From the IMG/VR virus record IMGVR_UViG_3300017963_005353, positions 1 through 64,000 of that record: 64,000 bases of DNA. One strand, 5' to 3'. The notes under the pieces are model-generated. The model had not been told where the DNA came from. It was given only the letters and a program-made list of their open reading frames with translations, and did not search any database. The DNA is from a virus. The position numbers and the translations under genes were made by a program. Below, piece by piece: positions 1 through 64,000 of the stretch (within the stretch, counting starts at the first letter, position 1; every line of letters starts with the position of its first letter).

Positions 1-39
1 CACCACCGACAGCGCAAGCTGCAAAGGAGAACGGACCGC

Positions 40-363
40 ATGGCGAAGAAAAAGTCAGAACCCTATATCCGCGTCGTGGTTCGCAGGCTCGCCGGCGCCT
101 CCATTCCGGGGGCAGATCCAGAATACGAGACCATGCAACAGGTGTGTGAGTCCTACCCCGCGCCCGATTGGTGCCTGGCGGGAACCCACTTCATCGGCCT
201 AGAGCCCGGTCCCATTGTGGACGTGATGTTCATCTTTGTCAAGGCCGAACACTACATCCCTGGCGGGGCCATGTTCTACCTGAGCGAGATCGCGGAGGCT
301 CTGTCTGCCCTGGGCGTTGTGGAGATCGAGGACGAACCGGAGGGGCTCAAGACCGGAGACTGA
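40..363 (+). CDS. Hypothetical protein
   Basis: 107-aa ORF with an AAGGAG RBS upstream, co-oriented with the head genes. Confidence 0.6.
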   Translation: MAKKKSEPYIRVVVRRLAGASIPGADPEYETMQQVCESYPAPDWCLAGTHFIGLEPGPIVDVMFIFVKAEHYIPGGAMFYLSEIAEALSALGVVEIEDEPEGLKTGD

Positions 364-407
364 CCACAGCGGCCTTTTAGCGGCTACATAGTACCACAGG
401 ACAACCT

Positions 408-2660
408 ATGCCGATCACTATCGCTGATGCACCTGACACGCTTCCCAAGGGGGCAAAGACCATTTACGTCGGCGCGTTCAACGGGGCCTATTCCGGTGAG
501 TGCAAAGACGAGGGAAAGCGGCGTGATGAGTGCTCCGCTCGCATTGCCTGGGCAGCGGTCAAGAACAAATACAAACAGGTCGGCGACAAGTGGGTAGCCA
601 AGGCCGCCCACGTCCAGGTTGAGTTTTACATAGCCAAAGCGTCCCTCCAGGCCGATGGGACCATGCGCTGGCTGTGTGTGGCGTCCGACACGAACCCTGA
701 CAACCGCAGGGACAGGACCACGTTGACCCTGTTCCGAGACTGGATGGACAGGGTGGAGAACGATATACAGGTATCGTTTCTGCCCTCTCCCCGCAAGCCG
801 TTCCTGGGGCTGTCCCACTATCCAAGCCTGGATGGGTTTGGCGAGGCCGGCCTCACCGACCGCATGTACATCGACGGCGACCAGTTCAAAGCGGGCGGGT
901 TTTTCATCGACAACGCTTTGGGGCACGCTCTGTTCGATGCCATCCGGGACGAGCTTGCGGCCATCAAGCGCGGCGACCACCCGGACCTGCCGATCCGCAT
1001 CTCTGCCGCCTGGTGGGACATAGAGCACGCCCATGGCGATTTTCTGTTCCGTCGCTCCAGCCTGGACGACATTTGCCCTATGTGTGTCGAGGACACGAGC
1101 AAGACGTTTCTCAAGGGGCAGCTAGATCATTTTGCCGCCACACGGGTGCCGATCAACCCGCGCACGTCGGTGGTGGCACTGGAGGAAAGGTCTATGGCAA
1201 AAGTTACCCGTCACGACGACGCTGCCAGCATCGTTGACCCGGATCTTGCAGACGAACTGGAGCGACAGACGCAAGAACGACTGGAGCAGCGATCTGATGC
1301 CGATGCCGAGACGCCCGCAGCCCTGGTCATCAAAGCCGACGATGAGGGCGACCTGGTAGAGCTCGCCGGCGTCACCTGTGAGTGCCTGGAGTGTGGCAAG
1401 ACTGTCACGCTCAAGGAGGGGGAGCACTGCCCGGACACGAAATGCCCTGAGTGTGGGGGAGAGATGCGCCGCAAGGAAAGGCCGGGCGTGGGCCGGGCCG
1501 ATGAAGAGCAAGCCGTCACCAAGAAGAAAAAGAAAGACGATTGGCAACTGACAAAGAGTGACATTCGCTCACTGATCGCCTTGATCGACAAAGAACTCGC
1601 CCGCCGCAAGAAGGTCAAAGAGAAAAAGGCTTACGTCGAAATGTCCATGCAGCCGGTGAACGAGGACATGAGCCTAGGGAAACTCATCGAGGCCCTGTTC
1701 AATAGCTGCCCATCCCGCGCCGGCAAGACAAAAAGCACATGGATGGGCGACGTCAAGAGCTGGATCGGTTCTGCTGCCACAAAGTCCATCACCGGCTATC
1801 GCCGCCGCCTGGTGATGGTCGGAACCAAGATGGGCATGAAGTTTGGCAAGGCAGATGTCGAAATGGCAGACGAGTTTGTGGAGCAACAAACCGCTCCCGT
1901 CACTGATATGCCAGACACCTGGCGACCCTTCGGGGGAGCCACGTCCATCTCTGCCGCCGAAGCGTGGTTGGAAGCGCAAGAGAAGATGTTCCAAGTCTAT
2001 GATAGCTGGGGCATGTTCCGGGCCATCATGGAAAACATTTTGGATGACACAGACCTGACCGACAAACTGCCCGCCGTCCGTGAAGCGATCGCCGAGTTCG
2101 GCGACCGCGTGGAGACTATCAAGTCGGGGGCGGTTGACGCCTTTTTGGTCAGGGCCGTTGTCCAACAAGGAGAAGAAACCATGCCTGAGCAAAACAAGGA
2201 TCAGGTCCAAGACACCCAGGCGACCGAGCGGGTTGTCGCCGAGACGCCGGCCGCGCTCGACCCCGGGTCGGCCTTTTGGAGTGCCATTCAGGGCCTCACC
2301 GGCAACGTGACTCTATCGCGGGCTGACATGCTCAAGAGCGCACAAACCGCGCTCGAGACCCTGGCCTCTGCCGTCCAACAGCAGATCAACGCTGTGCGGC
2401 CGCCCGCTGTCGATGGTGAGGAAATGAAGGCCGCCGTCACCGCCGCCGTGGCCGAGGCGATGCGACCGTTGGGCGAGCAAGTGGCGTTGCTGCTTGCCAA
2501 GTCTCAAGCGGCTGCCCAGCCCGCGCCCGCTGTGCCGGTACAGCGCAGCCAGTCCGCACCGCAACAGGCGATCCAGGAAGTGGTGCCGGACACCGGCCTG
2601 ACCATTCCATCAAACAGCCTCCGGGCGTTGGCCCGCAGGTCTGTTGGTCTGCAAGACTGA
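408..2660 (+). CDS. ChaB-domain / prohead protease / Zn-ribbon / scaffold fusion protein
   Basis: N-terminal ChaB signature (LP..AKTIYVGAFN...ARIAWAAVKNKYKQ..DKW), a protease-like segment (CVASDTNPD...HYP...ISAAW...HFAATRVPINPRT), a CECLECG...CPDTKCPECG ribbon and an Ala/Gln/Pro-rich helical C-terminus. It lies directly upstream of the capsid gene. Confidence 0.72.
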   Translation: MPITIADAPDTLPKGAKTIYVGAFNGAYSGECKDEGKRRDECSARIAWAAVKNKYKQVGDKWVAKAAHVQVEFYIAKASLQADGTMRWLCVASDTNPDNRRDRTTLTLFRDWMDRVENDIQVSFLPSPRKPFLGLSHYPSLDGFGEAGLTDRMYIDGDQFKAGGFFIDNALGHALFDAIRDELAAIKRGDHPDLPIRISAAWWDIEHAHGDFLFRRSSLDDICPMCVEDTSKTFLKGQLDHFAATRVPINPRTSVVALEERSMAKVTRHDDAASIVDPDLADELERQTQERLEQRSDADAETPAALVIKADDEGDLVELAGVTCECLECGKTVTLKEGEHCPDTKCPECGGEMRRKERPGVGRADEEQAVTKKKKKDDWQLTKSDIRSLIALIDKELARRKKVKEKKAYVEMSMQPVNEDMSLGKLIEALFNSCPSRAGKTKSTWMGDVKSWIGSAATKSITGYRRRLVMVGTKMGMKFGKADVEMADEFVEQQTAPVTDMPDTWRPFGGATSISAAEAWLEAQEKMFQVYDSWGMFRAIMENILDDTDLTDKLPAVREAIAEFGDRVETIKSGAVDAFLVRAVVQQGEETMPEQNKDQVQDTQATERVVAETPAALDPGSAFWSAIQGLTGNVTLSRADMLKSAQTALETLASAVQQQINAVRPPAVDGEEMKAAVTAAVAEAMRPLGEQVALLLAKSQAAAQPAPAVPVQRSQSAPQQAIQEVVPDTGLTIPSNSLRALARRSVGLQD

Positions 2661-2764
2661 AAGCAATCAAGCGCACATAGTCTGCCGTAAAGCATAGCGT
2701 GGTGTCCACAGGGCACTGTCAAGCAACGCGTGGCTCCTGTGTCGTTTCACACAAGGAGGAAATC

Positions 2765-3991
2765 ATGCCTGCCCTTAAAACTCCACAGATTGTTCCGGGC
2801 GTTTCACCCGGCGAGCAGGTACTCGACATGCGCGACCCGACCGGGCGGTCCAGCTTCATGGCCGGCACGCCCCAACCCATGGCCGCGCGTGCGACCGATC
2901 CGGTCATCTCGCCCACCTACTCACAGCCGGCCGACTTTACCGCCCAATATCCCACGCCGCTTGACCCCACCGAGGTCATTGCGATGTGCGAGGAAGTGAC
3001 GCTGTTCCAGTTCATCCCTGAGCAGATGGGCTCACTGCAAGCCGAGCTCTGGCGCGAGCTCAACGAACTGGCTTTCTCGTCAGGCTCCACCTATATCGCC
3101 TTTGCCGATGGTGCCTGCCCCGAGGAGTACGAGCACGATGGCGACAACACGACCATCACACTCAAAAACCTGGGGGCCAAGAAAAGCCTGGGGATCAGCG
3201 ACATCATGCACTCCACCGCCGTGGCTGCCGCGAACTGGCACGGCATCAACCGCCTGGTCGGTGGTGCCCCAACGGGTGAAGGGATGCCGGGCGGGGCCGA
3301 CATGGGCACGTTCGTGCAGGAGAGTGTCGCCGGCCTCAAAGAGAAGGAAATGCGCCTGGGCATGAGCCTGGTCATCAACGGCTACGATCGTTTGCTGGCC
3401 GTGGGCAACGCCACGACCAATACCCTGGAGTTCGATGGCATCGAAAACCAGGTGACGAACGCCAATGGCAGCCACGTGGTCGTCAGCGGCGCATCTGGTA
3501 CCATCTCGGCCATCAGCTTCGACCGGTTCCTCACCGAATCGTGTGCCAAGCCAACGGTCGTCATGGGCCACCCGCAGGCCATCCAGGAGCTTCTGTCTGC
3601 CTATTTCCAGTTGGGCTTCCAGGGGTCCCAGGTCGTGAACTTTGCGACCGGCAACCGCATCACGCCGGGCTACAATTTCGCATCGTTCATCAACACCGCC
3701 GTGGGGCAGCTTCAGGTGGTCGCCGACAACAACTTCACGCGCACCGCATCTGGCTCCACGACCTTCCAGTCCGACATCTTTGCCCTACGCATGGTCCACA
3801 ACGGCGAGCCGCTGGTCTACCGCCGCACGCAGATCCCGCTCGCTTTCAAGGACCTGGTGCCCGGATGCACGGCCATCAGCTTTGAGATCTGGACCAAGAC
3901 CGCGCTGATCGTGAAATACCGCTGCGCTCACGGGCGGTACACCTCACTGTTCACCGGTCAGATCCAGACGACCTGCCCTGTCATCGGGTAG
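2765..3991 (+). CDS. Major capsid protein
   Basis: 408 aa from ATG 2765 with an AAGGAGG RBS. Position after the protease/scaffold, and a GN....LEFDGI motif common in HK97-fold capsids. Confidence 0.8.
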   Translation: MPALKTPQIVPGVSPGEQVLDMRDPTGRSSFMAGTPQPMAARATDPVISPTYSQPADFTAQYPTPLDPTEVIAMCEEVTLFQFIPEQMGSLQAELWRELNELAFSSGSTYIAFADGACPEEYEHDGDNTTITLKNLGAKKSLGISDIMHSTAVAAANWHGINRLVGGAPTGEGMPGGADMGTFVQESVAGLKEKEMRLGMSLVINGYDRLLAVGNATTNTLEFDGIENQVTNANGSHVVVSGASGTISAISFDRFLTESCAKPTVVMGHPQAIQELLSAYFQLGFQGSQVVNFATGNRITPGYNFASFINTAVGQLQVVADNNFTRTASGSTTFQSDIFALRMVHNGEPLVYRRTQIPLAFKDLVPGCTAISFEIWTKTALIVKYRCAHGRYTSLFTGQIQTTCPVIG

Positions 3992-4012
3992 GAGGAAACA
4001 CGAGACCACTAG

Positions 4013-4074
4013 CAATCTGTGGGGCATGGGGCGCGGGCGTATCCTAGCAACAACCGCCCCATGCCCGCAGATTG
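4013..4074 (+). other. Stable stem-loop after the capsid gene (mRNA stabiliser/attenuator candidate)
   Basis: GGGCATGGGGCG (4022-4033) is perfectly complementary to CGCCCCATGCCC (4055-4066), and the stem extends via CAATCTG/CAGATTG. There is no U-tract. Confidence 0.55.
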
Positions 4075-4098
4075 GGGGAGAGCGCCGGAGGTTGGTCG

Positions 4099-4338
4099 AT
4101 GCCTGTCACCAACGAGAGCGGGGAAGTGGCCGTAATCTATAGAAACAACGTCCCAAGACTGGTGGACGGCAAGCACGTCTTTGCCGTCAAGCATGGCATT
4201 TCCCTTGCCTGGGTTCCAGAGGCGACCGCTGCCGCCCTGATCCGCCGCAGGTCAACGTGTCGGGGCTGTGGCAACAAAAAGCTGTTTGCCTTTGCCACCG
4301 AGGGCCAAGTCAGCCATTGGCTCTCCGGAGGGAGATGA
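4099..4338 (+). CDS. Small hypothetical protein with a CxxC motif (possible minor head protein)
   Basis: GGAGG RBS before ATG 4099, TCRGCG motif, first gene after the capsid. Confidence 0.6.
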   Translation: MPVTNESGEVAVIYRNNVPRLVDGKHVFAVKHGISLAWVPEATAAALIRRRSTCRGCGNKKLFAFATEGQVSHWLSGGR

Positions 4339-4341
4339 GTC

Positions 4342-5178
4342 ATGCGGATAGGCGTCACCGGTCCCCATGGGCGTTTAGGTTCTGAGTTGGTCCGCCAGGG
4401 TTGTGTGCCCATCGAGGCGGACGTTACGCATTTCTACGCGCTCAAGACTGCGGTTGAAGCCGCCGAGTGTGACGTGATCGTGCACTGCGCGGCCATGACC
4501 GACGTGGACGCCTGTGAGACAGACCCCTCGACCGCCGCCGCGATCAACACCGGGGGCGTTGCCCACCTCCTGCAAGCCCATCCCGGGCGCATCGTCTATC
4601 TCTCTACCGATTACATCTTCGACGGGGGCAGCCCCACTTTCACCCAAACACAGCCGGCCGGCCCCTATTCCGAGACGTGGCCCCCCAATCCCATCTCGGT
4701 CTACGGCTGGTCCAAGCTCGGTGGGGAAATCCTGATCCGCAACGCCCGCCGCCCGGGGTGTCTGACCGTTCGCACGACCGTGCTTTTTGACGGGCGGAGT
4801 GGGTGTTTCGTGGCGAAAGTGCTGGACAAGCTCATGCGCGATGAATACGTCTATGTTCCCGATGAGCTTTACGGGAGCCCAACCTACATTCCCCACCTGG
4901 CGACCGACATCCTCCTGGCGATAGAGCGCAACGTGACGGGCGTGCTCAACCTGGCCGGTGTGCACGTCATTTCTCGGTATGAGTTCGCCCGGAGGATCGC
5001 GGAGGCCGCCGATGTGCCGCTGACCCTGGTGAAGAGGGGCAAAACCCTGGGGGCCGCTCCCCGGCCCAAGCAAGCGGGCCTGACGATCAACAAGGCCACG
5101 CACCTGGGCTTTTTGCCCCGGGATCCGCTGGCCGTTTTACCGCAAATCATAGCACAAAGACACGGAGGCGAGACATGA
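4342..5178 (+). CDS. rfbD: dTDP-4-dehydrorhamnose reductase (RmlD/RfbD)-family extended SDR
   Basis: VTGPHGRLG, HCAAMTDVDACE, YLSTDYIFDG, PISVYGWSKLGGE, GSPTY and APRP motifs. Confidence 0.85.
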   Translation: MRIGVTGPHGRLGSELVRQGCVPIEADVTHFYALKTAVEAAECDVIVHCAAMTDVDACETDPSTAAAINTGGVAHLLQAHPGRIVYLSTDYIFDGGSPTFTQTQPAGPYSETWPPNPISVYGWSKLGGEILIRNARRPGCLTVRTTVLFDGRSGCFVAKVLDKLMRDEYVYVPDELYGSPTYIPHLATDILLAIERNVTGVLNLAGVHVISRYEFARRIAEAADVPLTLVKRGKTLGAAPRPKQAGLTINKATHLGFLPRDPLAVLPQIIAQRHGGET

Positions 5179-6368
5179 GAGAGACCTGGAAAGTGTGGAG
5201 GCTTGGAGATCCCATCACAGTTAATCGCATCGTGTGGGATCAGCGAGAGGTCGAAAATGTGCTGGATGTGTTTCAGTTGGACTGGTTTGGCCCGCGCACC
5301 TATGCGGAGATGGCAGAAACGTTCCTGGGCCGGCTTCACGATGACCGGTTTGCCCAGCTGCTCAATTCCGGTTCGTCGGCCCTATTCTTGGGCACACTCG
5401 CCCTGCAAAAGATGGGCCTGTGGAAACGGGGCGACAAGATTCTGACACCTGTTTGCACCTTCCCCTCCACGGCAAACCCCATCTGGCAGGCAGGCATGAT
5501 CCCTGTCTTTGTGGACGTGGAGGAAGGAACGTACAACATCGACGCTGAATTGGCGTTCGATGCCCTGGACGAGCACCCGGACATCGCCGGCGCCATCATT
5601 CCCCACCTGTTGGGCAACATCCCCAACATGCACGACCTGACGACCATGCTCGGGGACCGCCCGCTCATCGAGGACTGCTGCGACACGCTCCTGGGAGAAT
5701 ACGATGGGCAGTTGGTCGGCACTTTTGGGGACGCGGCGGCCTTTTCATTTTACGGGTCCCACCACGTCACCGCTGCCGGCGTGGGCGGGGCGTTGGTGTG
5801 TGCGGATCCGGACATGCACGAAATTGTCCACAGCATGGCCTTTTGGGGGCGCGATTTTGCCCCGACCGGAGAGCCTTACACCGATTTTCTCAACCGCTAT
5901 CGCTACCGGGAGATCGGGTTCGACATGCAGATGACCGAGATCCAGGCGGCCTTTCTGGTCGCTCAACTCGAGCGATTGCACCACATTGTCGAACTCAGGC
6001 ACCAACGGTTTCTGGAGCTCTTTGACGCCCTGATCGCCTATGACCATTTGCTGGTGCTGCCCAGGCAGCACGATGACGCGGAGCCCTCCTGGTTTGGGTT
6101 CCCGGTGCTGGTAAGGGAGGATGCGCCATTCGACCGGGAGGAGTTTGTGCGCTACCTGCTTGAAATGAAGGTGGAGATCCGCCCCCTGTTCGCCGGCAAT
6201 CTATTGAGGCAGCCTGCTTACAGGGACAGCCCCCATCTCCTTGTCGGGGATACGACCCAGGCAGACCGGTGCATGGAGCGGGCGTTTTTCCTGCCATCGT
6301 GGAACATGCCCCAGGACTGCATGGATCGCTTGATCGAGATAGTAGTGGGGTTTTTGGATGAGCAGTAG
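5175..6368 (+). CDS. DegT/DnrJ/EryC1/StrS family, RfbH/ColD-type NDP-4-keto-6-deoxysugar 3-dehydratase-like
   Basis: NSGSSA, FPSTANP, HLLGN, IEDCCD, SFYGSHHVT (His at the Schiff-base Lys position), WGRD, SWFGFP and RPLFAGN. Confidence 0.8.
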   Translation: MRETWKVWRLGDPITVNRIVWDQREVENVLDVFQLDWFGPRTYAEMAETFLGRLHDDRFAQLLNSGSSALFLGTLALQKMGLWKRGDKILTPVCTFPSTANPIWQAGMIPVFVDVEEGTYNIDAELAFDALDEHPDIAGAIIPHLLGNIPNMHDLTTMLGDRPLIEDCCDTLLGEYDGQLVGTFGDAAAFSFYGSHHVTAAGVGGALVCADPDMHEIVHSMAFWGRDFAPTGEPYTDFLNRYRYREIGFDMQMTEIQAAFLVAQLERLHHIVELRHQRFLELFDALIAYDHLLVLPRQHDDAEPSWFGFPVLVREDAPFDREEFVRYLLEMKVEIRPLFAGNLLRQPAYRDSPHLLVGDTTQADRCMERAFFLPSWNMPQDCMDRLIEIVVGFLDEQ

Positions 6369-6380
6369 GGAGAAAGAAAC

Positions 6381-7142
6381 ATGGGGCTTGTCTTAATTCC
6401 TGGGCAAGAGGCGACAATCAAGACCTCGGTGATCGTGCCGGTCTGGAACCGGGCCGATCTGACCATGGCCTGGCTCAACCGGCACTGGAGCCTGTACAGA
6501 GGCAGGCCCGACGTTGAGGTGGTGATCGTCAACAATGGGTCAACCGACACGACGCCAGCCATCCTGGTCCAATGGGGCAAAGTCTATGGTGACGCGCTCC
6601 AGGTGGTGACGCACGACGAAAACCGGGGATTCAGCGCGGGCAACAATGCCGGCGCAGCAGTCGCCAGAGGTTCGGTGCTTGTGTTCACCTCCAATGACGT
6701 GATTGTCAACGGTGATTACCTGGGACCGGTAGAGCAGCGGCTAAACGGGCAAGATGTTCTCCTGGGCGCACAGATATTGACCATCGACACGGGTTGGAAC
6801 ACGTTCCGGGGTGTCGAGGTTGAGACCGTCGCCGAGGGGCGAGACCCCAAGCGGGAGCCAGAGCCAACCGTCATTCCCTACCTGGCGGGGCACCTGGTCG
6901 CTGCCAACCGCTCGACGTGGGATCGCATAGGAGGATGGGACGAACGGTATAAACCGAGCGACTATGAGGACATCGACCTGTCCTATACGGCCATTCGGTT
7001 GGGTATCCCATTGGTCGCCATTGCCCTGCCCGTCAAGCATCTGTTTGGGCAGTCGGCGGGCCAACTACACGGAGGGCGTGAGGCCATCACGTTCCAGAGC
7101 CGGGCCAAGTTCATGGAGAAATGGGGGTTGTCAGAGCCATGA
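6381..7142 (+). CDS. Glycosyltransferase family 2
   Basis: SVIVPVWN, VNNGSTD, NRGFSAGNNAG, FTSND and GGWDERY...YEDIDLS. Confidence 0.88.
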   Translation: MGLVLIPGQEATIKTSVIVPVWNRADLTMAWLNRHWSLYRGRPDVEVVIVNNGSTDTTPAILVQWGKVYGDALQVVTHDENRGFSAGNNAGAAVARGSVLVFTSNDVIVNGDYLGPVEQRLNGQDVLLGAQILTIDTGWNTFRGVEVETVAEGRDPKREPEPTVIPYLAGHLVAANRSTWDRIGGWDERYKPSDYEDIDLSYTAIRLGIPLVAIALPVKHLFGQSAGQLHGGREAITFQSRAKFMEKWGLSEP

Positions 7143-7402
7143 GAATGGAGATACACAATAAAGTGAGACTGCGCCCATGTAGATGGAAATGGCACATTAG
7201 CCAACCCAATGTCGAGTGGGATTGTGGGGTCTTTCACCTGTTCTTTCCCTGGGAAGGCATTGTGGGAGCAGTGCTAGAAAATGGCAATGGGGAGGTTATC
7301 GTGGTACACGACATCGCCACTTCCCTAGCCTTACAATTCACCGATAACCTGGCCGGTGAGATATTCGATCTGGAAACCAGGTCAAGGAGTGAGAATGGAT
7401 AA
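7139..7402 (+). CDS. Hypothetical protein
   Basis: ATGA overlap with the upstream GT2 stop; fills the operon gap. Confidence 0.5.
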   Translation: MRMEIHNKVRLRPCRWKWHISQPNVEWDCGVFHLFFPWEGIVGAVLENGNGEVIVVHDIATSLALQFTDNLAGEIFDLETRSRSENG

Positions 7403-8234
7403 TTACTATCTCATGGGGCGAACCTACAAAGGCAAGCTGCGCGACATGACCTCTGGCATTGGCCCCCTGCTCCTGCTCATGGGGCTTTTTCTCCTGGCCG
7501 CCGCTCTGTCTAGTGTGCCGTGGCTCGCTCCCGATTGGGAGAACTTCTATCGCCCTGGGGCTCTGTCCGCCAGGCCCAACGACGTTTTTGGGAACTATGC
7601 CCCGCCCTGGACCTACCCGGTGCTGTGGCCCATCGCCGTCTTGGGCGATGGCCTGAGCAAGGGCGTGCTCACCCTGGCAACTGTTTTTGTATGCTGGCGG
7701 TTCATGGGTTCCTGGCGGCGGTTCGCCCTGTTGTGCCTGACCATGCCGTTCGTGGCGACGGTCGCCTTTGGGCAGATTGACACCCTTTCCCTGGTCGGGT
7801 TGATGGCGCCGGCCGACTTATCTCTGCTGTTCCTGACCATGAAGCCCCAGGGGGCGATACTGGCAGCACTCAAAGAGCGGTTGACAGTCCGCTCGGTCTG
7901 TATCCTGCTGATCCTGGTTGCAGTTTCGCTCCTCCTGTGGGGTTGGTGGCCGGCCAGTTTGCTGGCCCGTACAGACTGGAGTACAGACTGCTCACCCTGG
8001 CCCTATGGTATCCCCTTTGGCCTGGGCCTGCTGTATTGGCAGTGGAAACGGGGGTTTGACAGCGATTCGGCGTTGTGTGTGGCAACGCTCCTGCTGGTGC
8101 CATACTTTTTCTACACGTCCATGCTGCCGGCTGTGGCGGCAACTATCAAGGAAATGGACGACGATTGGCCCATGATGCTCCTGGTCGTAGGCGTAACCTG
8201 GCTGATGGTCATCTTTGCGGGGGTTGGGTTGTGA
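7395..8234 (+). CDS. Polytopic membrane glycosyltransferase, GT87/DUF2029-like (GT-C fold)
   Basis: About 8 hydrophobic segments; DW..FY, Y.PPW, GQID and LTMKPQ motifs typical of GT87; AAGGAG RBS before 7395. Confidence 0.6.
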   Translation: MDNYYLMGRTYKGKLRDMTSGIGPLLLLMGLFLLAAALSSVPWLAPDWENFYRPGALSARPNDVFGNYAPPWTYPVLWPIAVLGDGLSKGVLTLATVFVCWRFMGSWRRFALLCLTMPFVATVAFGQIDTLSLVGLMAPADLSLLFLTMKPQGAILAALKERLTVRSVCILLILVAVSLLLWGWWPASLLARTDWSTDCSPWPYGIPFGLGLLYWQWKRGFDSDSALCVATLLLVPYFFYTSMLPAVAATIKEMDDDWPMMLLVVGVTWLMVIFAGVGL

Positions 8235-8965
8235 GGGTGATCGTCCTGGCCCGGACGTTAAACGAAGAGCGAAACATTGCCCGGTTCTGCCGGTGCTATG
8301 CCCAGGCCGATGCCATCCTTGTGGCAGACGGGGGAAGCACCGACCGGACGGTGGAGATTGCTCGCCAATTTGAAAACGTGGAGGTTCGTCACTTTCGGGA
8401 AAGGACGCACTATCCCGGGGGCGTCATTTTCAACCCGGAGACGCAGCACATTAACTTTCTCATAGATTGGGCGGTGAGGGAGCAAAGCCCCGATTGGCTG
8501 GTCAACGATGACGTGGACTGCATACCGACTGCCGACCTACATCGTGACATGCTTGGGCTGCTCGCCGCTGCCCTGGCTCCTGTGGTTTGTGCTTATAGGC
8601 TGTATGTCTGGGGAGAGCGCATGTATCTGCCCCGGATGAGCTTGCAGGGGCAATCCTTGTGGGCGTGGCAACCCCGGCTCAAGTCCGACATCAGAGGGGA
8701 TGAAAGCCTGCCGGAAACCCAGTACGGATTCACCGGCATACCACCCGCCTACACCGATGGGCGGATCGACCTGGCGGCCCCGTTCTGCCTGTTGCATTAT
8801 TTTGCACCATCCGAAGCCGCCTATGCTGAGAGAATGGTACAATACGCTGCCAGGGGTACGCCCATCGTGCCCATCAGGGAGACCGAATATTGGCCGCCCG
8901 AACCTTTGCCCGTTTGGGCGGTTCCTCCGAAGATTGCAGAGGGGAGCCATGTCAGAGCAGGTTAA
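8231..8965 (+). CDS. Glycosyltransferase family 2
   Basis: GTG start overlapping the upstream stop; NEERNI, VADGGSTDRT, DDVD (DxD) and LLHY. Confidence 0.8.
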   Translation: MRVIVLARTLNEERNIARFCRCYAQADAILVADGGSTDRTVEIARQFENVEVRHFRERTHYPGGVIFNPETQHINFLIDWAVREQSPDWLVNDDVDCIPTADLHRDMLGLLAAALAPVVCAYRLYVWGERMYLPRMSLQGQSLWAWQPRLKSDIRGDESLPETQYGFTGIPPAYTDGRIDLAAPFCLLHYFAPSEAAYAERMVQYAARGTPIVPIRETEYWPPEPLPVWAVPPKIAEGSHVRAG

Positions 8966-9422
8966 AACGCTCGTCACCATACTGCGCCACCAGCGGATCG
9001 TCGCCGCCTACATGCGTCGGCTGGCCTATGCGCTCCTGGAGGTGGCGGAGGTCCACGACCTGTCAAAACTGAGCCTGGACGAGTTTGGCGGATTTGTTGA
9101 GATGAACCACGTTGCCAGGGAGCACAAATTCGGCTCAGAAGAATACTATGCTGCCCTGGAGAACAGGGACGACGTTGTGGGATTGCACTATCAACGCAAC
9201 CGCCACCACCCGGAGCACCACGACCGGGGCATTGATGACATGACCCTGGTGGACCTGGTGGAAATGGTCGCTGACTGGCAAGCGGCCAGCGACGTTTACG
9301 GGAAAGCCACGTTTGAAGAGGGGTTGAAGGTGCTGAGGGATCGGTTTGGGCTCACGTCCTGTCATCTGCACTTGATATGGCTGATTCATGACGTGTTCGT
9401 GGGGGAGACAGAGAGGCCATGA
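8949..9422 (+). CDS. Phage HD-like protein (DUF5662-like)
   Basis: HDLSKL...HYQRNRHHPEHH...MTLVDLVEMVADW motif. Confidence 0.7.
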   Translation: MSEQVKTLVTILRHQRIVAAYMRRLAYALLEVAEVHDLSKLSLDEFGGFVEMNHVAREHKFGSEEYYAALENRDDVVGLHYQRNRHHPEHHDRGIDDMTLVDLVEMVADWQAASDVYGKATFEEGLKVLRDRFGLTSCHLHLIWLIHDVFVGETERP

Positions 9423-10015
9423 GAGACTACAGGCACATCGACCGGTATTTGACCGAACTCCAGGCAGACGTCTACCCGCAGCCGCAAGACGACCAGACCC
9501 AGGGGCTCATCGCTCAACTGGCGAAACAATGGCTGCCACGGTTGCAGGGGCTCGACAGCATCCTTGACGTGGGCTGTGCCCAGGGACAGGCCATTCCCAT
9601 CCTGGAGAAATATTGTCCGAACGTCGTGGGGGCAACGCTCGGTACCGACGCCATGGTTGCCAGCCAACAGGGGCACACCGTCTACTACGCCGACATGTCC
9701 TTTCTCCCCTTTGGAGAGGGGGAGTTCAAGCTGCTCTGGTGCCGCCACGTGCTCGAGCACTCACCCATGCCGCTCATCACGCTCATGGAGTGGCACCGGG
9801 TCGCCCGCCAGTGGTGCATCTGTGTGGTGCCGACCATCGAGGCCCATGGCTACGGGGATGCCAGCGATCAGCACTACTATGTCCTCCACGAAAAGCAGTG
9901 GAAAAACTTGTTTCAACGAACCGGCTGGCACGTGCTATGGCAGGACTATTCCTATGGCGTCGAAATGCGCTGGCTCCTGGAGAAAAAGGAACGACCGAAA
10001 GGATCGCCCTCATGA
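9419..10015 (+). CDS. Class I SAM-dependent methyltransferase
   Basis: ILDVGCAQG, ADMSFLPF and RHVLEHSP. Confidence 0.85.
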   Translation: MRDYRHIDRYLTELQADVYPQPQDDQTQGLIAQLAKQWLPRLQGLDSILDVGCAQGQAIPILEKYCPNVVGATLGTDAMVASQQGHTVYYADMSFLPFGEGEFKLLWCRHVLEHSPMPLITLMEWHRVARQWCICVVPTIEAHGYGDASDQHYYVLHEKQWKNLFQRTGWHVLWQDYSYGVEMRWLLEKKERPKGSPS

Positions 10016-10473
10016 CCGACGTAAGGCTGACCGATATAAAGTGGATCGACCCTGGCGTGGCCCAGGCCCTTGACGGGGCCGGTGTGACTGTTGAGACCCT
10101 GGCCGCCATGACCGCAAACGAGCTTCTGGGGAAATTCCCGTTTGTGGGAACGATCAACGCCTGGCTCCTGACCGACGAGGCCCGGTATGTCATGGGACAG
10201 GTGGAGGCAGGGCTGTGGTCGCCACAAGAGAAACTCGACCTGGAAATGACCCTGAAAGAGCTTGAGGAAATAGAGCGACAAGAGGCCATGGAACGAATAC
10301 GCCCGCGCATGAAATGGCCTCCCGATACCCCTGCCCAGGTACAGACCAGCGGCAAATCGGTCCGTGTGGAGCGGATAGAGGCTCAAAGGGCACGCCAGGC
10401 CCAACTGGACGCCGAGCGGGAACGGTTGGTCAAGCTGATCCTGGATCAAGACGATGAGGAGGATCCAGAATGA
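10012..10473 (+). CDS. Hypothetical protein with an N-terminal helix-hairpin-helix-like motif
   Basis: LTDIKWIDPGVAQAL..AGVTVETLA resembles HhH repeats; ATGA-coupled at both ends. Confidence 0.5.
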   Translation: MTDVRLTDIKWIDPGVAQALDGAGVTVETLAAMTANELLGKFPFVGTINAWLLTDEARYVMGQVEAGLWSPQEKLDLEMTLKELEEIERQEAMERIRPRMKWPPDTPAQVQTSGKSVRVERIEAQRARQAQLDAERERLVKLILDQDDEEDPE

Positions 10474-11381
10474 AGGTCGTGCTGTCGGGCATTTACTACC
10501 CGTTTGCCATTCTCCGGTATTTTGAACTGGCCTTGCGTCGGCGTGACGACGTGGAGTTGATCACGGTCGGTCCCTGGACCGGGGCGTGGATACCGTGGAA
10601 CGGGGGCATGAATTTACCCATGCAGTACGCCGGCCGGCCCGACATGGCGTTTCCCAACACGCAAACCTTTCGCAACCTGCCTGTATCGTTCGTGGAGGCC
10701 AAGCTGGCCGCCGCGAATCTTGGGCCGGTTGACCTGTGGCTCCAGGTAGACGCCGGTTTCTACCTGGATGGGCATCCATCGCATGGCAAAAACGTCATCG
10801 TCGCTACTGATCCGCATGTGCTGAACTATGACCGGCAACGGACACTGGCAGATGTTTTCTACTGTATGCAGCAGACCTATGCCAAACCGGGGGATGTGTA
10901 TCTGCCCTACGCCCACGACCCAATTCATCACGCTCCCCCTGACGAACCGGTGGACAAGGAGTTTGACTGCTGCCTGCTCGGGTTGCACTACCCGCAGCGG
11001 GTAGAGCTCGTCAGGCAGTTGAGGGTACGGAACATCTCAGTCAAGTTCGCTTTAGGTCCGATATATGAGGAGGCTCGTCAGTTTTACAACGCTGCCCACA
11101 TCGGTCTCAACTGGTCGAGCCTCCTTGATTTGAACGCCCGCGTGTTCGAACTCCTGGGGTTTGGCGTGCTGGCGGTGGTCAACCGGGTGCCTGACCTGGG
11201 CCGGTTTTTCAAGGAGGACGAGCACCTGGTCGTGTTTGATGACATGAAGGAAGCGGTTGAAAAGGTGGTGTACTATCTTGACCGCGCCGACGAACGAGAG
11301 CGGATCGCCGCCCAGGGGCACAGGGCCGTTTCGGGACACACGTGGGACGCTCGTGTGGCGACGATCTTGGAGGGGGCATAA
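10470..11381 (+). CDS. CgeB-like glycosyltransferase (GT-B fold)
   Basis: YLPYAHDP, YPQR, IGLN...LNARVFE and ERERIAAQG...HTWDARV. Confidence 0.82.
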   Translation: MKVVLSGIYYPFAILRYFELALRRRDDVELITVGPWTGAWIPWNGGMNLPMQYAGRPDMAFPNTQTFRNLPVSFVEAKLAAANLGPVDLWLQVDAGFYLDGHPSHGKNVIVATDPHVLNYDRQRTLADVFYCMQQTYAKPGDVYLPYAHDPIHHAPPDEPVDKEFDCCLLGLHYPQRVELVRQLRVRNISVKFALGPIYEEARQFYNAAHIGLNWSSLLDLNARVFELLGFGVLAVVNRVPDLGRFFKEDEHLVVFDDMKEAVEKVVYYLDRADERERIAAQGHRAVSGHTWDARVATILEGA

Positions 11382-11384
11382 GGT

Positions 11385-11780
11385 ATGAGCAAGCGGATAA
11401 ACAGGGCGCCAGCCGTCGTCAAGCACCTGGGGGAGCCCAAAGAGGCCCGGACTCTAAAGGGCACGATCGTGCACCGGCAAGACAAGCTGTGGGTTGATCA
11501 GTGGGGGCGGTTTGTGCCCTGTGCTCCCTATGACGATCACTTTCTCTATGAGAGCCCGGACAAGACACCGGGCAGCCCGACGTTCATGTGCACCTGTGGA
11601 AGTGCGGCCATCATCGTGGGAGCGGGCAAGGCAGAGATGTTCGTGTGCATGATGCACGTCACCACAGGCAAACACACGACGAGCTTGGTCAATATCAAAG
11701 ACTTTCCAGACATTGGGGGGCAGACCATCGGAGAGCCTGGGCCGGGCATTGACCTGCCAGGAGGAAAGCTGAAACTATGA
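11385..11780 (+). CDS. Hypothetical protein, putative Zn-binding (CxC...CxxH...H)
   Basis: Fills the operon; CTCGS...CMMH....KH. Confidence 0.55.
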   Translation: MSKRINRAPAVVKHLGEPKEARTLKGTIVHRQDKLWVDQWGRFVPCAPYDDHFLYESPDKTPGSPTFMCTCGSAAIIVGAGKAEMFVCMMHVTTGKHTTSLVNIKDFPDIGGQTIGEPGPGIDLPGGKLKL

Positions 11781-12061
11781 GCACTGGTCCTGGACGACCA
11801 GTACAGGGCGACACAAACGCCACCGAACAAGTTGACGCCACTGGTGCTCAGGTCCATGAGATTTCCATTGACGCCAAACACCTGGTTACACTCACCTTTC
11901 CGGAGGGTACGTCATCTAAGCGGGCCAGCCACACGATTCAATCCATGCGCCGATTGCTGGACGAATGGTGGACAAACCGCCAGCCCTTTTTGGTTGTGGG
12001 ACTTCTGGATGGTCTGGAACTCCGGTTTCACAGAAAAAAGACCGAAGAGGATGCCGGGTGA
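11777..12061 (+). CDS. Hypothetical protein
   Basis: Translationally coupled (ATGA/GTGA) on both sides. Confidence 0.55.
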   Translation: MSTGPGRPVQGDTNATEQVDATGAQVHEISIDAKHLVTLTFPEGTSSKRASHTIQSMRRLLDEWWTNRQPFLVVGLLDGLELRFHRKKTEEDAG

Positions 12062-13128
12062 AAATTGACCTGTTGTGCAACGATGGATCTCCCCTAGGTG
12101 TTGTTCCCGGGGACATATATGGGCGGGGCGTTGGCGGGGCAGAATTGTCGATGCTCACCTGGGCGACGACCATGGCCGCCAGGGGACATCAGGTTCGCGT
12201 GTTCAACGATCCCAAACCGCCCGGCGTCCATGATGGGGTAGAGTTCCTCCCCAGGAGCGCGTTTGAGCCAAGAGACGGCACGCGGGATGCTTTCGTGATC
12301 TACCGTTCCCCCAATGCCCACACGAAAGCGGGGCAGGCAGCGATCAAGGTACACTGGTCTATGGACCAGTTTACGGTCGGAAACTACTCGCTGGACATTG
12401 TACCACATGTGGATACGATTGTATGCATTTCACCCTACCATGTGCAGGACTACCGGAACCGGTATCACCCGCCAGTGGAGAAAATGGGCTACCTGGACCT
12501 GGGGGTCAAACTGGCCGACTATGACCAGAAGGTGGAGAAAGTGCATGGGTTGTGTATCTTCTGCTCGATGCCCGACCGGGGGCTGCGCCATTTGCACCCG
12601 CTGTGGGCCAGGATTCTTGAGCAAGAGCCGGGCGCAACGCTGGTCATCACAGGCGATTATACCCTGTGGGGAGCAAAGAATCCGGGCAACCATCAGCACC
12701 GGCTCCAATGGTTGCACACGCCCGGCGTCAAGTTCGTGGGGAATATCCCACGGGAGGAACTGGTCAAGGCCCAATTGGAGGCCCAGGTTCATGCCTATCC
12801 TTGCGTCTATAAGGAATTGTTCTGCATCGCCGCCGCCGAGTGCCAAGTGGCCGGGGCGGTGCCCATCACGACGCCGACGGGAGCCCTGGCGACGACCAAT
12901 GCGTTCGGGTTTCTCCTGCCCGGCAACATTCTGGCCTCTCGTTGGCAGCACATGTTCGTCAAAGCGGTGATCGCTGCCATGCGAATGACCAATGCCGAGC
13001 GGGAGACGATGCGGGCACAGGCCCGCGCCAGGTTCGATTGGAATGTCATTTGCGGGCAGTGGGAAACCCTGTTGGAGACGGGCCAGTTCCCGGAAGGACA
13101 CCGTGGGGATCAGTTGGGGAAACCGTAA
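12058..13128 (+). CDS. Glycosyltransferase family 4 (GT-B)
   Basis: GVGGAE, SMPDRGL and YPCVYKELFCIAAAECQVAG..P (EX7E). Confidence 0.85.
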   Translation: MKIDLLCNDGSPLGVVPGDIYGRGVGGAELSMLTWATTMAARGHQVRVFNDPKPPGVHDGVEFLPRSAFEPRDGTRDAFVIYRSPNAHTKAGQAAIKVHWSMDQFTVGNYSLDIVPHVDTIVCISPYHVQDYRNRYHPPVEKMGYLDLGVKLADYDQKVEKVHGLCIFCSMPDRGLRHLHPLWARILEQEPGATLVITGDYTLWGAKNPGNHQHRLQWLHTPGVKFVGNIPREELVKAQLEAQVHAYPCVYKELFCIAAAECQVAGAVPITTPTGALATTNAFGFLLPGNILASRWQHMFVKAVIAAMRMTNAERETMRAQARARFDWNVICGQWETLLETGQFPEGHRGDQLGKP

Positions 13129-13454
13129 TGACCGCTTGAGGGCACGGGCGGGATGGCACTTCTGAGGCTTGAAAGAAACGTGAGTCGATGTTGCGTGCTG
13201 AACTGCCTGAGCGGGGAGGACATGATAGCGTAGCGCACGCAAAGCAGGTGCTTGCAGGCGGCCTTGCCGATGGCGAGCACCGCGAAAGAGCGGCTCTTGA
13301 TGTTGGCCGCCCCGTTCATCATGACGCCGGAGATGGGCTTTAGCACCAAGGGCAGGCCATAGAACCGCATCCCGCAAACGGGGCATTGGACGTGGAGGTC
13401 CTGGACTCGGAAAATGGTTTGATCGTCCATGGTGAAGGGGCTCACTGGAAACAT
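13110..13454 (-). CDS. Small antisense protein with CPVCG motif, probably leaderless
   Basis: ATG 13454 lies 6 nt downstream of the -10 box of a consensus promoter and fills the only gap in the + strand operon. Confidence 0.5.
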   Translation of the reverse strand: MFPVSPFTMDDQTIFRVQDLHVQCPVCGMRFYGLPLVLKPISGVMMNGAANIKSRSFAVLAIGKAACKHLLCVRYAIMSSPLRQFSTQHRLTFLSSLRSAIPPVPSSGHYGFPN

Positions 13455-13460
13455 GCTTAA

Positions 13461-13489
13461 ATTGTACCACATTCGATATATTCTGTCAA
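13461..13489 (-). promoter_or_regulatory. Sigma70 promoter, antisense to the late operon
   Basis: TTGACA-17 nt-TACAAT with an extended -10 TG. Confidence 0.75.
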
Positions 13490-13498
13490 GGAAAACAC

Positions 13499-14677
13499 AT
13501 GACTATAGTTTATGTTTCCGATTTTGACCTGCGCGGCTCAGGTTATATGAACATAGCGGTCTCCATGTGCACCGGCCTCGTCGAGCAACATGGGCGGGAC
13601 GTGATCGCCCTGGGGTTTGGGTATGACGGGCGAGAGCACCATCACCCGTTCAAGATCGTGCCCAGCAAGCCCCAGCTTGTGCCAGACATGGTACGCTTGT
13701 TGGGACAGCAAGAGGTGGACATCGAGGCCATCGTGGTGGCCCTGGATATACCCTTGCAGGAAGCTCTCATGAGAAAGGTACAGGTGCCGGGTGAAATCCC
13801 CTACATCGGCCTGTTCCCGGTGGAGGGGCCACCTGTCACCATGTCGTGGGCCATGCAACTCGCCAGGATGGATCAAGCCCTTGTCATGAGCCGGTTTGGA
13901 CAAAAGGCGCTCGCCGACGCTGGTGTACAGGCAACCTATGTGCCCATCGGGGTCAACTGTGCCCAATGGCGACCGCCAGTAGAGAACGAAAGGATTATGA
14001 TCCGGGAGGGCCTGGGAATCCCCGACGACGTGTTCATGGTGCTGACCGTGGCCGACAACCAGGAGCGGAAAAACCTGTCTGTTGCCATGGAGATATTCGC
14101 CCATTTCTCCCTGGACGTTGAAGAAACCGACCAGTATGGGCATATTTTGAGCGCAACGCCAAAGCGACCCACACAATGGCACCTGGTCACACGGCCAGAA
14201 TCGCCCATCGGGTTCAAGCTCAACGACCTGGCGATGGACATGCAGGTCATGGATCGCCTGGTGCTTTACAACCGGGGGATGCCGTTCAAGGCCCTGTGGT
14301 CCCTGTTTGTGGCGGCTGATGCTTTCCTGCTGACCAGCAAGGCCGAGGGGCTTGCCATGCCAGTGTTGGAGGCCATGGCCTGCCGGCTGCCTGTGGTGGG
14401 CACAGACACGTGTGCCATACACGAGCACCTCACCTCCGGGCGGGGGTTGCTCATCAAGCCGGGCTATCTGATGATCGACCCGTGGGGCAACTCTCAAAGG
14501 GCTCTGGCCGACAGGGATGCGGGCGTGAGAGCCCTGGAGCGGTTGGCAGACATGGATACGGACAAGCGAGAGGCCATGCTTGACAAAGCCCAGGGCTATG
14601 TGCAAAAACGAACCTGGGACAAAGCAGTCAATGTGTTGAACGAGGCCATAGATCAGGCGGTGAGGAGCAAACAGTGA
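13499..14677 (+). CDS. Glycosyltransferase family 4
   Basis: SGY, TVADNQERKN and ADAFLLTSKAEGLAMPVLEAMACRLPVV. Confidence 0.88.
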   Translation: MTIVYVSDFDLRGSGYMNIAVSMCTGLVEQHGRDVIALGFGYDGREHHHPFKIVPSKPQLVPDMVRLLGQQEVDIEAIVVALDIPLQEALMRKVQVPGEIPYIGLFPVEGPPVTMSWAMQLARMDQALVMSRFGQKALADAGVQATYVPIGVNCAQWRPPVENERIMIREGLGIPDDVFMVLTVADNQERKNLSVAMEIFAHFSLDVEETDQYGHILSATPKRPTQWHLVTRPESPIGFKLNDLAMDMQVMDRLVLYNRGMPFKALWSLFVAADAFLLTSKAEGLAMPVLEAMACRLPVVGTDTCAIHEHLTSGRGLLIKPGYLMIDPWGNSQRALADRDAGVRALERLADMDTDKREAMLDKAQGYVQKRTWDKAVNVLNEAIDQAVRSKQ

Positions 14678-15576
14678 GTCGGAAAAGGAAAAAGGGTAAA
14701 CGCCCCAGGAAACCACGACAGCAGGCCGGGCGGGTTCGACAGGACACCATGCTCGATGTGGTGATCCCCGTCTATGGCCGGCCCGATATGCTCGGCCAAT
14801 GCCTGGCGGCCCTGGCGGCGACGGCCGGCGACCTGTCCTATTCCCTGTTCGTCGTGGACGACAAGGGACCCGATCAAGAGGCGTTGCAAAAAATCTATGC
14901 CGCGCTACCCCCTGACGCCTGGCTGTTACGCAATGCCCAAAACATGGGCTTTCCCTACACTGCCAACAGGGGGGCCGAACAGGGCAGGAGCGAGTTTATT
15001 GTGTTCCTGTCCACGGACATCGTGTTGCAAGAGGGGTGTCTGCAAGCGATGATAGGCGAGATGTTGGAGAACCCAAAAACAGGTGTCGTCGGGGCAAAGC
15101 TGCTTTTCCCCGAAGAGAGCGACGACCCGGCCCGGCCCGTGGGCAAGATCCAGCACGCGGGCCTGTGTGTCAACATTCAGGGCAACCTGGCCCATGCCAA
15201 CATAGGATGGAGCCCTGACCATCTCAAGGTCAACCAGCGCCGGGTGCTTCAGGCCGTGACCGGGGGGCTCCTGATGACCCGCCGTGAGACCTGGCAGCGC
15301 GTAGCTAAATACTACAGGCAGATTGACGGGGACCCGACCCGAGGGGGTTTCAACCTGGTCTATGGCAAGGGCACCTATGAGGATGTGGAATACTGCATCG
15401 CCGCCAGGGGAAATGGGTATGACGTGGTGTACGTTCCCCAGGCTGTGGCAACGCATCACGTGGGGGCATCGGTCAAGGGCTCTGAGACAGGGGGGTTTGC
15501 CTTGAATCGCAACGCCACGATCTTTGCCGCCCGGTGCGGCCACATGCTGCATTGGGACATGTGGAGGTTTTGCTGA
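14674..15576 (+). CDS. Glycosyltransferase family 2
   Basis: DVVIPVYG, VVDD, NMGFPYTANRG, FLSTD, IQHAG, AVTGG and YEDVEYC. Confidence 0.88.
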   Translation: MSRKRKKGKRPRKPRQQAGRVRQDTMLDVVIPVYGRPDMLGQCLAALAATAGDLSYSLFVVDDKGPDQEALQKIYAALPPDAWLLRNAQNMGFPYTANRGAEQGRSEFIVFLSTDIVLQEGCLQAMIGEMLENPKTGVVGAKLLFPEESDDPARPVGKIQHAGLCVNIQGNLAHANIGWSPDHLKVNQRRVLQAVTGGLLMTRRETWQRVAKYYRQIDGDPTRGGFNLVYGKGTYEDVEYCIAARGNGYDVVYVPQAVATHHVGASVKGSETGGFALNRNATIFAARCGHMLHWDMWRFC

Positions 15577-16298
15577 TGAGCGCTTTGCACATTATCACAA
15601 CGCCGAGCATCCTTACCGATGCCATATTCACTCAATACGGGGGTCAAACGGGTACGTCTACAGCCGCCCAACGCCGGGCCGCCTACTGTATTGCGGAAGG
15701 GGCAGCGGTGGACGAGATCGGCACGTTCCTATCGCCGACAACCTTCACAGGCACGTTTCAATGGCCTCCCCAAGGGCAGTTCTACAAACTGCCTCACGAC
15801 CAGGTAACAGCCATCACCAGCTTGTACAGCATCCATGAGGCCGGGTGTGAGTGCGCCGATACCGTGGTTGAATTGGAGGGGTGCGCCTGGATCGACGACA
15901 CAGACAATGGAATCATCGACGTGCGAGAGGTGGGCAACACGGCCAAGGCTGCGTGCTCTGCCTGCTGCTCTTGTGCTGGCTCCCCATGGGGCTATGGCGT
16001 GCCCTACCAGTTTCGCGTGGTCTACCAGGCCGGCCTGCCCACAGAGGCCGCCAGTGACCCGCGCCTACTCATGGGACTGACCGAGTTTGCCGACCTTGCC
16101 CTGGAGCAAATCATTGATCCAAGCGGGGCAGAGGGTGGGCCGGGTGATCCCGGCGTGCAGGAGTTCTCCTCCCAGGGATACAGCGAGAAACGGACGAAAC
16201 TGAAAAGCACTGCCATGGGAAGTTCCGCTCGGGCGAACTATGCCGCAAAACTGCTGCGGTCCTTCTCTCGCCATGGGGCGCTCAAGTTAGGATGGTGA
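15576..16298 (+). CDS. Head-tail connector/adaptor protein (Cys-rich)
   Basis: First gene of the head-tail block; VVYQAG...LM motif typical of gp6-like adaptors. Confidence 0.55.
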   Translation: MSALHIITTPSILTDAIFTQYGGQTGTSTAAQRRAAYCIAEGAAVDEIGTFLSPTTFTGTFQWPPQGQFYKLPHDQVTAITSLYSIHEAGCECADTVVELEGCAWIDDTDNGIIDVREVGNTAKAACSACCSCAGSPWGYGVPYQFRVVYQAGLPTEAASDPRLLMGLTEFADLALEQIIDPSGAEGGPGDPGVQEFSSQGYSEKRTKLKSTAMGSSARANYAAKLLRSFSRHGALKLGW

Positions 16299-16301
16299 CG
16301 C

Positions 16302-16673
16302 ATGACCGCAGGGTTGAACATCAGGATCAATGTGTGGAGCATGACCCAGGACGCCGACGATGACGTGGGCGGGGCGGTGATTACCGGCACCATTTCTTAC
16401 CACAATGTCGAGGCCCGGTTGACCATGCGCCGGCCGGCTCAGATCCTCTTGCAGCAGGGACTTGAGACGATCAAGACCGCTGATCTGATGATTCAGGGGA
16501 GAGACGTCACGGTCTATGAGCGGGACGAGATTCAGATTATATGGCCACTCGATCACCCGTTCTACAATGACCGGTTTCGGGTCGAAGGCGTGCAACCGAG
16601 TAGCCGGCGCCAAAAGTATGGGCCAAAAACCTATACCGTCAGCCGGATCGAACGGACCAGGACACAGCAATGA
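16302..16673 (+). CDS. Head-closure (stopper) protein
   Basis: 123 aa; DDDVGG...D.I......F.V..V pattern; synteny. Confidence 0.6.
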   Translation: MTAGLNIRINVWSMTQDADDDVGGAVITGTISYHNVEARLTMRRPAQILLQQGLETIKTADLMIQGRDVTVYERDEIQIIWPLDHPFYNDRFRVEGVQPSSRRQKYGPKTYTVSRIERTRTQQ

Positions 16674-16675
16674 GC

Positions 16676-16704
16676 TTGATTAACGGGGCATTTCGTGGTA
16701 TAAT
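16676..16704 (+). promoter_or_regulatory. Sigma70 promoter inside the late operon
   Basis: TTGATT-17 nt-TATAAT with an extended -10 TG. Confidence 0.6.
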
Positions 16705-16716
16705 GGAGAGGCAAAC

Positions 16717-16953
16717 ATGACAGGCGGCATCCGAGGAGATTGGCAAGAGGTCAGGGACCGCACCAGGCTGTGGTGCAAAATTGACCCAAAGCGTTGCCTG
16801 CTCGAGATAGTACACCGAGGGGTCAGGAAGCTGATTGACCTGCGGGCATATGGCCTGGCATTTGTTGGGGAGGCGGCTCTTGAGCGGGAGTCGTTTTCAC
16901 AGGTAGCGTCAACGCCTTTGCCCCCTGATCAAGCCACTCCCAGCGAGCAATGA
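16717..16953 (+). CDS. Small hypothetical protein (possible regulator)
   Basis: 78 aa immediately downstream of the promoter at 16676. Confidence 0.55.
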   Translation: MTGGIRGDWQEVRDRTRLWCKIDPKRCLLEIVHRGVRKLIDLRAYGLAFVGEAALERESFSQVASTPLPPDQATPSEQ

Positions 16954-17005
16954 GCTCTGCCCTGGTTATGCGTTGTGATCTGTTCAAATCGGGCAACATG
17001 TCCAT
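16823..17005 (-). CDS. Possible leaderless antisense small protein
   Basis: ATG 17005 lies 6 nt after TGGTAAAAT, the same layout as 13454. Confidence 0.3.
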   Translation of the reverse strand: MDMLPDLNRSQRITRAELIARWEWLDQGAKALTLPVKTTPAQEPPPQQMPGHMPAGQSAS

Positions 17006-17011
17006 GCCTTA

Positions 17012-17041
17012 ATTTTACCATAGATCAATCCCTGGTGTCGA
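17012..17041 (-). promoter_or_regulatory. Probable sigma70 promoter (antisense)
   Basis: TCGACA-18 nt-TAAAAT with an extended -10 TG. Confidence 0.45.
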
Positions 17042-17115
17042 GCAGAAACATTGAGAATCCCTTAAGGAAGCATTAACCTCATACCGATATAGCGCCGAGA
17101 GCGCGTCACCATCAG

Positions 17116-17150
17116 AAACGCCCTGAGCGTAGATGCTCAGGGCGTTTTGT
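17116..17150 (+). terminator. Intrinsic terminator-like hairpin
   Basis: AAACGCCCTGAGC-GTAGAT-GCTCAGGGCGTTT followed by TGTGTT. Confidence 0.7.
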
Positions 17151-17153
17151 GTT

Positions 17154-17645
17154 ATGGTCAAACGAGCGGGCAAGCTCAAAAAGATGCGGGGGGCAGCGAC
17201 TAACGCGGTCAAGCGGGGGCTGATCATCAGCGGCATGTTGGTCGCTCAACGGGCAACGCGCCGGGCTCCTAGGCTGACAGGGCGATTGAAACGGTCCATC
17301 ACCCACGGCAAGCCCTACAAGCGGGGGCGCACAGGATGGGCCATTGACGTGGGCACCAATGTGGAATACGCCCGCGCCCAGGAGCTTGGCAGTGGCATAC
17401 ATGCCGAGGGCGGGGGGCAGCCTTATCCCATTCGCCCGGTCAAAAAGAAGGCCCTGGCGTTCGTGTGGCCCGATGCGCCGGCCCACATCAAGCCCAGCCC
17501 CGAGACGGGCAAAGTGGTGCTCGCCAGTGTTATGCACCCCGGGGTCAAGCCGCAACCTTACCTGAGACCGGCGTTGAACGCAAGTATCCAGGAGATCAAG
17601 GGGATCCTGCTTAGTTCCCTTATCACAGGGCTCAGGAAGATGTGA
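17154..17645 (+). CDS. HK97 gp10-like tail completion/neck protein
   Basis: APRLTGRLKRSI, VGTNVEYARAQELG and HPGVKPQPYLRPAL. Confidence 0.85.
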   Translation: MVKRAGKLKKMRGAATNAVKRGLIISGMLVAQRATRRAPRLTGRLKRSITHGKPYKRGRTGWAIDVGTNVEYARAQELGSGIHAEGGGQPYPIRPVKKKALAFVWPDAPAHIKPSPETGKVVLASVMHPGVKPQPYLRPALNASIQEIKGILLSSLITGLRKM

Positions 17646-18070
17646 TGGTCGGAAACGACGTGGTTCAAGCGGCCCTGGTCGCCGCTCTGAAAGCGAACAC
17701 TGCCCTGACGACCTGGCTCGCTGCCAGGAGCACTGCCGGCGAGATACGGGAGGCCCAATACCAGGGCACACAGTTTTCCTACCCGGCTGTTCGCGTGGCC
17801 GTGGGCGATCAGGTCCCTGTGGGCGACACGTGCTACACGACCAGGGCAGAGGTGACGTTCGAGACCTGGTGCTATTCGGAGCACGACAGTTCGCAGCAGT
17901 GCGACCAGCTTGCCAAGCTCGTGGCTGATGCTCTGTTGGGCAAGCGGATCAGCGGGACAGGCTTTGCGTCGTTGGTCATTTTGTGCGACAGCTTTCCCCA
18001 TGCCGTGCGCACCGGTGAAAGGCTGTGGGAAGCGTTCGCCCTATGGAGAATGGAGATATACGAGACGTGA
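17642..18070 (+). CDS. Tail terminator (DUF3168/gp17-like)
   Basis: VQAALVAALKAN..L, YP.V and synteny before the tail tube. Confidence 0.7.
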   Translation: MMVGNDVVQAALVAALKANTALTTWLAARSTAGEIREAQYQGTQFSYPAVRVAVGDQVPVGDTCYTTRAEVTFETWCYSEHDSSQQCDQLAKLVADALLGKRISGTGFASLVILCDSFPHAVRTGERLWEAFALWRMEIYET

Positions 18071-18375
18071 CCTGGCGCGATGAGTGGACCGATCGGGGGG
18101 AAACGGACAAATGGCTGGCAGAGATGGCCTGTAAGGAGCGGGCGGTTTTGCCCGGGGCATTGCGTTGCCGGTTTCACACCCGCCTGGTCATTCCCGGCCG
18201 CATGGTCCCAAGTGGGCGCCGATACGTTGCCAACCCGGGCCAGGTCATTCCCATAGACGAACAGGATCGGGAAACCCTACTCAGTATGACGAGACGACAG
18301 GATGGCTGCTCCGGCTGTGGGGGCAGCCGCCGAGACGCGACACAGCCCTATTTTGAAGAAGTACCAGAAGGTTAG
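18067..18375 (+). CDS. Hypothetical protein with a C-terminal CxxC
   Basis: GTGA-coupled; GCSGCGG; lies between the tail terminator and the tail tube. Confidence 0.5.
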   Translation: MTWRDEWTDRGETDKWLAEMACKERAVLPGALRCRFHTRLVIPGRMVPSGRRYVANPGQVIPIDEQDRETLLSMTRRQDGCSGCGGSRRDATQPYFEEVPEG

Positions 18376-18386
18376 GAGGTTCAACC

Positions 18387-19016
18387 ATGGCTCTTGTAAC
18401 CGGCACGCCAATGGGTACGACCACGGACCAATCGGACCTGTACATCGACACGGCTCCAAGCGTCTGGTTTCAGGACGCAACCGCAAACCCGCTGAACAAC
18501 CCGGACACGGACGGTTTTTATTGGGGTCTCACAGGCTCGGCGTCATACCCCATCTACTCCCTGGACTGCTACGAGTCGGTGACGTGGGGTGGCAACATCG
18601 AGATGAGCAACATCCGGTGTGACACCGTGGGCGACAGGTCGGCCATTCAAAAGCTGGCCTACCTGGATCTGACGTTCACACTCAAGACGCTGCTCCCTCT
18701 CGCCACCCTGACCCACATCTTGCGCGGTGGGGCAGTCACCACGACTGCAGGCACCTCCGAGAAAATGGGGATCGGTCAGCCCGACAACCAGCAATATTGG
18801 AGGGTCTATTTCGCCTCGGTCTACGACGAGGACAACGGTGATTACGTTTGCGTCACCATGCACCGCGCCAAGTTCGTGGATTCGTGGGAGATCGCCTTCA
18901 ACGGGTTTGGCGAACCGGCCACCCTGGGCGTCACGCTCAGGGGCTTTGCCGACACCGACCTGCCGGCCGCCCAGCAGTTTGCGACCGTGATCCGGGGTGA
19001 CACCGACATCTCATAA
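18387..19016 (+). CDS. Major tail (tube) protein
   Basis: AGGAGG RBS; 209 aa, beta-rich and Thr-rich; synteny before the chaperones and tape measure. Confidence 0.75.
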   Translation: MALVTGTPMGTTTDQSDLYIDTAPSVWFQDATANPLNNPDTDGFYWGLTGSASYPIYSLDCYESVTWGGNIEMSNIRCDTVGDRSAIQKLAYLDLTFTLKTLLPLATLTHILRGGAVTTTAGTSEKMGIGQPDNQQYWRVYFASVYDEDNGDYVCVTMHRAKFVDSWEIAFNGFGEPATLGVTLRGFADTDLPAAQQFATVIRGDTDIS

Positions 19017-19039
19017 CCTGAGCGCGAAGGGGGAAAGCG

Positions 19040-19720
19040 ATGAGCGGATACTTGAACGCCATATCGCCCCAGACAGCGACGATAACCCTGGGAGGCGAAC
19101 CGTTTACAGTCGAACGGGCTCGTCTCGGATTGTATCTTTTGCTCGCCCGTGAAGCAGGCGCGGCGGATGATGCCTTGCGGCGTGGTGACGCTGTGGGGGC
19201 TGCCCGTTGCGTCTGTGCCTACCTCTCGCGGGCGGGCCTTGGGGAGCATTTGAGCGCGGCGACGGGCGTGGAGCTCTTTCACGCCTACCTGACGCTGACG
19301 ACGCTCAATGCTCCCCTGTTCCTCCTACCCTTCATGCAAGATTTCAAGCCGGGCAGGAGAGTGCCCGGTGTGCCTTACGACTATCCCGACCGGGGCTTTG
19401 CCCTGTGGGTGCACAAGCTGGCCTCGCGGTACGGCTGGTCTCGCCATTACATCATGGATCAGCTATCCCCGGAAGAGACGATGTGCTACCTACAGGAGAT
19501 CATGGTCTCCGAGTACCTCGAGCGGGAAGAAGCCCGCGTGCTGTCTGAGATGGCGTACAAGTACGACAAGGCATCCAAGACCTTGCGCTATCGCCCGCTG
19601 CCCATGCCGGCGTGGATGGCGGCCGGTAAGGGGGAGCGCAAGACGTTCCGAATCCATAGAGACTACCTCCCCAAGGGAGAGGTCGTTGATCTGAGTAAGA
19701 TGGCCCAGGGGAGCCGGTGA
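19040..19720 (+). CDS. Tail assembly chaperone-like protein
   Basis: Lies between tube and tape measure; ITLGGEPFTV N-terminus and LASRYGWS..YI..L motif. Confidence 0.6.
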   Translation: MSGYLNAISPQTATITLGGEPFTVERARLGLYLLLAREAGAADDALRRGDAVGAARCVCAYLSRAGLGEHLSAATGVELFHAYLTLTTLNAPLFLLPFMQDFKPGRRVPGVPYDYPDRGFALWVHKLASRYGWSRHYIMDQLSPEETMCYLQEIMVSEYLEREEARVLSEMAYKYDKASKTLRYRPLPMPAWMAAGKGERKTFRIHRDYLPKGEVVDLSKMAQGSR

Positions 19721-20187
19721 TGATTTTCCGCAATGCACTGGCAAGGTTTCGACGCGCCAGAAACAACCACACAAATGGCTCGCCGTCCGTACAAATCGGC
19801 GACGAGCTCATCACTGTGCGTCCCCTGGGCATCGAAGATACGATCAGGATCGCCATGCTGCTGGCCCCCTATCTGGTGAAATTTCAAAGCCACCTGCCAC
19901 AGATAGCGACTGCGGTGGCCGGCGACAGGTTGCGGGTCTTGGGTGAGCGGTCCACGCTCCGGGCGTTCGTGGCGGCGATGATGGACGACACAGACCGCTT
20001 GCCCGGCGATGTGGTTAAAATGTTGGCCCTTTTCCTGGGGCGCGAGCCTGGATGGGTGGCAGAGAACGCCACGGCCCATCAACTCGTGGCGGCCATACCG
20101 GCGATCGACAAGGCAAACGACCTGGCCCGCTTGATTCACAGCACGGGGATGCTCGGCTTTGTCCCTGGAGATGACGACCATGGCTAA
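19717..20187 (+). CDS. Tail assembly chaperone-like protein
   Basis: VQIGDELITVRPL start, helical body, directly upstream of the tape measure. Confidence 0.55.
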   Translation: MMIFRNALARFRRARNNHTNGSPSVQIGDELITVRPLGIEDTIRIAMLLAPYLVKFQSHLPQIATAVAGDRLRVLGERSTLRAFVAAMMDDTDRLPGDVVKMLALFLGREPGWVAENATAHQLVAAIPAIDKANDLARLIHSTGMLGFVPGDDDHG

Positions 20188-22624
20188 AAAAGGCGATACG
20201 GTCATTGAAAAACTGTTGGTCAGCATCGAGGCTGATATGGACAAGCTCCTGGAGCAAGCCAAAAAGGGCACTGAGGAAATCGAAGACGAGCTTGACGACA
20301 TGGAGGGCAAGGGCAAGAGTGCGTTCAAAGGCATAGGAGCCGCCGCTGCCAAATTTGCTGCCATTACCACCATCGTCCAAAAAGGACTTTCGCTCATCCT
20401 CGACACAATAGGCAAAGTTGCCAAGGCGGGCATTGACTTTTTCAAAAACATGGTTGCCGAGGGGGTCCAGGCGAACATTGTTTTTGAGGACTATACCACA
20501 CAGTTCACGACCCTGCTCGGGTCAGCAGACGCCGCCTATGAACGGATACGCGAGCTAACCATCTTTGCCGTAAAGACGCCCTTTGAACTGCCTGGTATTG
20601 TGGAGGCGTCTCGTGTGCTCCAGGTATTCGGGGGAACCACACTGGCAACCGGCGACAACCTGACCATGGTGGGAGACATTGCGGCTGGCGTGGGCCGGGA
20701 GTTTAGTGAGGTTGCCTTGTGGGTCGGGCGTGTCTACGATGCCATGCAGTCAGGCCGTCCGTTTGGCATTGCTGCCTCACGGCTCCAGGTTATGGGTGCC
20801 ATGACCGGCACCGCTCGCAACGAGCTCGAACGGATGCAGCAGGAGGGGGCAAGCGGGGCCGAGATGTGGGAGCGGTTCAACGAGCTCGTCGGCGACCGAT
20901 GGGCGGGCAACATGGACCGGCTCTCTCGCACGTTGACCGGTCTCATCTCGAACATCAAAGACTTTGTGCAAAACCTGTTGCGGGTCGCCGGCCTACCCCT
21001 TTTTGAAGAACTCAGGGAGGACGCTGCCCAACTCCTGGCGGTGCTGGAGGAAAAGCGCCCCGAATTGGAGGCCATCGGGGAAGCGTTGTTTGAGATCGTG
21101 GCGAACGTGGCCGATTTCCTGGCGACCGAGTTCATCGACCAGATCCAAAATCTTGACACCGACAACCTGCTCAAGATGACCGAGAGCCTGTGGAGTGCCG
21201 CCGAGCAAGCCCGGACCCTACTAGAGATCATCTTGCTTCTGGGAGAAGGGGTCAAACCGGTTGAGGCATTGGTGTGGGCATTTGATACACTTAACGATGC
21301 TCTAAGCCTGGCGCTAGAGCTCACTACCGACTTTGCCAGGGCCACCATCGACGATGTGGATGTGTTGGCGCGGCTAGATGAGATTCTGGCGGAACACGAT
21401 GCACGGGTTGAGGCACACAACAGGCGCAAGGAAGAGTCGGTTGAAGTTACCAAACAGGCCACCAAAGCCTTTGAGGAAGAGGCGGGCGCCCTGGAGCAGG
21501 TGACAGACGCCGAGCGGGATGCCATCATGGGATTTGCCGAGAGCCTGATGGACCTGCAAGATGACGTCAACAAGCGGTTGGCCGACCTGGAGAAAGCCCA
21601 CCTCAAGCGCATGGGCGAGATTGTAGCCGAGACCGCCAAGCGCAAAGCGGAGGCCCAGGCAGACGCCGAGAAAGACATTCTCAAGGTAGAGGAAGAGACA
21701 CGGCGGGCGCGGGAGGAAGAGGCAGAGGACTATCACAGGGAGGAGCGCCGGTCAGAAGAGGACCACCAGACCGATATGCGCCGGCTCCGGCTTCAATACA
21801 TGATGGACATGGCGGACGCGGTGCGAAGCCGGGACGCCAGGGCCATCGTGGAACTCCGCCGCAACTTCAAGGCGGAAAAACAGGAGCGGGAAGAGGACCA
21901 CCGCACCCGCCAGCGACGGGAACGGGAGGACTATGAAAACCGGCTCCGGGACCTGGAGGAAAACGAGCGGCGGCGCAAGCAGGAGATCCAAGCCAGCCTG
22001 AGAGAGCAGCTTGCCGACCTGGACGCCGCCCAGCGGGAGGCGCTTGCCAAAGAGCGAACCAGCCACGCCGAACGTCAGGCAGAGCTCAACCGGGCCATGA
22101 TGGAACGGTTGCAGACTATCGCCAAGGAATTGGCCGATGAGGACAGCATAAACGAGGAGGGTGCCCGCAAGATACTGGAGACACTCAACAAGACGTTTGG
22201 CGTGGGAGGGAGCATTGACGCTCTGATGGAGGGCTTTGCTGCCCGGCGTCGGCAGCGCATGATCGTGCGCGTTACGTTTGAGCCAGAAGCGGCCACGCCC
22301 ACAGTGTATTCCCCTCCTGCCAGTGCTGGCCCACCCGGATACAAGCAACCGGGGATGGGCGGATATGCTGGCAGTTTTCAGGCGGGTGGAGCGGTCATCG
22401 CCCGTCAACCTACCATCGCACAGTTTGGGGAGGTGCCAGAGCTGGCAACCTTCACGCCTCTGTCTCAGTTGGGCGGGGGACGGGGAGGTGCACAAACGCT
22501 CGACATCAACCTGAAACTGAGCGGGACGGCTCCACCAGGTATCCGGAGTGCCGACAGGGACCACATCGCGGCCGTGCTCATGCAGGCCCTCCGCGAGTCG
22601 GGGGTTTTAAGGAGTCTGGGATGA
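20180..22624 (+). CDS. Tape measure protein
   Basis: 814 aa; FTTLLGSADAA...FAVKTPFELP tape-measure domain, long charged coiled coil, FQAGG...GEVPE C-terminus. Confidence 0.9.
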   Translation: MAKKGDTVIEKLLVSIEADMDKLLEQAKKGTEEIEDELDDMEGKGKSAFKGIGAAAAKFAAITTIVQKGLSLILDTIGKVAKAGIDFFKNMVAEGVQANIVFEDYTTQFTTLLGSADAAYERIRELTIFAVKTPFELPGIVEASRVLQVFGGTTLATGDNLTMVGDIAAGVGREFSEVALWVGRVYDAMQSGRPFGIAASRLQVMGAMTGTARNELERMQQEGASGAEMWERFNELVGDRWAGNMDRLSRTLTGLISNIKDFVQNLLRVAGLPLFEELREDAAQLLAVLEEKRPELEAIGEALFEIVANVADFLATEFIDQIQNLDTDNLLKMTESLWSAAEQARTLLEIILLLGEGVKPVEALVWAFDTLNDALSLALELTTDFARATIDDVDVLARLDEILAEHDARVEAHNRRKEESVEVTKQATKAFEEEAGALEQVTDAERDAIMGFAESLMDLQDDVNKRLADLEKAHLKRMGEIVAETAKRKAEAQADAEKDILKVEEETRRAREEEAEDYHREERRSEEDHQTDMRRLRLQYMMDMADAVRSRDARAIVELRRNFKAEKQEREEDHRTRQRREREDYENRLRDLEENERRRKQEIQASLREQLADLDAAQREALAKERTSHAERQAELNRAMMERLQTIAKELADEDSINEEGARKILETLNKTFGVGGSIDALMEGFAARRRQRMIVRVTFEPEAATPTVYSPPASAGPPGYKQPGMGGYAGSFQAGGAVIARQPTIAQFGEVPELATFTPLSQLGGGRGGAQTLDINLKLSGTAPPGIRSADRDHIAAVLMQALRESGVLRSLG

Positions 22625-22989
22625 GCGGAACCTACAAATTGGACGGCGAGTTTTTCCCGGTCAACCCTATTGCCAAACGCTGGCGGCGTGAGGACGTGGG
22701 AAGCAGCGGAGAGGCGGAAACCATCTACTCCGGGTTTTGGCAAATCGAGCTTGATTTTCCCATGCTGGAAATGGAGGATGAGGCTGATTGGTTCTATGAC
22801 AAATGGATCGCTGGCGGGTTGCATGAGGCCCAATTGCCCCATCCCCGAGATGGCACGCTGACCGGCTTCACGTCGGTGAATCTGAAGTCCTGGGAGTTTG
22901 AGTTCACCGACGTGGATGCCGATGCCTGGGCAGATGGGCCGCGCATGGTCTTGTCGCATATCAACATGGGAGCTACCGGGAACGTCTGA
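22621..22989 (+). CDS. Distal tail-like protein
   Basis: 122 aa immediately after the tape measure. Confidence 0.5.
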   Translation: MSGTYKLDGEFFPVNPIAKRWRREDVGSSGEAETIYSGFWQIELDFPMLEMEDEADWFYDKWIAGGLHEAQLPHPRDGTLTGFTSVNLKSWEFEFTDVDADAWADGPRMVLSHINMGATGNV

Positions 22990-25900
22990 TGCCTGAACTT
23001 TCACCACTGAGGTTTTACCTCATCATTCACAAACCGGAGACCATCTTTGCCGGGCGGGTCAACGGGGACCCGACAGACCCTTACATGAGCATCACCTATG
23101 ATGGCGTGACGACCAGTGCCGGACCCGTGGCCGGGCAGACCGTTTGGTTCGGCACGACGGCCGGCGGGCGCGAGCGGGGGATTCTCCGACTGCGAACGTC
23201 GAGCATTGCCACGGGCACAACGTCGGGCACCCTGAGCGTTGCCGAAAGCGACGACGTGGGGCCACAAATTGCAGACAATGACCACATCACCATCAAAGAG
23301 GAATTTCGCCTGTGGCCCATCTATCCCCGCGCAGTCCAGATCAGCGACGTGGATGCGGTGATGTATGAAGATTGGGATACCGTTTGGACCGACCAGACCG
23401 TTGACTGGCGACCGGTGGCCGTGGCAGGCCCGCCGGCGGTGGGTTGGCTAGAGGCCGGTCAGTGTGTGCTCCATTTTGTAGGGGATCGCTCTTTCGCGCT
23501 CGCCCCTGGAGCCACACTCAGCACGCACCTGTGGACCGCCGACGGGAGCGCGGAGGGCACCAGTGCCAGCCAGGGAACGACCGGCACGCCTGTGTCATTC
23601 ACCTGGACAGAGGCGGGGGATTACCTGGTCAGCCTCCAGGAGACGGACAGCAATGCCAACGCCCAAACCAATTACACCAGGGCGTACGTGATCGATCCGG
23701 CCAGTCCCACCGACGTGGCGTTCGTGGACTTTGACGCCTACAACGACCACGGCGACCTGGAGGCGGGCGGTTGGGAGTGCTCGTTCACCGTGCGCGACGA
23801 TTGCAGCATCACCGATTTTCCAGAGGGTGCCCAGGTCGTGCTCGTGGCCCGGGGCGACCTGACGACGCCGACCGCAAGCTGGCCCAACCGGGAGAACGTG
23901 CTGTTCGTGGGCTATCTCCTGGGCAACACCGTGCGTCAAAATCCTGAGACGGGGCATGTCTCTTTCAGGGCAGGCACCATAGACGCGCTCATGTCGCAGT
24001 GTACCATGTGGCCGGTGAGCTTGAGAGACACCAAGGGACCATTTGAATGGATGACCTGCGAGAATCTCACGGTTGATCGCGCGTTGTCCTATCTGTGGCA
24101 CTACCGGTCGACGCTCTCACTCATGGCGAGTATCCAGCGGTGCAGCTACACGCCAGAACTCGCTTCCCAGGACTTTCCACCTGAAAACCTGCTCGCTGCC
24201 ACGCGCTCGCTGATGGAGGACGCCTTTGGGCGGGTGTGCTCCACACATCAGTCGGTGCTCTATCATTTCCTGGACCATCAGCTTATGCTCGATTCTGAGC
24301 GGGCAAGTGCAGTCACGCGCAAGACCCTGAGCAAGAGTGTGTGGGTGGACACCGTGGACATTGAGGAGCGGGCGGATTACATGTGGCCTACGGACATTTT
24401 CAAAGCCAACGGTGTGTACTACCCGGGGGATGAGAGCAAGGTGGTGACGTTTTTTTCGGAAGCCCCTGGAGACGCGCCCAAAGCCTATGGACGGGAGGAA
24501 GGCAAGAGCGGGCTCATACTCGACACACAAGCCAACCTCAACACCCGCTGCGGGCGGATGCTCGGGCAGCGGACACTGCGCTATCCCACCATGCGGGCTC
24601 TGTTTTTCAACGAGGGATCGTTCGGGCTCGCTCCCCAAGACGTGTTCCCGGCTAATGTGGAGCCGGCTGACAACTATCGGGGGCTGGATTGGGATCCGTC
24701 CCTGTTGGTGAAACGGGTCAATCGCACGTTTGACAATGAGCATGGCTTGATCCGGGTCGAGGTGGAGTTTGAGCCCATCGCTACGGGCACGGCAGACGGA
24801 GCAACTGTGACCATGCCGGCAGAGCCTCCAGAACCGGAACGACCCAAGTGGGACGCCCCCCCAACGACGCCATGGACGCCCCCCGCAAACCCTATTGCGG
24901 AGGCAGCGGCTGCGGCTGATGGGACCATGGGGCCATACTGGACCGACGATGGGGGTACATCGTGGGCAGCCCGCAATAATGGCCTGCTGACGACCCAATT
25001 GGATTTCAGTGATCTAATATGGGACCCCTGGTGGCGGGACAAGACGGGCGGGCACAATCCGGAGCAGGCGATCGTGATCGGTTGCGGTGGGGGGTTCATT
25101 GCCAAAAGTGAGGATGCAGGCAAGAATTGGGTAGACATGACGCCCAACCTGGGAGATCCGCCCAACAGTTGGGGAGACGCCACGGCCCCCACAGTCACGG
25201 ACCTGACATTTGTGCAGATCCATGGCGACATTCACAACCGGGACATATTCTATGCCCTGGCGGAGTGGGAGAGCACCGGTTCAGCCTGGCGGGGTTGGCT
25301 TCTGTACACCGATGACAGTTTTCGGACGGCCAGCTATACCGCCCTGAGCGCGTTGCCCTCCGGTTACGTTCCGGGGGCTACCTACACATTTGACTTCCCT
25401 ACCAACGGGCAACAGAGTTGGGCGGCAAACTCAGCCTGGATAGCTGGGGCTTACCCCGACCCGACGTTTGTATATGCCGCGTCGCCCTGTGACAATGCCG
25501 TTCAATGGTTCCAAAACACTCAGATCGCGGTTGGTGCAGATAACGAAAAACGCATCCCGATTTATTATCCCTACCGGATGACGTTCACCAGTTCGACCAT
25601 TGAGTTTCGACGGCCGGCCAAAGCCCTGTTGACCGAGCGGGGTCGTTACCGATTATACACCAGTCCAGATTTGAGCACATGGACACAAGTGGGAACAACC
25701 CAGGGCACGCAAGGTAGCGCAATTTGCGAAACGCTGACGCTCAACGTGGCCGTCACCGGTTCCTATGTGATGGTGCACCACAACACCTATGGAAACCTTT
25801 GCGTGCCCGATGATGCGGTGCTGACATCCATCCAATTCGTAGACCTGACCATCGAGGGAGGTGTGGGGGCAGACATTCGGCCCATCCGCATGGACCTCGA

Positions 25901-26549
25901 CACGGAGGCCGGGGCTCAACTCTATGTGACTGTGTGGTATGATGACAATCTGTGCGTGCAACGCTGGAATGTTCCTGGGATGACCCTGGGAGGCACGGCC
26001 AGCTTTGGAGGGGCAACAGCAACGGAGCTTACAAACCGCACGAAATGGGTGGCCCCCCACTGCCCACACAAACCAGGGACAAGTGACTTTGGCGATCATC
26101 TTTATATCTACGGGCGGTTTGACCACACAGGAGGCGTATCGCACCTGGCATACTCCACAGACAGCGCGGCGTCGTTTGCTCAAATCGGAAATTCTGCCTG
26201 GGGCACAGGCACGACCGCCTGGGTCGGAGCCCTGGAGACGCCGGCAGCATTGAACGTCTTGGCCTTTCTCAACAGCGTCTCGCCCGCCGAGCTTTGGGAA
26301 ACGACCGATCACGCCGCCTGGTCCAAACTGAGCAACCTGCCTTTCAACGTGGACCCGGCCGGCGTCTCCAGACATTGGGGAAGTACCGCCGATCTGTTGA
26401 TCGCCAACAGGGGGAGCACACCGGCCACCGGCACCGCAGCAGCGCAACAGGCCGACCCATACACGGGGGTTTGGACTGCGGCTGACGGGGCGAACCTGCC
26501 CAAAGCGGCTGACGGGGGCAGTGGGTTCCCGGCTATCGTCTGGGTATAA
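22989..26549 (+). CDS. Tail tip/hub protein with PKD-like domain and Asp-box (BNR) repeats
   Basis: 1186 aa; PKD-like FTWTEAGDYLVSL; Pro-rich linker; WTDDGGTSW, KSEDAGKNW, YTDDSF and YSTDSAASF. Confidence 0.75.
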   Translation: MPELSPLRFYLIIHKPETIFAGRVNGDPTDPYMSITYDGVTTSAGPVAGQTVWFGTTAGGRERGILRLRTSSIATGTTSGTLSVAESDDVGPQIADNDHITIKEEFRLWPIYPRAVQISDVDAVMYEDWDTVWTDQTVDWRPVAVAGPPAVGWLEAGQCVLHFVGDRSFALAPGATLSTHLWTADGSAEGTSASQGTTGTPVSFTWTEAGDYLVSLQETDSNANAQTNYTRAYVIDPASPTDVAFVDFDAYNDHGDLEAGGWECSFTVRDDCSITDFPEGAQVVLVARGDLTTPTASWPNRENVLFVGYLLGNTVRQNPETGHVSFRAGTIDALMSQCTMWPVSLRDTKGPFEWMTCENLTVDRALSYLWHYRSTLSLMASIQRCSYTPELASQDFPPENLLAATRSLMEDAFGRVCSTHQSVLYHFLDHQLMLDSERASAVTRKTLSKSVWVDTVDIEERADYMWPTDIFKANGVYYPGDESKVVTFFSEAPGDAPKAYGREEGKSGLILDTQANLNTRCGRMLGQRTLRYPTMRALFFNEGSFGLAPQDVFPANVEPADNYRGLDWDPSLLVKRVNRTFDNEHGLIRVEVEFEPIATGTADGATVTMPAEPPEPERPKWDAPPTTPWTPPANPIAEAAAAADGTMGPYWTDDGGTSWAARNNGLLTTQLDFSDLIWDPWWRDKTGGHNPEQAIVIGCGGGFIAKSEDAGKNWVDMTPNLGDPPNSWGDATAPTVTDLTFVQIHGDIHNRDIFYALAEWESTGSAWRGWLLYTDDSFRTASYTALSALPSGYVPGATYTFDFPTNGQQSWAANSAWIAGAYPDPTFVYAASPCDNAVQWFQNTQIAVGADNEKRIPIYYPYRMTFTSSTIEFRRPAKALLTERGRYRLYTSPDLSTWTQVGTTQGTQGSAICETLTLNVAVTGSYVMVHHNTYGNLCVPDDAVLTSIQFVDLTIEGGVGADIRPIRMDLDTEAGAQLYVTVWYDDNLCVQRWNVPGMTLGGTASFGGATATELTNRTKWVAPHCPHKPGTSDFGDHLYIYGRFDHTGGVSHLAYSTDSAASFAQIGNSAWGTGTTAWVGALETPAALNVLAFLNSVSPAELWETTDHAAWSKLSNLPFNVDPAGVSRHWGSTADLLIANRGSTPATGTAAAQQADPYTGVWTAADGANLPKAADGGSGFPAIVWV

Positions 26550-26551
26550 TC

Positions 26552-29020
26552 ATGGCAGACTATGAGGATCTGAGAACAGCATTGCGCTGGCTCCTGTTGA
26601 GCCAGGTGGCGCCGATGCCACGCTACATGCGCGGCCTGCTCGGAAACGGGCAGGGCAAGGTCGCCGTTCCCGACCGGCCCGGGTTCTGCTACGTTCGCCC
26701 GTCGCGCTCGACCGACGACGTGATCGAGGTGTTCAACAAAGAGGTCTCAGGTGGAGATGGGACCCCGGTACTGGTGGGAGAACTGCCCTGGCAGCCCGGC
26801 CTCACCCAGATCGTGAGCGTGGATTGGGAGACCTACATACAGGTTGGTTGGGGCGATGGCTATGCTGGCGTTGCTCTCCACGGTAAGACCCACGAATGGA
26901 ACGATGGGTTTGTGGGCACAGATGCCTTCAACGTGTTCAGGCGTCAAATTGCGCCCATGCGGACCTACCCTGTGGGGAGCGGTTCGCACTCGGTCAACAT
27001 TGCTCCCTATGACTACATCTATGCTGGTTCGCCCATCTCGTGGTGCGGGCTACCCGGTCTCGACCTATCCCCGGCTGTGCCAGCAACAGGCACCGCCCGG
27101 CTCATGCTCACTTATCTGGACATGGAAAGCAATGTTGCCGGCGTGGTGACCGGTAGCATCGACGTGGATTCCGATGCCATAGAGCTTTCCCGCCCTGCCC
27201 TCCCGACTGGCACCTGGGCACCATCCGCTTACGTCAAACTCTATGGGGGGCAGCCCGGCATTTTGGAGCGGGACATTTCAGACGCCCGCCAGTTGTGGGC
27301 GGGTATGTCTGCTACGCCTTCCGGGCCGGCCGGTGGTGACTTGACCGGCTCCTATCCTAACCCGCTCGTCGTTGGATTAGATGGACAACCTATCCGCAGC
27401 ACAACACCCGCTGAAGGCTACGGCCTGATGTATACGGGGAGCGCCTGGAGCCCCATCCCATGGCCGGGCACAACCGGGCCGGCCGGCGGTGACCTGACGG
27501 GCACCTACCCCAATCCGACTGTAATAGGACTACAGACCTACCCGGTGCTCGACACTGTTCCGGCGGCGGGTTATGGTCTGATGTATACCGGTAGCATGTG
27601 GCGACCGATTCCCTGGCCGAGCGGTGGAGGGAGCCCCACAGGGCCAGCCGGGGGCGATCTGACGGGCACCTACCCCAATCCGCTTGTGGTGGGACTGTAC
27701 GACCGGGAACTCTCGGCGGTTGCTCCCGGTGATGGGGATGCCTACATTTTCGATATAGGCACCAGTCTATGGACACCTGGCGACCACGGTGACCTGGGCG
27801 GCCTGGCAGATGACGACCACGCACAATACCTGCTCGTAGATGGTACACGGGCCATGACCGGGGAATTGGAAGCGGATCTCGGGATCTCCATACCCACGGG
27901 GCAAGACCTCTGGCTCAACGATGGTGAGGATACGGGTATCGCGTGCCCTTCCCCGTATAACGACCGATTGCGCCTCACGATGGGCGGCAGCGGTATCGTG
28001 GATTTCTACGTCACCGGCTCCTATTTGCATGAGCACCTGCTGACCAACAGCGGCGGTTGGCAGTTGCGCGGTTATGATGCAGGCGGCAGCACGAAGCTCA
28101 TGATTTTGGCACTTCCTGATACTACTGTCCAGCTTCATTATGACGGGGCAACCAGGCTCAACACGTCTGCCGATGGCCTCCTGCTCCCGGCGACGACACG
28201 AATCGATTTCAACAGCAGCGACGATAGCATCCGGGCGAGCGCCGCCGGTCAGTTGGATTTCGAGATCGCCGGCACGGACGTGGGATATTTTGAGGCAGAC
28301 GGGCTCAACATCGAGGGTCGAATACTCAAGACCGTCTGGTTTTTCCCAGGTCTGACGAGTGAATATGTAACCGGGCAATATTTCAACGATAACGATGCCT
28401 CTTACCCTGCCGGCTGGACAGAGGATGATGCCGCAGCCGCAACCAACACCAACACATATTATGGATTCTGGTATTTGCGTGGGACATCGTCTGAAACGAG
28501 TTGGCAGTATAGCTATGATACGAGCTTTGATCTGGAGAACGATGCAGGGGCCAATGATTGGACTGCGTGGCTGTTTGGCCCGATTTTTTGGCAGGATGGG
28601 CAATATGGTGCCGACCTCGATTACCTGTTTGGCGTGTATGGTTCGACGGGCGGCGTCATGGACATCAACACATACAACCGTGTCCGGCTACATTGGGACA
28701 GCGGCACGAGCGTGTGGCAAATCCAAGGGGAGACACGGGCCGGGGCAACGGACAGCGAAACAGCCTCAGGTTATAGCACTTTCACTTTCTTGTTGCATCA
28801 GCCTATCTGGATAATAATGGTCATCCGGAACAACGCGGGGAGTAAGACGTGCAGGAACTATATCCAGACCGCCCCATTTGAGTACGTTGGCACCATCATG
28901 AGCAACGTGAATGAATCAACGACGTGGGGCAACCTGCACCTCATGTTGGAGATGGATCGTGGTGCGGGTATCAACAACACCCTGTATATCGGCATGTGGG
29001 ACAGCTTCGATATGTCGTAA
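26552..29020 (+). CDS. Tail fibre / receptor-binding protein
   Basis: 822 aa; three GPAGGDLTG[ST]YPNP repeats, a DHGDLGGLADDDHAQY motif and an aromatic-rich C-terminal domain. Confidence 0.75.
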   Translation: MADYEDLRTALRWLLLSQVAPMPRYMRGLLGNGQGKVAVPDRPGFCYVRPSRSTDDVIEVFNKEVSGGDGTPVLVGELPWQPGLTQIVSVDWETYIQVGWGDGYAGVALHGKTHEWNDGFVGTDAFNVFRRQIAPMRTYPVGSGSHSVNIAPYDYIYAGSPISWCGLPGLDLSPAVPATGTARLMLTYLDMESNVAGVVTGSIDVDSDAIELSRPALPTGTWAPSAYVKLYGGQPGILERDISDARQLWAGMSATPSGPAGGDLTGSYPNPLVVGLDGQPIRSTTPAEGYGLMYTGSAWSPIPWPGTTGPAGGDLTGTYPNPTVIGLQTYPVLDTVPAAGYGLMYTGSMWRPIPWPSGGGSPTGPAGGDLTGTYPNPLVVGLYDRELSAVAPGDGDAYIFDIGTSLWTPGDHGDLGGLADDDHAQYLLVDGTRAMTGELEADLGISIPTGQDLWLNDGEDTGIACPSPYNDRLRLTMGGSGIVDFYVTGSYLHEHLLTNSGGWQLRGYDAGGSTKLMILALPDTTVQLHYDGATRLNTSADGLLLPATTRIDFNSSDDSIRASAAGQLDFEIAGTDVGYFEADGLNIEGRILKTVWFFPGLTSEYVTGQYFNDNDASYPAGWTEDDAAAATNTNTYYGFWYLRGTSSETSWQYSYDTSFDLENDAGANDWTAWLFGPIFWQDGQYGADLDYLFGVYGSTGGVMDINTYNRVRLHWDSGTSVWQIQGETRAGATDSETASGYSTFTFLLHQPIWIIMVIRNNAGSKTCRNYIQTAPFEYVGTIMSNVNESTTWGNLHLMLEMDRGAGINNTLYIGMWDSFDMS
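27323..27780 (+). repeat. Three imperfect in-frame direct repeats (units about 153 and 165 bp)
   Basis: Units begin at about 27323, 27476 and 27641 (GGGCC.GCCGG.GG.GA..TGAC.GGC.CCTA.CC.AA.CCG). Confidence 0.8.
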
Positions 29021-29034
29021 AGGAGAAAAAGGCA

Positions 29035-29430
29035 ATGAGAGCGACTATAACGCTCAAAGACCTTGAAACCATCTCAGGGGCACTGAACCGGTTGGCAGCG
29101 AAGGAACTGCCCATCCGGTTGGCCTTCAAGGTGTCCATGCTCATGAAAGCCTTCGGGCCGGGCATCCAGGCTTTCCAGGAGGCGCACACGGAACTGGTCA
29201 GCCGGTTCGCCACGCGCAAGCACAACCAGTTGATCGTCGAAACGCCAAACATCCCGTTTTTCAACGCCGAGCGCAGTGCACTCTATGCAACCGAAACCAC
29301 CGTCAAATTTGATCCCCTGCCCCTGGACGACCTGGTGGACAGCGGGATCACCATCTCGGCGATTGATTTGGGAGCCCTTGAGATGCTCTTGTCCACAGGG
29401 GAAGAAAAAAAGAAAGAGGCCGATGCCTGA
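29035..29430 (+). CDS. Hypothetical tail-region phage protein
   Basis: AAGGAG RBS; L..LA...LP...AFKV family commonly found after tail fibres. Confidence 0.6.
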   Translation: MRATITLKDLETISGALNRLAAKELPIRLAFKVSMLMKAFGPGIQAFQEAHTELVSRFATRKHNQLIVETPNIPFFNAERSALYATETTVKFDPLPLDDLVDSGITISAIDLGALEMLLSTGEEKKKEADA

Positions 29431-29983
29431 TTCAATCCTGGAGTTTCTGTCCAAAAACGGGCTCAACCTGCTGACCCTGGCACTGGTCCTGGTTTCGCTG
29501 TTCAAAGACCAGATCCGGTCATTTGTACAGTCACGTCTCGACCTGGCGACCAAGCAAAAGGAGCAAGAAGCGTCTGTGGAGGCCAAGGCATGGCAGCGCG
29601 TGTTTCAAAACGGGATGAAGGCAGACGGGTACGTCGAGCGGTTATTGCTCCAGCAAGAGCACCACATGGCGCAAATGAGGGAGCGGGATACCCACATCGA
29701 ACGATTGGCGACCATCACCGTGGAAGCGGTGCGAGACTCGGTTTCCGTGATGGACAGTGCCATGCAACAGCAGCAGGCGTCGAACCAGGCCATGATGACT
29801 ATGTTGGCACAGTTCGAGGAAACCTTGATCTCCCTGCGGGAGCATACCGCCGCCATGGGGGTCGTGGTCAGCCTGTACTTGCACGACCGACAGGGCGTCA
29901 CCTGGGACGAGCTTTTGGCAGCGGTAAGAAAAGACGAGACGATTGACCAAGGGGAAATCCCACAAACGGACAAGGAGGCATGA
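29423..29983 (+). CDS. Holin-like protein (N-terminal TM plus coiled coil)
   Basis: One TM segment followed by a coiled coil; lysis-module position. Confidence 0.45.
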   Translation: MPDSILEFLSKNGLNLLTLALVLVSLFKDQIRSFVQSRLDLATKQKEQEASVEAKAWQRVFQNGMKADGYVERLLLQQEHHMAQMRERDTHIERLATITVEAVRDSVSVMDSAMQQQQASNQAMMTMLAQFEETLISLREHTAAMGVVVSLYLHDRQGVTWDELLAAVRKDETIDQGEIPQTDKEA

Positions 29984-29986
29984 CAA

Positions 29987-30505
29987 ATGTTGCAAACGTG
30001 GTTGGACCAATTGTTGAACAGTCCATTCGGACCCATCGCCGTCACCCTGGGTATCGGCGGGCTCCTGATCCTGCTGGCTTATGGCGTCTATCAGTTCAAC
30101 CTCTACCTGATCAGGAAGGGGACGCACCCGGCCATCGTGGAGGCGCTGAACAAGGCCATTGCCCTGGCGTGGCAGGCGAGCGAGCGGGCCATCGACGGCG
30201 GCATGGACCGGCTGCATGGGCTGGACAAAAAGAAAATCGCGGACAGCCTATACGACACGGGTGGGGATCTTCTGATGCATCTCCAACTAAAGTTCTTGCC
30301 CATCGCCATCGACCTGCGGCGGTTCATCACCCGCGAGCAGTGGGCGGAGTTCGTGCAGGCGCGGTTCGACGACATGACGGGCGAGCTCCAGGAGATCCTC
30401 GACCGGATGGAAGAGGAGGGGCCGCCCTGGGCGGAAGAGATCGCCATCGCCCATTCTGTGCCGCGCCCGTCAGGGGGCTCTCTACCTGGGCCATGGAACC
30501 AATGA
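29987..30505 (+). CDS. Holin-like protein (LL-H type)
   Basis: AAGGAGG RBS; one TM, then A..A.E......G.DKK..A pattern. Confidence 0.5.
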   Translation: MLQTWLDQLLNSPFGPIAVTLGIGGLLILLAYGVYQFNLYLIRKGTHPAIVEALNKAIALAWQASERAIDGGMDRLHGLDKKKIADSLYDTGGDLLMHLQLKFLPIAIDLRRFITREQWAEFVQARFDDMTGELQEILDRMEEEGPPWAEEIAIAHSVPRPSGGSLPGPWNQ

Positions 30506-30891
30506 GGGTCGCCGCATCCGAGCAAGTTTTCGAGACGGCAAACCTAATATGGCTCGACGTGCACGGGGGCCTGATGTTCATGGTCCACGAGTATGGCACG
30601 TGGATTGGCTGCCCGGACAGATGGGCGGGACAGGCGTATGACCCGATCCAGGTGGGAGAGGGCCGATCGGCTGTGGTGCGCGGCTTTGGCTACCTTTTCC
30701 ACCTGGCACGGGATGGGCGGTCGATCGTCTCGCTGGGGCAAACTGGGCAGCCGATCTCAAAAGAGCAGGGATACAAGGCAGGCGTTGAAGAGCACGACGA
30801 TGGTTGGACCATGACAGACAGCTATGGGCGGGTGCTGGAGCTTAGGGTCAAACAGGGCGTTGCCCTGTGGAGCGCCTCTCACTGGCCTTAG
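30502..30891 (+). CDS. Hypothetical protein
   Basis: ATGA-coupled to the upstream gene. Confidence 0.5.
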   Translation: MRVAASEQVFETANLIWLDVHGGLMFMVHEYGTWIGCPDRWAGQAYDPIQVGEGRSAVVRGFGYLFHLARDGRSIVSLGQTGQPISKEQGYKAGVEEHDDGWTMTDSYGRVLELRVKQGVALWSASHWP

Positions 30892-30944
30892 AACGGAACC
30901 GCCCTGCGGCCCTGACAACAAACGACACTAAAGGAGGTGCAACT

Positions 30945-32204
30945 GTGGAAGATCCAAGAATCTCTGTTATTGGCCTGGGCAAGTTGGGCACGCCCATGGC
31001 CGTGGCAATGGCGGCGCGGGGGTATACCGTCATTGGCACCGACAAAAACCCCCAGACGGTAGCAGCGTTCAAGGGAGGCTGGCTGCCACGGTCCCCAAAG
31101 GAGGAGCCCGGCCTGGCCGAGGCCCTGGCAGCGGCCAACGGACGATTGGCCGTCACGGACAGCACGGCTGACGCCGTGGCGAACACCGATGTAACGTTCA
31201 TCATCGTGCCCACACCGAGCGGGGACGATGGCACGTTCGTCAACGATTACGTTCTGGCGGCCTGCTGCGGGGTGGCCCAGGGCATGGCCCGCAAAGACGC
31301 TTGGCACTTGGTCGTGCTCACGTCCACGGTCATGCCCGGCTCTGCCCCACTCATCATACAGGCTTTGGAGCAAACCGGTCTCAAGCAGGGCGAGCACTTT
31401 GGCTACTGCTACTCCCCTCTGTTCATCGCCCTGGGCAACGTGCTAAACGGGTTTCTGCAACCCGACATGATCCTGGTCGGTGCGGCCAGCCCGCTTGCCG
31501 GCGCCGAGCTCTCGGAGCTATACCGTGGCATATGTAAGGACTGCCCCCCCATAGTGTTGACAGACCCACTAACGGCCGAGTTTGCCAAGCTCTTGCTCAA
31601 CTCCTTCCTGACCACAAAGATCACCTTTGCCAACTACATCGGCTGGATCGCCCATGAGACAGGAGCAAAGGCAGCAGACATCACCAGGCTGATCGGGCTC
31701 GACAGTCGTGTGAGCCCGAAGTTTTTCTCCCATGGGCCGCCCTTTGGCGGTCCCTGCTTTCCCCGCGACAACGTGGCCCTGGCAGCCTACCTGGGAGAGC
31801 ACGACCTCTCCAACTGCTTTCCCCTGTGTGTGGACGATTTGAACTTTGAGGGCGCAATGCGGCTGGCGAATGTGGTAGAGGAGCACTCAGGGCGAGATGG
31901 AACCGTCGCCATCCTGGGCATGAGCTACAAGACCGGCTCCCCGGTGATGAACGATTCTCCATCACTCATCGTCCAGGAGTTCTTGGACGTCAGGGGGATC
32001 AACGTGGTCACGACCGACCCGTGGTTGGATGGCCCATCCCCGGAGGAGGCCATACAGGGGGCGGACGTGGTGCTGGTCATGCACAGGGACGAGCGGTACA
32101 CACGGCTGCCGTTCGAACCCGGGCAGGTCATCGTTGACCCATGGAACCAGTTTGAGTACCAGCCCCCAGGCACCCACCTGGTCAAGATTGGAGGCGGCCC
32201 GTGA
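30945..32204 (+). CDS. ugd: UDP-glucose/GDP-mannose dehydrogenase family
   Basis: AGGAGG RBS with GTG start; GLGKLG, IVPTPS, STVMPG, AEFAKL..N, FGGPCFPRD (catalytic Cys) and LGMSYK. Confidence 0.88.
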   Translation: MEDPRISVIGLGKLGTPMAVAMAARGYTVIGTDKNPQTVAAFKGGWLPRSPKEEPGLAEALAAANGRLAVTDSTADAVANTDVTFIIVPTPSGDDGTFVNDYVLAACCGVAQGMARKDAWHLVVLTSTVMPGSAPLIIQALEQTGLKQGEHFGYCYSPLFIALGNVLNGFLQPDMILVGAASPLAGAELSELYRGICKDCPPIVLTDPLTAEFAKLLLNSFLTTKITFANYIGWIAHETGAKAADITRLIGLDSRVSPKFFSHGPPFGGPCFPRDNVALAAYLGEHDLSNCFPLCVDDLNFEGAMRLANVVEEHSGRDGTVAILGMSYKTGSPVMNDSPSLIVQEFLDVRGINVVTTDPWLDGPSPEEAIQGADVVLVMHRDERYTRLPFEPGQVIVDPWNQFEYQPPGTHLVKIGGGP

Positions 32205-33184
32205 AAACCAAAGTTCTCGTCACCGGTGCAGGTGGATTTATTGGGTCCCACCTGGTCCGAAGGCTCAAGCGTGCAGGGTTTTGGGTGCGCGGGGTAGACC
32301 TGAAAAAGCCGCAGTGGTCGGTCTCGCTGGCCGACGATTTTTGGGTTGCCGACCTGCGCGACCCGGGCGTCGCCATGCGGGCGTTCAGTGGTATGCAGGA
32401 TGCCTACTGCCTGGCGGCGGACATGGGGGGCATGGGGTTCATCAGCACGAACCATTGTACCGTTCTTCGGCACAATGCCCTGATCAACGTCAACTCCGCT
32501 GCGGCTGCTGCCGGGACCGGCCTGGCCCGGATGTTCTACTCCAGTTCCGCTTGTGTGTACCCTGAGTGCCTGCAAATGGAGACGGGGATCGTCGGCCTTA
32601 GGGAGTGTGATGCCTGGAAAGGGCGACCGGATACCGCCTATGGCGTGGAGAAGCTGTTTGGCGAGGAGGTCTTTCGCCGGTTGGCCGGCGAGCATGGCGT
32701 AGACGTTCGGATCGCCCGGTTCCACAACATCTATGGCCCACAGGGTAGCTGGAACGATGGGCGGGAAAAACTGCCTGCCGCTGCCTGTCGCAAGGTGGCC
32801 CTGGCGAAACTGAGCGGGAATCACACTGTAGAGGTCTGGGGCGACGGGCAGGCCACCAGGAGCTTTTGCTACATCGACGACTGCCTGGACATGGTGCTCG
32901 GGCTCATGGATTCCGACCACGACCAACCGATCAACGTAGGCTCTGACCGGGAGGTGAGCGTAGACGACATGTACCATATCGCCGCGCTTGCTGCCGGTAT
33001 CGAGGTGGAGCTCAGGCATGTGGAAGGACCACAGGGGGTCCGGGGACGTAACGCTGACCTGGCCCTGGCCCGAAAGATCCTAAAATGGAATGGGGGCACT
33101 CCCCTCGAGGATGGCATGGCCCAGACTTACCGGTGGATCGAGGCACAGGTCAGGGCATGGAAAGGGGGAGGAGAGGGGTGTTAG
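32201..33184 (+). CDS. GDP-mannose 3,5-epimerase-like NAD-dependent epimerase
   Basis: TGAGGFIG, LAADMGGMGFI, SSACVYP, YGVEK, RFHNIYGP.GSW..GREK.PAA.CRKV and RSFCYIDD. Confidence 0.85.
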   Translation: MKTKVLVTGAGGFIGSHLVRRLKRAGFWVRGVDLKKPQWSVSLADDFWVADLRDPGVAMRAFSGMQDAYCLAADMGGMGFISTNHCTVLRHNALINVNSAAAAAGTGLARMFYSSSACVYPECLQMETGIVGLRECDAWKGRPDTAYGVEKLFGEEVFRRLAGEHGVDVRIARFHNIYGPQGSWNDGREKLPAAACRKVALAKLSGNHTVEVWGDGQATRSFCYIDDCLDMVLGLMDSDHDQPINVGSDREVSVDDMYHIAALAAGIEVELRHVEGPQGVRGRNADLALARKILKWNGGTPLEDGMAQTYRWIEAQVRAWKGGGEGC

Positions 33185-33239
33185 ACACCAACTAAAAGTT
33201 AGAAATGGTTAGAAATTGTCCCATTCTGCCCTGTTTGTC

Positions 33240-33268
33240 TTGACAAAACGGGGCAGTTATGTTATACT
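33240..33268 (+). promoter_or_regulatory. Sigma70 promoter with upstream tandem GTTAGAAAT repeats (33198-33216)
   Basis: TTGACA-17 nt-TATACT with an extended -10 TG. Confidence 0.75.
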
Positions 33269-33306
33269 GTAGTTGTGGACAGAATCACCGTTTGAGGAGA
33301 CCAGAC

Positions 33307-33882
33307 ATGACCAGAGAAGAGACACAAAGCAACAACATCCTTTCCGCATTGATCTTGGCAGTATCCAGAGGCTCCGGGCATTGGCGGGATCGCCAGCCCT
33401 TCCAGGCGTTCAAGCTCTTTAGCTCTGGAAAGTTTGAGCAAGTGGACGAGGCCAATTTCGACGCCGCCATTGAGTTCATGCGCGAGCGCCGGTTCCAGCC
33501 TTTTGGTTTCTGGATTCATGGAGGCCCGGCCATCGCCTTCTCTGTCGGGGCCAACGCCGTGGTTCAAGCCTGGCGCAAGGCGCATGGCGACGACCCGATC
33601 ATGGCCGCCCCGCTCGCCTTCCATAGGCGCGACTGGTGGGAGGCCAAAAGGGGCCGGTCGGGATATGTCGGCACCAGCGCGATCGTGGTCGGGAATTGGG
33701 TGATCGCACCGACCAGGACCGGGGCAGAGATCGCCCGGCTGAGAAGCCAGTATCCCGGTTACGCCGGCGACCTGGCGCTCGTTCCTCTCTATGTCATCAG
33801 GCGCGAGCACGACGAGCGATGCGAGCGGGAGATCCGGGCCGGTGGGCGGGGCGCACTTGCCTGGGCCAGCACCAGAGGATGA
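33307..33882 (+). CDS. Hypothetical protein
   Basis: GAGGAG RBS downstream of the promoter at 33240. Confidence 0.6.
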   Translation: MTREETQSNNILSALILAVSRGSGHWRDRQPFQAFKLFSSGKFEQVDEANFDAAIEFMRERRFQPFGFWIHGGPAIAFSVGANAVVQAWRKAHGDDPIMAAPLAFHRRDWWEAKRGRSGYVGTSAIVVGNWVIAPTRTGAEIARLRSQYPGYAGDLALVPLYVIRREHDERCEREIRAGGRGALAWASTRG

Positions 33883-33888
33883 CAGACA

Positions 33889-34074
33889 ATGACCAGGAGA
33901 GCCGTGAGGATCAGGTGGCAAATGGGACCGGAGGACTATGGGTCCCTCGCCAATCAGGTCGTGACCAACATCCACATTGATGACCAGGGGTACGCCTTTG
34001 GCTCGTGGAACGGTCGCCTTGTGGGGGCCTACCACGTGGACAGCTTTGTGTGGTACGTGATCGACTGGCTGTAG
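33889..34074 (+). CDS. Small hypothetical protein
   Basis: 61 aa, second gene of the 33.3-kb unit, ending at a hairpin. Confidence 0.5.
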   Translation: MTRRAVRIRWQMGPEDYGSLANQVVTNIHIDDQGYAFGSWNGRLVGAYHVDSFVWYVIDWL

Positions 34075-34143
34075 AAAAAAACAGAGCCGGCGCATCGGGA
34101 GTATCAACTCACCCCCTTGGCCGGCTCTCGTCAGAGGAGGGAC
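34075..34143 (-). ncRNA. Candidate ~70-nt small RNA ending in an intrinsic terminator
   Basis: Has its own promoter (34150-34178); stem AGAGCCGGC/GCCGGCTCT with an inner GGGGGTG/TACTCCC stem, then GTTTTTT; no ORF within the span. Confidence 0.45.
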
Positions 34144-34149
34144 AAATCT

Positions 34150-34178
34150 ATTCTACCACAGGTTGTCTACTCTGTCAA
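34150..34178 (-). promoter_or_regulatory. Sigma70 promoter
   Basis: TTGACA-17 nt-TAGAAT with an extended -10 TG. Confidence 0.7.
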
Positions 34179-34646
34179 ATTGAGCCCTGTACTTGTCATA
34201 CAGGACAAGTGCATGGGACAACCGCCCTCTAGCGAGCAAAAAGGACAATCCCCGCACTCCCCGATCCACGCCCACTGCCCAGGAATCCCATCGTTCTCCA
34301 GGCAACAGAGCATCATTTGAAACTGGCTTTGCACCACCCACCCTTGCCTCTCGACGTGCTTCAGGTGCCCGTCGAAAGGCTCCGGGTCTTGCTCGAGGGC
34401 GAACCCGAGCTCGGCCTGTAGCCCATGCCCATGCCATGCCCGGCCCACCGCCCCGGTCGGTACGTGGAGCTCAGGCGGGGGCGTCACGTCCAGCAGGGGC
34501 ACGTCGCCATCCGTGTCAAGATAAAGCGTCCACGTGTTTCGCCCCGTCAGCTTGTGGAACACGAACACGACGCCCTTGTCTGACCCCAGGGCATCGGGGT
34601 AGTGCAAGGCAAAGCCCCGCTCGAAATTGACTTGAAACGCCCTCAC
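34167..34646 (-). CDS. Hypothetical protein
   Basis: GTG 34646 with a GGAGGTG RBS; upstream TTGACG-16-TAGAAT promoter (34669-34696). Confidence 0.55.
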   Translation of the reverse strand: MRAFQVNFERGFALHYPDALGSDKGVVFVFHKLTGRNTWTLYLDTDGDVPLLDVTPPPELHVPTGAVGRAWHGHGLQAELGFALEQDPEPFDGHLKHVERQGWVVQSQFQMMLCCLENDGIPGQWAWIGECGDCPFCSLEGGCPMHLSCMTSTGLNLTE

Positions 34647-34692
34647 TGGAATCACCTCCCTGGCTATAATTCTACCAGGATAATGGAGGGCG

Positions 34693-36078
34693 TCAAGTGT
34701 CAAGTTCCCCTTGGGGAGCACTCCAGGTGAAAATCGTCTGTACCTTGTCCACGGCCGGCTCCCTACCCAGGGCGGCCAGCATCTCCGGGTAGCCCAGGTA
34801 GTCGTTGGGAATCTCGATCCCCGGCACCCACTCGATGCGCTCCCGCTGGACCAGGCCGGCATCGGTCAGCCACGCCTCGATGATAAACCCGCCGATGACA
34901 ACGTGCCAGCCTTTGCGCTTGGTCAGGGAGTTTGTCCCTTCGAAGCAGCCGCATTGCATCCCGGTGATGGGGCCGAAAACGCTCCAAAACGCGGTATGCA
35001 GGTGCCCGGCCAGCACGAACCGCAGGCTTGGGTTTTCCTTGAGCCCGTAGATCAGATTCATGAGCTCGCCGAAACTGTATTGCTCGATCCCCTTTTGCAG
35101 CTTGTAGGAAATGGCGTAGGCCCTGCCCCCGGTCATGTGCCACAGGCGGACGCTTGCCCGGTCTGTCAGGGGCACATCGGCCACGTCATACCCCAGGTAG
35201 ACCACGTCGTCTCTGGACAAGGCAAAGACCTTCACGATGTCAGCCCCGCCCAACTTGAGATACGAAAAGTCGTGGTTTCCCCCGATGACATAGTAGGTCA
35301 AGCCTTCCAGGTGAGGGAGAGTCATGTCGAGCACGATCAATTGCTGGTCTGCCCCCACCGCCCACAGGTCGTTTAACTGCCCCCTGTAGACGTTGTGCCC
35401 CGCCACCAGGTCGCCGGGCACAAAGATGTGCCGGATACCGGCATCGTAACAGCACTGGATAAACGCCCGGGTATTGGTGATCTGTTGGGCGGTGCTGCCG
35501 GCGTGCAGGTCGGTGGCAACCCCAAAGGGGCAGTAATGCCCCGTCATTTCAGCCAGGGGAGTGGGGATCTGCTGCGCCACGTCTACAGTTGGGGCCGTCT
35601 CGGTGTCGAGCCGGACCGTGGTTTCCGTGGCGACGATGGGGAACCCCTCTGCTGCCAGTTCATCCACTATCGCCCTAATAGTCGGCTCCGAGCGGTCAAA
35701 CTGGCGCGAGAGTTGCTCGAGCGTCACATTCTCGTTCTTGATGATCCCCCTGATCTCCTCTTTCAAAAGCGCGTGGGTGTCCACGGCCTCATCGGGGGGG
35801 ATCTCCAGGGGGACGACCGGTGCCCCGCTTGGCTTGGGGGCATCGTCCTGTTTGCCGTTCAGGTGTGCCTTGCCTGGCGGCTTGGCATACCCGTATCTGC
35901 GCCTTGCCCGTGTTACCGCTATCTTGGTGGCTTTGACGCCCGCTTTTTGGAGCATCTCGGCCACCTCCCGGTCAGAGTGGGTGCGATAAACTTTTCCGAG
36001 CCACTGGTGGAGAGCGATGACCTGCTCCCCGTGCCTTATAGTGGCTTCCCAATCAACGCCTTCCTTTCGTGTGAGCAT
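34693..36078 (-). CDS. HTH-containing calcineurin-like metallophosphoesterase
   Basis: TDLHAGS, PGDLVAG, GGNHD, LWH and AGHLH motifs; N-terminal HTH-like segments (SDREVAEML; TLEQLSRQFDRS). Confidence 0.8.
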   Translation of the reverse strand: MLTRKEGVDWEATIRHGEQVIALHQWLGKVYRTHSDREVAEMLQKAGVKATKIAVTRARRRYGYAKPPGKAHLNGKQDDAPKPSGAPVVPLEIPPDEAVDTHALLKEEIRGIIKNENVTLEQLSRQFDRSEPTIRAIVDELAAEGFPIVATETTVRLDTETAPTVDVAQQIPTPLAEMTGHYCPFGVATDLHAGSTAQQITNTRAFIQCCYDAGIRHIFVPGDLVAGHNVYRGQLNDLWAVGADQQLIVLDMTLPHLEGLTYYVIGGNHDFSYLKLGGADIVKVFALSRDDVVYLGYDVADVPLTDRASVRLWHMTGGRAYAISYKLQKGIEQYSFGELMNLIYGLKENPSLRFVLAGHLHTAFWSVFGPITGMQCGCFEGTNSLTKRKGWHVVIGGFIIEAWLTDAGLVQRERIEWVPGIEIPNDYLGYPEMLAALGREPAVDKVQTIFTWSAPQGELDT

Positions 36079-36880
36079 CCCTAGTCCCTCCTTGCTTTTC
36101 TGTGATGTTTAGGTTTGCGCTCATGGTCCACAGGCACGAATCGGTTGTCCCCTCCCCATGCCTGGGGCGCTCGGTTTGCCAAAGGTTGTTGTTGTAGTAC
36201 CACAGCGCGTCCGGGGTCTGTGGGCTGTCTGCTTGGTGAACGGCCAGCACCGCGTCTGTGGCGTCCACGGTCTCAAACGCCTTGCGGCCGGCGGTCAACA
36301 GCAGGTAATTGTCCCATGCGGCCTTGCCGACGATGTAGGGGGCCAGGTCGGGCACCGTTCCCCTCCTGAACAAAAACCAGTCGAGCCCCGCCGGGCCGTG
36401 CAATGCCCCTGTGGACCTGGCATACTGCTCTAGCCTCTCTTGCCAACGTGCCCCGAAATTGAGTGTCTGCCCAGTCAAGGTGGGCACATCCCATCGCTGC
36501 CCGACAACCATGAAGGGCGCGATCGTGAACCTGGCGTGCACCGCTTCTACCATCTCCATAAAGCCTCTGACCAGGATGATGTCGGCGTTGATATAGCATG
36601 CCAGGGAAGTAGTTGCCATGGCCTGGGCGTCTCTGAAAAGGGCGTGAAGGTAGGGAGGACCGTTTCGGTGCCGGGCCACGCCTGGGCGATGCAAGACCTC
36701 AAGCTCGCCGGTCATGCGTCGTGAGCCATAATCGTCGCCAAACACAACGATGGTCGGGCGCGGGTGAAGGAGGGTCCAACTTTTTATGGCGTTCCACTGT
36801 GCCGCCGCGTCATCGCCTCGCCAGGGCTTGCACGTGGTAAAGAGTGTGACGTTAGATTTCAATTTCAACGATGTCGGCAT
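36053..36880 (-). CDS. GT-A-fold glycosyltransferase-like protein
   Basis: FTTCKPW...QWNAIKSW, YINADIIL, G.DWFLF and WDNYL. Confidence 0.65.
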   Translation of the reverse strand: MPTSLKLKSNVTLFTTCKPWRGDDAAAQWNAIKSWTLLHPRPTIVVFGDDYGSRRMTGELEVLHRPGVARHRNGPPYLHALFRDAQAMATTSLACYINADIILVRGFMEMVEAVHARFTIAPFMVVGQRWDVPTLTGQTLNFGARWQERLEQYARSTGALHGPAGLDWFLFRRGTVPDLAPYIVGKAAWDNYLLLTAGRKAFETVDATDAVLAVHQADSPQTPDALWYYNNNLWQTERPRHGEGTTDSCLWTMSANLNITEKQGGTRDAHTKGRR

Positions 36881-37769
36881 TGGCAAAGCCCCAATTTTCG
36901 TCGTTCGGCGTCCGGCTTTTCCCGGTCCGGAGCATCAGCTTTTTCCAGGGCTCAAATTCGGTCAACAGGTTGATGACCGGATAGGGGTATTCGGCCTTAA
37001 CAGCGTCGAGCCCCACGAGTGCCTTGTCGTGGCACAGGTGGTACATGGGATGAGGGATGCAGTGCTCCCCATATCCCTCGGCACGGGCCATGAAGAGCAA
37101 AAGGCTATCAATGTGGGGGCTCCAGCGTCCTAATTCCGGGTAGCCCTTGAGGGCTGCCCAGGCGTCCCGGTGCAACATGGTAAAATCCCCACAGGCATCG
37201 GTGAAAACATCGTCCTTTCCGGGAGGTGCGTTGTGCTCCTCCGTTACATGCTCTCGCAAAGCCTCCAGCCATACGTCCACCATATAAGGATTGAGCAATT
37301 CGGGTGGATCGGAGACCCGTCGCAGGTTTGTGTCAAAGCGGGGGGCTCGATAGTACAGCCTCTCGTCCAGGTGCCCCTTGGCGTCAGCGGTTGCCAGCCA
37401 TGCCACCAATTCGTGAGAGTAGAGCAGGTCGGCGTTGGTGCACAGCACCCACTTGCCTCTTGCCCGCCTAATCCCGCAGTTCTTGGCCTGCATCTGAAAG
37501 AACGGTATGATGTGGGAGTTCTCAACCTGATCGTGGACCTCTTTGGGCACCAACAAGATCCGGATTTTGGCCTGCTTGCCCTTCGGCCAGCGAATGGCGT
37601 CTTTGAGCAACGGGCGGTCAGGGGGCGGGTTCCATTCCACGACCACAAGCTCCATGTCGAGCCCGTGCTTTTGTGCCTGCCACGTTATACCGGAGATGAA
37701 TGCCTGGTTGCGATGCAGGCTGTCCCCATCATAGGCGTCATTGCGGGTCGCTGTCACGATGCTGATCAT
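36852..37769 (-). CDS. Glycosyltransferase family 2-like protein
   Basis: ISIVTATRND, VVEWN, KNCGIRRARG..VLCTNADLL and GDF. Confidence 0.75.
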   Translation of the reverse strand: MISIVTATRNDAYDGDSLHRNQAFISGITWQAQKHGLDMELVVVEWNPPPDRPLLKDAIRWPKGKQAKIRILLVPKEVHDQVENSHIIPFFQMQAKNCGIRRARGKWVLCTNADLLYSHELVAWLATADAKGHLDERLYYRAPRFDTNLRRVSDPPELLNPYMVDVWLEALREHVTEEHNAPPGKDDVFTDACGDFTMLHRDAWAALKGYPELGRWSPHIDSLLLFMARAEGYGEHCIPHPMYHLCHDKALVGLDAVKAEYPYPVINLLTEFEPWKKLMLRTGKSRTPNDENWGFANADIVEIEI

Positions 37770-37935
37770 TCGTTAGCTCCTGTGGGAATGGCGAGCGGAT
37801 AATGGTTCCTTCGGTCGGGTCGTAACGCACGACCTCCAGCCCCGTCTTACCGGTGGCCACGTGTATGGCGAAAATAGGTTCGTCGTCGGTCAGCACCAGA
37901 TTAAGACCATCTCGAATTTGCTTCCAGGTCATCAT
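37738..37935 (-). CDS. Small hypothetical protein
   Basis: Coupled to the methyltransferase stop; fills the gap. Confidence 0.4.
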   Translation of the reverse strand: MMTWKQIRDGLNLVLTDDEPIFAIHVATGKTGLEVVRYDPTEGTIIRSPFPQELTNDQHRDSDPQ

Positions 37936-38843
37936 CACCCTATCCTCAAAGGCATCGGCTTCATAAGCCCCACGCGCTTGAGGCTTGGGTCTGCCACGGC
38001 GTCGATGAGCAAATGCCAGCCAAAATGCCGTTCCAGCCAGCGAAAGACCGGGGGTGGGATCCGCTGCCAGTACCACTCTTTGACGTATTCCCCTCTGATG
38101 TAGGCGGGGATTTGATACGGGAAAATGTGGTCAACGCGCATCCTTGTGACCCTGAGCCCGTGGTCCTCCAGGTAGAGACGGGCCTGTCGCTGGGTGTAGG
38201 TTCGCGTGATGGGACAGCCGGTCTGGGCCTCCGAATGTCGGGCCACGATCCGGTCGAGCGTTGCCAAGGGCAGGACCAGCCGCAACAGGTTCCATCCCCT
38301 GAGCAAGATCCAAAGCACCTTCCATGAGACCTTGTGGTACAGCATCAGTTTCATGGTACTGTCAGGCCCCATGTACTCACGCAGGTTATAAAGTGCCGCC
38401 TGGGGATAGGGCGTGTGGTGGAGCACCCCGAACGAGTATACCAGATCAAACGGTTCTTCTGGGGGGAAATAACGGGTGAGCTCCTCCAGAGGGAGCGTCA
38501 TAAAGCGGATACTGCCCATCGTGTGTGTGACAACCGCCCGCTTTCTTGCGATCTCGATGGATTTCGGGGACAGATCCACGGCGACTACCTGGGCGCCCGC
38601 CTCAGCAAACGAGAGTGCCATAGTGCCAATGCCACAACCGGCGTCGAGCACCCTCTTGCCCTGCCACCTATCGAACTCGCTAAAGTCAACAATGTGGGGC
38701 TCGACCCGATATTTCCGGGCGGTCACTGCCCGGCTGTACGCCAAGGGGTCGGTGTCAACGTCAATGTCGCCCCCGTGCCGCACGTTGCAGGGCCTTGCAT
38801 CCCAATAGTCTCGCACGTCAACGATGGTCGGGTGTCGTCTCAT
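37935..38843 (-). CDS. Class I SAM-dependent methyltransferase
   Basis: VLDAGCGIG, AVDLS and FDLVYSFGVLHHTP. Confidence 0.88.
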   Translation of the reverse strand: MRRHPTIVDVRDYWDARPCNVRHGGDIDVDTDPLAYSRAVTARKYRVEPHIVDFSEFDRWQGKRVLDAGCGIGTMALSFAEAGAQVVAVDLSPKSIEIARKRAVVTHTMGSIRFMTLPLEELTRYFPPEEPFDLVYSFGVLHHTPYPQAALYNLREYMGPDSTMKLMLYHKVSWKVLWILLRGWNLLRLVLPLATLDRIVARHSEAQTGCPITRTYTQRQARLYLEDHGLRVTRMRVDHIFPYQIPAYIRGEYVKEWYWQRIPPPVFRWLERHFGWHLLIDAVADPSLKRVGLMKPMPLRIG

Positions 38844-39718
38844 CTGTCTAGCCCTCCTGCCAGCACTTTGATAACCCGGTTTCTAAACTCCCTGTCAATG
38901 CCCCCGGGGTCATTTGCGGGGTTGAACGGGTCGAACCACGGGTGCACCAGGAGCAAGTCAAGCATAAATTCATCCTCCGGTTGCTCTCCCCTGGCTTGCT
39001 CCACAAGCTGTCCAAAGGGCGTTGTGACTGACTGCCCGTCAGCACACAGCCCGCGCAAGAGCTTGTCGGGTGTGTACACCGCCCCCCTGTAGATCACCAG
39101 GTCGCCCCGTTCCTCTTTGCGGGGAGGCACCTGCCCGCCCGGAAAGAGAAAGGCCCGCTGCCTGGGATCCTCACCTTTTTTGATGACAAAGGGTCGTTCA
39201 AAGGGCTCGACGTGCATGGCGATGCTGCTGTAGCGTTTTTCAATGATGCGCCACAGGAGCTCGTCAAAGTTCAATGGGTCGCCTGTCTCGATGTCAATGT
39301 AGTAATAGCCCAAGTAAACGTCCAGCAAACGAAACCGGTTTGGGGCTTCGGGTATGGGAACGAATATGACCGTTGTGGCATGGGTGAGGCTGGTCTGGTG
39401 GTGGCCGTAGACGTATTCACAGGCCGGCAGGCCAATGCCCCGCAAGCAGGCGGCGAATATCCGGGCTGCCCCTCCACACCACGTACCCGCCTGCTCCCCA
39501 ATGACCCGTTGAAACATGGTGGCGGCCGGCAGGTCGGGCGGCATGTTCGTGTGAGTGCCGGGGTAGGTCATGCGCCGGCCGAGCCAATGCCACAGGCAAA
39601 GGGCTGTTTCCCAGGTATCGAAGGGATCGGTCATGCACAATTCTTGCAGCCCAGGGACAACAGCCTTGAGATAGTGCCCCAAGGTGTGTTCGTCTGTGAT
39701 TTGCTCCAGGCTGATCAC
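38840..39718 (-). CDS. Transglutaminase/NAT-like (papain-fold) protein
   Basis: GTWCGG...HATT...LLD arrangement consistent with a Cys-His-Asp triad. Confidence 0.5.
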   Translation of the reverse strand: MISLEQITDEHTLGHYLKAVVPGLQELCMTDPFDTWETALCLWHWLGRRMTYPGTHTNMPPDLPAATMFQRVIGEQAGTWCGGAARIFAACLRGIGLPACEYVYGHHQTSLTHATTVIFVPIPEAPNRFRLLDVYLGYYYIDIETGDPLNFDELLWRIIEKRYSSIAMHVEPFERPFVIKKGEDPRQRAFLFPGGQVPPRKEERGDLVIYRGAVYTPDKLLRGLCADGQSVTTPFGQLVEQARGEQPEDEFMLDLLLVHPWFDPFNPANDPGGIDREFRNRVIKVLAGGLDR

Positions 39719-40719
39719 TGGTTTCTCCTGTGCAAGCTCTGGGCGCGTTCAATGGCCCGTTCCCACTCTGCCATGACAGGCTCCCGGCCAAACCGTTCCC
39801 GGGCCAGGGCTTTTGTCCTGTAGCTCATCCTGACGGCCCGATCGTAATCGTCGATCAGCCCTTGCGCTCTCGCCGTCAACTCTTGCAGGTTGCGGCAAAC
39901 ATAGCCCGTCACGCCGTCTCGAATGTGCGCCCTGTAGTCGTGTTGCTTCATGCCAACCACCAGGCAAGGAAGGCCGACCGCCAGGGCCTCGGTGAACGAT
40001 AGCGACAGGTGCCGGCTCGATGCGTCACAGTCCAGGTTGACGTAGCAACGAAATGCCGCCATTTCCCCGGCGAGCTCCAGGGACGAGCGGTAGCGGTCCG
40101 CCGCGTCGAGGTGGAATCCCGGCACGCTCTCGGTCAGTGCCAGCCAGTCGCGCAACCGTGGCTGGCTCTCCGGCCCGCCCCGCCATTTGTACGCACCGGC
40201 CAGCACGAAAAGAGCCCGGTTGTCCTGCCCCGTCCATTCCTGCTCGAAATACCAATCCCCAGGATACCAGGGCACAAAATAGGCATCGCGCACGCCGGCG
40301 GCGGTCCACTGGTCGGCAGCGACAATGGAATCGGTTGCCACGACTGACCGGGCGAACATCTCCCTGTCCTGGGGCTCCAGGGGGATTGTGTGGGGCGTGT
40401 ACCATGAAACCTTGATAATGCGGGGCACATCAAGCTCCCAGGACATTTCCCTCCAGGGGGGTTCCCATCCCCGCGCTTCCCAGGTGTCGATGACCACATC
40501 GTATTGCTGCCAATTTGCCCCATCCAGGGGTATCCAGGTGGTCTCGAAGCCAAGCTCTGGCCCCTCTTTCAGCAGCCGGGCTTTGTTGCTCTCCAGCTTG
40601 CTATGTGCCCCTCCATCCCCATGGGGAGCGGGAATCACGATCACGTCAAGCTCCCCAAACAGGGCGGCGGTTTTCTCGATGACCGAGACGTGAGCAGGGT
40701 ACATCATGGCAACTTTCAT
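39715..40719 (-). CDS. GT-B (GT4-like) glycosyltransferase
   Basis: CYVN...LSFTEALAVGLP, DGVTGY and ARERFG. Confidence 0.7.
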   Translation of the reverse strand: MKVAMMYPAHVSVIEKTAALFGELDVIVIPAPHGDGGAHSKLESNKARLLKEGPELGFETTWIPLDGANWQQYDVVIDTWEARGWEPPWREMSWELDVPRIIKVSWYTPHTIPLEPQDREMFARSVVATDSIVAADQWTAAGVRDAYFVPWYPGDWYFEQEWTGQDNRALFVLAGAYKWRGGPESQPRLRDWLALTESVPGFHLDAADRYRSSLELAGEMAAFRCYVNLDCDASSRHLSLSFTEALAVGLPCLVVGMKQHDYRAHIRDGVTGYVCRNLQELTARAQGLIDDYDRAVRMSYRTKALARERFGREPVMAEWERAIERAQSLHRRNQ

Positions 40720-40728
40720 AGCGATCTC

Positions 40729-40980
40729 CTAACGCACTGGCGACCCGGTTTGTGGGTTGTCGTTGCTCTCTGTTACCCAAAGCACAGACCACCACGCCCA
40801 AACGATCCATGCCAGCCCGATGCTGACAAAAAGGGCAACGCCGGCCGCTCCCTCTTTCCAGTTTTCCAGGGCGTTCATACCCAGGGCAACCAGGACAAAA
40901 AAGAGGACTGTCGCCGAGCTTGCAATGGTGACTTTTACGGGCAGCACCCGTTTGTTCCAAAATGCTTTTATTTTATCCAT
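40729..40980 (-). CDS. Small two-TM membrane protein
   Basis: Two hydrophobic segments; fills the operon. Confidence 0.55.
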   Translation of the reverse strand: MDKIKAFWNKRVLPVKVTIASSATVLFFVLVALGMNALENWKEGAAGVALFVSIGLAWIVWAWWSVLWVTESNDNPQTGSPVR

Positions 40981-41773
40981 CGTACCATCCATATCCCAGG
41001 CGCAGCATGATGTCCTTGAAGTGGGTCAAAAAGATGCGCCTGTGCCATTCGCTCCAACCATCCCACCTCTTTGCAGGGAGGGGATCGTACAGCCAGCCGT
41101 GTTCATCCCACAAGCCATGTGGGGGCAGGTTCAAGGTCTCTTTTTCAACGCTGACGGGGTTTGGGAGCATGGTCTCGCGCACGATCCGAACGTGCTCCAG
41201 GTTCCAGGATACTTGTGTAAGGTGTTCCATGAGCCTCTGGAAATATCGCCCGTCAGTGCCGATGGACTGGTCAAGCGTCTCAATCTTGACCAGGGGCCAA
41301 TCCTGGGGACGAACGTCCATCAGCCAGCGGTGCAACCGGGCAAGTTCAACCGTGTAACCTTCAAAGTGGTCCTCTTCGGTTTTCATGGGTCGGCCCAGGT
41401 GTTTTTCAACCGTTGCGACGTGTTGTGTCAGGTCGGGCGTGTTGGGGCCAGGCTGAACCAGGCTGTTCCAATACTGCACGGTCTTTTTCCCCACCACCTC
41501 GATGGGATTACGGACGAACCGGGCCACGCGCCCATGCTCGGCACAGTATTTGACCACGCCCCCCGATTTGATAAACCCCAGGCTCTTGAACGCGCCTTGC
41601 TTGCGCTCGCGCTCGATGTAGTCCACAAGCGATTCACCCGGTTTTAGTTCGGGCGAATACTTGTCGTTTGTCGGAGCTTCTGCCCAGGCCCACACGTCAG
41701 GGTGTGCCCGGCAGATGGACATGAACCAAAAACCCCCACAGTGGCCCAGGTTGACTTGCGCCCAGACTTTCAT
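40973..41773 (-). CDS. Sulfotransferase-fold (P-loop) protein
   Basis: LGHCGGFWF.....HPDV resembles the 5'-PSB loop; FVRNP resembles the 3'-PB; VKIETL. Confidence 0.45.
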   Translation of the reverse strand: MKVWAQVNLGHCGGFWFMSICRAHPDVWAWAEAPTNDKYSPELKPGESLVDYIERERKQGAFKSLGFIKSGGVVKYCAEHGRVARFVRNPIEVVGKKTVQYWNSLVQPGPNTPDLTQHVATVEKHLGRPMKTEEDHFEGYTVELARLHRWLMDVRPQDWPLVKIETLDQSIGTDGRYFQRLMEHLTQVSWNLEHVRIVRETMLPNPVSVEKETLNLPPHGLWDEHGWLYDPLPAKRWDGWSEWHRRIFLTHFKDIMLRLGYGWYDG

Positions 41774-41955
41774 CGGCAGCTCCCCAGGATGGCGACAAGG
41801 CTTTGCAGCATGCTCGAATCTGACAGCATAATAAGGGTAAGAAAGGCAAGAAGAAAATCGCACAGCATGGTGATGGCGACCAGGGCACCAATTGGAAGAT
41901 CGTCGCTGCTCAGTTTGGTGATAGACAAAAATAAACCTGCACAGATGGTCAACAC
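41770..41955 (-). CDS. Small membrane protein
   Basis: 61 aa, hydrophobic, coupled to both neighbours. Confidence 0.45.
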   Translation of the reverse strand: MLTICAGLFLSITKLSSDDLPIGALVAITMLCDFLLAFLTLIMLSDSSMLQSLVAILGSCR

Positions 41956-43646
41956 GGCTCTCCCTCCTTCTCGAGCATGAACCAGCGCCCAAAGGCCAGG
42001 GTATCAATGCCCGACTGCTCAAATGTCTGCATGGCGTCGTAAGGGCTGCTGACGATGGGCTCCCCTCTCAGGTTAAACGACGTGTTCATAAGTAGGGGCA
42101 CGTGGGTCAGGCGGTGAAACTCAGTGAGGATTTCAAACAAAAAGGGATTCTCGGTTTCGCTGACCGTTTGAATACGGCTCATCCCGTTGACGTGTACGAC
42201 GGCCGGCACATGGTCGGGGTTGTATGCTTGATGGGTGAGCATCATGTGGGCAGCGGATGGGCTGTTGAATGTCTCGAACCAGTATTTGGCATGTGTGTCC
42301 ATCACAACCGGTGCAAACGGGCGGAAAGCCTCTCGAAACTTGACCTTGGCGTTCATGCGGTCTTTCATGCGGGCGTCTCGGGGGTCGGCCAGGATGGTGC
42401 GGTTGCCCAACGCCCGGTTGCCCCATTCGTCTCTGCCCTGGTAGAGAGCCACGATCTTACCCTGGGCGAGTTGTCGTGCAATTTCTTGGGCATTTGATTC
42501 CTGTTGCGGGAACCAAGAACAATCTGCCAGGGTTTGTTCAATTATCCGGTCAGGATAGTCGATCCCCAGGTAGGGCGTGAAGGGATACCGACGCACGTTT
42601 GTTGGTGCACAATCGGCCAGATCGCCTATGATCGCCGCTCCCATGGCACAACCGGCGTCCCCTGCGGCCGGCTGTATCCACAGGGTCAGGTCGGGATTGC
42701 AGCGCAGTATCATGGCGTTCAACACGCAATTGAGCGTCACGCCACCGGCCATGCACAGGTTTCGGTGGTTGCCCTGGCCCAGGAACAGTTGCACCATCCT
42801 GAGCACCGTCGTTTCCAGCGCATATTGGACCGCTGCCGCCAGGTCCATGTGTTCCTGCTCGATGGGACCGCCCGGTTTTCGTGGGGGCACGCCCAACAGC
42901 TTTTCCAGGGCGGGCGTGTGGTGACAATGGGGATTACACCAGTCGAAATACTTCTGGTCAAGCCCAAACGACCCATCGGCGTTGAGCAAGAGGATATTTT
43001 CCAGCAAGCGGTCAGCAAGCGGAAACGCATCGCCCATGGCCGCCAGGCCCATGACCTTGAACTCCCCGTTGTTGGACCGGAAGCCCAGGTAGTTCGTCAT
43101 GACCGAGTAGAGCAACCCTAGCGAGTGGGGAAAACTGATGGACTGGATCCGGTGCAAGTTGTTCCCTTCACCATTCCATACCGTCAACGTGTCCCACTCC
43201 CCAACGCCATCGATCACGAGCACCAACGCCCGCTCAAAGGGAGACGTGAAAAACGTGGCAGCAGCGTGGCTCCTGTGGTGCTGCGCGTTGTAAATCGGTC
43301 CATTGTAACCGAGCAACCGCATGTGTGTCTCAATGCCCCGCTTGTGGTGATAGTGATAGGGTATCACATTGCGCCAATAATTCCAGGTGCCCGGCCAGCC
43401 ATCGCGGGCCTGGGCGACAACACGCTCAAACTTAAAGTCGGGATCTTCGTGGAAGAAAACCTGGTCCACGTCGTCCCATTTCCAGCCACAATGCAGGAGC
43501 GCAGCTTGCAAGGCCAGTTGGGGGAACCTGGCGTCGTGCTTGACACGGCTCAATCGCTCCTCCTGTATGGCAAACCGTATCTCGCCATTCTCTATCGCCA
43601 CGACCGCCGAGTCGTGGTAAAAGCACGACACGCCAATGGTTCTCAT
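41949..43646 (-). CDS. O-carbamoyltransferase (NodU/CmcH/TobZ family)
   Basis: YHDSA, EERLSRVKH, HHRSHAA, DGVGE, GEFKVMGLA, AGGVTLN, PAAGDAG, RALGNRTILADP, KFREAFRPFAP and NTSFN. Confidence 0.93.
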   Translation of the reverse strand: MRTIGVSCFYHDSAVVAIENGEIRFAIQEERLSRVKHDARFPQLALQAALLHCGWKWDDVDQVFFHEDPDFKFERVVAQARDGWPGTWNYWRNVIPYHYHHKRGIETHMRLLGYNGPIYNAQHHRSHAAATFFTSPFERALVLVIDGVGEWDTLTVWNGEGNNLHRIQSISFPHSLGLLYSVMTNYLGFRSNNGEFKVMGLAAMGDAFPLADRLLENILLLNADGSFGLDQKYFDWCNPHCHHTPALEKLLGVPPRKPGGPIEQEHMDLAAAVQYALETTVLRMVQLFLGQGNHRNLCMAGGVTLNCVLNAMILRCNPDLTLWIQPAAGDAGCAMGAAIIGDLADCAPTNVRRYPFTPYLGIDYPDRIIEQTLADCSWFPQQESNAQEIARQLAQGKIVALYQGRDEWGNRALGNRTILADPRDARMKDRMNAKVKFREAFRPFAPVVMDTHAKYWFETFNSPSAAHMMLTHQAYNPDHVPAVVHVNGMSRIQTVSETENPFLFEILTEFHRLTHVPLLMNTSFNLRGEPIVSSPYDAMQTFEQSGIDTLAFGRWFMLEKEGEPC

Positions 43647-43816
43647 CTGTGCCAGCCCCTCCTATCTTGCACGGGAAACAACAGACCGAGCCCCAGGTAG
43701 AGCACAGCCAGGAGCAAGGTTGCTAGGCAAGCGGGTAGACGATGACGCTTTCGCCCGGATTGGCGGGCACGTGCATGTTCTCCAGGGTCCATGAAAGAGA
43801 ACGGGTGAATAACCAT
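43643..43816 (-). CDS. 57-aa single-TM protein (below the ORF-track cutoff)
   Basis: AGGAGG RBS; MVIHPFSF...LATLLLAVLYLGLGLLFP...GWHR; ATGA overlap with the carbamoyltransferase. Confidence 0.5.
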   Translation of the reverse strand: MVIHPFSFMDPGEHARARQSGRKRHRLPACLATLLLAVLYLGLGLLFPVQDRRGWHR

Positions 43817-43828
43817 GTCAAGAGCCTC

Positions 43829-44662
43829 CTAACAGTCCAGTTCATGTTTCAACGACCTCCACAAAATTTCAGCCATCCACGGATAGGCATCAGGCTCCGG
43901 GTGCCCCATGTCCTGGAAATAGGGCACACCCTGGGCGAGTGTGTTGACCGCCATTCCCGCCCACATGTTGCACAGGGGCACATCTAACGCCTCTGCTGCC
44001 CGGCGGCAAACTTCGTTGCGCTTCAATATCTTGTCCAGGTGTTTGGCGGCTGTAGCGTGAAAATCATCGTTGCCCCAGAACCGGCGCAAACAGCCCTCCA
44101 GGTGGGCGTTGCCGGGCCGTTCCCGGGAGCCACCGGCTGAGGGGAGAATATAAGAGGTCCAGTCCTCCTTGATCGTAAGCTCATTGAGCAGGCTAGGCAT
44201 GGTCACAAACATGGGGCCGGGCAGGTCGGCAACCCGTTTCCACAAGCCGAGGTCTCGATCCCAACCTTGCCAACCGTGCCAGCCGGGCAGGGTGACGTTG
44301 TGGTCTATGGCGATCTCGGCGTTTCTCCGCTCCATCAGATCCACAAGCTCGTGAAACCGTATGCCCTCCACGCCCCCGTTGAAAAACTGGATGGACGGAC
44401 AAAACTTCTCGAGCATGTCTACCCAGGTGCGCCGACCCTGTCCAAATACCACCGAGTCGCCCCACACCACAGCCAGGGGGCGGCTATAGTCTCGATCCTG
44501 GAGCGAGCGGAAACCCAGGTCGTTCATGCGAAAAAGAGTGACAGCATCCTTGTAGCAGACGCGCACGTTCCGGGCGGTCTCCATTGCCACAGGGTCCCAA
44601 TAGTGGCTTTTGGTGAATCGCCCGTCCGTTTCGCCTTTCCACATGCAGACTTTATCAGCCAT
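43829..44662 (-). CDS. SGNH/GDSL hydrolase-family protein
   Basis: NDLGFR, VWGDSVVFG, NGGVEG and QDMGHP (DxxH). Confidence 0.75.
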   Translation of the reverse strand: MADKVCMWKGETDGRFTKSHYWDPVAMETARNVRVCYKDAVTLFRMNDLGFRSLQDRDYSRPLAVVWGDSVVFGQGRRTWVDMLEKFCPSIQFFNGGVEGIRFHELVDLMERRNAEIAIDHNVTLPGWHGWQGWDRDLGLWKRVADLPGPMFVTMPSLLNELTIKEDWTSYILPSAGGSRERPGNAHLEGCLRRFWGNDDFHATAAKHLDKILKRNEVCRRAAEALDVPLCNMWAGMAVNTLAQGVPYFQDMGHPEPDAYPWMAEILWRSLKHELDC

Positions 44663-45395
44663 GCTTGTGCCCTTCCTTGAGCCACCATTCGGCTGCGCTT
44701 GCATCGAGCAGGTTGTGAATATCCCGGCCGGCAAGCCAGGTGCGAACGATAGGCTTGCACTTTTCGCCCATCCACCACCAGGGGCTCACCGTGTCGTCCT
44801 TATGCCCCGCGCACCTGGCACGAAAGGCCCACAACCCTTGGTCGAAATAGTAGGCCAGGGGATAACTCTGACGGTTTGTAGATTGTTCCGGCGATGCTCC
44901 CGCAAGGTGCTCCCGCCCAGGGTAAACAGTCAAAAGCCCGTTCTCACCTATGGCGAGCGACCGCAAGGGGTGATCGTCCTGTGCCTGCCACACACTCATC
45001 ACGCTGTCCAATGTGGGATCATCCTCCAGCATCTCCAGGGCGCGATCCACGAGCGGGGCGTCAATCATCACCCCGTTGCCGATCATGATGACCACGTTTT
45101 CCAGGGCGTTGTGCTGTTCCCAAACCTTTCTCACGGCAAAGGCAATGGCGTCTCCGTGGTTTGCATCCGGGGCGGTGAGCACTTCTGGCTCCCAGATGGT
45201 TTGTGCGCCATATTCACCGGCCAGGGCCGCGATGATATTGGAATCGGTGAGGCAAAACACACCTTCCACTCGATCAGCCGTTGCGGCAGCGGCTAGAGCA
45301 TAGATCACGCAGGGAAGGCCGGCGATGGGCATGATGTTCTTCCGGGGGATGCTCTGGCTCTGGCCTTTTGCAGTGATGATCGCCGCGTTTTTCAT
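44655..45395 (-). CDS. NeuA/KdsB-family cytidylyltransferase
   Basis: AIITAKGQSQSIPRKNI, TDS..I and DIH. Confidence 0.8.
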   Translation of the reverse strand: MKNAAIITAKGQSQSIPRKNIMPIAGLPCVIYALAAAATADRVEGVFCLTDSNIIAALAGEYGAQTIWEPEVLTAPDANHGDAIAFAVRKVWEQHNALENVVIMIGNGVMIDAPLVDRALEMLEDDPTLDSVMSVWQAQDDHPLRSLAIGENGLLTVYPGREHLAGASPEQSTNRQSYPLAYYFDQGLWAFRARCAGHKDDTVSPWWWMGEKCKPIVRTWLAGRDIHNLLDASAAEWWLKEGHKHG

Positions 45396-46372
45396 GCTGC
45401 CCCCTTTTGCAAACTGAAAGCCAGTTGCATGGCTCGTTTGGCATCTACAATGGACGCCATAGCAACGGGTTTTCCAGATTCAACCGCTTGACGAAACAGG
45501 TTCACTTCCCTGTGGAACGAATTGTTTGTCTCAAAAGTTTTTGTTTCAATGTCGGCGCTGGCGTCTCTCGGAATGGCAACGTAAGTGGCAGGGCTGTACC
45601 GCCCGGAGGGGGAGCAAAACCCGTTCAACTGAACGTTGCCGTTTGACAGGCCAATCTCGATACCATAGGACGGTTGGCTTGAGGCAGAAAAGTGGACAGA
45701 GGCCGATATGCCGGTTTTTGATCTCAGTAATGCGAATACGTTGTCGTCTACGGGGCAAGGGAAATGGTGGGTATCTACCAGGGAGGTCAAGCCCTGCAAG
45801 GTCTCGAACTCCTCACCGGTGAACCAGTAGAGGAGGTCCAGCACATGTATGCCCAGGTCGAGCAAAACACCGCCCCCTGACAGGAGCGGGATCTGTCGCC
45901 ATAGGCCGGTGTGCCCGCTCGAGGTGTATTGCGCCCTGATCCATAGAGGTGTTCCATACCGGTGCTCCTGGATCGCCCGTTTCGCCAAAAGGACATGCTC
46001 ATGCCAGCGGTGGTTAAAGCCGAACATGAGCACCAGGCCTGGATGAGACCCCAGGGTATCATCCATCAGTCTCAAGTCTGACAAGTTGCGACCTGGGGGC
46101 TTTTCGCAAAATACATGCTTGCCCTGGTCCAAGGCCCAGGCCACAACCGAGGCTTGCACGTTGTTGAACGCACAGGCAAACACGGCGTCAATGTCTCGGC
46201 GGGCGCACAGATCACGGTAGTCTGTGTGAAACTGTGAAGGAGCAATCATATGAAATCTCCCCAACTGCCTGGGGTCAATGTCGCAGACGGCGCCAATCTC
46301 AATGCCTACCTGCTGGCAGCATTGGGCGCGGATTTGTCCCATTTTGCCCAGGCCCACAATACCGACCCTCAC
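45392..46372 (-). CDS. Gfo/Idh/MocA oxidoreductase
   Basis: VGIVGLGKMG, KHVFCEKP, GFNHR and SGGGVLLDLGIH. Confidence 0.9.
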   Translation of the reverse strand: MRVGIVGLGKMGQIRAQCCQQVGIEIGAVCDIDPRQLGRFHMIAPSQFHTDYRDLCARRDIDAVFACAFNNVQASVVAWALDQGKHVFCEKPPGRNLSDLRLMDDTLGSHPGLVLMFGFNHRWHEHVLLAKRAIQEHRYGTPLWIRAQYTSSGHTGLWRQIPLLSGGGVLLDLGIHVLDLLYWFTGEEFETLQGLTSLVDTHHFPCPVDDNVFALLRSKTGISASVHFSASSQPSYGIEIGLSNGNVQLNGFCSPSGRYSPATYVAIPRDASADIETKTFETNNSFHREVNLFRQAVESGKPVAMASIVDAKRAMQLAFSLQKGAA

Positions 46373-46390
46373 GGAAACCTCCTTGCCATA

Positions 46391-46419
46391 ATTATACCTG
46401 TTTGGCCGCTTTGCGTCAA
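46391..46419 (-). promoter_or_regulatory. Sigma70 promoter
   Basis: TTGACG-17 nt-TATAAT followed by an AAGGAGG RBS. Confidence 0.7.
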
Positions 46420-47504
46420 GCCCCCAGGAATTCAGCGATCTCAGTTGTGCTCAGTTCGGTTTCAAACATCTCGCCCGGCCCGTGAGTGAGGATAGCGTTG
46501 ACCACGCCCGGCTTGTTGCCCCGTTTTTTGTCCTGACCGAGAGCTTGAATCAAAGACTGGCCGGTCGGGAAGTCCACTCTAGAGCAAAACCCATGATAGA
46601 CATTCCTGGCAATCTGTGTCATTTCATGGCAGGTATCACGGCTCAGGTAGCCCTTTTCCCAGGAGATCTCACAGGCGATCTCAATGCCCCCGGCGACCGC
46701 GATGCCGTGGGGGATCTGTGGGTCAACCGCCTCGATGGCATGGCCGAATGTATGCCCCCAATTGAGCAGTCGGCGCACGCCTGTGTCTCGCTCGTCTTGC
46801 ATGATGTATTCGCGCTTGATCTGGAGCGTTGCCCTGGCAGCCTTGACAAGCTCATCGTGTGCATACTCCAGATCAGGGTCGAGCATGTTGCCCAAGGTGT
46901 CTTTGACCCATTTGTACCACTGTCCACCCTGCACCATGAAAAAGTGGAGCATCTCGCCTATCCCTGATAGTTGCTCCAGGTGGGGGAGCGTCAGGAGAAA
47001 TGAGCGGTCGATCAACACCACTTCAGGCGGCCAGATGGTGCCAATGATGTTTTTGTAGCCGCCCAGGTTGATGCTCGTTTTGCCCCCTATACAGCTATCG
47101 GCCTGGGCGAGCAAGGTCGTGGGGAAATAGACCCACTTGATGCCCCGCATATACACGCTGGCCGCAAACCCGCCCAGGTCCATAAGCGAGCCCCCACCGA
47201 CGACAAAGAGCCTGTTTTGGCGGGAGACGCCCTTTTCCAGGAACTCTGTTAGCAGGGAAACAACGTGGGTCAGGGTTTTTATCTGTCTACCCAGGCCCTC
47301 GAATGGTGGGCAGATAAAGGCTCTCTCAGCCTGTATGAGATCGTCAATCTGCTCTGAGTATCCATGGTAGATTGCGGGGTCGATCATCACCGGGTCCCCA
47401 GGGGCGATCAGGCTTTCCAGTGCATCGAGCCAATTGCCGGTTTCTTGTATGGTGTAGTCTTGCACCTGGCTTGAGATTGCCAGCTTGAACTCATTGTCGG
47501 ACAT
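46416..47504 (-). CDS. 3-dehydroquinate synthase (AroB)-family sugar phosphate cyclase
   Basis: GGG...DLGGF, PTTLLAQADSCIGGKTSIN, KN.IG, GEMLH, LLNWGHTFGHAIE and PHGIAV. Confidence 0.88.
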   Translation of the reverse strand: MSDNEFKLAISSQVQDYTIQETGNWLDALESLIAPGDPVMIDPAIYHGYSEQIDDLIQAERAFICPPFEGLGRQIKTLTHVVSLLTEFLEKGVSRQNRLFVVGGGSLMDLGGFAASVYMRGIKWVYFPTTLLAQADSCIGGKTSINLGGYKNIIGTIWPPEVVLIDRSFLLTLPHLEQLSGIGEMLHFFMVQGGQWYKWVKDTLGNMLDPDLEYAHDELVKAARATLQIKREYIMQDERDTGVRRLLNWGHTFGHAIEAVDPQIPHGIAVAGGIEIACEISWEKGYLSRDTCHEMTQIARNVYHGFCSRVDFPTGQSLIQALGQDKKRGNKPGVVNAILTHGPGEMFETELSTTEIAEFLGA

Positions 47505-48228
47505 TGTGAAACCCTCCATCTATAGTGATATTCTGTCCTGTGATGTACGTGTTCTCGTCGGAGCACAGCCAAACAACCAACCTGGCAATCTCCACTGGTT
47601 GAGCAAACCGACCAAGTGGGATCTGCAAGGCAAGTTCTCTTTGTTTCTGGGTCGTCAGGGTGCGGTCGGTGAGCTCTGTCTGAGTGAATCCAGGGCTGAC
47701 CATGTTCACCAGCACCCCATGGGGAGCCATATCAGCGGCCATGGCTCGGATCATGCCCGCCAGCCCCGCCTTGGTGGCAGCGTACACACTCCGCCCCGTC
47801 TTACCGGTCTCTGCCCAGATGGAGCCAATGTTGACAATATGCCCACCATGCCCTTGGCGTTGCATGACCCGACACGCAGCCCTGGCGATGCTGAATGGGG
47901 CAATCAGATTGACGCGCATAAGCATGTTGATCGTGTCGGTTTCGATTTTCCAGATGGGGGCATTGACGTTGGTGCCAGCGTTTTGGACCAGCACGTCTAA
48001 CCGGTCGAGAGTATGTAAAAAGCCCTCACACATTTGCAGAATGTGTTGGGCGTTGTTGAAATCACATCTCACATACCTGTCGAGCCATGCTGGACATTTG
48101 GGAAACCTGATCTTTCCGGTGCCAATAACCCGCGCTCCCCTCCCTTGGAGTTGGCTGGCGATGGCTTTACCTATACCCCTGGTCGCCCCGGTGACGATTG
48201 CCGTTTTACCGGTAAAATCCAGGCTCAT
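47491..48228 (-). CDS. Classical SDR oxidoreductase (FabG-like)
   Basis: TGATRGIG, NAG, YAATK, SPG and ITGQNITIDGG. Confidence 0.9.
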   Translation of the reverse strand: MSLDFTGKTAIVTGATRGIGKAIASQLQGRGARVIGTGKIRFPKCPAWLDRYVRCDFNNAQHILQMCEGFLHTLDRLDVLVQNAGTNVNAPIWKIETDTINMLMRVNLIAPFSIARAACRVMQRQGHGGHIVNIGSIWAETGKTGRSVYAATKAGLAGMIRAMAADMAPHGVLVNMVSPGFTQTELTDRTLTTQKQRELALQIPLGRFAQPVEIARLVVWLCSDENTYITGQNITIDGGFHNVRQ

Positions 48229-48707
48229 GGTGCCCTCGCTGATTCCAGGGCGATCTCGTTGGCCTCGGGATTGGGGAACATCATAGACAACAGACTTGCC
48301 GCATCCTCGAAAAAGGAATCGTCCTCGGCCACCTCACCGGCCATCTTTTGCACAGCCCGGCCTAGGGCAACCGCCCGGCCCAGGGCATAGCAGAACTGGC
48401 GGGGTTCGGCCTCGGCCCGATCGTGGTACGGGGCAAAGGCCAGGGAATGACGCGCCCGCTCGAACACGGCAACGCCACAGAATTTGTCGCCCTGTGGGGT
48501 CGTCAGCAGGCAATAGGTTGCCCCGCCCATAGGGGAAACGTGGGCCGGTCTGGATTCGCGATCCTCCTTGCCGTTGCGGTAGTACCGCCTCAAGAGCCAG
48601 GGGCCTTCGGCTGAAACATCACTGACCTGCCGGTAGTGGAAAAACCGCACGTCAATGCCCCGCTGTTGCAGAGCCTCCACCTCGGTGCCGACTTTCGATA
48701 CTTTCAT
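48225..48707 (-). CDS. Hypothetical phage protein
   Basis: AAGGA RBS; GGAT.C...QFC..LGR.VA..RA motif. Confidence 0.55.
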   Translation of the reverse strand: MKVSKVGTEVEALQQRGIDVRFFHYRQVSDVSAEGPWLLRRYYRNGKEDRESRPAHVSPMGGATYCLLTTPQGDKFCGVAVFERARHSLAFAPYHDRAEAEPRQFCYALGRAVALGRAVQKMAGEVAEDDSFFEDAASLLSMMFPNPEANEIALESARAP

Positions 48708-48973
48708 TATTCTGTCCTTTCTTCTTGTAGTTCGTCTCTGACAAACGGGTCGGGATGGGTGCTCATGGACTGTGGGGGATGTGATTGACCAGCGGTGAAC
48801 AACCACAGCTTTCCCCACAACAGGAACATGATCCTATCTTTCCACGAGCCTTTCCAAAGGGCAACCCGGAGTCTGCCGGTGTCGTGAACGGGTAGGGGTT
48901 GCTCTGGCGATGGCGACATGTGTTCCGGCACCATCATGGTTCGCGTGGTTCCTGAAAAATTGACCGGCTTCAT
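48707..48973 (-). CDS. Hypothetical phage protein
   Basis: MKPVNF...LPV...WK.SWKDR..FL..G..WL......HPP pattern. Confidence 0.6.
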   Translation of the reverse strand: MKPVNFSGTTRTMMVPEHMSPSPEQPLPVHDTGRLRVALWKGSWKDRIMFLLWGKLWLFTAGQSHPPQSMSTHPDPFVRDELQEERTE

Positions 48974-48986
48974 TTTCTCATCCTTA

Positions 48987-49430
48987 TCAAGGCATCAACA
49001 GGGGCGATACAAGTGAAATTGTGGTCGCTGTCGGCGTCCGGGTTGGAGGTGCTGGTGTGCTGGTCGGTGTGTATGTTGGGAGATGGGGATCGGGTTGGGT
49101 TGGATAGGGTGTGTGGGTAGGAATAAGTGTGAAGGTGGGAATGACGATGGGTGTGTGAGTATGGCGACAAGTGGGAGATGGGGCGGGCGTGTATGGGGCC
49201 TGGGTGGGCTGCGGGGTCGGTGTGCGGGGATCAAACGGGCATCGGTCGAACCAGTCCGCCTGATCCCTGTTCGTCGCCCCTGTTGATCTCTTTATCTCTT
49301 GTGTCAGTGTGGCGATAGACTTGTCATCCTCTTGGAGCGGGATGGCCGGGCTCACCACGAAAAAGGCCAGCACAGCCAGGAATACAGCAATGCACACTTT
49401 GCCTCCTCTAGGGAGCTTGTTCTGGGTCAT
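48987..49430 (-). CDS. Membrane-anchored Pro/Thr-rich protein
   Basis: N-terminal TM and a long TPTP/PT low-complexity tail ending VSPL. Confidence 0.6.
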   Translation of the reverse strand: MTQNKLPRGGKVCIAVFLAVLAFFVVSPAIPLQEDDKSIATLTQEIKRSTGATNRDQADWFDRCPFDPRTPTPQPTQAPYTPAPSPTCRHTHTPIVIPTFTLIPTHTPYPTQPDPHLPTYTPTSTPAPPTRTPTATTISLVSPLLMP

Positions 49431-49439
49431 GCTTGCACC

Positions 49440-50408
49440 TCACACTACAAACTGCCATGAGTTACCGAGCAAAGTGGGCTCTTTCCTGCCCTCCAGGATA
49501 GCCTTCACACCCTCGACGGCTTGCCTTTCCATCTCCTGGCGCGTCTCGGCCGTCCACGATCCCAGGTGCCGGGTCAGGACCACATTTGGAAAAGCGGCCA
49601 ACTGTCCCTGGTAGGGCTCTTGCTCGAACACGTCCAGCGCGGCGCCGGCGATGAGCCGTTCCTCCAGGGCCTTGACCAGAGCCTCTTCGTCCACCAGCCC
49701 ACCCCTGGCAGTGTTGACCAGGTAGGCAGTCTCTTTCATGCGTGTGAGCTCATCGCGCCCGATCCAGCCCAGGGTTTCGTCGGTCAAGGGGAGATGGAGC
49801 AGCAAAAAATCTGACCGCCCGATCAACTCATCCTTTGACACATACGTTAGGGCTGTACGCGCAGCCAGGTTTGTGTCTGGGGCCTTGTCATGTCCAAGCA
49901 GTTCGACATACCAGGGAAACAACAGCCTGGCGACCCTGGAGCCCACCTGTCCTACGCCAGCAATCCCGATGGCCTTGCCCCGAAGTAGGCTGCCAGCGAA
50001 CGAAACAGCCGGGGGCCACTCGCCACACCTGACCGCCCGGTCCGACAGGGAAATGCGCCGGGCCACGTCAACCATGAGCCCAATGGTGAGCTCTGCCACA
50101 GCAATGGCCGGGGCAGTGGGTGTGTTGAGCACCTTGATCCCCATTTGCTCACAAAGTTTCAGGTTCACGTTGTCTGTGCCGGTGCCGACCCTGGCGATGA
50201 CTTTCAGTTGATTGTTGCCACTGAGCAGGGCTTCGTTCACAGGCTCAGTGCCAGCAATGTACCCATCGCAGTCCATCAGGGCGGCCCGCAATTCGTCGGG
50301 CCGCAGCTTGTCAAAGGTGGGTTCGTCAGGATAGAGCACCTCGAAACCGTAGCTTGTCAAAAAGGCCCGGGCCTCAAGTCCGACCCGGGTGTTGATCAGG
50401 ATTCGCAT
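49440..50408 (-). CDS. D-isomer-specific 2-hydroxyacid dehydrogenase (phosphoglycerate dehydrogenase-like)
   Basis: RVGTGTDN, AVAELT, GVGQVG, HLPLT, NTARG, ALDVFEQEP and HLGS. Confidence 0.88.
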   Translation of the reverse strand: MRILINTRVGLEARAFLTSYGFEVLYPDEPTFDKLRPDELRAALMDCDGYIAGTEPVNEALLSGNNQLKVIARVGTGTDNVNLKLCEQMGIKVLNTPTAPAIAVAELTIGLMVDVARRISLSDRAVRCGEWPPAVSFAGSLLRGKAIGIAGVGQVGSRVARLLFPWYVELLGHDKAPDTNLAARTALTYVSKDELIGRSDFLLLHLPLTDETLGWIGRDELTRMKETAYLVNTARGGLVDEEALVKALEERLIAGAALDVFEQEPYQGQLAAFPNVVLTRHLGSWTAETRQEMERQAVEGVKAILEGRKEPTLLGNSWQFVV

Positions 50409-50410
50409 GG

Positions 50411-50929
50411 CTATTTCCCTCTGAGTTCCACACTCAAGGCAGTCAAGAGCCTGTCAACCGCCCAATTCGCAAAGGCTCTCCGGTCGTCCCAGTCAATGGT
50501 CGCCGTGGCGGGGTTGGCCTCCCGGTCGATGCCCACCAGGGCAGCAGAAATGCTTTCGCCATCTGGATAGGCAAGTGAGACGGTCGAATCATCGGGGGGC
50601 ATGTCGGGATCGAACAGGAGAAAATCAGGATGCAGGGCTCCCGACTTGAGGGCCTCTGTCAATTCATGGGCGTGCTCGCGCCCAACTGCCCCTTCCCACT
50701 TGGCACAATCGGGGCATACGTTCGCCCCAGGCAGCAGGTCGTGGGTCCAGCGCCCACACTCACAGCACCGGAACAGGCCAAGCCCCGCCAGGCCCTCTTT
50801 GACAACCCGGACCAGGAAGCGCCAGGGGTCCTCTTCCAGGGATTCAACCAGGTATTGCTCCAGGTTCCATTTCGTGCCCACCAGGGCAACTTCCAGCTTT
50901 TGCATCACTGTCGTCTGTCTCTCTGTCAT
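50411..50929 (-). CDS. Hypothetical Zn-finger protein
   Basis: AAGGAG RBS; CCECG...CPDC. Confidence 0.55.
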   Translation of the reverse strand: MTERQTTVMQKLEVALVGTKWNLEQYLVESLEEDPWRFLVRVVKEGLAGLGLFRCCECGRWTHDLLPGANVCPDCAKWEGAVGREHAHELTEALKSGALHPDFLLFDPDMPPDDSTVSLAYPDGESISAALVGIDREANPATATIDWDDRRAFANWAVDRLLTALSVELRGK

Positions 50930-50961
50930 GTCGTGTCTGCTCCTTTCTTTTGGTAGATTTG

Positions 50962-51588
50962 TTAGCTCCTGCATCGGCCACAGGTGCAATCGGGCGGCTC
51001 CCCGCTGTCCCAAGCGGCCAGTACCATCTTGGCCTTGGCGTCCAACGCTCGGCCGATGTTCTCGTCCGGGTAAACGTCGAACGTCCAAAACGGACAATGC
51101 TCCTGCCTGTCATTGGGAATGTCGCGGGCCATGTAGACCAGGACTGCGGATTGCCAGGGGCCATGCTGTAGGTATGCCTGGACCTGGGCGTGGTGGGTGT
51201 CGGGGAACACATTGTCTATGCGGAGGCGGGTGAAGGCTTGCCAGGTGACGGTCTTGATCTCGATGAGCAGTTGCCCGTCAAGGGTTTGAAAATCCACATG
51301 GCCCTTGTACCGGGCGTCAAACCCGGCGACGAGCTCCCCAGGGGGATACCGCTCGATCTCGGCCTGGAGCAGTTCGCCAATCGCGCCTTCTAGCATCACC
51401 CCAAGCCAGCTACGCCAATGCTCCCCATCGCGCAGGTCGGGACGGGGATTGGTCAACTCTCGGTACAATTGGCGGGGACAGTATCCGATCCTGGACATGC
51501 CCAGGTAGTCACGCTGGCGGACAAAACCCGACTGATTGCGGATGGCCTCGACCAGGGCCGCTTTCAAATCTCTGGCTTGTCTGATCAC
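50962..51588 (-). CDS. Cas4-like PD-(D/E)XK exonuclease
   Basis: SRIGYCPRQ, GHVD, IEIKT, QVQAY and a C-terminal CTCGRC (Fe-S-type Cys set). Confidence 0.78.
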   Translation of the reverse strand: MIRQARDLKAALVEAIRNQSGFVRQRDYLGMSRIGYCPRQLYRELTNPRPDLRDGEHWRSWLGVMLEGAIGELLQAEIERYPPGELVAGFDARYKGHVDFQTLDGQLLIEIKTVTWQAFTRLRIDNVFPDTHHAQVQAYLQHGPWQSAVLVYMARDIPNDRQEHCPFWTFDVYPDENIGRALDAKAKMVLAAWDSGEPPDCTCGRCRS

Positions 51589-51611
51589 GCTGATGCTCCT
51601 CTCTGCCCCCA

Positions 51612-51640
51612 ATTATACCCTAAAACGGCTGTTTTGTCAA
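51612..51640 (-). promoter_or_regulatory. Perfect-consensus sigma70 promoter
   Basis: TTGACA-17 nt-TATAAT. Confidence 0.8.
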
Positions 51641-52149
51641 AGTGCCGGATCGTATTTGACCCATGCTTTGGAATAAGGCTGCCCAGCAAAAAGACCCGCC
51701 AGCCCCGTCATCTGTTTTAATCGCAAGACCTCTTCAGCCTCCATGCCCAATTCCTTGGCAATGTCAATATCTGTCCAGCCAAGTTTTATCAGCTTAGTAA
51801 CCAGCATTGACATCAAGTCTACGTTATGGACTCCCCGTGCCCGATTCATTTCGATGGTGGCGGCCATCCGTTCTTTCATGTCCTTATCAATAACGACAAC
51901 GGGGATCTCTTTGCATTTGAACCTGTCGCGTAGAAGCACAAACCGATGGAAGCCGTCCACAACTATATAGATATCCTGAATCTCATCATAAAAAACCGTG
52001 ATCGCGTACACAAGCCCGTTGTTTTCGATAGACCGTGCCAGGAGTTCCATTTCCGGGGTGGCAACACGGTTTGGGTTGTAATCATTGGCGATCACTTTTT
52101 CAGTCGGCACAAACTTTGGTGCCATACAGGGAAAAGAAATCTTCGTCAT
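51637..52149 (-). CDS. ibrB: IbrB-like ParB/Srx-domain protein
   Basis: ANDYNPNRVATPEMELL..SI, VVDGFHR, ATIEMNRARG.H and GW....IAKELGM..EEVLRLKQ. Confidence 0.85.
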   Translation of the reverse strand: MTKISFPCMAPKFVPTEKVIANDYNPNRVATPEMELLARSIENNGLVYAITVFYDEIQDIYIVVDGFHRFVLLRDRFKCKEIPVVVIDKDMKERMAATIEMNRARGVHNVDLMSMLVTKLIKLGWTDIDIAKELGMEAEEVLRLKQMTGLAGLFAGQPYSKAWVKYDPAL

Positions 52150-53243
52150 AGTATTTCCATCCATTTCTCTAACGGGTTCTCTTTCTTCTTGACATTTGCG
52201 ACCGGGACGTTGTTCTCCCAGTCATTGATCTGTAACTGATGTACCTGTTGTCGATATACTCTCTCGTTTTCATTTTGCCCGGCAAACCTCTTGATAAATA
52301 CCTCCCTTGTTTCTTGTGGGATTGGCAGTGTATCGAGCAGAAAATCCCGATATGCTTTCCAGGTCTCGAAGCCGTGCGGCAACTTTCGTGCAGCAAAGAC
52401 CTGAGGCGATTTCCCATACCGCGCTGCAATGTGAACCCCCTTGACGCGCCGCACGATTCTCTCATAAGTATCGGGCTCAAACTCTTGCAGCGTCGCAAGG
52501 CATTTGTAAGCCTTCTCGTGGATGAGATTGGATACCCGCATCTCCGGGATATTGAACCCCTTCACGTACATCCAGTCATAGACGGGGTTGTATCTCAATT
52601 TCTCTGTCCCAATAAACGTCCAGACATCCTCAAATGTCCAGTCATAGATTGGGTACAGTTTCATGCACTCGCCACCGGTCGTCCTGGACGACCAATTGAC
52701 ACCTGGAATGGCTGGATTGCGCGTCACTGCGCTGTACCGATTCAGGCTTTCCTCAGAACGCAACCCCACCAGACTACATGAGTTTGGCCCCCAGTTGTTA
52801 TCTACCCACTCCATGATGCGGTAGAATCTATCTACCGGCAACGGATCTTTAATGGAAATGTCCACCTTCGGATGTATCCAATCAGCGCCAGGTTCCCAAG
52901 CATAGAGCCACTCATCTTCATACGAGGTGGCGTTCGTCATCCTGCAAGGAACCTGGTACCAGCAGGGCACGATGAGTTCCTTAGCCATAATGTCCTTGAT
53001 GATCTCGATTGTGGCAGCATATTCTGCCTCCTGATCGAGGAAAAAGACGTTGATTTTCCTGCCGCGCCTGATGGCCTCACGGTGGGCCAATTCAAACAGC
53101 ACCGTGCTGTCTTTGCCGCCAGAAATGCTAACACTGATCGTTTCGAAAGTATCAAAAATCCATTCGATGCGCTCTGTGGTAGCCTCCACGACGGTTTTTT
53201 GGAGATAGAGTTTACACGCATTGGGGCTATGTCCTAGTTGCAC
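52146..53243 (-). CDS. ibrA: IbrA-like PAPS-reductase-domain (DUF3440) protein
   Basis: SISGGKDSTV, FLDQEA, VGLRSEESLNR, YPIYDW..EDVW, YNPVYD and MRVS. Confidence 0.85.
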   Translation of the reverse strand: MQLGHSPNACKLYLQKTVVEATTERIEWIFDTFETISVSISGGKDSTVLFELAHREAIRRGRKINVFFLDQEAEYAATIEIIKDIMAKELIVPCWYQVPCRMTNATSYEDEWLYAWEPGADWIHPKVDISIKDPLPVDRFYRIMEWVDNNWGPNSCSLVGLRSEESLNRYSAVTRNPAIPGVNWSSRTTGGECMKLYPIYDWTFEDVWTFIGTEKLRYNPVYDWMYVKGFNIPEMRVSNLIHEKAYKCLATLQEFEPDTYERIVRRVKGVHIAARYGKSPQVFAARKLPHGFETWKAYRDFLLDTLPIPQETREVFIKRFAGQNENERVYRQQVHQLQINDWENNVPVANVKKKENPLEKWMEIL

Positions 53244-54309
53244 GATAGAGCTCCTTTGTCAATCCATCTATTTGTCGCAACTCGTGGTCGAGTTGTTCAA
53301 ATAGATACCTATCAACTTTCATGTCGCTCCTGAAGTGGAAAACCTTGCACTTAGGGGATAACAAAGATTCAACGTCTAAGAGGAAATAGCTCTTGACGAT
53401 TGGCGATTCAAAATAGACACAGTTCTGGTATTCTATCTTGGGTATGGGCAAGCCCAACTGTCCGACTTTTGGCTTGGGCCTCGGCATGCCCTGCTGATAT
53501 GACGTGACCCTAAGCTGCTTTATCCCTGCATCGCGCAGCTTTTTTCGTAACCTCTTGGCATAAGTACCGAGGTTAGTCAAGATAAGCGTTCTGCCACGCA
53601 ATGTATTTAGAAGCTCGATAAGCCGATCCGAACGGCTATCAAACGCATGGGTCAAATCGGCAAGCCGCGTCACTATCGGCTGCGGTGTGGTATATTGAGC
53701 AAAGAGTTGCTCTTTTTTCTCCGCGTAAGCTTGACGCTCGCTGCCTGTTGATTCAACTTCAATGAGTTCCCTGTTCTGACACAGAAAGGCTGGATAGGTT
53801 ATTTGGCAAGCACGCTTCATTTTGTCGGCCACGATGTCAAAATCATGAGAAGAATGAACGGTGCCGCTGGTGTCTTGCTCATAGTAGTTTTCGCGCCAAG
53901 CGTAATAATGAGCATATCCCAGAATGGCGCGGCCCAGGTAGGCCAGTGGGACATAGAGGTATTGAATGTCCAACGTGAACGGCACGATGTCCACGATGGC
54001 CTTGTGCCCGATTTGCATTGACAGCCGCTTGAGCCGGGCGAATTTTGTTGAAGTGATCTTTGGATACCGGGACGGGTTCTCTAGAATGAGAACGCTATCT
54101 TCATTCGTGATGGAATTGATGTATAACCATTCATCGCGTTTGGAAATGTCTTCAAACGTGACGGGATGTACATGCTCAAGCTGTGGCCGCTCTGCCTCCC
54201 TGTTTTTGGGATAGACATAGATTGCCGTGCTGCCCTTGGCGCGGCGCAGAAAATCTCGGATGAATTTATCTTTTTCCTCTCTACTTTTGGAATATAGGGC
54301 GGCAATCAT
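53227..54309 (-). CDS. Degenerate (probably inactive) SF2/SNF2-like helicase
   Basis: LY.PL..L...ILGY.HY..WRENY resembles the SNF2 paralogue upstream; no Walker A or DExD motif. Confidence 0.5.
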   Translation of the reverse strand: MIAALYSKSREEKDKFIRDFLRRAKGSTAIYVYPKNREAERPQLEHVHPVTFEDISKRDEWLYINSITNEDSVLILENPSRYPKITSTKFARLKRLSMQIGHKAIVDIVPFTLDIQYLYVPLAYLGRAILGYAHYYAWRENYYEQDTSGTVHSSHDFDIVADKMKRACQITYPAFLCQNRELIEVESTGSERQAYAEKKEQLFAQYTTPQPIVTRLADLTHAFDSRSDRLIELLNTLRGRTLILTNLGTYAKRLRKKLRDAGIKQLRVTSYQQGMPRPKPKVGQLGLPIPKIEYQNCVYFESPIVKSYFLLDVESLLSPKCKVFHFRSDMKVDRYLFEQLDHELRQIDGLTKELYRATRT

Positions 54310-54704
54310 AACTCTAGCCTCATCCAATGCCATTTGCCACGGATATACAATTCTGTGAACCCACGGGCCTCATAATGTTTCACGCGGCCAGGCCTGACCG
54401 CCACCTTGAGATGCGACAGCCCAAGCGACCTTGCCAACCCGATGCGCCGCTCTATCAATTCTCTGGCGATTCCCCGCCGCCTGAATTCTGGAAAGACATA
54501 GAGGTGGCAAAGCATTTTTCTCTTTGTCTTCAAAGCAGCGAATCCAGCAACGTCGGGGCCAGATATTGCCACAATCCAATAGGTAGAATCATCGCTGGAC
54601 ATGATCCCGCCAAGCTCTGAACGAATCCCAGGATCGTAGCCATATCTACCTATATATTGCCACAAAGCATTGTCATTGTGATGCAAAGTGAGATATTTTA
54701 TCAC
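54306..54704 (-). CDS. GNAT acetyltransferase
   Basis: LYVFPEFRRRGIAREL and Y...GF. Confidence 0.85.
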   Translation of the reverse strand: MIKYLTLHHNDNALWQYIGRYGYDPGIRSELGGIMSSDDSTYWIVAISGPDVAGFAALKTKRKMLCHLYVFPEFRRRGIARELIERRIGLARSLGLSHLKVAVRPGRVKHYEARGFTELYIRGKWHWMRLEL

Positions 54705-56426
54705 AGTTTTCTTACCAGTTCTCTGATCTTCTCTTTGCCGCCATCCTTGACCCTATCGATTTCCCGTTTGAAAGCGCTGACGACACTTCCTTTTTCTTGC
54801 ATGGCCCTGGCAATCCGAATATCAATGCTGTCGTTGCAAACGATATCGATGTAGGTCACAGGCCGATCTTGTCCAATGCGGTGACAGCGATCCTCCGCCT
54901 GCAACCGCTCAGAATATTTAAAGCTATTGCTGTAAAAAATCACATGGTTGGCCTCATTAAGCGTGAGACCATGCCCCCCGCTGGATTGAGTGGCGACCAG
55001 GAATCGCGCACCATCTCTGAACCGTGCAATCTCAGCGTTGCGCTCTTGTTCACCGAGGCCGCCATGAAATTGGGCGACTGCACCTCGGCCATATTCATCT
55101 GCCAGCGCCGCAACGATTTGGCAGATACTATAACGGTATTTGCTCCAAACAATGATCTTTTCGCTCGCAGGAATATTGGCGACAATGTTCAACAAAACGT
55201 CGATCCGTTCGTGACCGCCAAATTCTAGAAGCTCAAATTGCGGTTCCCGAGACCTGTTTCTGGAAAAGGGGCTGTCCAACCGCCGATTCCAGAATCCACA
55301 CGTGATCTGTTGCAGGGCGTTGAACAGCCTGAAGATCACATAGCTGTCCAGGCCATCACTGTCTGGTATATCCATGAGCAACTCCCACTTGGCCCGTTCG
55401 TAATTCTCTCTCTGCTCATCGGTCATGGAAAAATAGCGGGCGTCGTAGAGCTTTGGCGGCAAGTCCAGGCACTCATCTTTCGTTATTTGATACACGTATG
55501 GGCCTATCTTCGCCGCCAGCCAGCCCGTGTTGTGTGCTCGGACGATCAGGCCGGGATATTTCTCACTGTATTCCAGGTGATTGTGGGCAAATGAGTAGAA
55601 CGAATTATAACCTAAAATCTTTGGGGACAAAAAGCGCATTTGGGCATAGAGATCGACAACGCCTTGAGTTAAGGGGGTCCCGGTCAGGATGGCCCGATAC
55701 CGCGCTCGTTGAGCCATGTAGGTAATACGCTTGGTGCGCTTGGCATTATGGCCCTTGATGTAGCTCGATTCGTCTACAATAACGAATGAGTCAGGGCCAA
55801 TGATTTGATTGGTTTGCCAATACCATTCTGTCGCTTGAGCTCATCGATTCTATGCCCACGATGTACCAACGAGTCGTGGGCTCATACAATGGCATCTTGC
55901 CGTCGAGGATGGCGATCGCACTGTCTGGTGTGTCAGTATGTTTCTGTATCTCATAGCGTATGGTCTCTTTGAGCGAAACGGGACAGAACCACACCACATT
56001 GCTAATGCGGCCCCGGCGCAGATGGGCCAATTCGATGGCGACGCGCGTCTTGCCTGTCCCCATCTCCATGAACAGGCCACAAACCCGCAGGCCAAGCAGC
56101 TTGTCCACGGCCCGCTGTTGGAAATCATAGAGGCTCGTCTTTAAGTTCATCATGTTTTCAATGTCTGGGTTCGCAAATTCTACGCAATATCCGCCCTCAA
56201 TCAAGGTGTGCCCGGTTTCCGCACATCGATGCGCTGGATCTCCAGCCAATTTACCGATCTTTCTCTGCCAGCGCTTATTGGAGTGGCTCCAATAAAATCC
56301 GAGCCCCTTGATTAGAGTGCGGAAATCGTCACGATATTCGGGGAATCTGACAAAGACGGTTTCCTCGGCTATTGACAGCATCGCTACCGTTTTTGTCTTT
56401 GGAGAGGGGGGCTTGATGATTGACAC
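54701..56426 (-). pseudogene. SNF2-family helicase split by a +1 frameshift near 55812-55818
   Basis: The 5' frame has FQ..A, MEMGTGKT and CPVS. The other frame continues NQIIGPDSFVIVDESSYIKG...LTGTP...GGHGLTL...QAEDRCHRIGQ. Confidence 0.8.
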
Positions 56427-56479
56427 TTTATCTTCCTGTTCTCTTCTGTTCTGTCTATAAACCGTCCAAATTCACCATT

Positions 56480-56508
56480 ATTATACCACAACGTGTTGAT
56501 TCTGTCAA
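56480..56508 (-). promoter_or_regulatory. Sigma70 promoter (leftward)
   Basis: TTGACA-17 nt-TATAAT with an extended -10. Confidence 0.85.
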
Positions 56509-56524
56509 ATAAAACCGCCCTGAT

Positions 56525-56553
56525 TTGACACCATAGACTTGTTGTGGTATAAT
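56525..56553 (+). promoter_or_regulatory. Sigma70 promoter (rightward)
   Basis: TTGACA-17 nt-TATAAT with an extended -10. Confidence 0.85.
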
Positions 56554-56604
56554 AACGTTGTAACTTCTTGGGCGATCCAGCACGATTTCAAGCGAGGGAG
56601 TACC

Positions 56605-56808
56605 ATGCCAGACTATAAAAATGTCGCAATACCCTTAAGCCTACATAGACGGGTAGCAATTCTCACCGCGAGACTTGGTAGGACAATCGGCGGGAAAGGG
56701 GGCATTGCTGCGGAGCTTTTGGAAAATTGGTTAGACGAGAACAGACAAGAGGAGAGACGAGATGCACCAACTATTGAGCGAGATCGAGGGGCTGCTGATC
56801 CTGACTAA
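56605..56808 (+). CDS. Ribbon-helix-helix-like small DNA-binding protein
   Basis: GGGAG RBS; YKNVAIP.SLHRRV...A..LGRTI....AELLENWL. Confidence 0.55.
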   Translation: MPDYKNVAIPLSLHRRVAILTARLGRTIGGKGGIAAELLENWLDENRQEERRDAPTIERDRGAADPD

Positions 56809-57088
56809 CATGCTTGTGGCTTTCATTGGCGGCGTGCTGTTCCTCACGGGATGGCACATGACGGGAAAGCCCCGGTGCAGGGCCATGGCGATGGTGCAGG
56901 AGATGTCGCCGTTGCTGGCCCGGATCGAGCGGGCCGTGCGGGAAGGCAACCAGGGCGTCACGGTATTGCGCGGGCGCGTTCTACCAAACGGTCGGGCGTA
57001 CATGTCGCACGGGGAGACCTTCAGTCTCCCCAGGGGCGTCGTACTCGAACCGGGGCGCGAGGTCGTGTTGTCGGCGGGGGCGGTATGA
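56762..57088 (+). CDS. Membrane-anchored hypothetical protein
   Basis: AGGAG RBS; N-terminal TM. Confidence 0.5.
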   Translation: MHQLLSEIEGLLILTNMLVAFIGGVLFLTGWHMTGKPRCRAMAMVQEMSPLLARIERAVREGNQGVTVLRGRVLPNGRAYMSHGETFSLPRGVVLEPGREVVLSAGAV

Positions 57089-57909
57089 TCCAAGACAGTC
57101 TTGAAAAGATGGGAAAGAGATTCGGGGAGTTGGCAAACTCCCTGTCGCAAAGAGCACCGCTGTTCGGCGTGTTCGCCTTTTCCGCGTGCTCGGTGCACGC
57201 CCTGGCGCACATGCTTTTGAAATACGCCCGGCACGACACGCCCTTGTTTTGGGGTGCCAGCGCAATGATCGAATTGGCGACCGCGTGGTTGGCAACGCGC
57301 ATCGTCGAGCAGGTGCGAGAGGCTACCCGGTCAGTCGGTGGCCGGTATGGGACCACAAAGCAAAACCGGCGTTTCGCCATCTTCGCCCTAATCGTCTACT
57401 CTTCGCTGGCGGCACCGAGTTTTGCCACGAGCGTGGTCGCCAATTACATGGAGTTCAGCGACAACGGTCTCCTGGCGTTCCTGTTCCCGGTCCTGACCAT
57501 TGCCTGTGCGGTAGGCGCGGCCATGCCGGGGATCATCAGCGCCCGCAAACAGAAGGAGAAAGCCGAAGAGGAACAGTCGAAACGGGACGATGCAGCGCAA
57601 AAAGCCGAAGAGGAACAGTCGAGGGCCGCAAAGGCCGCGCAAAAGGCCATACAAGAGGCCGAAGAAAGCGCGAAGAAACGCGAAAAAACAGCGCAAACGC
57701 TAGAAGATTTGGGACGAACGACCGACTTCCTCCGCCAATTGGTCGCAGACCCGGCGCAAAGCCGCGCAGATTTGGCGCAAACGCTGGACGTCGCTCCGCA
57801 AACGGTCTCTTACCATCTGCAAAAGGCCGAAGAGGCGGGGCTCATTGACAGGAGCAATGGGGAGGTTAAGTTTGCTGATGGGGTAGTTGAATTGTTGGCA
57901 GCGAAATGA
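57085..57909 (+). CDS. Multi-TM protein with coiled coil and C-terminal winged HTH
   Basis: Four TM segments, KAEEEQS duplicated, and SRADLAQTLDVAPQTVSYHLQK.EEAGLI. Confidence 0.7.
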   Translation: MIQDSLEKMGKRFGELANSLSQRAPLFGVFAFSACSVHALAHMLLKYARHDTPLFWGASAMIELATAWLATRIVEQVREATRSVGGRYGTTKQNRRFAIFALIVYSSLAAPSFATSVVANYMEFSDNGLLAFLFPVLTIACAVGAAMPGIISARKQKEKAEEEQSKRDDAAQKAEEEQSRAAKAAQKAIQEAEESAKKREKTAQTLEDLGRTTDFLRQLVADPAQSRADLAQTLDVAPQTVSYHLQKAEEAGLIDRSNGEVKFADGVVELLAAK

Positions 57910-58424
57910 GCGAGCACAAGCGGGCAACGATCACAACCATCTTTTGCATCACAATTCTGGTCTTTTTGGTCGCATGGGACCAGCCGGAAGTGGATGCAAT
58001 TGCCCTCGTCAATCTGGAGCGCGAGCAGCGCGGGTTACAACCGCTCCTGCTCAACGCATCCCTGATGCACGCCGCTGATGGCCATTCCCGGGACATGGCA
58101 ACTAACGGCTTTCTCGGTCACACAGGCAGCGACGGGTCAACGCCTTGGGAACGGATGAGACGTGAGGGTTATACGGACTGGTTTGCCGCCGGCGAGGTGA
58201 TTGTAGTAGCTGCGACAGCCAAGGCCGCGGTCTACCATCTCATGCAGGATCAGGCACACAGGGACATTCTGCTAAAGCCGGTGTTCAACGAAATGGGGGT
58301 TGGATACGTCCACGACCCCAACAGTCCCTATAGGCATTATTGGACCATGGACCTGGGCGGGCGCCATTTGTGTGAGAATTGTAACATCAAAACCTATTTA
58401 CCAACAGTGAGGAAAAAGGGCTGA
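57906..58424 (+). CDS. CAP/SCP-domain secreted protein
   Basis: LVN.ER...GL.PL, A..HSRDMA...F..HTGSDGS and HRDILL...F.EMGVG; C-terminal YLPTV. Confidence 0.9.
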   Translation: MSEHKRATITTIFCITILVFLVAWDQPEVDAIALVNLEREQRGLQPLLLNASLMHAADGHSRDMATNGFLGHTGSDGSTPWERMRREGYTDWFAAGEVIVVAATAKAAVYHLMQDQAHRDILLKPVFNEMGVGYVHDPNSPYRHYWTMDLGGRHLCENCNIKTYLPTVRKKG

Positions 58425-58425
58425 C

Positions 58426-59496
58426 ATGTTTGGACAGGATAGCGGCGGCCAGAAAGGGGGCGGGGGATTCATGCCCTTTTTCTCCCCATGGTATTTCGTG
58501 GGGCGGATGCTCGGCGGCGGCCCGACCGAAAAAGTAGATCACAATCCCGTCACGCAGATTCTTATCCCGGCCTTGCGTGCCCTGATGGGCGGGGCGGGGA
58601 TCTGCATCATCATCGTGGGCTACATCTCGGCGTCCTACGTCTGGCACGCCAATGTTGCGCTCACCGACCTGGGCAGGATGGCGTTGCCGGCGCTCGTGTT
58701 TGGGCTGCCTGCTATCATCGGGGCGGCAATCGGGCTGCTCAACCCGTCACCCGAGCGGTATTGGGGCTCCAGGCAAAGCATGTTCTTCCTGTTCGGCCTG
58801 GGCTCTGCCGGTCTGTGTTGGGCCTTTGGCGGGCTCGCTCTGAAAGATCCGCAGGGGATTCTCTTCTGGGAGGTCGTCAAGACAAGCTGTTTCATCGGCC
58901 TGGCGGTCGTGGGATTTCTCCTGGCGATCTGGGGCATTGTGGAACAGTTGATCGTCTACCAGATGACCGAGAGCCAGAAAGTGGGCTGGAGTGTTATCAA
59001 AGGGCGACTGGACGAAAAGATTCCCACAGGTATTGCCCAGGAGGTCGAGGGCGAGCCGGTCATTCAGGAATGGCGTATCAGTGTCACCATGATACCCAAG
59101 AACGAGAACGGGACGAACGGCCGGCCCATCGGTCCCAAGCTCTTGCACTTTGACCCGGACATTGTGCGAGACGATGAGGTGGCATTTTGGGCGGCGTCGG
59201 TGCTCAAGGGGGCCGCCCTGTCATATGCTGAGTGGGTGGACAAAGGGAAATTCGGGAGAAGGCAGTATGATCACATCTGGGAGGTGCTGGCGGAGAAGCG
59301 ATACGCTGCCAAGCGCGGGTCTGCCCGCAACGCCCGGTGGTATCTCACCGATGAGGGCAAGCGGGTGCTCGCCCTGTGGTTGACAGCTTTCGATGGATGG
59401 GACAGGGGAGAAACCGATACTGGAGACCTGGAGCTTTCAGATGAGCAATTTGACTACGAAGGGGAATGGGAGCTTGACGAATACGACGCGCCCTAG
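58426..59496 (+). CDS. Multi-TM membrane protein
   Basis: Four TM segments plus a soluble C-terminal domain ending ...WYLTDEGKRVL. Confidence 0.65.
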   Translation: MFGQDSGGQKGGGGFMPFFSPWYFVGRMLGGGPTEKVDHNPVTQILIPALRALMGGAGICIIIVGYISASYVWHANVALTDLGRMALPALVFGLPAIIGAAIGLLNPSPERYWGSRQSMFFLFGLGSAGLCWAFGGLALKDPQGILFWEVVKTSCFIGLAVVGFLLAIWGIVEQLIVYQMTESQKVGWSVIKGRLDEKIPTGIAQEVEGEPVIQEWRISVTMIPKNENGTNGRPIGPKLLHFDPDIVRDDEVAFWAASVLKGAALSYAEWVDKGKFGRRQYDHIWEVLAEKRYAAKRGSARNARWYLTDEGKRVLALWLTAFDGWDRGETDTGDLELSDEQFDYEGEWELDEYDAP

Positions 59497-59616
59497 TCCT
59501 GACCGACTAGGACAGGGCCCTGAGTTCGACATAACTTATGTGTGTATGTATATGTGTGTGTGAACTGTCGGCCTCTACATAGGTATGTAAGGCCAGAGAG
59601 TAGGGGAGAGGTTGCA

Positions 59617-60114
59617 ATGAGACAGACAGCAACAGCACAAGCCCAACCGCAAGAGCAGTTGACCGGTGTACAGCCCCTGCCCGGCGGCCAGGGGTATCTC
59701 GATTTTCAACGCCAGGAATGGAAGTGCCCTGGATGTGGCATGGTCAACAGCATGGAAGTCTACACCTGCCCAGGGTGTGGCGTGTCTGCCCTGGACATAC
59801 TGGAGAGGCTCAACAAGCCACAAGGCAAACTGAGCAGGAAACGGGCCGGGCGACCTATCGGCCTCAAGGCCGGGTTCAAGTTTGTCATCGGCGCGGCGTG
59901 GCTGGTCGCACTCATTGTCACGGCCTATCTATTGCTGGCGCTCTCGCCGGTCATCATCTACCTGGCACCGGCGTTCCTGGTGCTGACGGTGTTGGTGTGC
60001 ATCATGTACCCAAGCAAGAGGAAGAAAAAGGCGGCCGCCAAGGATTTGCAGGAGAAGCTCAGCCAGGGATTGATCGAATTGGCGGCACTGATTGAAGAGC
60101 AAGCAGGACTATAG
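59617..60114 (+). CDS. Zn-ribbon membrane protein
   Basis: WKCPGCG..N....CPGCG plus two TM segments. Confidence 0.65.
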   Translation: MRQTATAQAQPQEQLTGVQPLPGGQGYLDFQRQEWKCPGCGMVNSMEVYTCPGCGVSALDILERLNKPQGKLSRKRAGRPIGLKAGFKFVIGAAWLVALIVTAYLLLALSPVIIYLAPAFLVLTVLVCIMYPSKRKKKAAAKDLQEKLSQGLIELAALIEEQAGL

Positions 60115-60133
60115 CGAAAGGAGAGACGAGAAC

Positions 60134-60445
60134 ATGGAACTTTATCAAGTGGTCATTGTCGGATTGGTTGGACTGCTGTTGACACTCATGCTCCTGGAGA
60201 ATGAGCGCGTCAACAAGATTGTTTGGGATGACCTGATAGAGACGGGCTATCACATCGAATCGGTACTCCACCCAAGCCGCTGGAAATTTCTACCGGCAGA
60301 TCAGGTCACAATGCTCGAGCTGCCAGCGGGCGATGGGTTTCCGGCTTGTCGGTGGGGTGTCTCGAAACCCGATCCAAACGCCCGGTGGGCCATAAGCTCA
60401 GAGCCTTACGACATTGATAGCCCGTATTATGGGCATAGAAACTAG
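60134..60445 (+). CDS. Membrane-anchored hypothetical protein
   Basis: N-terminal hydrophobic segment. Confidence 0.5.
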   Translation: MELYQVVIVGLVGLLLTLMLLENERVNKIVWDDLIETGYHIESVLHPSRWKFLPADQVTMLELPAGDGFPACRWGVSKPDPNARWAISSEPYDIDSPYYGHRN

Positions 60446-60455
60446 GAGGGAAACC

Positions 60456-60791
60456 ATGAAAAAGTTGATTGTGGTACTATCGGTGGTATCACTGTTGCTC
60501 CTGTCCGGCTGTCAGGACATCGCAGCGGCTCTGACCGAGCGGCAACGCTTGGAGATGGAGACGGCACGCCAGGAGGCAGCCGCAGCCCAGGCGCGGGCTT
60601 TGGAGGCTCAAGCCAGGGCCGATCAGGTCAAAAACGAATGGGACGGCCGGGCGTTCTTTGTGGGGGTCCTGAGCACAGCGGGGATGCCCTACTATTTCGG
60701 CTCCCTGTGTTTTCTCGCCGGCCTGTTCATGTTTGTGGCGATCGCGTTCCCAGAGGTCTTTAGGCGGGGGAGGGAGCAAGATGCAAGGTAG
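60456..60791 (+). CDS. Putative lipoprotein with a C-terminal TM
   Basis: AGGAGG RBS; MKK...LLLLSGC lipobox; coiled coil. Confidence 0.65.
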   Translation: MKKLIVVLSVVSLLLLSGCQDIAAALTERQRLEMETARQEAAAAQARALEAQARADQVKNEWDGRAFFVGVLSTAGMPYYFGSLCFLAGLFMFVAIAFPEVFRRGREQDAR

Positions 60792-60996
60792 AACCCTTTT
60801 GATTCTGGCTGCTTTGCTGCTGTTCGCTCCGCCCCTGTTGTTCACCTGCATCAGCCTGTTTTTGCTGTTCATGGTGCTGACCGAACCCTGGGGTTGGCTT
60901 GCCCTGTTCCTGCTCCTGGCGCTCCCCCTGGGGACATTGCTGGTGGGGCTCATCATTCGCTATGGGGGGACGATCAAATGGCCGGTTGGCAGGTAA
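60781..60996 (+). CDS. Small membrane protein
   Basis: Highly hydrophobic 71 aa. Confidence 0.5.
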   Translation: MQGRTLLILAALLLFAPPLLFTCISLFLLFMVLTEPWGWLALFLLLALPLGTLLVGLIIRYGGTIKWPVGR

Positions 60997-61538
60997 TTGA
61001 GGAGCGGGTTCTGGTTGATCAACCGCCCTGGCTCACGGTCAGGGAACAAGATATCAAGTTTCCCGGGGGCCAAATCCTACAAAACTACATTTTGCTCGAC
61101 GAACGGGACGGCTGCCTGGTCTTTGCCGTCACCCAGGATGGGCGAGCTATCCTCCTGGAGCAATACCGCCACGGGCGGGGCACTCGTGAAGTGGGGCTCC
61201 CGTCAGGCTTTCTCGACGAGGGGGAAGATCCGCTCGCTGCGGCAAGGCGGGAGCTCATGGAAGAAACGGGCTATGCTGGTCACAATTGGACGTCTCTGGG
61301 GGCACTGTTCACCAACAGCAACAGGGGACGTCAATTGTTTCACTTTTTCTTGGCTCGAGATGTGAGGCTAGTCCAGGGACCAGAGCGCGAGGTCAGTGAG
61401 AGAGATATAACGATCAGCCTGATGCGCCTGGATGAACTCAAGGCGTACTTGGCACAATCCAACGGCGACATTGGCATGGCGGCCATGGCCGGGATTCTCC
61501 TGGGCTTGGCGGAACTAGAGAGGGAAAGGGAAAGATGA
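60978..61538 (+). CDS. NUDIX hydrolase (ADP-ribose pyrophosphatase-like)
   Basis: QYRH and the Nudix box LPSGFLDEGEDPLAAARRELMEETGY. Confidence 0.9.
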   Translation: MAGWQVIEERVLVDQPPWLTVREQDIKFPGGQILQNYILLDERDGCLVFAVTQDGRAILLEQYRHGRGTREVGLPSGFLDEGEDPLAAARRELMEETGYAGHNWTSLGALFTNSNRGRQLFHFFLARDVRLVQGPEREVSERDITISLMRLDELKAYLAQSNGDIGMAAMAGILLGLAELERERER

Positions 61539-61879
61539 ACGCTGGAAAACTATGGGCGGCGATCAAAGCGTTGCTCAAGATGGATCGCTGCGTCTTTTGT
61601 CGAAAACGAAGGCGCGATGGGGAAGAGCTCTCGTTTGTCCGGAGGTGGAACGCCTATTGGGGAAAGAGGCATCACTATCACGAAAGTTGCCTTCGTGACG
61701 TCGTGAGCGACCCAGAGGGCCACGGTCACAGGAAAGTTGATCTCGTGCTTGACATTTACAATTGTAAAAAGCATGAAGAGCAGCAGGAGAGGCTCAATGC
61801 CGAGTGGCAGGAGATGAAGCTTCGACAGATCAGGGCCATTCGGGCTCGGACATCTCAAGATGGCAAAAAGCGACCTTGA
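61535..61879 (+). CDS. Hypothetical Zn-finger protein
   Basis: CVFC...YHESC; ATGA-coupled. Confidence 0.55.
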   Translation: MNAGKLWAAIKALLKMDRCVFCRKRRRDGEELSFVRRWNAYWGKRHHYHESCLRDVVSDPEGHGHRKVDLVLDIYNCKKHEEQQERLNAEWQEMKLRQIRAIRARTSQDGKKRP

Positions 61880-62103
61880 GGCCAAACTGGCCAAACAGAT
61901 CGCCAAGGCCGGCCTCCCGGCCGGCGTGAATGAAGCTCCCCAACCTGTGGCCGGGGAGCTCTCAGTGAAGGGGCCAAGGGCTGACTAGCTCCGACAAACA
62001 CGGGTCCATCTTCCCCCATGAGCCCTGCCAGTTTTCTTACACGTTCTTGCTGGAGAGCATCAAAGGTCTCATTTGCATTGTCTCGGTCAGCTCGTCTTTT
62101 CAT
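61855..62103 (-). CDS. Hypothetical protein
   Basis: ATGA-coupled to the DnaC-like gene stop. Confidence 0.35.
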   Translation of the reverse strand: MKRRADRDNANETFDALQQERVRKLAGLMGEDGPVFVGASQPLAPSLRAPRPQVGELHSRRPGGRPWRSVWPVWPQGRFLPS

Positions 62104-62825
62104 CCGGTATACTCCTGGGCCTCGTTGAGCACCAGCACACTACCCCTGTGGCTGATACGAGACCTGATCCGATCCTCCAACTCACTGATGGGACAATTGC
62201 TGGTGAACAAAGTTGGCTTGTCCCGCTCCAACCTGTGATCCACGAGCAGGTACATTTGCTCGTCTGTCCAGGCGGTGCGCTTCTCCACGCCCAGGTCGTC
62301 CACGATCAGGATGGGCACCGCCTGGAGCTTTGCCATGAGCGTGTTGACGGTCTCGTCCTCCCGGTCGTAACAGCCGCGCAGCATCGCCAGGAGTTCGACT
62401 GCCTTGCAAAAGAGCACAATCTCGCCCTTGCCGATCAGGTAGTTTGCAGCAGCGGCGGCCAGGTGGGTTTTACCGTTGCCCTTTGTCGGAGAATGGATCG
62501 TGAGGAAACCCTGGGGCTCTTGCGCCCATGCCAGTGCCGCGTTGAAGGCTTTCGTGGCGTATTTCGTCTCAGGGCCGTTCGTGTCGAACGTGTCAAACGT
62601 GCAGGTGGTCAGCCGGCCGTGCAGGGCAGACAGTCGGGACATGGATTGCCCCTCCATTTCCCTGGCGCGAACGAGCCCACAGGGACACGCCCGGAGGCCC
62701 TCTTCGGTGTACAGGTAGCCCATGCCCAGGCAGCGGTCGCACACCTGGCCGGTGCCGTTGCAGCGGGGACAGGAGAGGTCGAGTTGTCCGAGTGCCTGGC
62801 AGCGGGGGCAGCGTGTTTGGGTCAT
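62100..62825 (-). CDS. DnaC/IstB-like ATPase (helicase loader)
   Basis: N-terminal CxxC repeats, TFDTF, GNGKTHLA, IVDDLG, TSN and RIRSR. Confidence 0.88.
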   Translation of the reverse strand: MTQTRCPRCQALGQLDLSCPRCNGTGQVCDRCLGMGYLYTEEGLRACPCGLVRAREMEGQSMSRLSALHGRLTTCTFDTFDTNGPETKYATKAFNAALAWAQEPQGFLTIHSPTKGNGKTHLAAAAANYLIGKGEIVLFCKAVELLAMLRGCYDREDETVNTLMAKLQAVPILIVDDLGVEKRTAWTDEQMYLLVDHRLERDKPTLFTSNCPISELEDRIRSRISHRGSVLVLNEAQEYTG

Positions 62826-63337
62826 TGCGCCCGCTCCGGCTCTTCAGTCTGATCCCGCCCAAAAAACTCGGACGCCCACATGAAATGACACCCGGCGTTC
62901 TCGGCGGCTTGCCTATCACTCTCCATATCACCGACGTATAGTGTTTCATCTGGCGTCAGAGACCAGGATCTCATCAGTCGTTGGAGCATAAGGGGTTCTG
63001 GCTTCCGACACTTACAGTCCGCACCTGGGGCATGGGGACAAATCTGAAGAGCGCCTGTTGGGGGCCAACCATCGAAGACTTCCACAGCCATATCTTTGAG
63101 CAATTGATAAGCCATCTCTTCGGTCATGTAGCCGAGGGCAATCCCGGCCTGATTGCTGGCGATTCCATACGCAATTCCACCAGCGTGAGGGGTGCCCCAA
63201 GGGATTCTTGCCAGGGTTGCTCTAACATTGGGCAATAGCTCCCACTCATCTGGTGCATTAGGACATGGCTGTCCTTCCACTGTACAACGGCGCAATGTAC
63301 CATCTGCATCAAAGATGATTAATTTGTAGTCTTTCAT
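62822..63337 (-). CDS. HAD-IIIA hydrolase (GmhB/PNK-phosphatase-like)
   Basis: FDADGTL, SNQAG, CPH....C.CRKP and VGD...D..AA. Confidence 0.85.
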   Translation of the reverse strand: MKDYKLIIFDADGTLRRCTVEGQPCPNAPDEWELLPNVRATLARIPWGTPHAGGIAYGIASNQAGIALGYMTEEMAYQLLKDMAVEVFDGWPPTGALQICPHAPGADCKCRKPEPLMLQRLMRSWSLTPDETLYVGDMESDRQAAENAGCHFMWASEFFGRDQTEEPERAQ

Positions 63338-63966
63338 TGTCTAATCTCCTTAAATGTAACGACCCATACCCAAGGGTTGGTCTCCCAGCCAAAACCACGC
63401 TTGGCGTTCAGGCTGTTCCACAGATTCACAAACAAAGGAATATGCCAACTTCCATACTCTTCAGGGGTAGGCAAAACATTAGGGTCGGGCGGGTGATGGA
63501 GATTACAACCCTCGGCAAATACGTCTTCTTCGGTGATATTCTGCAATCTCTCTACCCTCACGCCCGCCACCTCTAGCGTGAGCCGGGACGCCCAGCGGGG
63601 CATGTGGATGGATGGTCGCCATTTGCCGCGCAAAGGATTGATGCCATCGCAAGAATCCGCACGATAGTAGATCGTGCTTTTTGGAAAGTCGGGATTGGCG
63701 GTCAGGAACTCCAATTTGCGCGGGGGTAGCCTGTCCAGTCGTTGGCTCCTCGCCCACGCTTCTCTTACCCAAAGCTGATCGCCTGGCACGCCATAAGGAC
63801 ATTTGAGATGTGTCCCATCCCCATCGCGCCATTCTCGGTCGTCCACATAGAATAGAAGCGATGGGCACTTTGGCTGTGGCTTTATCACTCGTCGCGTCTG
63901 CGTTTTCTTGCCCTCCAAAATGGCCCGTACCATCGGGGCTGAAAACAGAATCGGGTGTTCGTTCAT
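63334..63966 (-). CDS. Conserved phage ASCH/PUA-like protein
   Basis: PILFSAPMVRAILEGKKTQTRR, CPYG.PGD.LWVRE, WRPSIHMPRWASR and NPWVWVV.F. Confidence 0.8.
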   Translation of the reverse strand: MNEHPILFSAPMVRAILEGKKTQTRRVIKPQPKCPSLLFYVDDREWRDGDGTHLKCPYGVPGDQLWVREAWARSQRLDRLPPRKLEFLTANPDFPKSTIYYRADSCDGINPLRGKWRPSIHMPRWASRLTLEVAGVRVERLQNITEEDVFAEGCNLHHPPDPNVLPTPEEYGSWHIPLFVNLWNSLNAKRGFGWETNPWVWVVTFKEIRQ

Positions 63967-64000
63967 TCAAATCTCCAATCTTGTGAACAGCTTCGCTTGA

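Follow-up and report, generated by a model that had tools for sequence, protein, structure and literature searches.

A glycosyltransferase island between the capsid and head-tail adaptor genes of an uncultured sediment phage lineage, with a proposed role in virion glycosylation

To our knowledge, the only phages shown to glycosylate their virions with enzymes of their own are a few mycobacteriophages, whose systems comprise 2–4 genes. In these, capsid and tail tube are reported to be glycosylated by the phage's own glycosyltransferases (GTs) (PMC12363180, PMC12619734, citing Freeman et al. 2023), the systems being those of Che8 (gp108-110), Corndog (gp35-38), and Myrna (PMC12363180, PMC12619734, PMC11600133, PMC11256854). 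The Corndog genes, which encode a methyltransferase and three GTs, lie between the portal and capsid protease genes (PMC11600133). Autonomous glycosylation of capsid or fibril is found in giant viruses, as with Vp54 of chlorovirus PBCV-1 and the fibrils of Mimivirus (PMC9614988, PMC4691112). In Bacillus subtilis, Thr112 of the crust protein CgeA is the proposed target of glycosylation by CgeB, whose own activity is only weakly shown (PMC13577073).

The locus described here is an island of 11.5 kb (bp 4099-15576) holding 17 ORFs, all in the same direction and mostly overlapping (Table 1). It lies in a window of 64,000 nt, the whole stretch of DNA analyzed, which is included in the complete 83.5-kb DTR genome of an uncultured phage from sediment metagenomes. 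A search of 50,697 isolate phage records found no relatives of this phage. Its capsid family is large in metagenomes, with more than 1,500 homologues, none of them from isolates. The genome also carries an unusual SNF2/IbrA/IbrB block.

As the initial annotation had it, the island is wedged between capsid and head-tail genes. The protein on the left has an HK97 fold: with an AF2 model (pLDDT 70.7), Foldseek matched the capsids of HK97, T5, and SPO1 and encapsulins at probability 1.0 and E ~1e-11, and 8 of 23 capsid family members match phrog_212, 'major head protein'. The best start of the capsid gene, correcting the earlier call, is the ATG at bp 2765, which is preceded by an AAGGAGG ribosome-binding site. 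Relatives keep the ChaB-domain gene upstream of the capsid gene; its product weakly matches the phrog_3017 head maturation protease. On the right, the adaptor ATG shares 1 nt with the stop codon of GT2c, and in four relatives an adaptor homologue lies 13.9–18.3 kb past the capsid gene.

The genes were said to be mostly translationally coupled, and the junctions agree: 12 of 17 overlap, by 1–17 nt, three are gaps of at most 12 nt, and two are larger (107 and 370 nt). Terminator-like sites are not enriched in the array (12 observed vs 16.4 expected). The GC content of the island is that of its surroundings. An addition to the earlier account is an ORF in the 370-nt gap that lies on the minus strand and has a promoter of its own. 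The promoter, TTGACA-17-TACAAT with TG, has 11/12 matches and lies at bp 13489-13461; the ORF encodes 120 aa from the first ATG (bp 13472) or 106 aa from an internal ATG near bp 13430. The product has a CPVCG motif, and no conservation of the ORF was seen among relatives.

Table 1. Coordinates of the island genes, their flanks, and the sugar-nucleotide genes at the end of the late array.
Feature	Position (bp)	Strand	Evidence or remark
ChaB-domain protein, probable scaffold/protease (upstream context)	408..2660	+	Pfam ChaB E 1.6e-10
Major capsid protein, HK97 fold (left flank)	2765..3991	+	AF2, Foldseek, phrog_212
Small ORF, 79 aa	4099..4338	+	GGAGG before ATG
RmlD-like NDP-4-keto-sugar reductase	4342..5178	+	PF04321 RmlD_sub_bind E 1.3e-47, 163 bits
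E1/ColD-like PMP-dependent NDP-4-keto-6-deoxyhexose 3-dehydratase, no Fe-S loop	5175..6368	+	DegT family E 3e-61
GT2a, core GT of lineage	6381..7142	+	PF00535 66 bits
Small ORF, 87 aa	7139..7402	+	Overlapping start/stop codons
Polytopic membrane protein, GT-C (GT87/DUF2029/PMT)-like by predicted structure; accessory	7395..8234	+	6–7 TM segments
GT2b	8231..8965	+	PF00535 30 bits, cut-off 23.3
DUF5662 protein	8949..9422	+	PF18907 E 6.6e-29, 101 bits
SAM-dependent methyltransferase	9419..10015	+	Methyltransf_11/23
153-aa protein	10012..10473	+	No family match
CgeB-like GT, hallmark core GT	10470..11381	+	PF13524 89.4 bits, cut-off 25
Small Cys/His protein directly after CgeB-like GT	11385..11780	+	Conserved in relatives
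94-aa ORF	11777..12061	+	AGGAGG before ATG; no profile matches
GT4a (GT-B, group 1)	12058..13128	+	PF00534 33.5 bits
Antisense ORF with own promoter, in 370-nt gap	13110..13472	-	Promoter match
GT4b (GT-B, group 1)	13499..14677	+	PF00534 52.5 bits; weak TPR match
GT2c, final island gene before adaptor	14674..15576	+	PF00535 58 bits
Head-tail adaptor (right flank)	15576..16298	+	phrog_442 'head-tail adaptor' E 5e-5
NDP-sugar 6-dehydrogenase and GDP-mannose 3,5-epimerase-like gene, end of late array	30867..33184	+	UDPG_MGDP_dh domains

Every gene type named in the initial annotation was found where it had been placed, by Pfam or NCBIfam matches or, for the GT87-like gene, by predicted structure; the HD-like gene is the one that matches DUF5662. 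Six GTs within the structural array exceed Pfam cut-offs. The total of about ten GTs comes down to about nine, that is, these six, one recognized by structure only, and two sub-threshold matches elsewhere in the genome. The Pfam match of the CgeB-like GT spans residues 199-301 only, the C-terminal third, and no sequence-related solved structure was found for this protein. GT4b matches BshA, PimB, and WaaG in profile searches. GT2b is found in 14 relatives, GT4a in 15, and GT2c in four (L008, L033, L048, L049). None of the core island enzymes has TM segments.

The GT-C-like protein may resemble GT87 enzymes in its predicted structure, as first proposed, but it has no Pfam match at E ≤0.01, and hence none to PF09594. 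Its Atlas TM scores of 0.6–0.73 to GT87, DUF2029, MptA, and PMT clusters compare predicted structures and serve as a lead only. At 279 aa it is short for a GT-C enzyme. Its nearest Atlas clusters come from cellular genomes, mostly of Chloroflexota, and among the relatives its gene is found only in the closest one, L004. Membrane proteins of the GT-C type draw on lipid-linked donors and act on the external side of the membrane. The presence of such a protein inside the island counts against a role in virion glycosylation.

Of the deoxysugar enzymes, the RmlD-like reductase matches dTDP-4-dehydrorhamnose reductases in the PDB (E 1e-23) and stays under the TIGR01214 equivalog cut-off (168 vs 224 bits). 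The 3-dehydratase matches E1 (3BCX) best in the PDB, at 228 bits, with ColD at 131 bits. Like E1/RfbH, it has the DegT fold and a His in place of the catalytic Schiff-base Lys: its SHH aligns with AHH in 3BCX and with AKH in the H220K mutant 3BB8. Unlike in E1, the Cys-containing [2Fe-2S] loop after WGRD is deleted, the state seen in ColD (2GMS), and no E3 reductase was seen. The earlier RfbH-like label fits the fold, the His, and the top NCBIfam match (RfbH, NF011936, 284.7 bits), but that score is below the 423-bit cut-off and the Fe-S loop is absent.

Further sugar genes lie outside the island. The ORF at bp 32201-33184 scores 298 bits to GDP-mannose 3',5'-epimerase 2C59, and a CMP-sugar cassette occupies 44.7–50.4 kb. 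The sole cytidylyltransferase of the genome (bp 44655-45395) is the CTP_transf_3 enzyme of this cassette. No sugar-1-phosphate nucleotidyltransferase of the NTP_transferase family was found in the genome, and a search for a 4,6-dehydratase gave only the RmlD-like gene, the GDP-mannose 3,5-epimerase-like gene, and an SDR, none recognizable as that enzyme. Therefore, the host must supply activated precursors. Phage-made deoxysugars, as initially proposed, hold for the 3-dehydratase and 4-reductase steps but not for these precursors. Six-frame searches of the genome with PF02397, PF00953, and PF01943, with positive controls, gave no match; that is, Bac_transf, a WecA-type priming enzyme, and Wzx, which would provide lipid-carrier priming and a flippase, are lacking, and no protein has 10 or more TM segments. 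The claim of a near self-sufficient glycan pathway was thus overstated, as priming enzyme, flippase, and sugar nucleotidyltransferase are missing from the genome and no 4,6-dehydratase is recognizable. A surface polysaccharide locus of the Wzx/Wzy- or ABC-dependent kind was considered and rejected, since neither a priming phosphoglycosyltransferase nor a flippase/polymerase is encoded.

The small and accessory genes vary in their distribution. The 79-aa ORF has homologues in 14 related loci, on the downstream side of the capsid gene, and the 87-aa ORF has no tblastn match in related loci. The DUF5662 protein, which shows an H..HD..D pattern by eye and for which no PDB relative was found, recurs in two relatives (L042, L044), the methyltransferase in 15, and the 153-aa protein in L004 alone. 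The small Cys/His protein matches no known family; among the 36 loci assessed, it is present in 27 of the 31 that bear an island, with G26, H52, F53, C69, C71, C88, and H97 invariant. Both it and the 79-aa protein have ordinary Ser/Thr content and no [ST]G[ST] motif.

Conservation was assessed in the 36 related viral contigs that extend 6 kb or more downstream from the capsid gene. The synteny check proposed initially bears out the arrangement, in that GT2a and the CgeB-like GT directly follow the capsid gene in 31 of the 36. In four others, GTs lie further downstream. The complete relative G008 has no island and no CgeB-like GT, only one unlinked GT2, which indicates that this capsid can be built without the island. 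Among 143 ORFs surveyed at 13 loci, most of the families matched are those of sugar enzymes (PF13524, 13 ORFs; GT2, 17; SDR sugar enzymes, ~22; DegT, 8; NTP_transferase, 4), and the CgeB-like GT is single-copy in each locus. Its 757 homologues lie on contigs whose sizes are those of the contigs with capsid matches, the two genes co-occur on contigs, and PF13524 is found in 120/120 of the homologues among the matches listed. Median identity is 44% for the CgeB-like GT vs 39% for the portal protein, the former being higher in 10/10 loci, and CgeB-like GT identity correlates with capsid identity (r = 0.61). By these sequence comparisons, the CgeB-like GT is conserved as well as the structural genes. 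The island is, on this evidence, a conserved lineage trait at the capsid-adaptor position, not a recent insertion, and it belongs to the core genes that a large lineage of uncultured phages has inherited vertically.

The reading we favor is that the island directs late-expressed, cytoplasmic glycosylation of the phage's own virion proteins; judged from the genes and their context, we put its probability at roughly 0.55. The late-array position, matching GC, lineage conservation, deoxysugar enzymes, lack of encoded export, and the Corndog precedent all favor it. Because some form of the island occupies this position in almost every relative sampled, members of the lineage probably decorate their own virions with a complex glycan. 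The candidate acceptor would be the capsid, possibly with a neck, tail, or small accessory protein. The capsid/tail glycan of the initial annotation is partly supported by the co-directional late array, the conservation, and the deoxysugar enzymes, whereas the GT-C-like protein fits the host envelope better.

In the proposed scheme, the cluster-free 3-dehydratase would act with the RmlD-like reductase to convert an NDP-4-keto-6-deoxyhexose from the host into a 3,6-dideoxyhexose. Further donors may come from the host, the GDP-sugar genes (30.9–33.2 kb), and the CMP-sugar cassette. A soluble GT would place the first sugar on a Ser/Thr residue of a virion protein during or after assembly; the best candidate is the CgeB-like enzyme, given that CgeB itself is proposed to start the O-glycosylation of CgeA. 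GT2a, GT2b, GT4a, GT4b, and GT2c would extend the glycan, and the methyltransferase would cap it. Gene content varies between relatives, so each phage may carry a different glycan. The accessory pair of a GT2 and the GT-C-like membrane protein may form a sub-module of its own that acts on the host envelope. A more specific version, which we offer tentatively and hold to be rather doubtful, is that a very abundant uncultured sediment phage lineage coats its own capsid with glycan (maybe of 3,6-dideoxyhexose, GDP-derived L-sugars, and a CMP-activated acidic sugar), primed by a protein O-glycosyltransferase, the CgeB-like enzyme, that co-evolves with the capsid. The variable part would be an O-antigen-like locus giving each phage its own 'serotype'.

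Phage GTs are established modifiers of host surface glycans, as in Gtr systems and TarP. The main role of the island could likewise be remodeling of the host cell envelope during infection, with soluble GTs acting on host lipid-linked intermediates and the pair of GT2 and GT-C-like proteins adding a sugar outside the membrane as in phage Gtr; this would block superinfection or keep progeny off debris. As in GtrA/GtrB/GtrC, a GT2 adjoins a polytopic GT-C-like (GT87/MptA/PMT) protein, here flanked by two GT2 genes; bacteria have GT2-GT87 fusions, and the cellular affinities of the protein point the same way. However, the GT-C-like gene is confined to this phage and its closest relative, while the soluble core is found across the lineage, and the genome lacks a priming enzyme, flippase, and polymerase. 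Unlike in Gtr systems, no GtrA-like flippase was recognized, and the pair sits in a late structural operon and is accessory within the lineage. Conversion genes are usually single, accessory, and near lysogeny modules. A fixed capsid-adaptor position and conservation at the level of structural genes are unexpected for them, and no tyrosine integrase was found in the genome. We consider envelope remodeling unlikely as the main role.

Somewhat less likely still is a product off the virion proteins, either a glycoconjugate, soluble or bound to lipid (such as a glycolipid or an oligosaccharide that is packaged or secreted), or a dedicated small carrier, the 79-aa or the Cys/His protein, glycosylated in the virion or not. 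The regular placement of the Cys/His gene after the CgeB-like GT and its invariant C/H residues suit a carrier, and CgeA, the proposed substrate of CgeB, is also small, dedicated, and encoded alongside (PMC13577073). Nor does any capsid sequon track the island: the capsid S-G-S and S-G-T motifs are conserved also in L018 and L056, which have no adjacent island, and so give no support for one. Against this, the Ser/Thr content of the small proteins is unremarkable, and the structural-array position still points to the particle. Hypermodification of phage DNA against restriction, through glycosylated hydroxymethylated bases, is very improbable. DNA-glycosylating phage GTs are well known (bioRxiv 10.1101/2023.12.21.572611; PMC13326640), and the SNF2/IbrA/IbrB block would suit such a role, but the genome has no thymidylate-synthase-like hydroxymethylase and gave no TET/JBP match (in a search whose control was uninformative). 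Moreover, the genes have head genes rather than replication genes as neighbors, and deoxysugars and multi-GT chains of this size are atypical of DNA modification.

If virion glycosylation is the role of the island, it would be an ancient, core, and highly diversified trait on which a large environmental phage lineage spends 10–20 kb of genome. It would give a new view of phage particle surfaces with regard to stability, sediment adsorption, host recognition, and escape from grazers and defences. Glyco-engineering would also gain a set of soluble GTs that act on proteins, and the capsid protein and CgeB-like GT would be a concrete testable pair.

How does the island compare with known systems? 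It shares with the mycobacteriophages phage-encoded soluble GTs and a methyltransferase, and with Corndog the embedding of GT genes in the head module. The proposed outcome would likewise be a capsid and tail tube coated with glycan. It differs in scale, with 11.5 kb, seven GTs, and deoxysugar enzymes against 2–4 genes; in position, between capsid and adaptor rather than portal and protease genes; and in host, which as far as can be told lies outside the actinobacteria. Che8 gp110 and Corndog gp38 are essential GTs; in a BLASTP comparison with Corndog, gp38 matched no protein of the genome, and the only match was gp37 to GT2a (22% identity, E 7e-5 in a small database). Giant viruses likewise encode cytoplasmic GTs and nucleotide-sugar modifying enzymes, which build complex, unusual glycans on particle proteins, and GT4b weakly matches the chlorovirus GT B736L over its full length (E 2e-4). 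Those viruses are eukaryotic, with double-jelly-roll capsids and no close homology, and, unlike them, this phage has no nucleotidyltransferase of its own. The hallmark GT and B. subtilis CgeB are both PF13524 proteins of similar length (303 vs 317 aa), and each adjoins a gene for a small protein, although the phage protein is unrelated to CgeA as far as tested. As in the CgeB/CgeA/CgeD system of the spore crust, a protein shell would be decorated in the cytoplasm, and other GTs would extend the chain.

The source record of this phage, of which the window covers bases 1–64,000, is 83,525 bp long, carries 123-bp direct terminal repeats, and is rated 100% complete by CheckV. Its late genes form a single co-directional plus-strand array that runs from the terminase/portal region (78.6–83.1 kb) across the genome end to ~33.2 kb in the window. 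Within the window, the array includes a ChaB-domain scaffold/protease candidate, the capsid gene, a block of sugar enzymes (the island), the head-tail adaptor gene, and genes for an HK97 gp10-like protein, a tail terminator, a tape measure protein, and large tail proteins. No tRNA genes were found. The phage sequence occurs in sediment metagenomes, and no RNA run is listed among the sequencing runs that contain it. Among 50,697 isolate phage records, there was no match to 20 kb of the sequence by megablast, nor to the capsid protein, the CgeB-like glycosyltransferase (GT), or a small Cys/His protein of the island by tblastn.

The initial annotation placed the island between capsid and head-tail genes, and both flanks bear this out. 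Initial support for the capsid assignment was weak (phrog_212, E 5e-4), and an AF2 model built from a shallow alignment, in which every row was ≥64% identical, reached a pLDDT of only 30. With divergent homologues from a 1.8-billion-protein library, the pLDDT rose to 70.7, and Foldseek matched the model to HK97, T5, SPO1, D3, and encapsulin shells with probability 1.0. Eight of 23 capsid family members match phrog_212, and no families other than major-head ones are matched; the capsid profile found no match among PDB sequences. The right flank matches phrog_442, a head-tail adaptor family.

Features of the island, its flanks, and other loci (window coordinates unless stated)
Feature	Position	Strand	Remarks
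Capsid gene	2765–3991	+	
Island	4099–15576	+	
RmlD-like reductase	4342–5178	+	
3-dehydratase	5175–6368	+	
GT2a	6381–7142	+	
GT-C-like membrane protein	7395–8234	+	
GT2b	8231–8965	+	
DUF5662	8949–9422	+	
Methyltransferase	9419–10015	+	
CgeB-like GT	10470–11381	+	
Small Cys/His protein	11385–11780	+	
GT4a	12058–13128	+	
Antisense ORF	13110–13472	−	120 aa from first ATG at 13472; 106 aa from internal ATG near 13430; CPVCG motif
GT4b	13499–14677	+	
GT2c	14674–15576	+	
Head-tail adaptor	15576–16298	+	
Two large tail proteins	22989–29020	+	
GDP-mannose 3,5-epimerase-like gene	32201–33184	+	298 bits to 2C59
Lower-GC block	51637–55717	−	GC 0.49–0.50; ParB-like protein, PAPS-reductase/DUF3440 (IbrA-like) protein, SNF2 helicase
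Membrane-protein cluster	56851–60445	+	Five proteins without family assignment; one with C-terminal wHTH domain
Glycoside hydrolase	68638–69684 of the whole record (L061:4739–5785)	−	Outside the window; Glyco_hydro_cc family; N-terminal hydrophobic segment

With the best start codons chosen, the island holds 17 ORFs on the plus strand. Those that family searches could assign encode an RmlD-like reductase, a DegT-family enzyme, three GT2s, two GT4/GT1s, a PF13524 (CgeB-like) GT, a methyltransferase, and a DUF5662 protein; the rest are one polytopic membrane protein and six small or unassigned ORFs. All gene types originally named are thus present, the GT87-like one by predicted-structure likeness: the GT-C-like membrane protein has no family match, and in the Atlas its model is similar to GT-C enzymes (GT87, DUF2029, MptA, and PMT-type). 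Single-sequence searches of solved structures gave no match for DUF5662, GT4b, or the CgeB-like GT, the profile of the last reaching only E 0.1–0.2. Most genes had been described as translationally coupled, and in fact 12 of the 17 junctions overlap by 1–17 nt, with three more at most 12 nt apart. GC content is equal in island and flanks, and terminator-like sites are not in excess. The sole sizeable internal gap (13129–13498) is occupied by the antisense ORF, which is preceded by a sigma-70-like promoter, TTGACA-17-TACAAT with TG (11/12 matches), and is directed against the late operon; ORF and promoter together span 13110–13489. This ORF is not conserved among 55 related loci.

The 3-dehydratase aligns best with E1, the CDP-4-keto-6-deoxyglucose 3-dehydrase (3BCX, 228 bits; ColD, 131 bits). 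It has a His at the position of the aminotransferase Schiff-base Lys, and the cysteine loop that binds the [2Fe-2S] cluster of E1 is deleted. These two features indicate a cluster-free, ColD-like 3-dehydratase rather than a bona fide RfbH. The earlier label “RfbH-like” therefore holds in that RfbH is the best subfamily, but fails in that the score falls under the NCBIfam cut-off and the cluster loop is gone. No close relative of the protein was found in prokaryote genomes. Judged from sequence, the 3-dehydratase and the overlapping RmlD-like reductase should convert an NDP-4-keto-6-deoxyhexose to a 3,6-dideoxyhexose. Neither an NTP_transferase nor a recognisable 4,6-dehydratase was found in the genome; it follows that this substrate must be supplied by the host, and that the glycan pathway, although rich, is not self-sufficient as had nearly been proposed for it. 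Genes for an NTP_transferase and a dehydratase-type SDR do occur in the island of some relatives. Further downstream, the GDP-mannose 3,5-epimerase-like gene overlaps the stop of the preceding NDP-sugar 6-dehydrogenase gene, and a longer minus-strand ORF over the same DNA (31925–33019) is probably spurious. Sugar-related genes total ~28 kb (4.1–15.6, 30.9–33.2, and 36.1–50.4 kb); the estimate of roughly a third fits the genome but not the window, where the share is 44%.

The island is a trait of the phage’s lineage. More than 1,500 members of the capsid family were found in metagenomes, and 55 related loci, with capsid relatives at 50–74% identity, were taken from IMG/VR; island scoring was restricted to the 36 with at least 6 kb downstream of the capsid gene. 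Homologues of GT2a and the CgeB-like GT lie directly after the capsid gene in 31 of the 36. The adaptor follows the capsid gene at 13.9–18.3 kb in four relatives versus 11.6 kb here. Homologues of the small Cys/His protein are found in 27 loci, of the RmlD-like reductase in 25, of the 3-dehydratase in 17, and of GT4a, the methyltransferase, and GT2b in 14–15 each. The GT-C-like protein, a 153-aa protein, and DUF5662 are accessory within the lineage. When the 143 ORFs of 13 capsid-to-adaptor-type intervals were searched against Pfam, sugar enzymes predominated, and PF13524 occurred in 13 ORFs, equal to the number of loci. Of five apparent exceptions, loci L021 and L022 carry the CgeB-like GT ~11 kb downstream of the capsid gene; L018 and L052 have GT2/GT1 genes ~4–17 kb downstream. 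The complete genome behind L056 is the sole one without the hallmark CgeB-like GT, and carries one unlinked GT2. In two relatives, large ORFs have been inserted between the capsid gene and the island, which is thereby displaced by ~9 kb downstream; one of them encodes 1572 aa, including a glyoxalase-like segment (L021:11317–16035).

The CgeB-like GT has 757 homologues, on contigs sized like those of the capsid matches. In 10 of 10 loci it is more strongly conserved than the portal, and its identity values correlate with those of the capsid protein (r = 0.61). In 27 of the 31 island-bearing loci, its gene is followed by that of the small Cys/His protein, a family of 98–138 aa whose invariant residues (G26, H52, F53, C69, C71, C88, and H97) form a candidate metal site. 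This protein matches no known family or fold, and an Atlas search returned no credible relative. Prediction of a complex between the two proteins scored 0.00, which bears neither way.

The [S/T]-G-[S/T] motif is enriched in the virion proteins (31 observed versus 11 expected). Most of the enrichment comes from the two large tail proteins, which hold 8 and 11 motifs versus about 3 expected from composition. This tail-protein excess may stem from repeats, compositional or structural, and not from a sequon. The motif was rejected as evidence of glycosylation: the two that are conserved in the capsid protein are retained even where a relative has no island next to the gene, and so look structural.

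Elsewhere in the genome, the lower-GC block may serve in DNA modification or anti-defence, the membrane-protein cluster may act in lysis or membrane remodelling, and the glycoside hydrolase could function as a lysin or degrade glycans. As for the host, MAG contigs with capsid matches are assigned to Anaerolineae, Woesearchaeota, Bathyarchaeia, and Brocadiales; the contigs are short and the labels mutually inconsistent, so these are probably binning errors. A weak Chloroflexota hint comes only from Atlas clusters.

Where does the glycan go? We favour the phage’s own particle as its likely destination, based on three observations. The island’s place in the head-to-neck array is fixed, and it is about as conserved as structural genes. 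Its core enzymes are soluble, and genes for a priming phosphoglycosyltransferase, a flippase, a polymerase, and a large polytopic transporter are missing from the genome, which leaves no encoded route by which a polymer would reach the cell surface. The third is the precedent of the mycobacteriophages. Counting against a virion target, and weakening it, is the one complete relative without the island. A host-envelope role has been considered for one part of the island: the GT2/GT-C pair is possibly a Gtr-like module carried within it, as the GT-C-like protein belongs to a type active outside the cytoplasm. Glycosylation of DNA by the island GTs is unlikely, given the position of the genes and since no hydroxymethylase was found in the genome; a TET/JBP search bears neither way, as its control also matched nowhere.

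Virion glycosylation by phage-encoded enzymes is already known in kind. Two reports describe mycobacteriophages whose own GTs glycosylate capsid and tail tube (PMC12363180, PMC12619734), and another lists gp35–38 of Corndog as a methyltransferase and three GTs (PMC11600133); in the Corndog record, these genes are flanked by those for the portal (gp34) and the capsid protease (gp39). The hallmark GT of the island shares its family with B. subtilis CgeB, which has been proposed to start the O-glycosylation of CgeA, a hexameric crust protein, while further GTs lengthen the chain (PMC13577073), a likeness we offer as an analogy. If the virion is indeed the target, the island would represent a much larger, non-homologous, and lineage-wide version of virion glycosylation, in uncultured sediment phages.

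Follow-up and report, generated by a model that had tools for sequence, protein, structure and literature searches.

A phage-borne cassette around an AroB-like enzyme, probably supplying a CMP-activated acidic sugar to a glycan

The cassette, its neighbours and its carrier phage

The window, that is, the whole stretch of 64,000 nucleotides of viral DNA that was analysed, carries five enzymes at 44655-50408 on its minus strand. A first-pass annotation had proposed these five, and all were recovered in place using Pfam and NCBIfam, with catalytic motifs that appeared unbroken on inspection by eye. Two ORFs lie between them.

49440..50408, minus strand: D-isomer 2-hydroxyacid dehydrogenase, PGDH/2-ketogluconate-reductase-like, 322 aa (Pfam 2-Hacid_dh_C, 175.5 bits)
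48987..49430, minus strand: small ORF, 147 aa, whose translation has an N-terminal hydrophobic segment (TM) and a Pro/Thr-rich tail
48225..48818, minus strand: ORF without assigned function or family, 197 aa from GTG (160 aa from an ATG at 48707)
47491..48228, minus strand: FabG-like short-chain dehydrogenase/reductase (SDR), 245 aa (adh_short_C2, 180 bits)
46416..47519, minus strand: AroB-like enzyme of DHQS fold, TIGR04425-type, 367 aa, or 362 aa from the second ATG (DHQ_synthase, 119 bits; DHQS_C, 90 bits)
45392..46372, minus strand: Gfo/Idh/MocA oxidoreductase, inositol-2-dehydrogenase-like or aldose-oxidoreductase-like, 326 aa (Pfam GFO_IDH_MocA N- and C-terminal domains)
44655..45395, minus strand: NeuA/KdsB-family cytidylyltransferase, 246 aa (CTP_transf_3, 32.5 bits against a cut-off of 22.6)

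The 2-hydroxyacid dehydrogenase scored 232 bits with the NCBIfam PGDH model and 219 bits with glyoxylate reductase, both under the cut-offs; its nearest PDB entries were PGDH (1e-55) and a probable 2-ketogluconate reductase (1e-44), and the R/E/H catalytic residues were seen by eye. The SDR has its TGxxxGIG, NAG and S..YxxxK motifs. For the Gfo/Idh/MocA enzyme, in which EKP and D..H motifs were found by eye, the IolG model gave 104 bits against a cut-off of 355, and the nearest PDB entry was myo-inositol 2-dehydrogenase (2e-25), with glucose-fructose oxidoreductase matching too. The cytidylyltransferase, closest in the PDB to NeuA (2e-12), carries the NeuA-type AKGxSxxIPRKN motif (by eye) and scored far under the equivalog cut-offs of PseF (60 bits) and KdsB (38 bits). 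Neither intervening ORF matched a Pfam or NCBIfam family and neither is an SIS protein, as judged for 48987-49430 by hhalign; the stop of 48225-48818 overlaps the SDR start, and this ORF has a single homolog (64% identity) among 5.8 billion proteins.

Downstream of the cassette lie genes that could tailor or transfer its product.

43829..44734, minus strand: ORF with a GDS(x)nG block ('VVWGDSVVFGQG'), candidate SGNH-type esterase or acyltransferase (motif alone)
41949..43646, minus strand: NodU/TobZ-type O-carbamoyltransferase, 565 aa (Carbam_trans_N, 224 bits; Carbam_trans_C, 200 bits)
36053..42022, minus strand: tailoring/transfer block (Pfam and ESM Atlas leads), made up of the following six
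40973-42022, minus strand: sulfotransferase-like lead
39715-40719, minus strand: weak GT1-like match, under the Pfam cut-off
38840-39718, minus strand: transglutaminase-like lead
37935-38843, minus strand: SAM methyltransferase (Pfam), weakly similar to cassette-linked methyltransferases
36852-37769, minus strand: weak GT2-like match, under the Pfam cut-off
36053-36886, minus strand: ORF without assigned function

The earlier placement of the cassette upstream of glycosyltransferases thus holds in so far as the GT1-like and GT2-like genes lie there, and weakly, both matches being sub-threshold. ORF 43829-44734, whose likely start is an internal ATG near 44662, gave no family match, and its motif makes an SGNH-type enzyme a weak possibility.

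The carrier is a tailed phage of 83.5 kb, rated 100% complete, with a DTR and with TerS, TerL, portal and tape-measure genes. Logan assemblies of two runs yielded a single, circularly joined contig of 83,431 nt with 0 differences, and identical short contigs spanning the cassette occur in two further sediment studies, which together rule out an assembly chimera and bear out the attribution of the cassette to a phage. The whole 83.5-kb phage has one DHQS-family gene and no NeuB, HpcH aldolase, SIS_2 or DAHP_synth_1/KdsA family member, so that the initial observation of no other shikimate genes and no NeuB/KdsA synthase extends to the complete genome.

A conserved cassette in bacteria, archaea and viruses

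The set is not an orphan. A neighbourhood search placed the same genes in a conserved same-strand cassette within polysaccharide loci (80 bacterial or archaeal loci), which are taken as glycan loci because GDP-mannose-dehydratase/epimerase, DegT, nucleotidyltransferase and GT2 genes lie alongside. When gene content was counted in the 42 loci flanked on each side by 6 kb or more, the AroB-like gene was accompanied by an SDR in 40, Gfo/Idh/MocA in 34, CTP_transf_3 in 30 and 2-hydroxyacid dehydrogenase in 28, and further by SIS in 22, HpcH in 13 and NeuB in 6. Exactly the gene make-up of the phage was seen in 4 of 27, and its order (2-hydroxyacid dehydrogenase, SDR, AroB-like, Gfo/Idh/MocA, cytidylyltransferase) recurs in locus L050. 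Across all 80 loci, the Gfo/Idh/MocA gene is present in 56 and the dehydrogenase in 46, the latter sharing 35-43% identity with the phage enzyme. The SDR is the obligate partner of the AroB-like gene: in about 70 of 76 bacterial loci it is the next gene upstream, in the same orientation, and the pair recurs in this arrangement in 73 of the 74 IMG/VR contigs found, T4-like phages among them. Linkage of the SDR, Gfo/Idh/MocA, 2-hydroxyacid dehydrogenase and cytidylyltransferase genes is kept across phyla.

Some bacterial cassettes are larger, with extra genes for an SIS isomerase, for an HpcH aldolase or NeuB, and for a carbamoyltransferase, whereas the phage has no SIS, aldolase or synthase. 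The carbamoyltransferase is a recurrent accessory of the cassette: the phage enzyme shares 37% identity along its full length (600 aa, 378 bits) with that adjoining the cassette in L040, and others occur in L009, L042, L057 and L069. The phage cytidylyltransferase belongs to a different CTP_transf_3 subgroup from the cassette-linked enzymes, with which it shares only about 28% identity end to end; a large group of bacterial 'acylneuraminate cytidylyltransferase family' proteins is closer, at about 50%. In two Bacteroidota genomes this phage-type subfamily adjoins a cassette-type 2-hydroxyacid dehydrogenase with no AroB-like gene nearby, and this adjacency points to a functional link between the two enzymes. 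Our literature search found no paper with a biochemical characterisation of the cassette.

The phage AroB-like enzyme scored higher with TIGR04425 (292.8 bits, cut-off 400) than with aroB (245.2 bits, cut-off 305). Its AF2 model (pLDDT 91.2) matched DHQS best in the PDB (TM 0.80-0.85), and HMM scores, PDB sequence matches and fold all point to AroB/DHQS as its closest family. The catalytic, metal and phosphate residues of DHQS are all invariant in it and in the cassette family, while C143, S149, P164 and D245 are common to that family and different in AroB. Each of five cassette-bearing bacterial genomes encodes an AroB of its own besides the cassette copy, and this AroB scores higher (322-387 bits in four genomes, clearing the 305 cut-off, and 289.5 bits in the fifth) than the cassette copies do (249-273 bits). 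On these grounds the phage DHQS-fold enzyme is not AroB, in agreement with the first-pass annotation. The GEMLH motif singled out at the outset was read at E189 and H192, but the K to H change does not set the enzyme apart, since K is retained in roughly half of the cassette homologs (H27/K20 in full bacterial cassettes; K in 40 of 42 of viral type V2). On this alignment of residues GEMLH is lineage-variable and no family signature.

In the tree, the phage enzyme and five metagenomic relatives (49-81% identity) branch off deeply, as the sister group of the 150 other homologs taken together. Because of this depth and the score under the TIGR04425 cut-off, equivalence in function to the bacterial cassette enzymes is an assumption here. 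The sole DHQS-family matches in GenBank phage records were 29-40% identical; several lie in unannotated fragments of 2-19 kb, or in records of 240-580 kb or with Salmonella enterica in the organism line that carry the annotation aroB or 3-dehydroquinate synthase, and we read these as putative host DNA.

Proposed pathway and product

The first-pass annotation had foreseen a nucleotide-activated, unusual product destined for a glycan, and this was judged the most economical reading of the intact enzyme set. The Gfo/Idh/MocA enzyme would oxidise C1 of a host sugar phosphate, probably of seven carbons, to an aldonate phosphate. The AroB-like enzyme, working as DHQS does, would transiently oxidise its substrate with NAD+, remove the terminal phosphate by a metal-assisted beta-elimination and then re-reduce, leaving a terminal-deoxy keto compound whose ketone the coupled SDR would reduce. 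The 2-hydroxyacid dehydrogenase would generate the 2-keto (ulosonic) acid, although the order of these last three steps may differ, and the cytidylyltransferase would form its CMP derivative. The neighbouring carbamoyltransferase, methyltransferase and transferases could then decorate the sugar and attach it. As the phage has no SIS, aldolase or synthase, the precursor must come from host metabolism, and the start or end of its pathway may differ from that of the bacterial cassette.

We tentatively favour a non-cyclised, terminal-deoxy ulosonic acid as the product. The main competitor, which we consider rather doubtful, is a carbocycle: the AroB-like enzyme would take a DAHP-like 2-ulosonate 7-phosphate through the complete DHQS reaction to ring closure, the SDR would then reduce the ketone on the ring, giving a quinate-like polyhydroxy-cyclohexane carboxylic acid, and CMP activation of its tertiary alpha-hydroxy-acid centre would lead to a hydrolase-resistant glycan. 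With all DHQS residues invariant and AroB the nearest family, the simplest enzymological expectation is indeed the full reaction including cyclisation. The steps of DHQS that follow phosphate elimination are largely spontaneous, and in the work of Knowles and Bartlett the enol-pyranose intermediate reportedly cyclises on its own, which counts against our preference. Ring-ketone reduction would suit an SDR coupled directly to a cyclase, the Gfo/Idh/MocA enzyme has inositol dehydrogenases as its nearest solved relatives, and with the 2-hydroxyacid dehydrogenase it could build 2-keto-heptonate 7-phosphate, that is, DAHP with an extra hydroxyl. However, on chemical grounds a saturated tertiary carbon beside a carboxylate offers no oxocarbenium-like transition state, so that a CMP-linked carbocycle would perform poorly as a glycosyl donor; to our knowledge, the known nucleotide-activated cyclitols involve other transferase families, and valienol has an allylic centre. 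The AroB-like enzyme is also more distant from EEVS, DOIS and DDGS than from DHQS, and the GEMLH change behind the idea is not family-wide. Viral SDR/AroB-like modules further occur with CTP_transf_3, GT29 (sialyltransferase)-like and MptE/Maf-like genes, and it is the sialyltransferase-like and Maf-like transferases, together with the poor donor chemistry, that lead us to prefer a true ulosonic acid.

Target of the glycan

Two further groups of sugar genes lie on the opposite strand.

4342..16298, plus strand: second glycan block, comprising RmlD-like, DegT aminotransferase, GT2, methyltransferase, GT1_2, two GT1 and GT2 genes (Pfam, PHROGs)
30867..33184, plus strand: UDP-glucose/GDP-mannose dehydrogenase and NAD-dependent epimerase/dehydratase at the end of the tail module (Pfam, PHROG 9148)

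The eight genes of the second block have the head genes on one side and the tape-measure gene (20159-22624) on the other, and are candidate acceptor machinery for virion glycosylation. This location within the structural module makes the virion proteins of the phage itself our favoured target, at somewhat less than even odds. Their [ST]G[ST] content (28 in virion-module proteins against 10 expected; 7 against 5 in the enzymes) is a weak signal.

The same pathway could instead place its glycan on the host cell during infection, for receptor masking, superinfection exclusion or O-antigen/capsule alteration, which we regard as unlikely. The bacterial homologs do lie in cell-surface polysaccharide loci, the cassette, transcribed along with early/middle-type replication genes, follows a perfect consensus promoter (51640-51612), and the membrane-anchored, Pro/Thr-rich ORF 48987-49430 lies within it. 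Against this, the ORFs scanned (a subset of all) gave no flippase, polymerase or lipid-carrier transferase family and no integrase, and the structural module houses eight sugar genes.

Far less probable is a role in DNA hypermodification, with the CMP-activated acid as donor for glycosylated phage bases and not for a protein or polysaccharide glycan. The minus-strand arm holding the cassette also carries replication, recombination and DNA-related genes, including an SNF2 helicase, a Cas4-like exonuclease and a ParB_N/PAPS-reductase-DUF3440 pair. 'DHQS-like' and 'CTP transferase' genes are drawn in viral C5-MT/TET/GT contigs, according to the legend of Fig. 2 in Burke et al. 2021 (PMC8256090), and a phage GT placing a Kdo-like acid on 5hmC has been reported (2023 preprint, 10.1101/2023.12.21.572611). 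The complete phage, however, has no Tet_JBP, C5 DNA methyltransferase or thymidylate-synthase/hydroxymethylase family gene, and the DNA methyltransferase that it does encode is Dam-like and acts on N6 of adenine; therefore no evident hydroxymethyl handle is encoded. Least tenable of all is an ordinary aroB boosting host aromatic synthesis as an auxiliary metabolic gene amid unrelated sugar genes, for which the DHQS fold and complete catalytic residues speak, but against which stand the model scores, the four cassette-type residues, the linkage conserved across phyla, the separate AroB of cassette bacteria and the distant matches in GenBank phage records.

We therefore consider the phage set, with a probability of roughly 0.6, to be the phage version of a bacterial cassette that is widespread but biochemically uncharacterised and that provides a CMP-activated acidic sugar for glycan synthesis, the end product probably being carbamoylated and transferred to the phage's own virion.

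The cassette and the phage that carries it

All five enzymes of the cassette were assigned to families and have intact catalytic motifs, and searches of the whole phage returned no NeuB, HpcH aldolase, SIS_2 or KdsA/DAHP-synthase family gene. These results bear out every checkable detail of the first-pass annotation, which had described the five enzymes and the GEMLH motif of the cyclase in a phage without NeuB or KdsA; the interpretation given there is supported in part.

Genes of the cassette (coordinates, strand, product, evidence)
49440-50408, minus strand: D-isomer 2-hydroxyacid dehydrogenase (HacDH), family match
47491-48228, minus strand: FabG-like SDR, family match
46416-47519, minus strand: two-domain DHQS-fold protein (AroB-like), Pfam 119 and 90 bits, both above cut-offs
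45392-46372, minus strand: Gfo/Idh/MocA oxidoreductase (Gfo), family match
44655-45395, minus strand: CTP_transf_3 cytidylyltransferase (CTP3), Pfam 32.5 bits, above the 22.6 cut-off

The genes are closely packed, with stop/start overlaps at the SDR/AroB-like and Gfo/CTP3 junctions. Between HacDH and the SDR lie two ORFs without a family, one of them membrane-anchored and Pro/Thr-rich, the second with a single homolog among 5.8 billion proteins; a PHROGs search with both gave no match, and their identification as diverged SIS domains was rejected at an hhalign probability below 1%. A complex prediction for the AroB-like protein and the SDR, run without controls, scored 0.00, a value that speaks neither for nor against binding. 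Two genes downstream of the cassette, the phage encodes a carbamoyltransferase that is 37% identical over 600 residues to cassette-adjacent carbamoyltransferases in several bacteria, and it was counted into the pathway. Among further ORFs without a family, ESM Atlas placed 40973-42022 near sulfotransferase-like clusters and 38840-39718 near transglutaminase-core clusters; if the former lead is correct, the glycan may also be sulfated. A 12/12 match to the sigma-70 consensus (TTGACA-17-TATAAT) was located at 51640-51612 on the minus strand, just 5' of the gene for the Cas4-like exonuclease, the first in the transcription unit of the cassette, and an 11/12 match at 46419-46391 on the same strand, within the 43-nt gap between the AroB-like gene and Gfo, the total count of promoter-like sites in the region being no higher than in shuffles.

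The window covers bases 1-64000 of the IMG/VR record, which is 83,525 bp long, has direct terminal repeats and an estimated completeness of 100%, and encodes TerS and TerL, a portal/head-morphogenesis protein and a tape-measure protein, together with a replication initiator, a DnaC-like protein, a helicase, a Cas4-like exonuclease and a Dam-type methylase. TerL is 42% identical to the large terminases of Salinibacter ruber phages, a match that does not fix the host. In Logan assemblies, one sediment run (2018) and one seawater run (2021) each yielded a single circularly joined contig of 83,431 nt at about 75x, identical to the phage over the 19.9 kb compared; both runs may be sources of the record. 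Identical short contigs spanning the cassette were found in two more sediment studies. Thus, neither chimeric assembly nor flanking host DNA accounts for the cassette. The G+C content of the cassette (0.56-0.58) is near the overall phage value. Runs X5-X9 held small shares of the stretch only and were left out of habitat inference. A blastn search of the cassette region against GenBank phages gave no match, and the window contains no tRNA genes.

Two other regions were recorded in passing. The first gene of the virion arm (408-2660, 750 aa) has an N-terminal ChaB domain (42 bits) and no further family match. The minus-strand block at 51637-56426 has a G+C content of 0.49-0.50 in the 52-56 kb windows against about 0.58 in its flanks, and encodes a ParB_N and PAPS_reduct/DUF3440 pair (IbrB/IbrA-like), a 368-aa ORF without assignment, a GNAT protein and an SNF2-type helicase that is apparently split into two ORFs (54701-55717 and 55791-56426).

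Family and active site of the AroB-like enzyme

The AroB-like enzyme scored 245.2 bits on the aroB model TIGR01357, below the curated cut-off of 305. Its best family was TIGR04425, an NCBIfam hypothetical equivalog named 'AroB-related putative sugar phosphate phospholyase (cyclizing)', yet at 292.8 bits it also fell under the curated 400-bit cut-off of that model. A PDB sequence search ranked DHQS (dehydroquinate synthase) first at an E-value of 2e-40, against 4e-24 for ValA/EEVS, 5e-23 for DOIS and 8e-16 for DDGS, and an AF2 model of the enzyme (pLDDT 91.2) repeated this ranking by fold, with DHQS structures at the top (TM 0.80-0.85). The phage enzyme thus shares the fold of AroB (EC 4.2.3.4; PDB 1DQS, 3OKF, 5HVN) at 26-29% identity in structural alignment, while its similarity to EEVS ValA (4P53), DOIS BtrC (2D2X) and DDGS (5TPR), members of the same superfamily, is much weaker.

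The phage clade was aligned with 76 homologs from bacteria, 74 from viruses and five true AroBs, 161 sequences in all. Residues E189, H256, H271, K147, N157, K235, R249, N253, H260 and K331/K332 were invariant in all 161, and by A. nidulans DHQS numbering we take these to be the metal (E, H, H), phosphate, NAD-cycle and acid/base sites of DHQS. EEVS, DOIS and DDGS differ from DHQS at the carboxylate-binding positions. Four residues, C143, S149, P164 and D245, are common to the phage enzyme and the whole family and differ from AroB, the choice of C143 as a distinguishing position being partly biased by the search pattern. The GEMLH motif that had been singled out earlier is present in the sequence, but its K-to-H change does not hold as a mark of the family, since H and K occur in 27 and 20 of the bacterial full cassettes, respectively, and one viral module type has K in 40 of 42 members. 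The residue follows context, with H accompanying HacDH, SIS or HpcH and K accompanying NeuB.

Five bacterial genomes with a copy of the cassette, whose AroB-like proteins score 249-273 bits on the aroB model, each encode a separate and better-scoring AroB, which in four of the five is above the cut-off at 322-387 bits. In a FastTree phylogeny rooted on AroB, the split between AroB and the remainder received a support of 100, and the window protein formed a clade (support 99) with its five closest metagenomic relatives (P0002-P0006, 49-81% identity) that was sister to the 150 others; distance to EEVS, DDGS and DOIS was judged from PDB E-values and fold ranks. A metagenome scan with an alignment of these relatives recovered only matches of 40% identity or less, and a viral scan with the single AroB-like protein as query found nothing. 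The sub-cut-off aroB score, the four family substitutions, the well-supported split and the separate AroB in five genomes uphold the earlier suggestion that the cyclase is no ordinary AroB. On the evidence of its sequence, the enzyme is not AroB, though its active site is DHQS-like. In bacteria the family is a paralog beside true AroB, always coupled to an SDR, and its genes lie within glycan loci that lack neighbouring shikimate genes.

Related cassettes in bacteria and viruses

Eighty bacterial and archaeal loci encoding AroB-like homologs of 33-42% identity were fetched, and their neighbours were identified by tblastn and clustering. In about 70 of 76 bacterial loci the AroB-like gene was directly preceded by an SDR gene of the same orientation, as in 73 of 74 viral loci and in the phage, where the SDR gene overlaps the AroB-like start. 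Downstream on the same strand in the bacterial loci were Gfo, HacDH, CTP_transf_3, an SIS_2 isomerase and an HpcH aldolase or NeuB, and the surroundings held GDP-mannose-dehydratase/epimerase, DegT, nucleotidyltransferase and GT2 genes. Of the loci, 42 had flanks of 6 kb or more on each side, and in these the SDR was found in 40, Gfo in 34, CTP3 in 30, HacDH in 28, SIS in 22, HpcH in 13 and NeuB in six. The exact phage composition occurred in four of the 27 bacterial loci having both Gfo and HacDH, and the phage gene order in one locus (L050). As four of these 27 full loci have neither SIS_2 nor HpcH/NeuB, those genes are not obligatory.

The neighbourhood search proposed in the first-pass annotation thus found the same gene set recurring in bacterial glycan loci, and the SDR and AroB-like pair in viruses. 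The five genes are a phage-borne variant of a widespread AroB-like putative CMP-sugar cassette and not a one-off; the pair itself is among the commoner unexplained modules of bacterial glycan loci, and no paper characterising such a cassette was found in the literature searched. The phage shares with the TIGR04425 bacterial cassette its SDR, Gfo, HacDH, CTP_transf_3 and carbamoyltransferase neighbours, but its AroB-like protein lies on a deep sister branch, SIS, aldolase and NeuB are lacking, and its CTP3 comes from another subgroup.

The phage CTP3 has the N-terminal nucleotide-binding motif AIITAKGQSQSIPRKN and NeuA as its nearest PDB match (2e-12), and it falls under the equivalog cut-offs of PseF (60 bits against 205.7) and KdsB (38 bits against 255). 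It is about 28% identical to the cassette-linked CTP3s and about 50% identical to the large bacterial subgroup to which it belongs. In two Bacteroidota genomes (L250:9699-12224 and L251:3336-10310), members of the subgroup nearest to the phage CTP3 (40-46% identity) occur with a cassette-type HacDH and an epimerase/dehydratase, the HacDH being directly adjacent to CTP3 in L250 and separated from it by about 4.5 kb in L251. The 20 kb fetched around these CTP3 genes contained no AroB-like, SDR or Gfo gene, and the pairing of HacDH with CTP3 with no AroB-like gene within 10 kb ties the two together and suggests modular assembly. These loci may represent a sister pathway.

Among viruses, AroB-like homologs were found on 74 IMG/VR contigs, T4-like genomes among them, in two types of module.

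Viral modules with the SDR and AroB-like pair
Type 1, 32 contigs (L082-L131; for example L094:2102-4766): GT29 (sialyltransferase)-like, CTP_transf_3-cupin fusion, SDR, AroB-like, class-III aminotransferase, MptE/Maf-like
Type 2, 42 contigs (L102-L153; for example L140:3303-8125): HpcH-like aldolase, SDR, AroB-like, 575-aa thiamine-diphosphate enzyme, SDR/DegT

Some contigs with the type 1 module belong to T4-like phages of about 165 kb, and a T4-type Gp23 capsid gene was detected in three of the five large viral records tested. The gene content of the type 2 module suggests that it makes a branched-chain or chain-extended sugar acid; no characterisation of it was found in the literature searched. 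Gfo was present in two and HacDH in one of the 74 contigs, and the five-gene version of the window is of the 'bacterial' type, unusual among viruses. GenBank phage records gave 16 DHQS-family matches at 29-40% identity, several of them in short fragments without annotation or in 240-580 kb records where the gene is labelled aroB/3-dehydroquinate synthase, some of these records naming Salmonella enterica as organism; such matches were read as probable host DNA and not as phage cassettes. In the literature searched, DHQS-like genes in viral contigs were mentioned solely in the legend to Fig. 2 of Burke et al. 2021 (PMC8256090), which lists 'CTP transferase' and 'DHQS-like' genes in viral C5-MT/TET/GT contigs without taking them further. 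A Tet_JBP search of 49 viral records with the SDR and AroB-like pair gave no match, most of these records being fragments and the control genomes also being negative.

Predicted product and its target

The nearest relatives of HacDH are PGDH and 2-ketogluconate reductase, enzymes of phosphorylated or sugar 2-hydroxy acids, and Gfo-family enzymes oxidise cyclitols, or aldoses at C1. The AroB-like enzyme appears to retain the complete machinery with which DHQS removes a terminal phosphate by NAD+-cycled beta-elimination. The presence of the two extra oxidoreductases suggests an oxidative path to a 2-keto acid, and the most economical scheme is an oxidative, aldolase-free one. A sugar phosphate would be converted to an aldonate phosphate, from which phosphate would be eliminated, with subsequent ketoreduction leaving a terminal deoxy group; the deoxy intermediate would then become a 2-keto acid and, through the NeuA/KdsB-type enzyme that ends the core, a CMP derivative that would be O-carbamoylated and transferred. 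We place the probability that the product is a non-cyclised ulosonic acid at about 0.4. The cassette shares a CTP_transf_3 activating enzyme with the CMP-Kdo and CMP-nonulosonic acid pathways (KdsD/KdsA/KdsC/KdsB; NeuB/NeuA; PseF, LegF), an SIS isomerase and an aldolase or NeuB-type synthase likewise occur in many bacterial cassettes, and the viral modules have sialyltransferase-like and Maf-like transferases. The phage differs in having no KdsA or NeuB, and in its AroB-like enzyme, SDR and two extra oxidoreductases. Where the cassette has the AroB-like enzyme and SDR, the textbook pathways use a phosphatase.

In the alternative, which corresponds to the carbocyclic product of the first-pass annotation, a 2-keto acid phosphate would be formed first, the AroB-like enzyme would run the full DHQS reaction to a ring and the SDR would reduce that ring. 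Such a carbocycle accords with the homology of the enzyme, which favours cyclisation, but we consider it somewhat less likely than the non-cyclised product, as activation with CMP and, in the viral modules, transfer by sialyltransferase-like or Maf-like enzymes fit a true ulosonic acid, and a saturated tertiary carbinol would offer poor leaving-group chemistry. Nucleotide-activated cyclitols are a known concept from secondary-metabolism cyclase pathways, as in the GDP-valienol route, although the phage activating enzyme is from a different family and valienol-type kinase and phosphomutase genes are absent. A fuller proposal would have the phage build a CMP-linked 'carba-ulosonic acid', a quinate-like carbocycle that mimics an ulosonic acid, and attach it to the virion after carbamoylation; this appears rather improbable.

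As to where the glycan is placed, whether as the preferred non-cyclised ulosonic acid or otherwise, further sugar genes are found outside the cassette.

Other sugar genes of the phage
4342-16298: second sugar block inside the structural module, with RmlD-like, DegT, GT2, methyltransferase, GT1_2, two GT1 and GT2 genes
30867-33184: UDP-glucose dehydrogenase and epimerase

The glycosyltransferases of the second block (GT2, GT1_2, two GT1 and GT2, at 6381-15576) separate the head genes from the tape-measure gene, and this location of sugar genes inside the structural module points to virion glycosylation. By coordinates, sugar-related genes including the 36-50 kb block occupy about 28 kb of the 83.5-kb genome, a share that is unusual in itself. 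In 12 proteins of the virion module (window 2699-29020), shuffles predict 10.0 copies of the tripeptide [ST]G[ST] and 28 were counted, mostly in tail proteins of 1186 and 822 aa; 20 enzymes have seven copies against 5.1 expected. This excess could be a glycosylation sequon or merely reflect the Ser/Gly/Thr-rich local composition of fibre proteins, and it hints weakly at virion glycosylation. Mycobacteriophage virions are reportedly glycosylated, as described by Freeman et al. 2023. Like the phage, mycobacteriophages have GT genes beside capsid and tail genes in a siphovirus-like genome, but their sugar-gene load is far smaller than its 28 kb or so, which include genes for predicted precursor synthesis.

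A phage GT can put a Kdo-like acid on DNA (preprint 10.1101/2023.12.21.572611), and the viral C5-MT/TET/GT hypermodification clusters resemble the phage in the 'DHQS-like' and 'CTP transferase' genes of their published legend (PMC8256090). Unlike those clusters, however, the complete phage gave no match to a C5-methyltransferase, TET/JBP dioxygenase or hydroxymethylase and the one DNA methyltransferase that it encodes is a Dam-like enzyme of the D12 N6-adenine class, which makes a role in DNA modification unlikely. Placement on the host surface instead of the virion is conceivable.

The interest of the phage cassette lies in its unsolved chemistry and its compact five-enzyme form. The phage is a compact, complete and independently re-assembled genome, and as its five-enzyme core has no isomerase or aldolase it offers a convenient minimal set for reconstitution. 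The AroB-like and SDR pair, known from bacterial glycan loci, is here found in uncultured phages too. Identifying the product would give TIGR04425 a function, and would tell whether DHQS chemistry has been recruited to make terminally deoxygenated sugar acids or to form carbasugars. The product would be a new sugar with which phages may decorate their virions, with a bearing on host recognition, stability and immune evasion. Were it a carba-ulosonic acid, it would represent a hydrolase-resistant viral glycan made by a repurposed shikimate enzyme, and the same chemistry would be widespread in bacterial surface polysaccharides.
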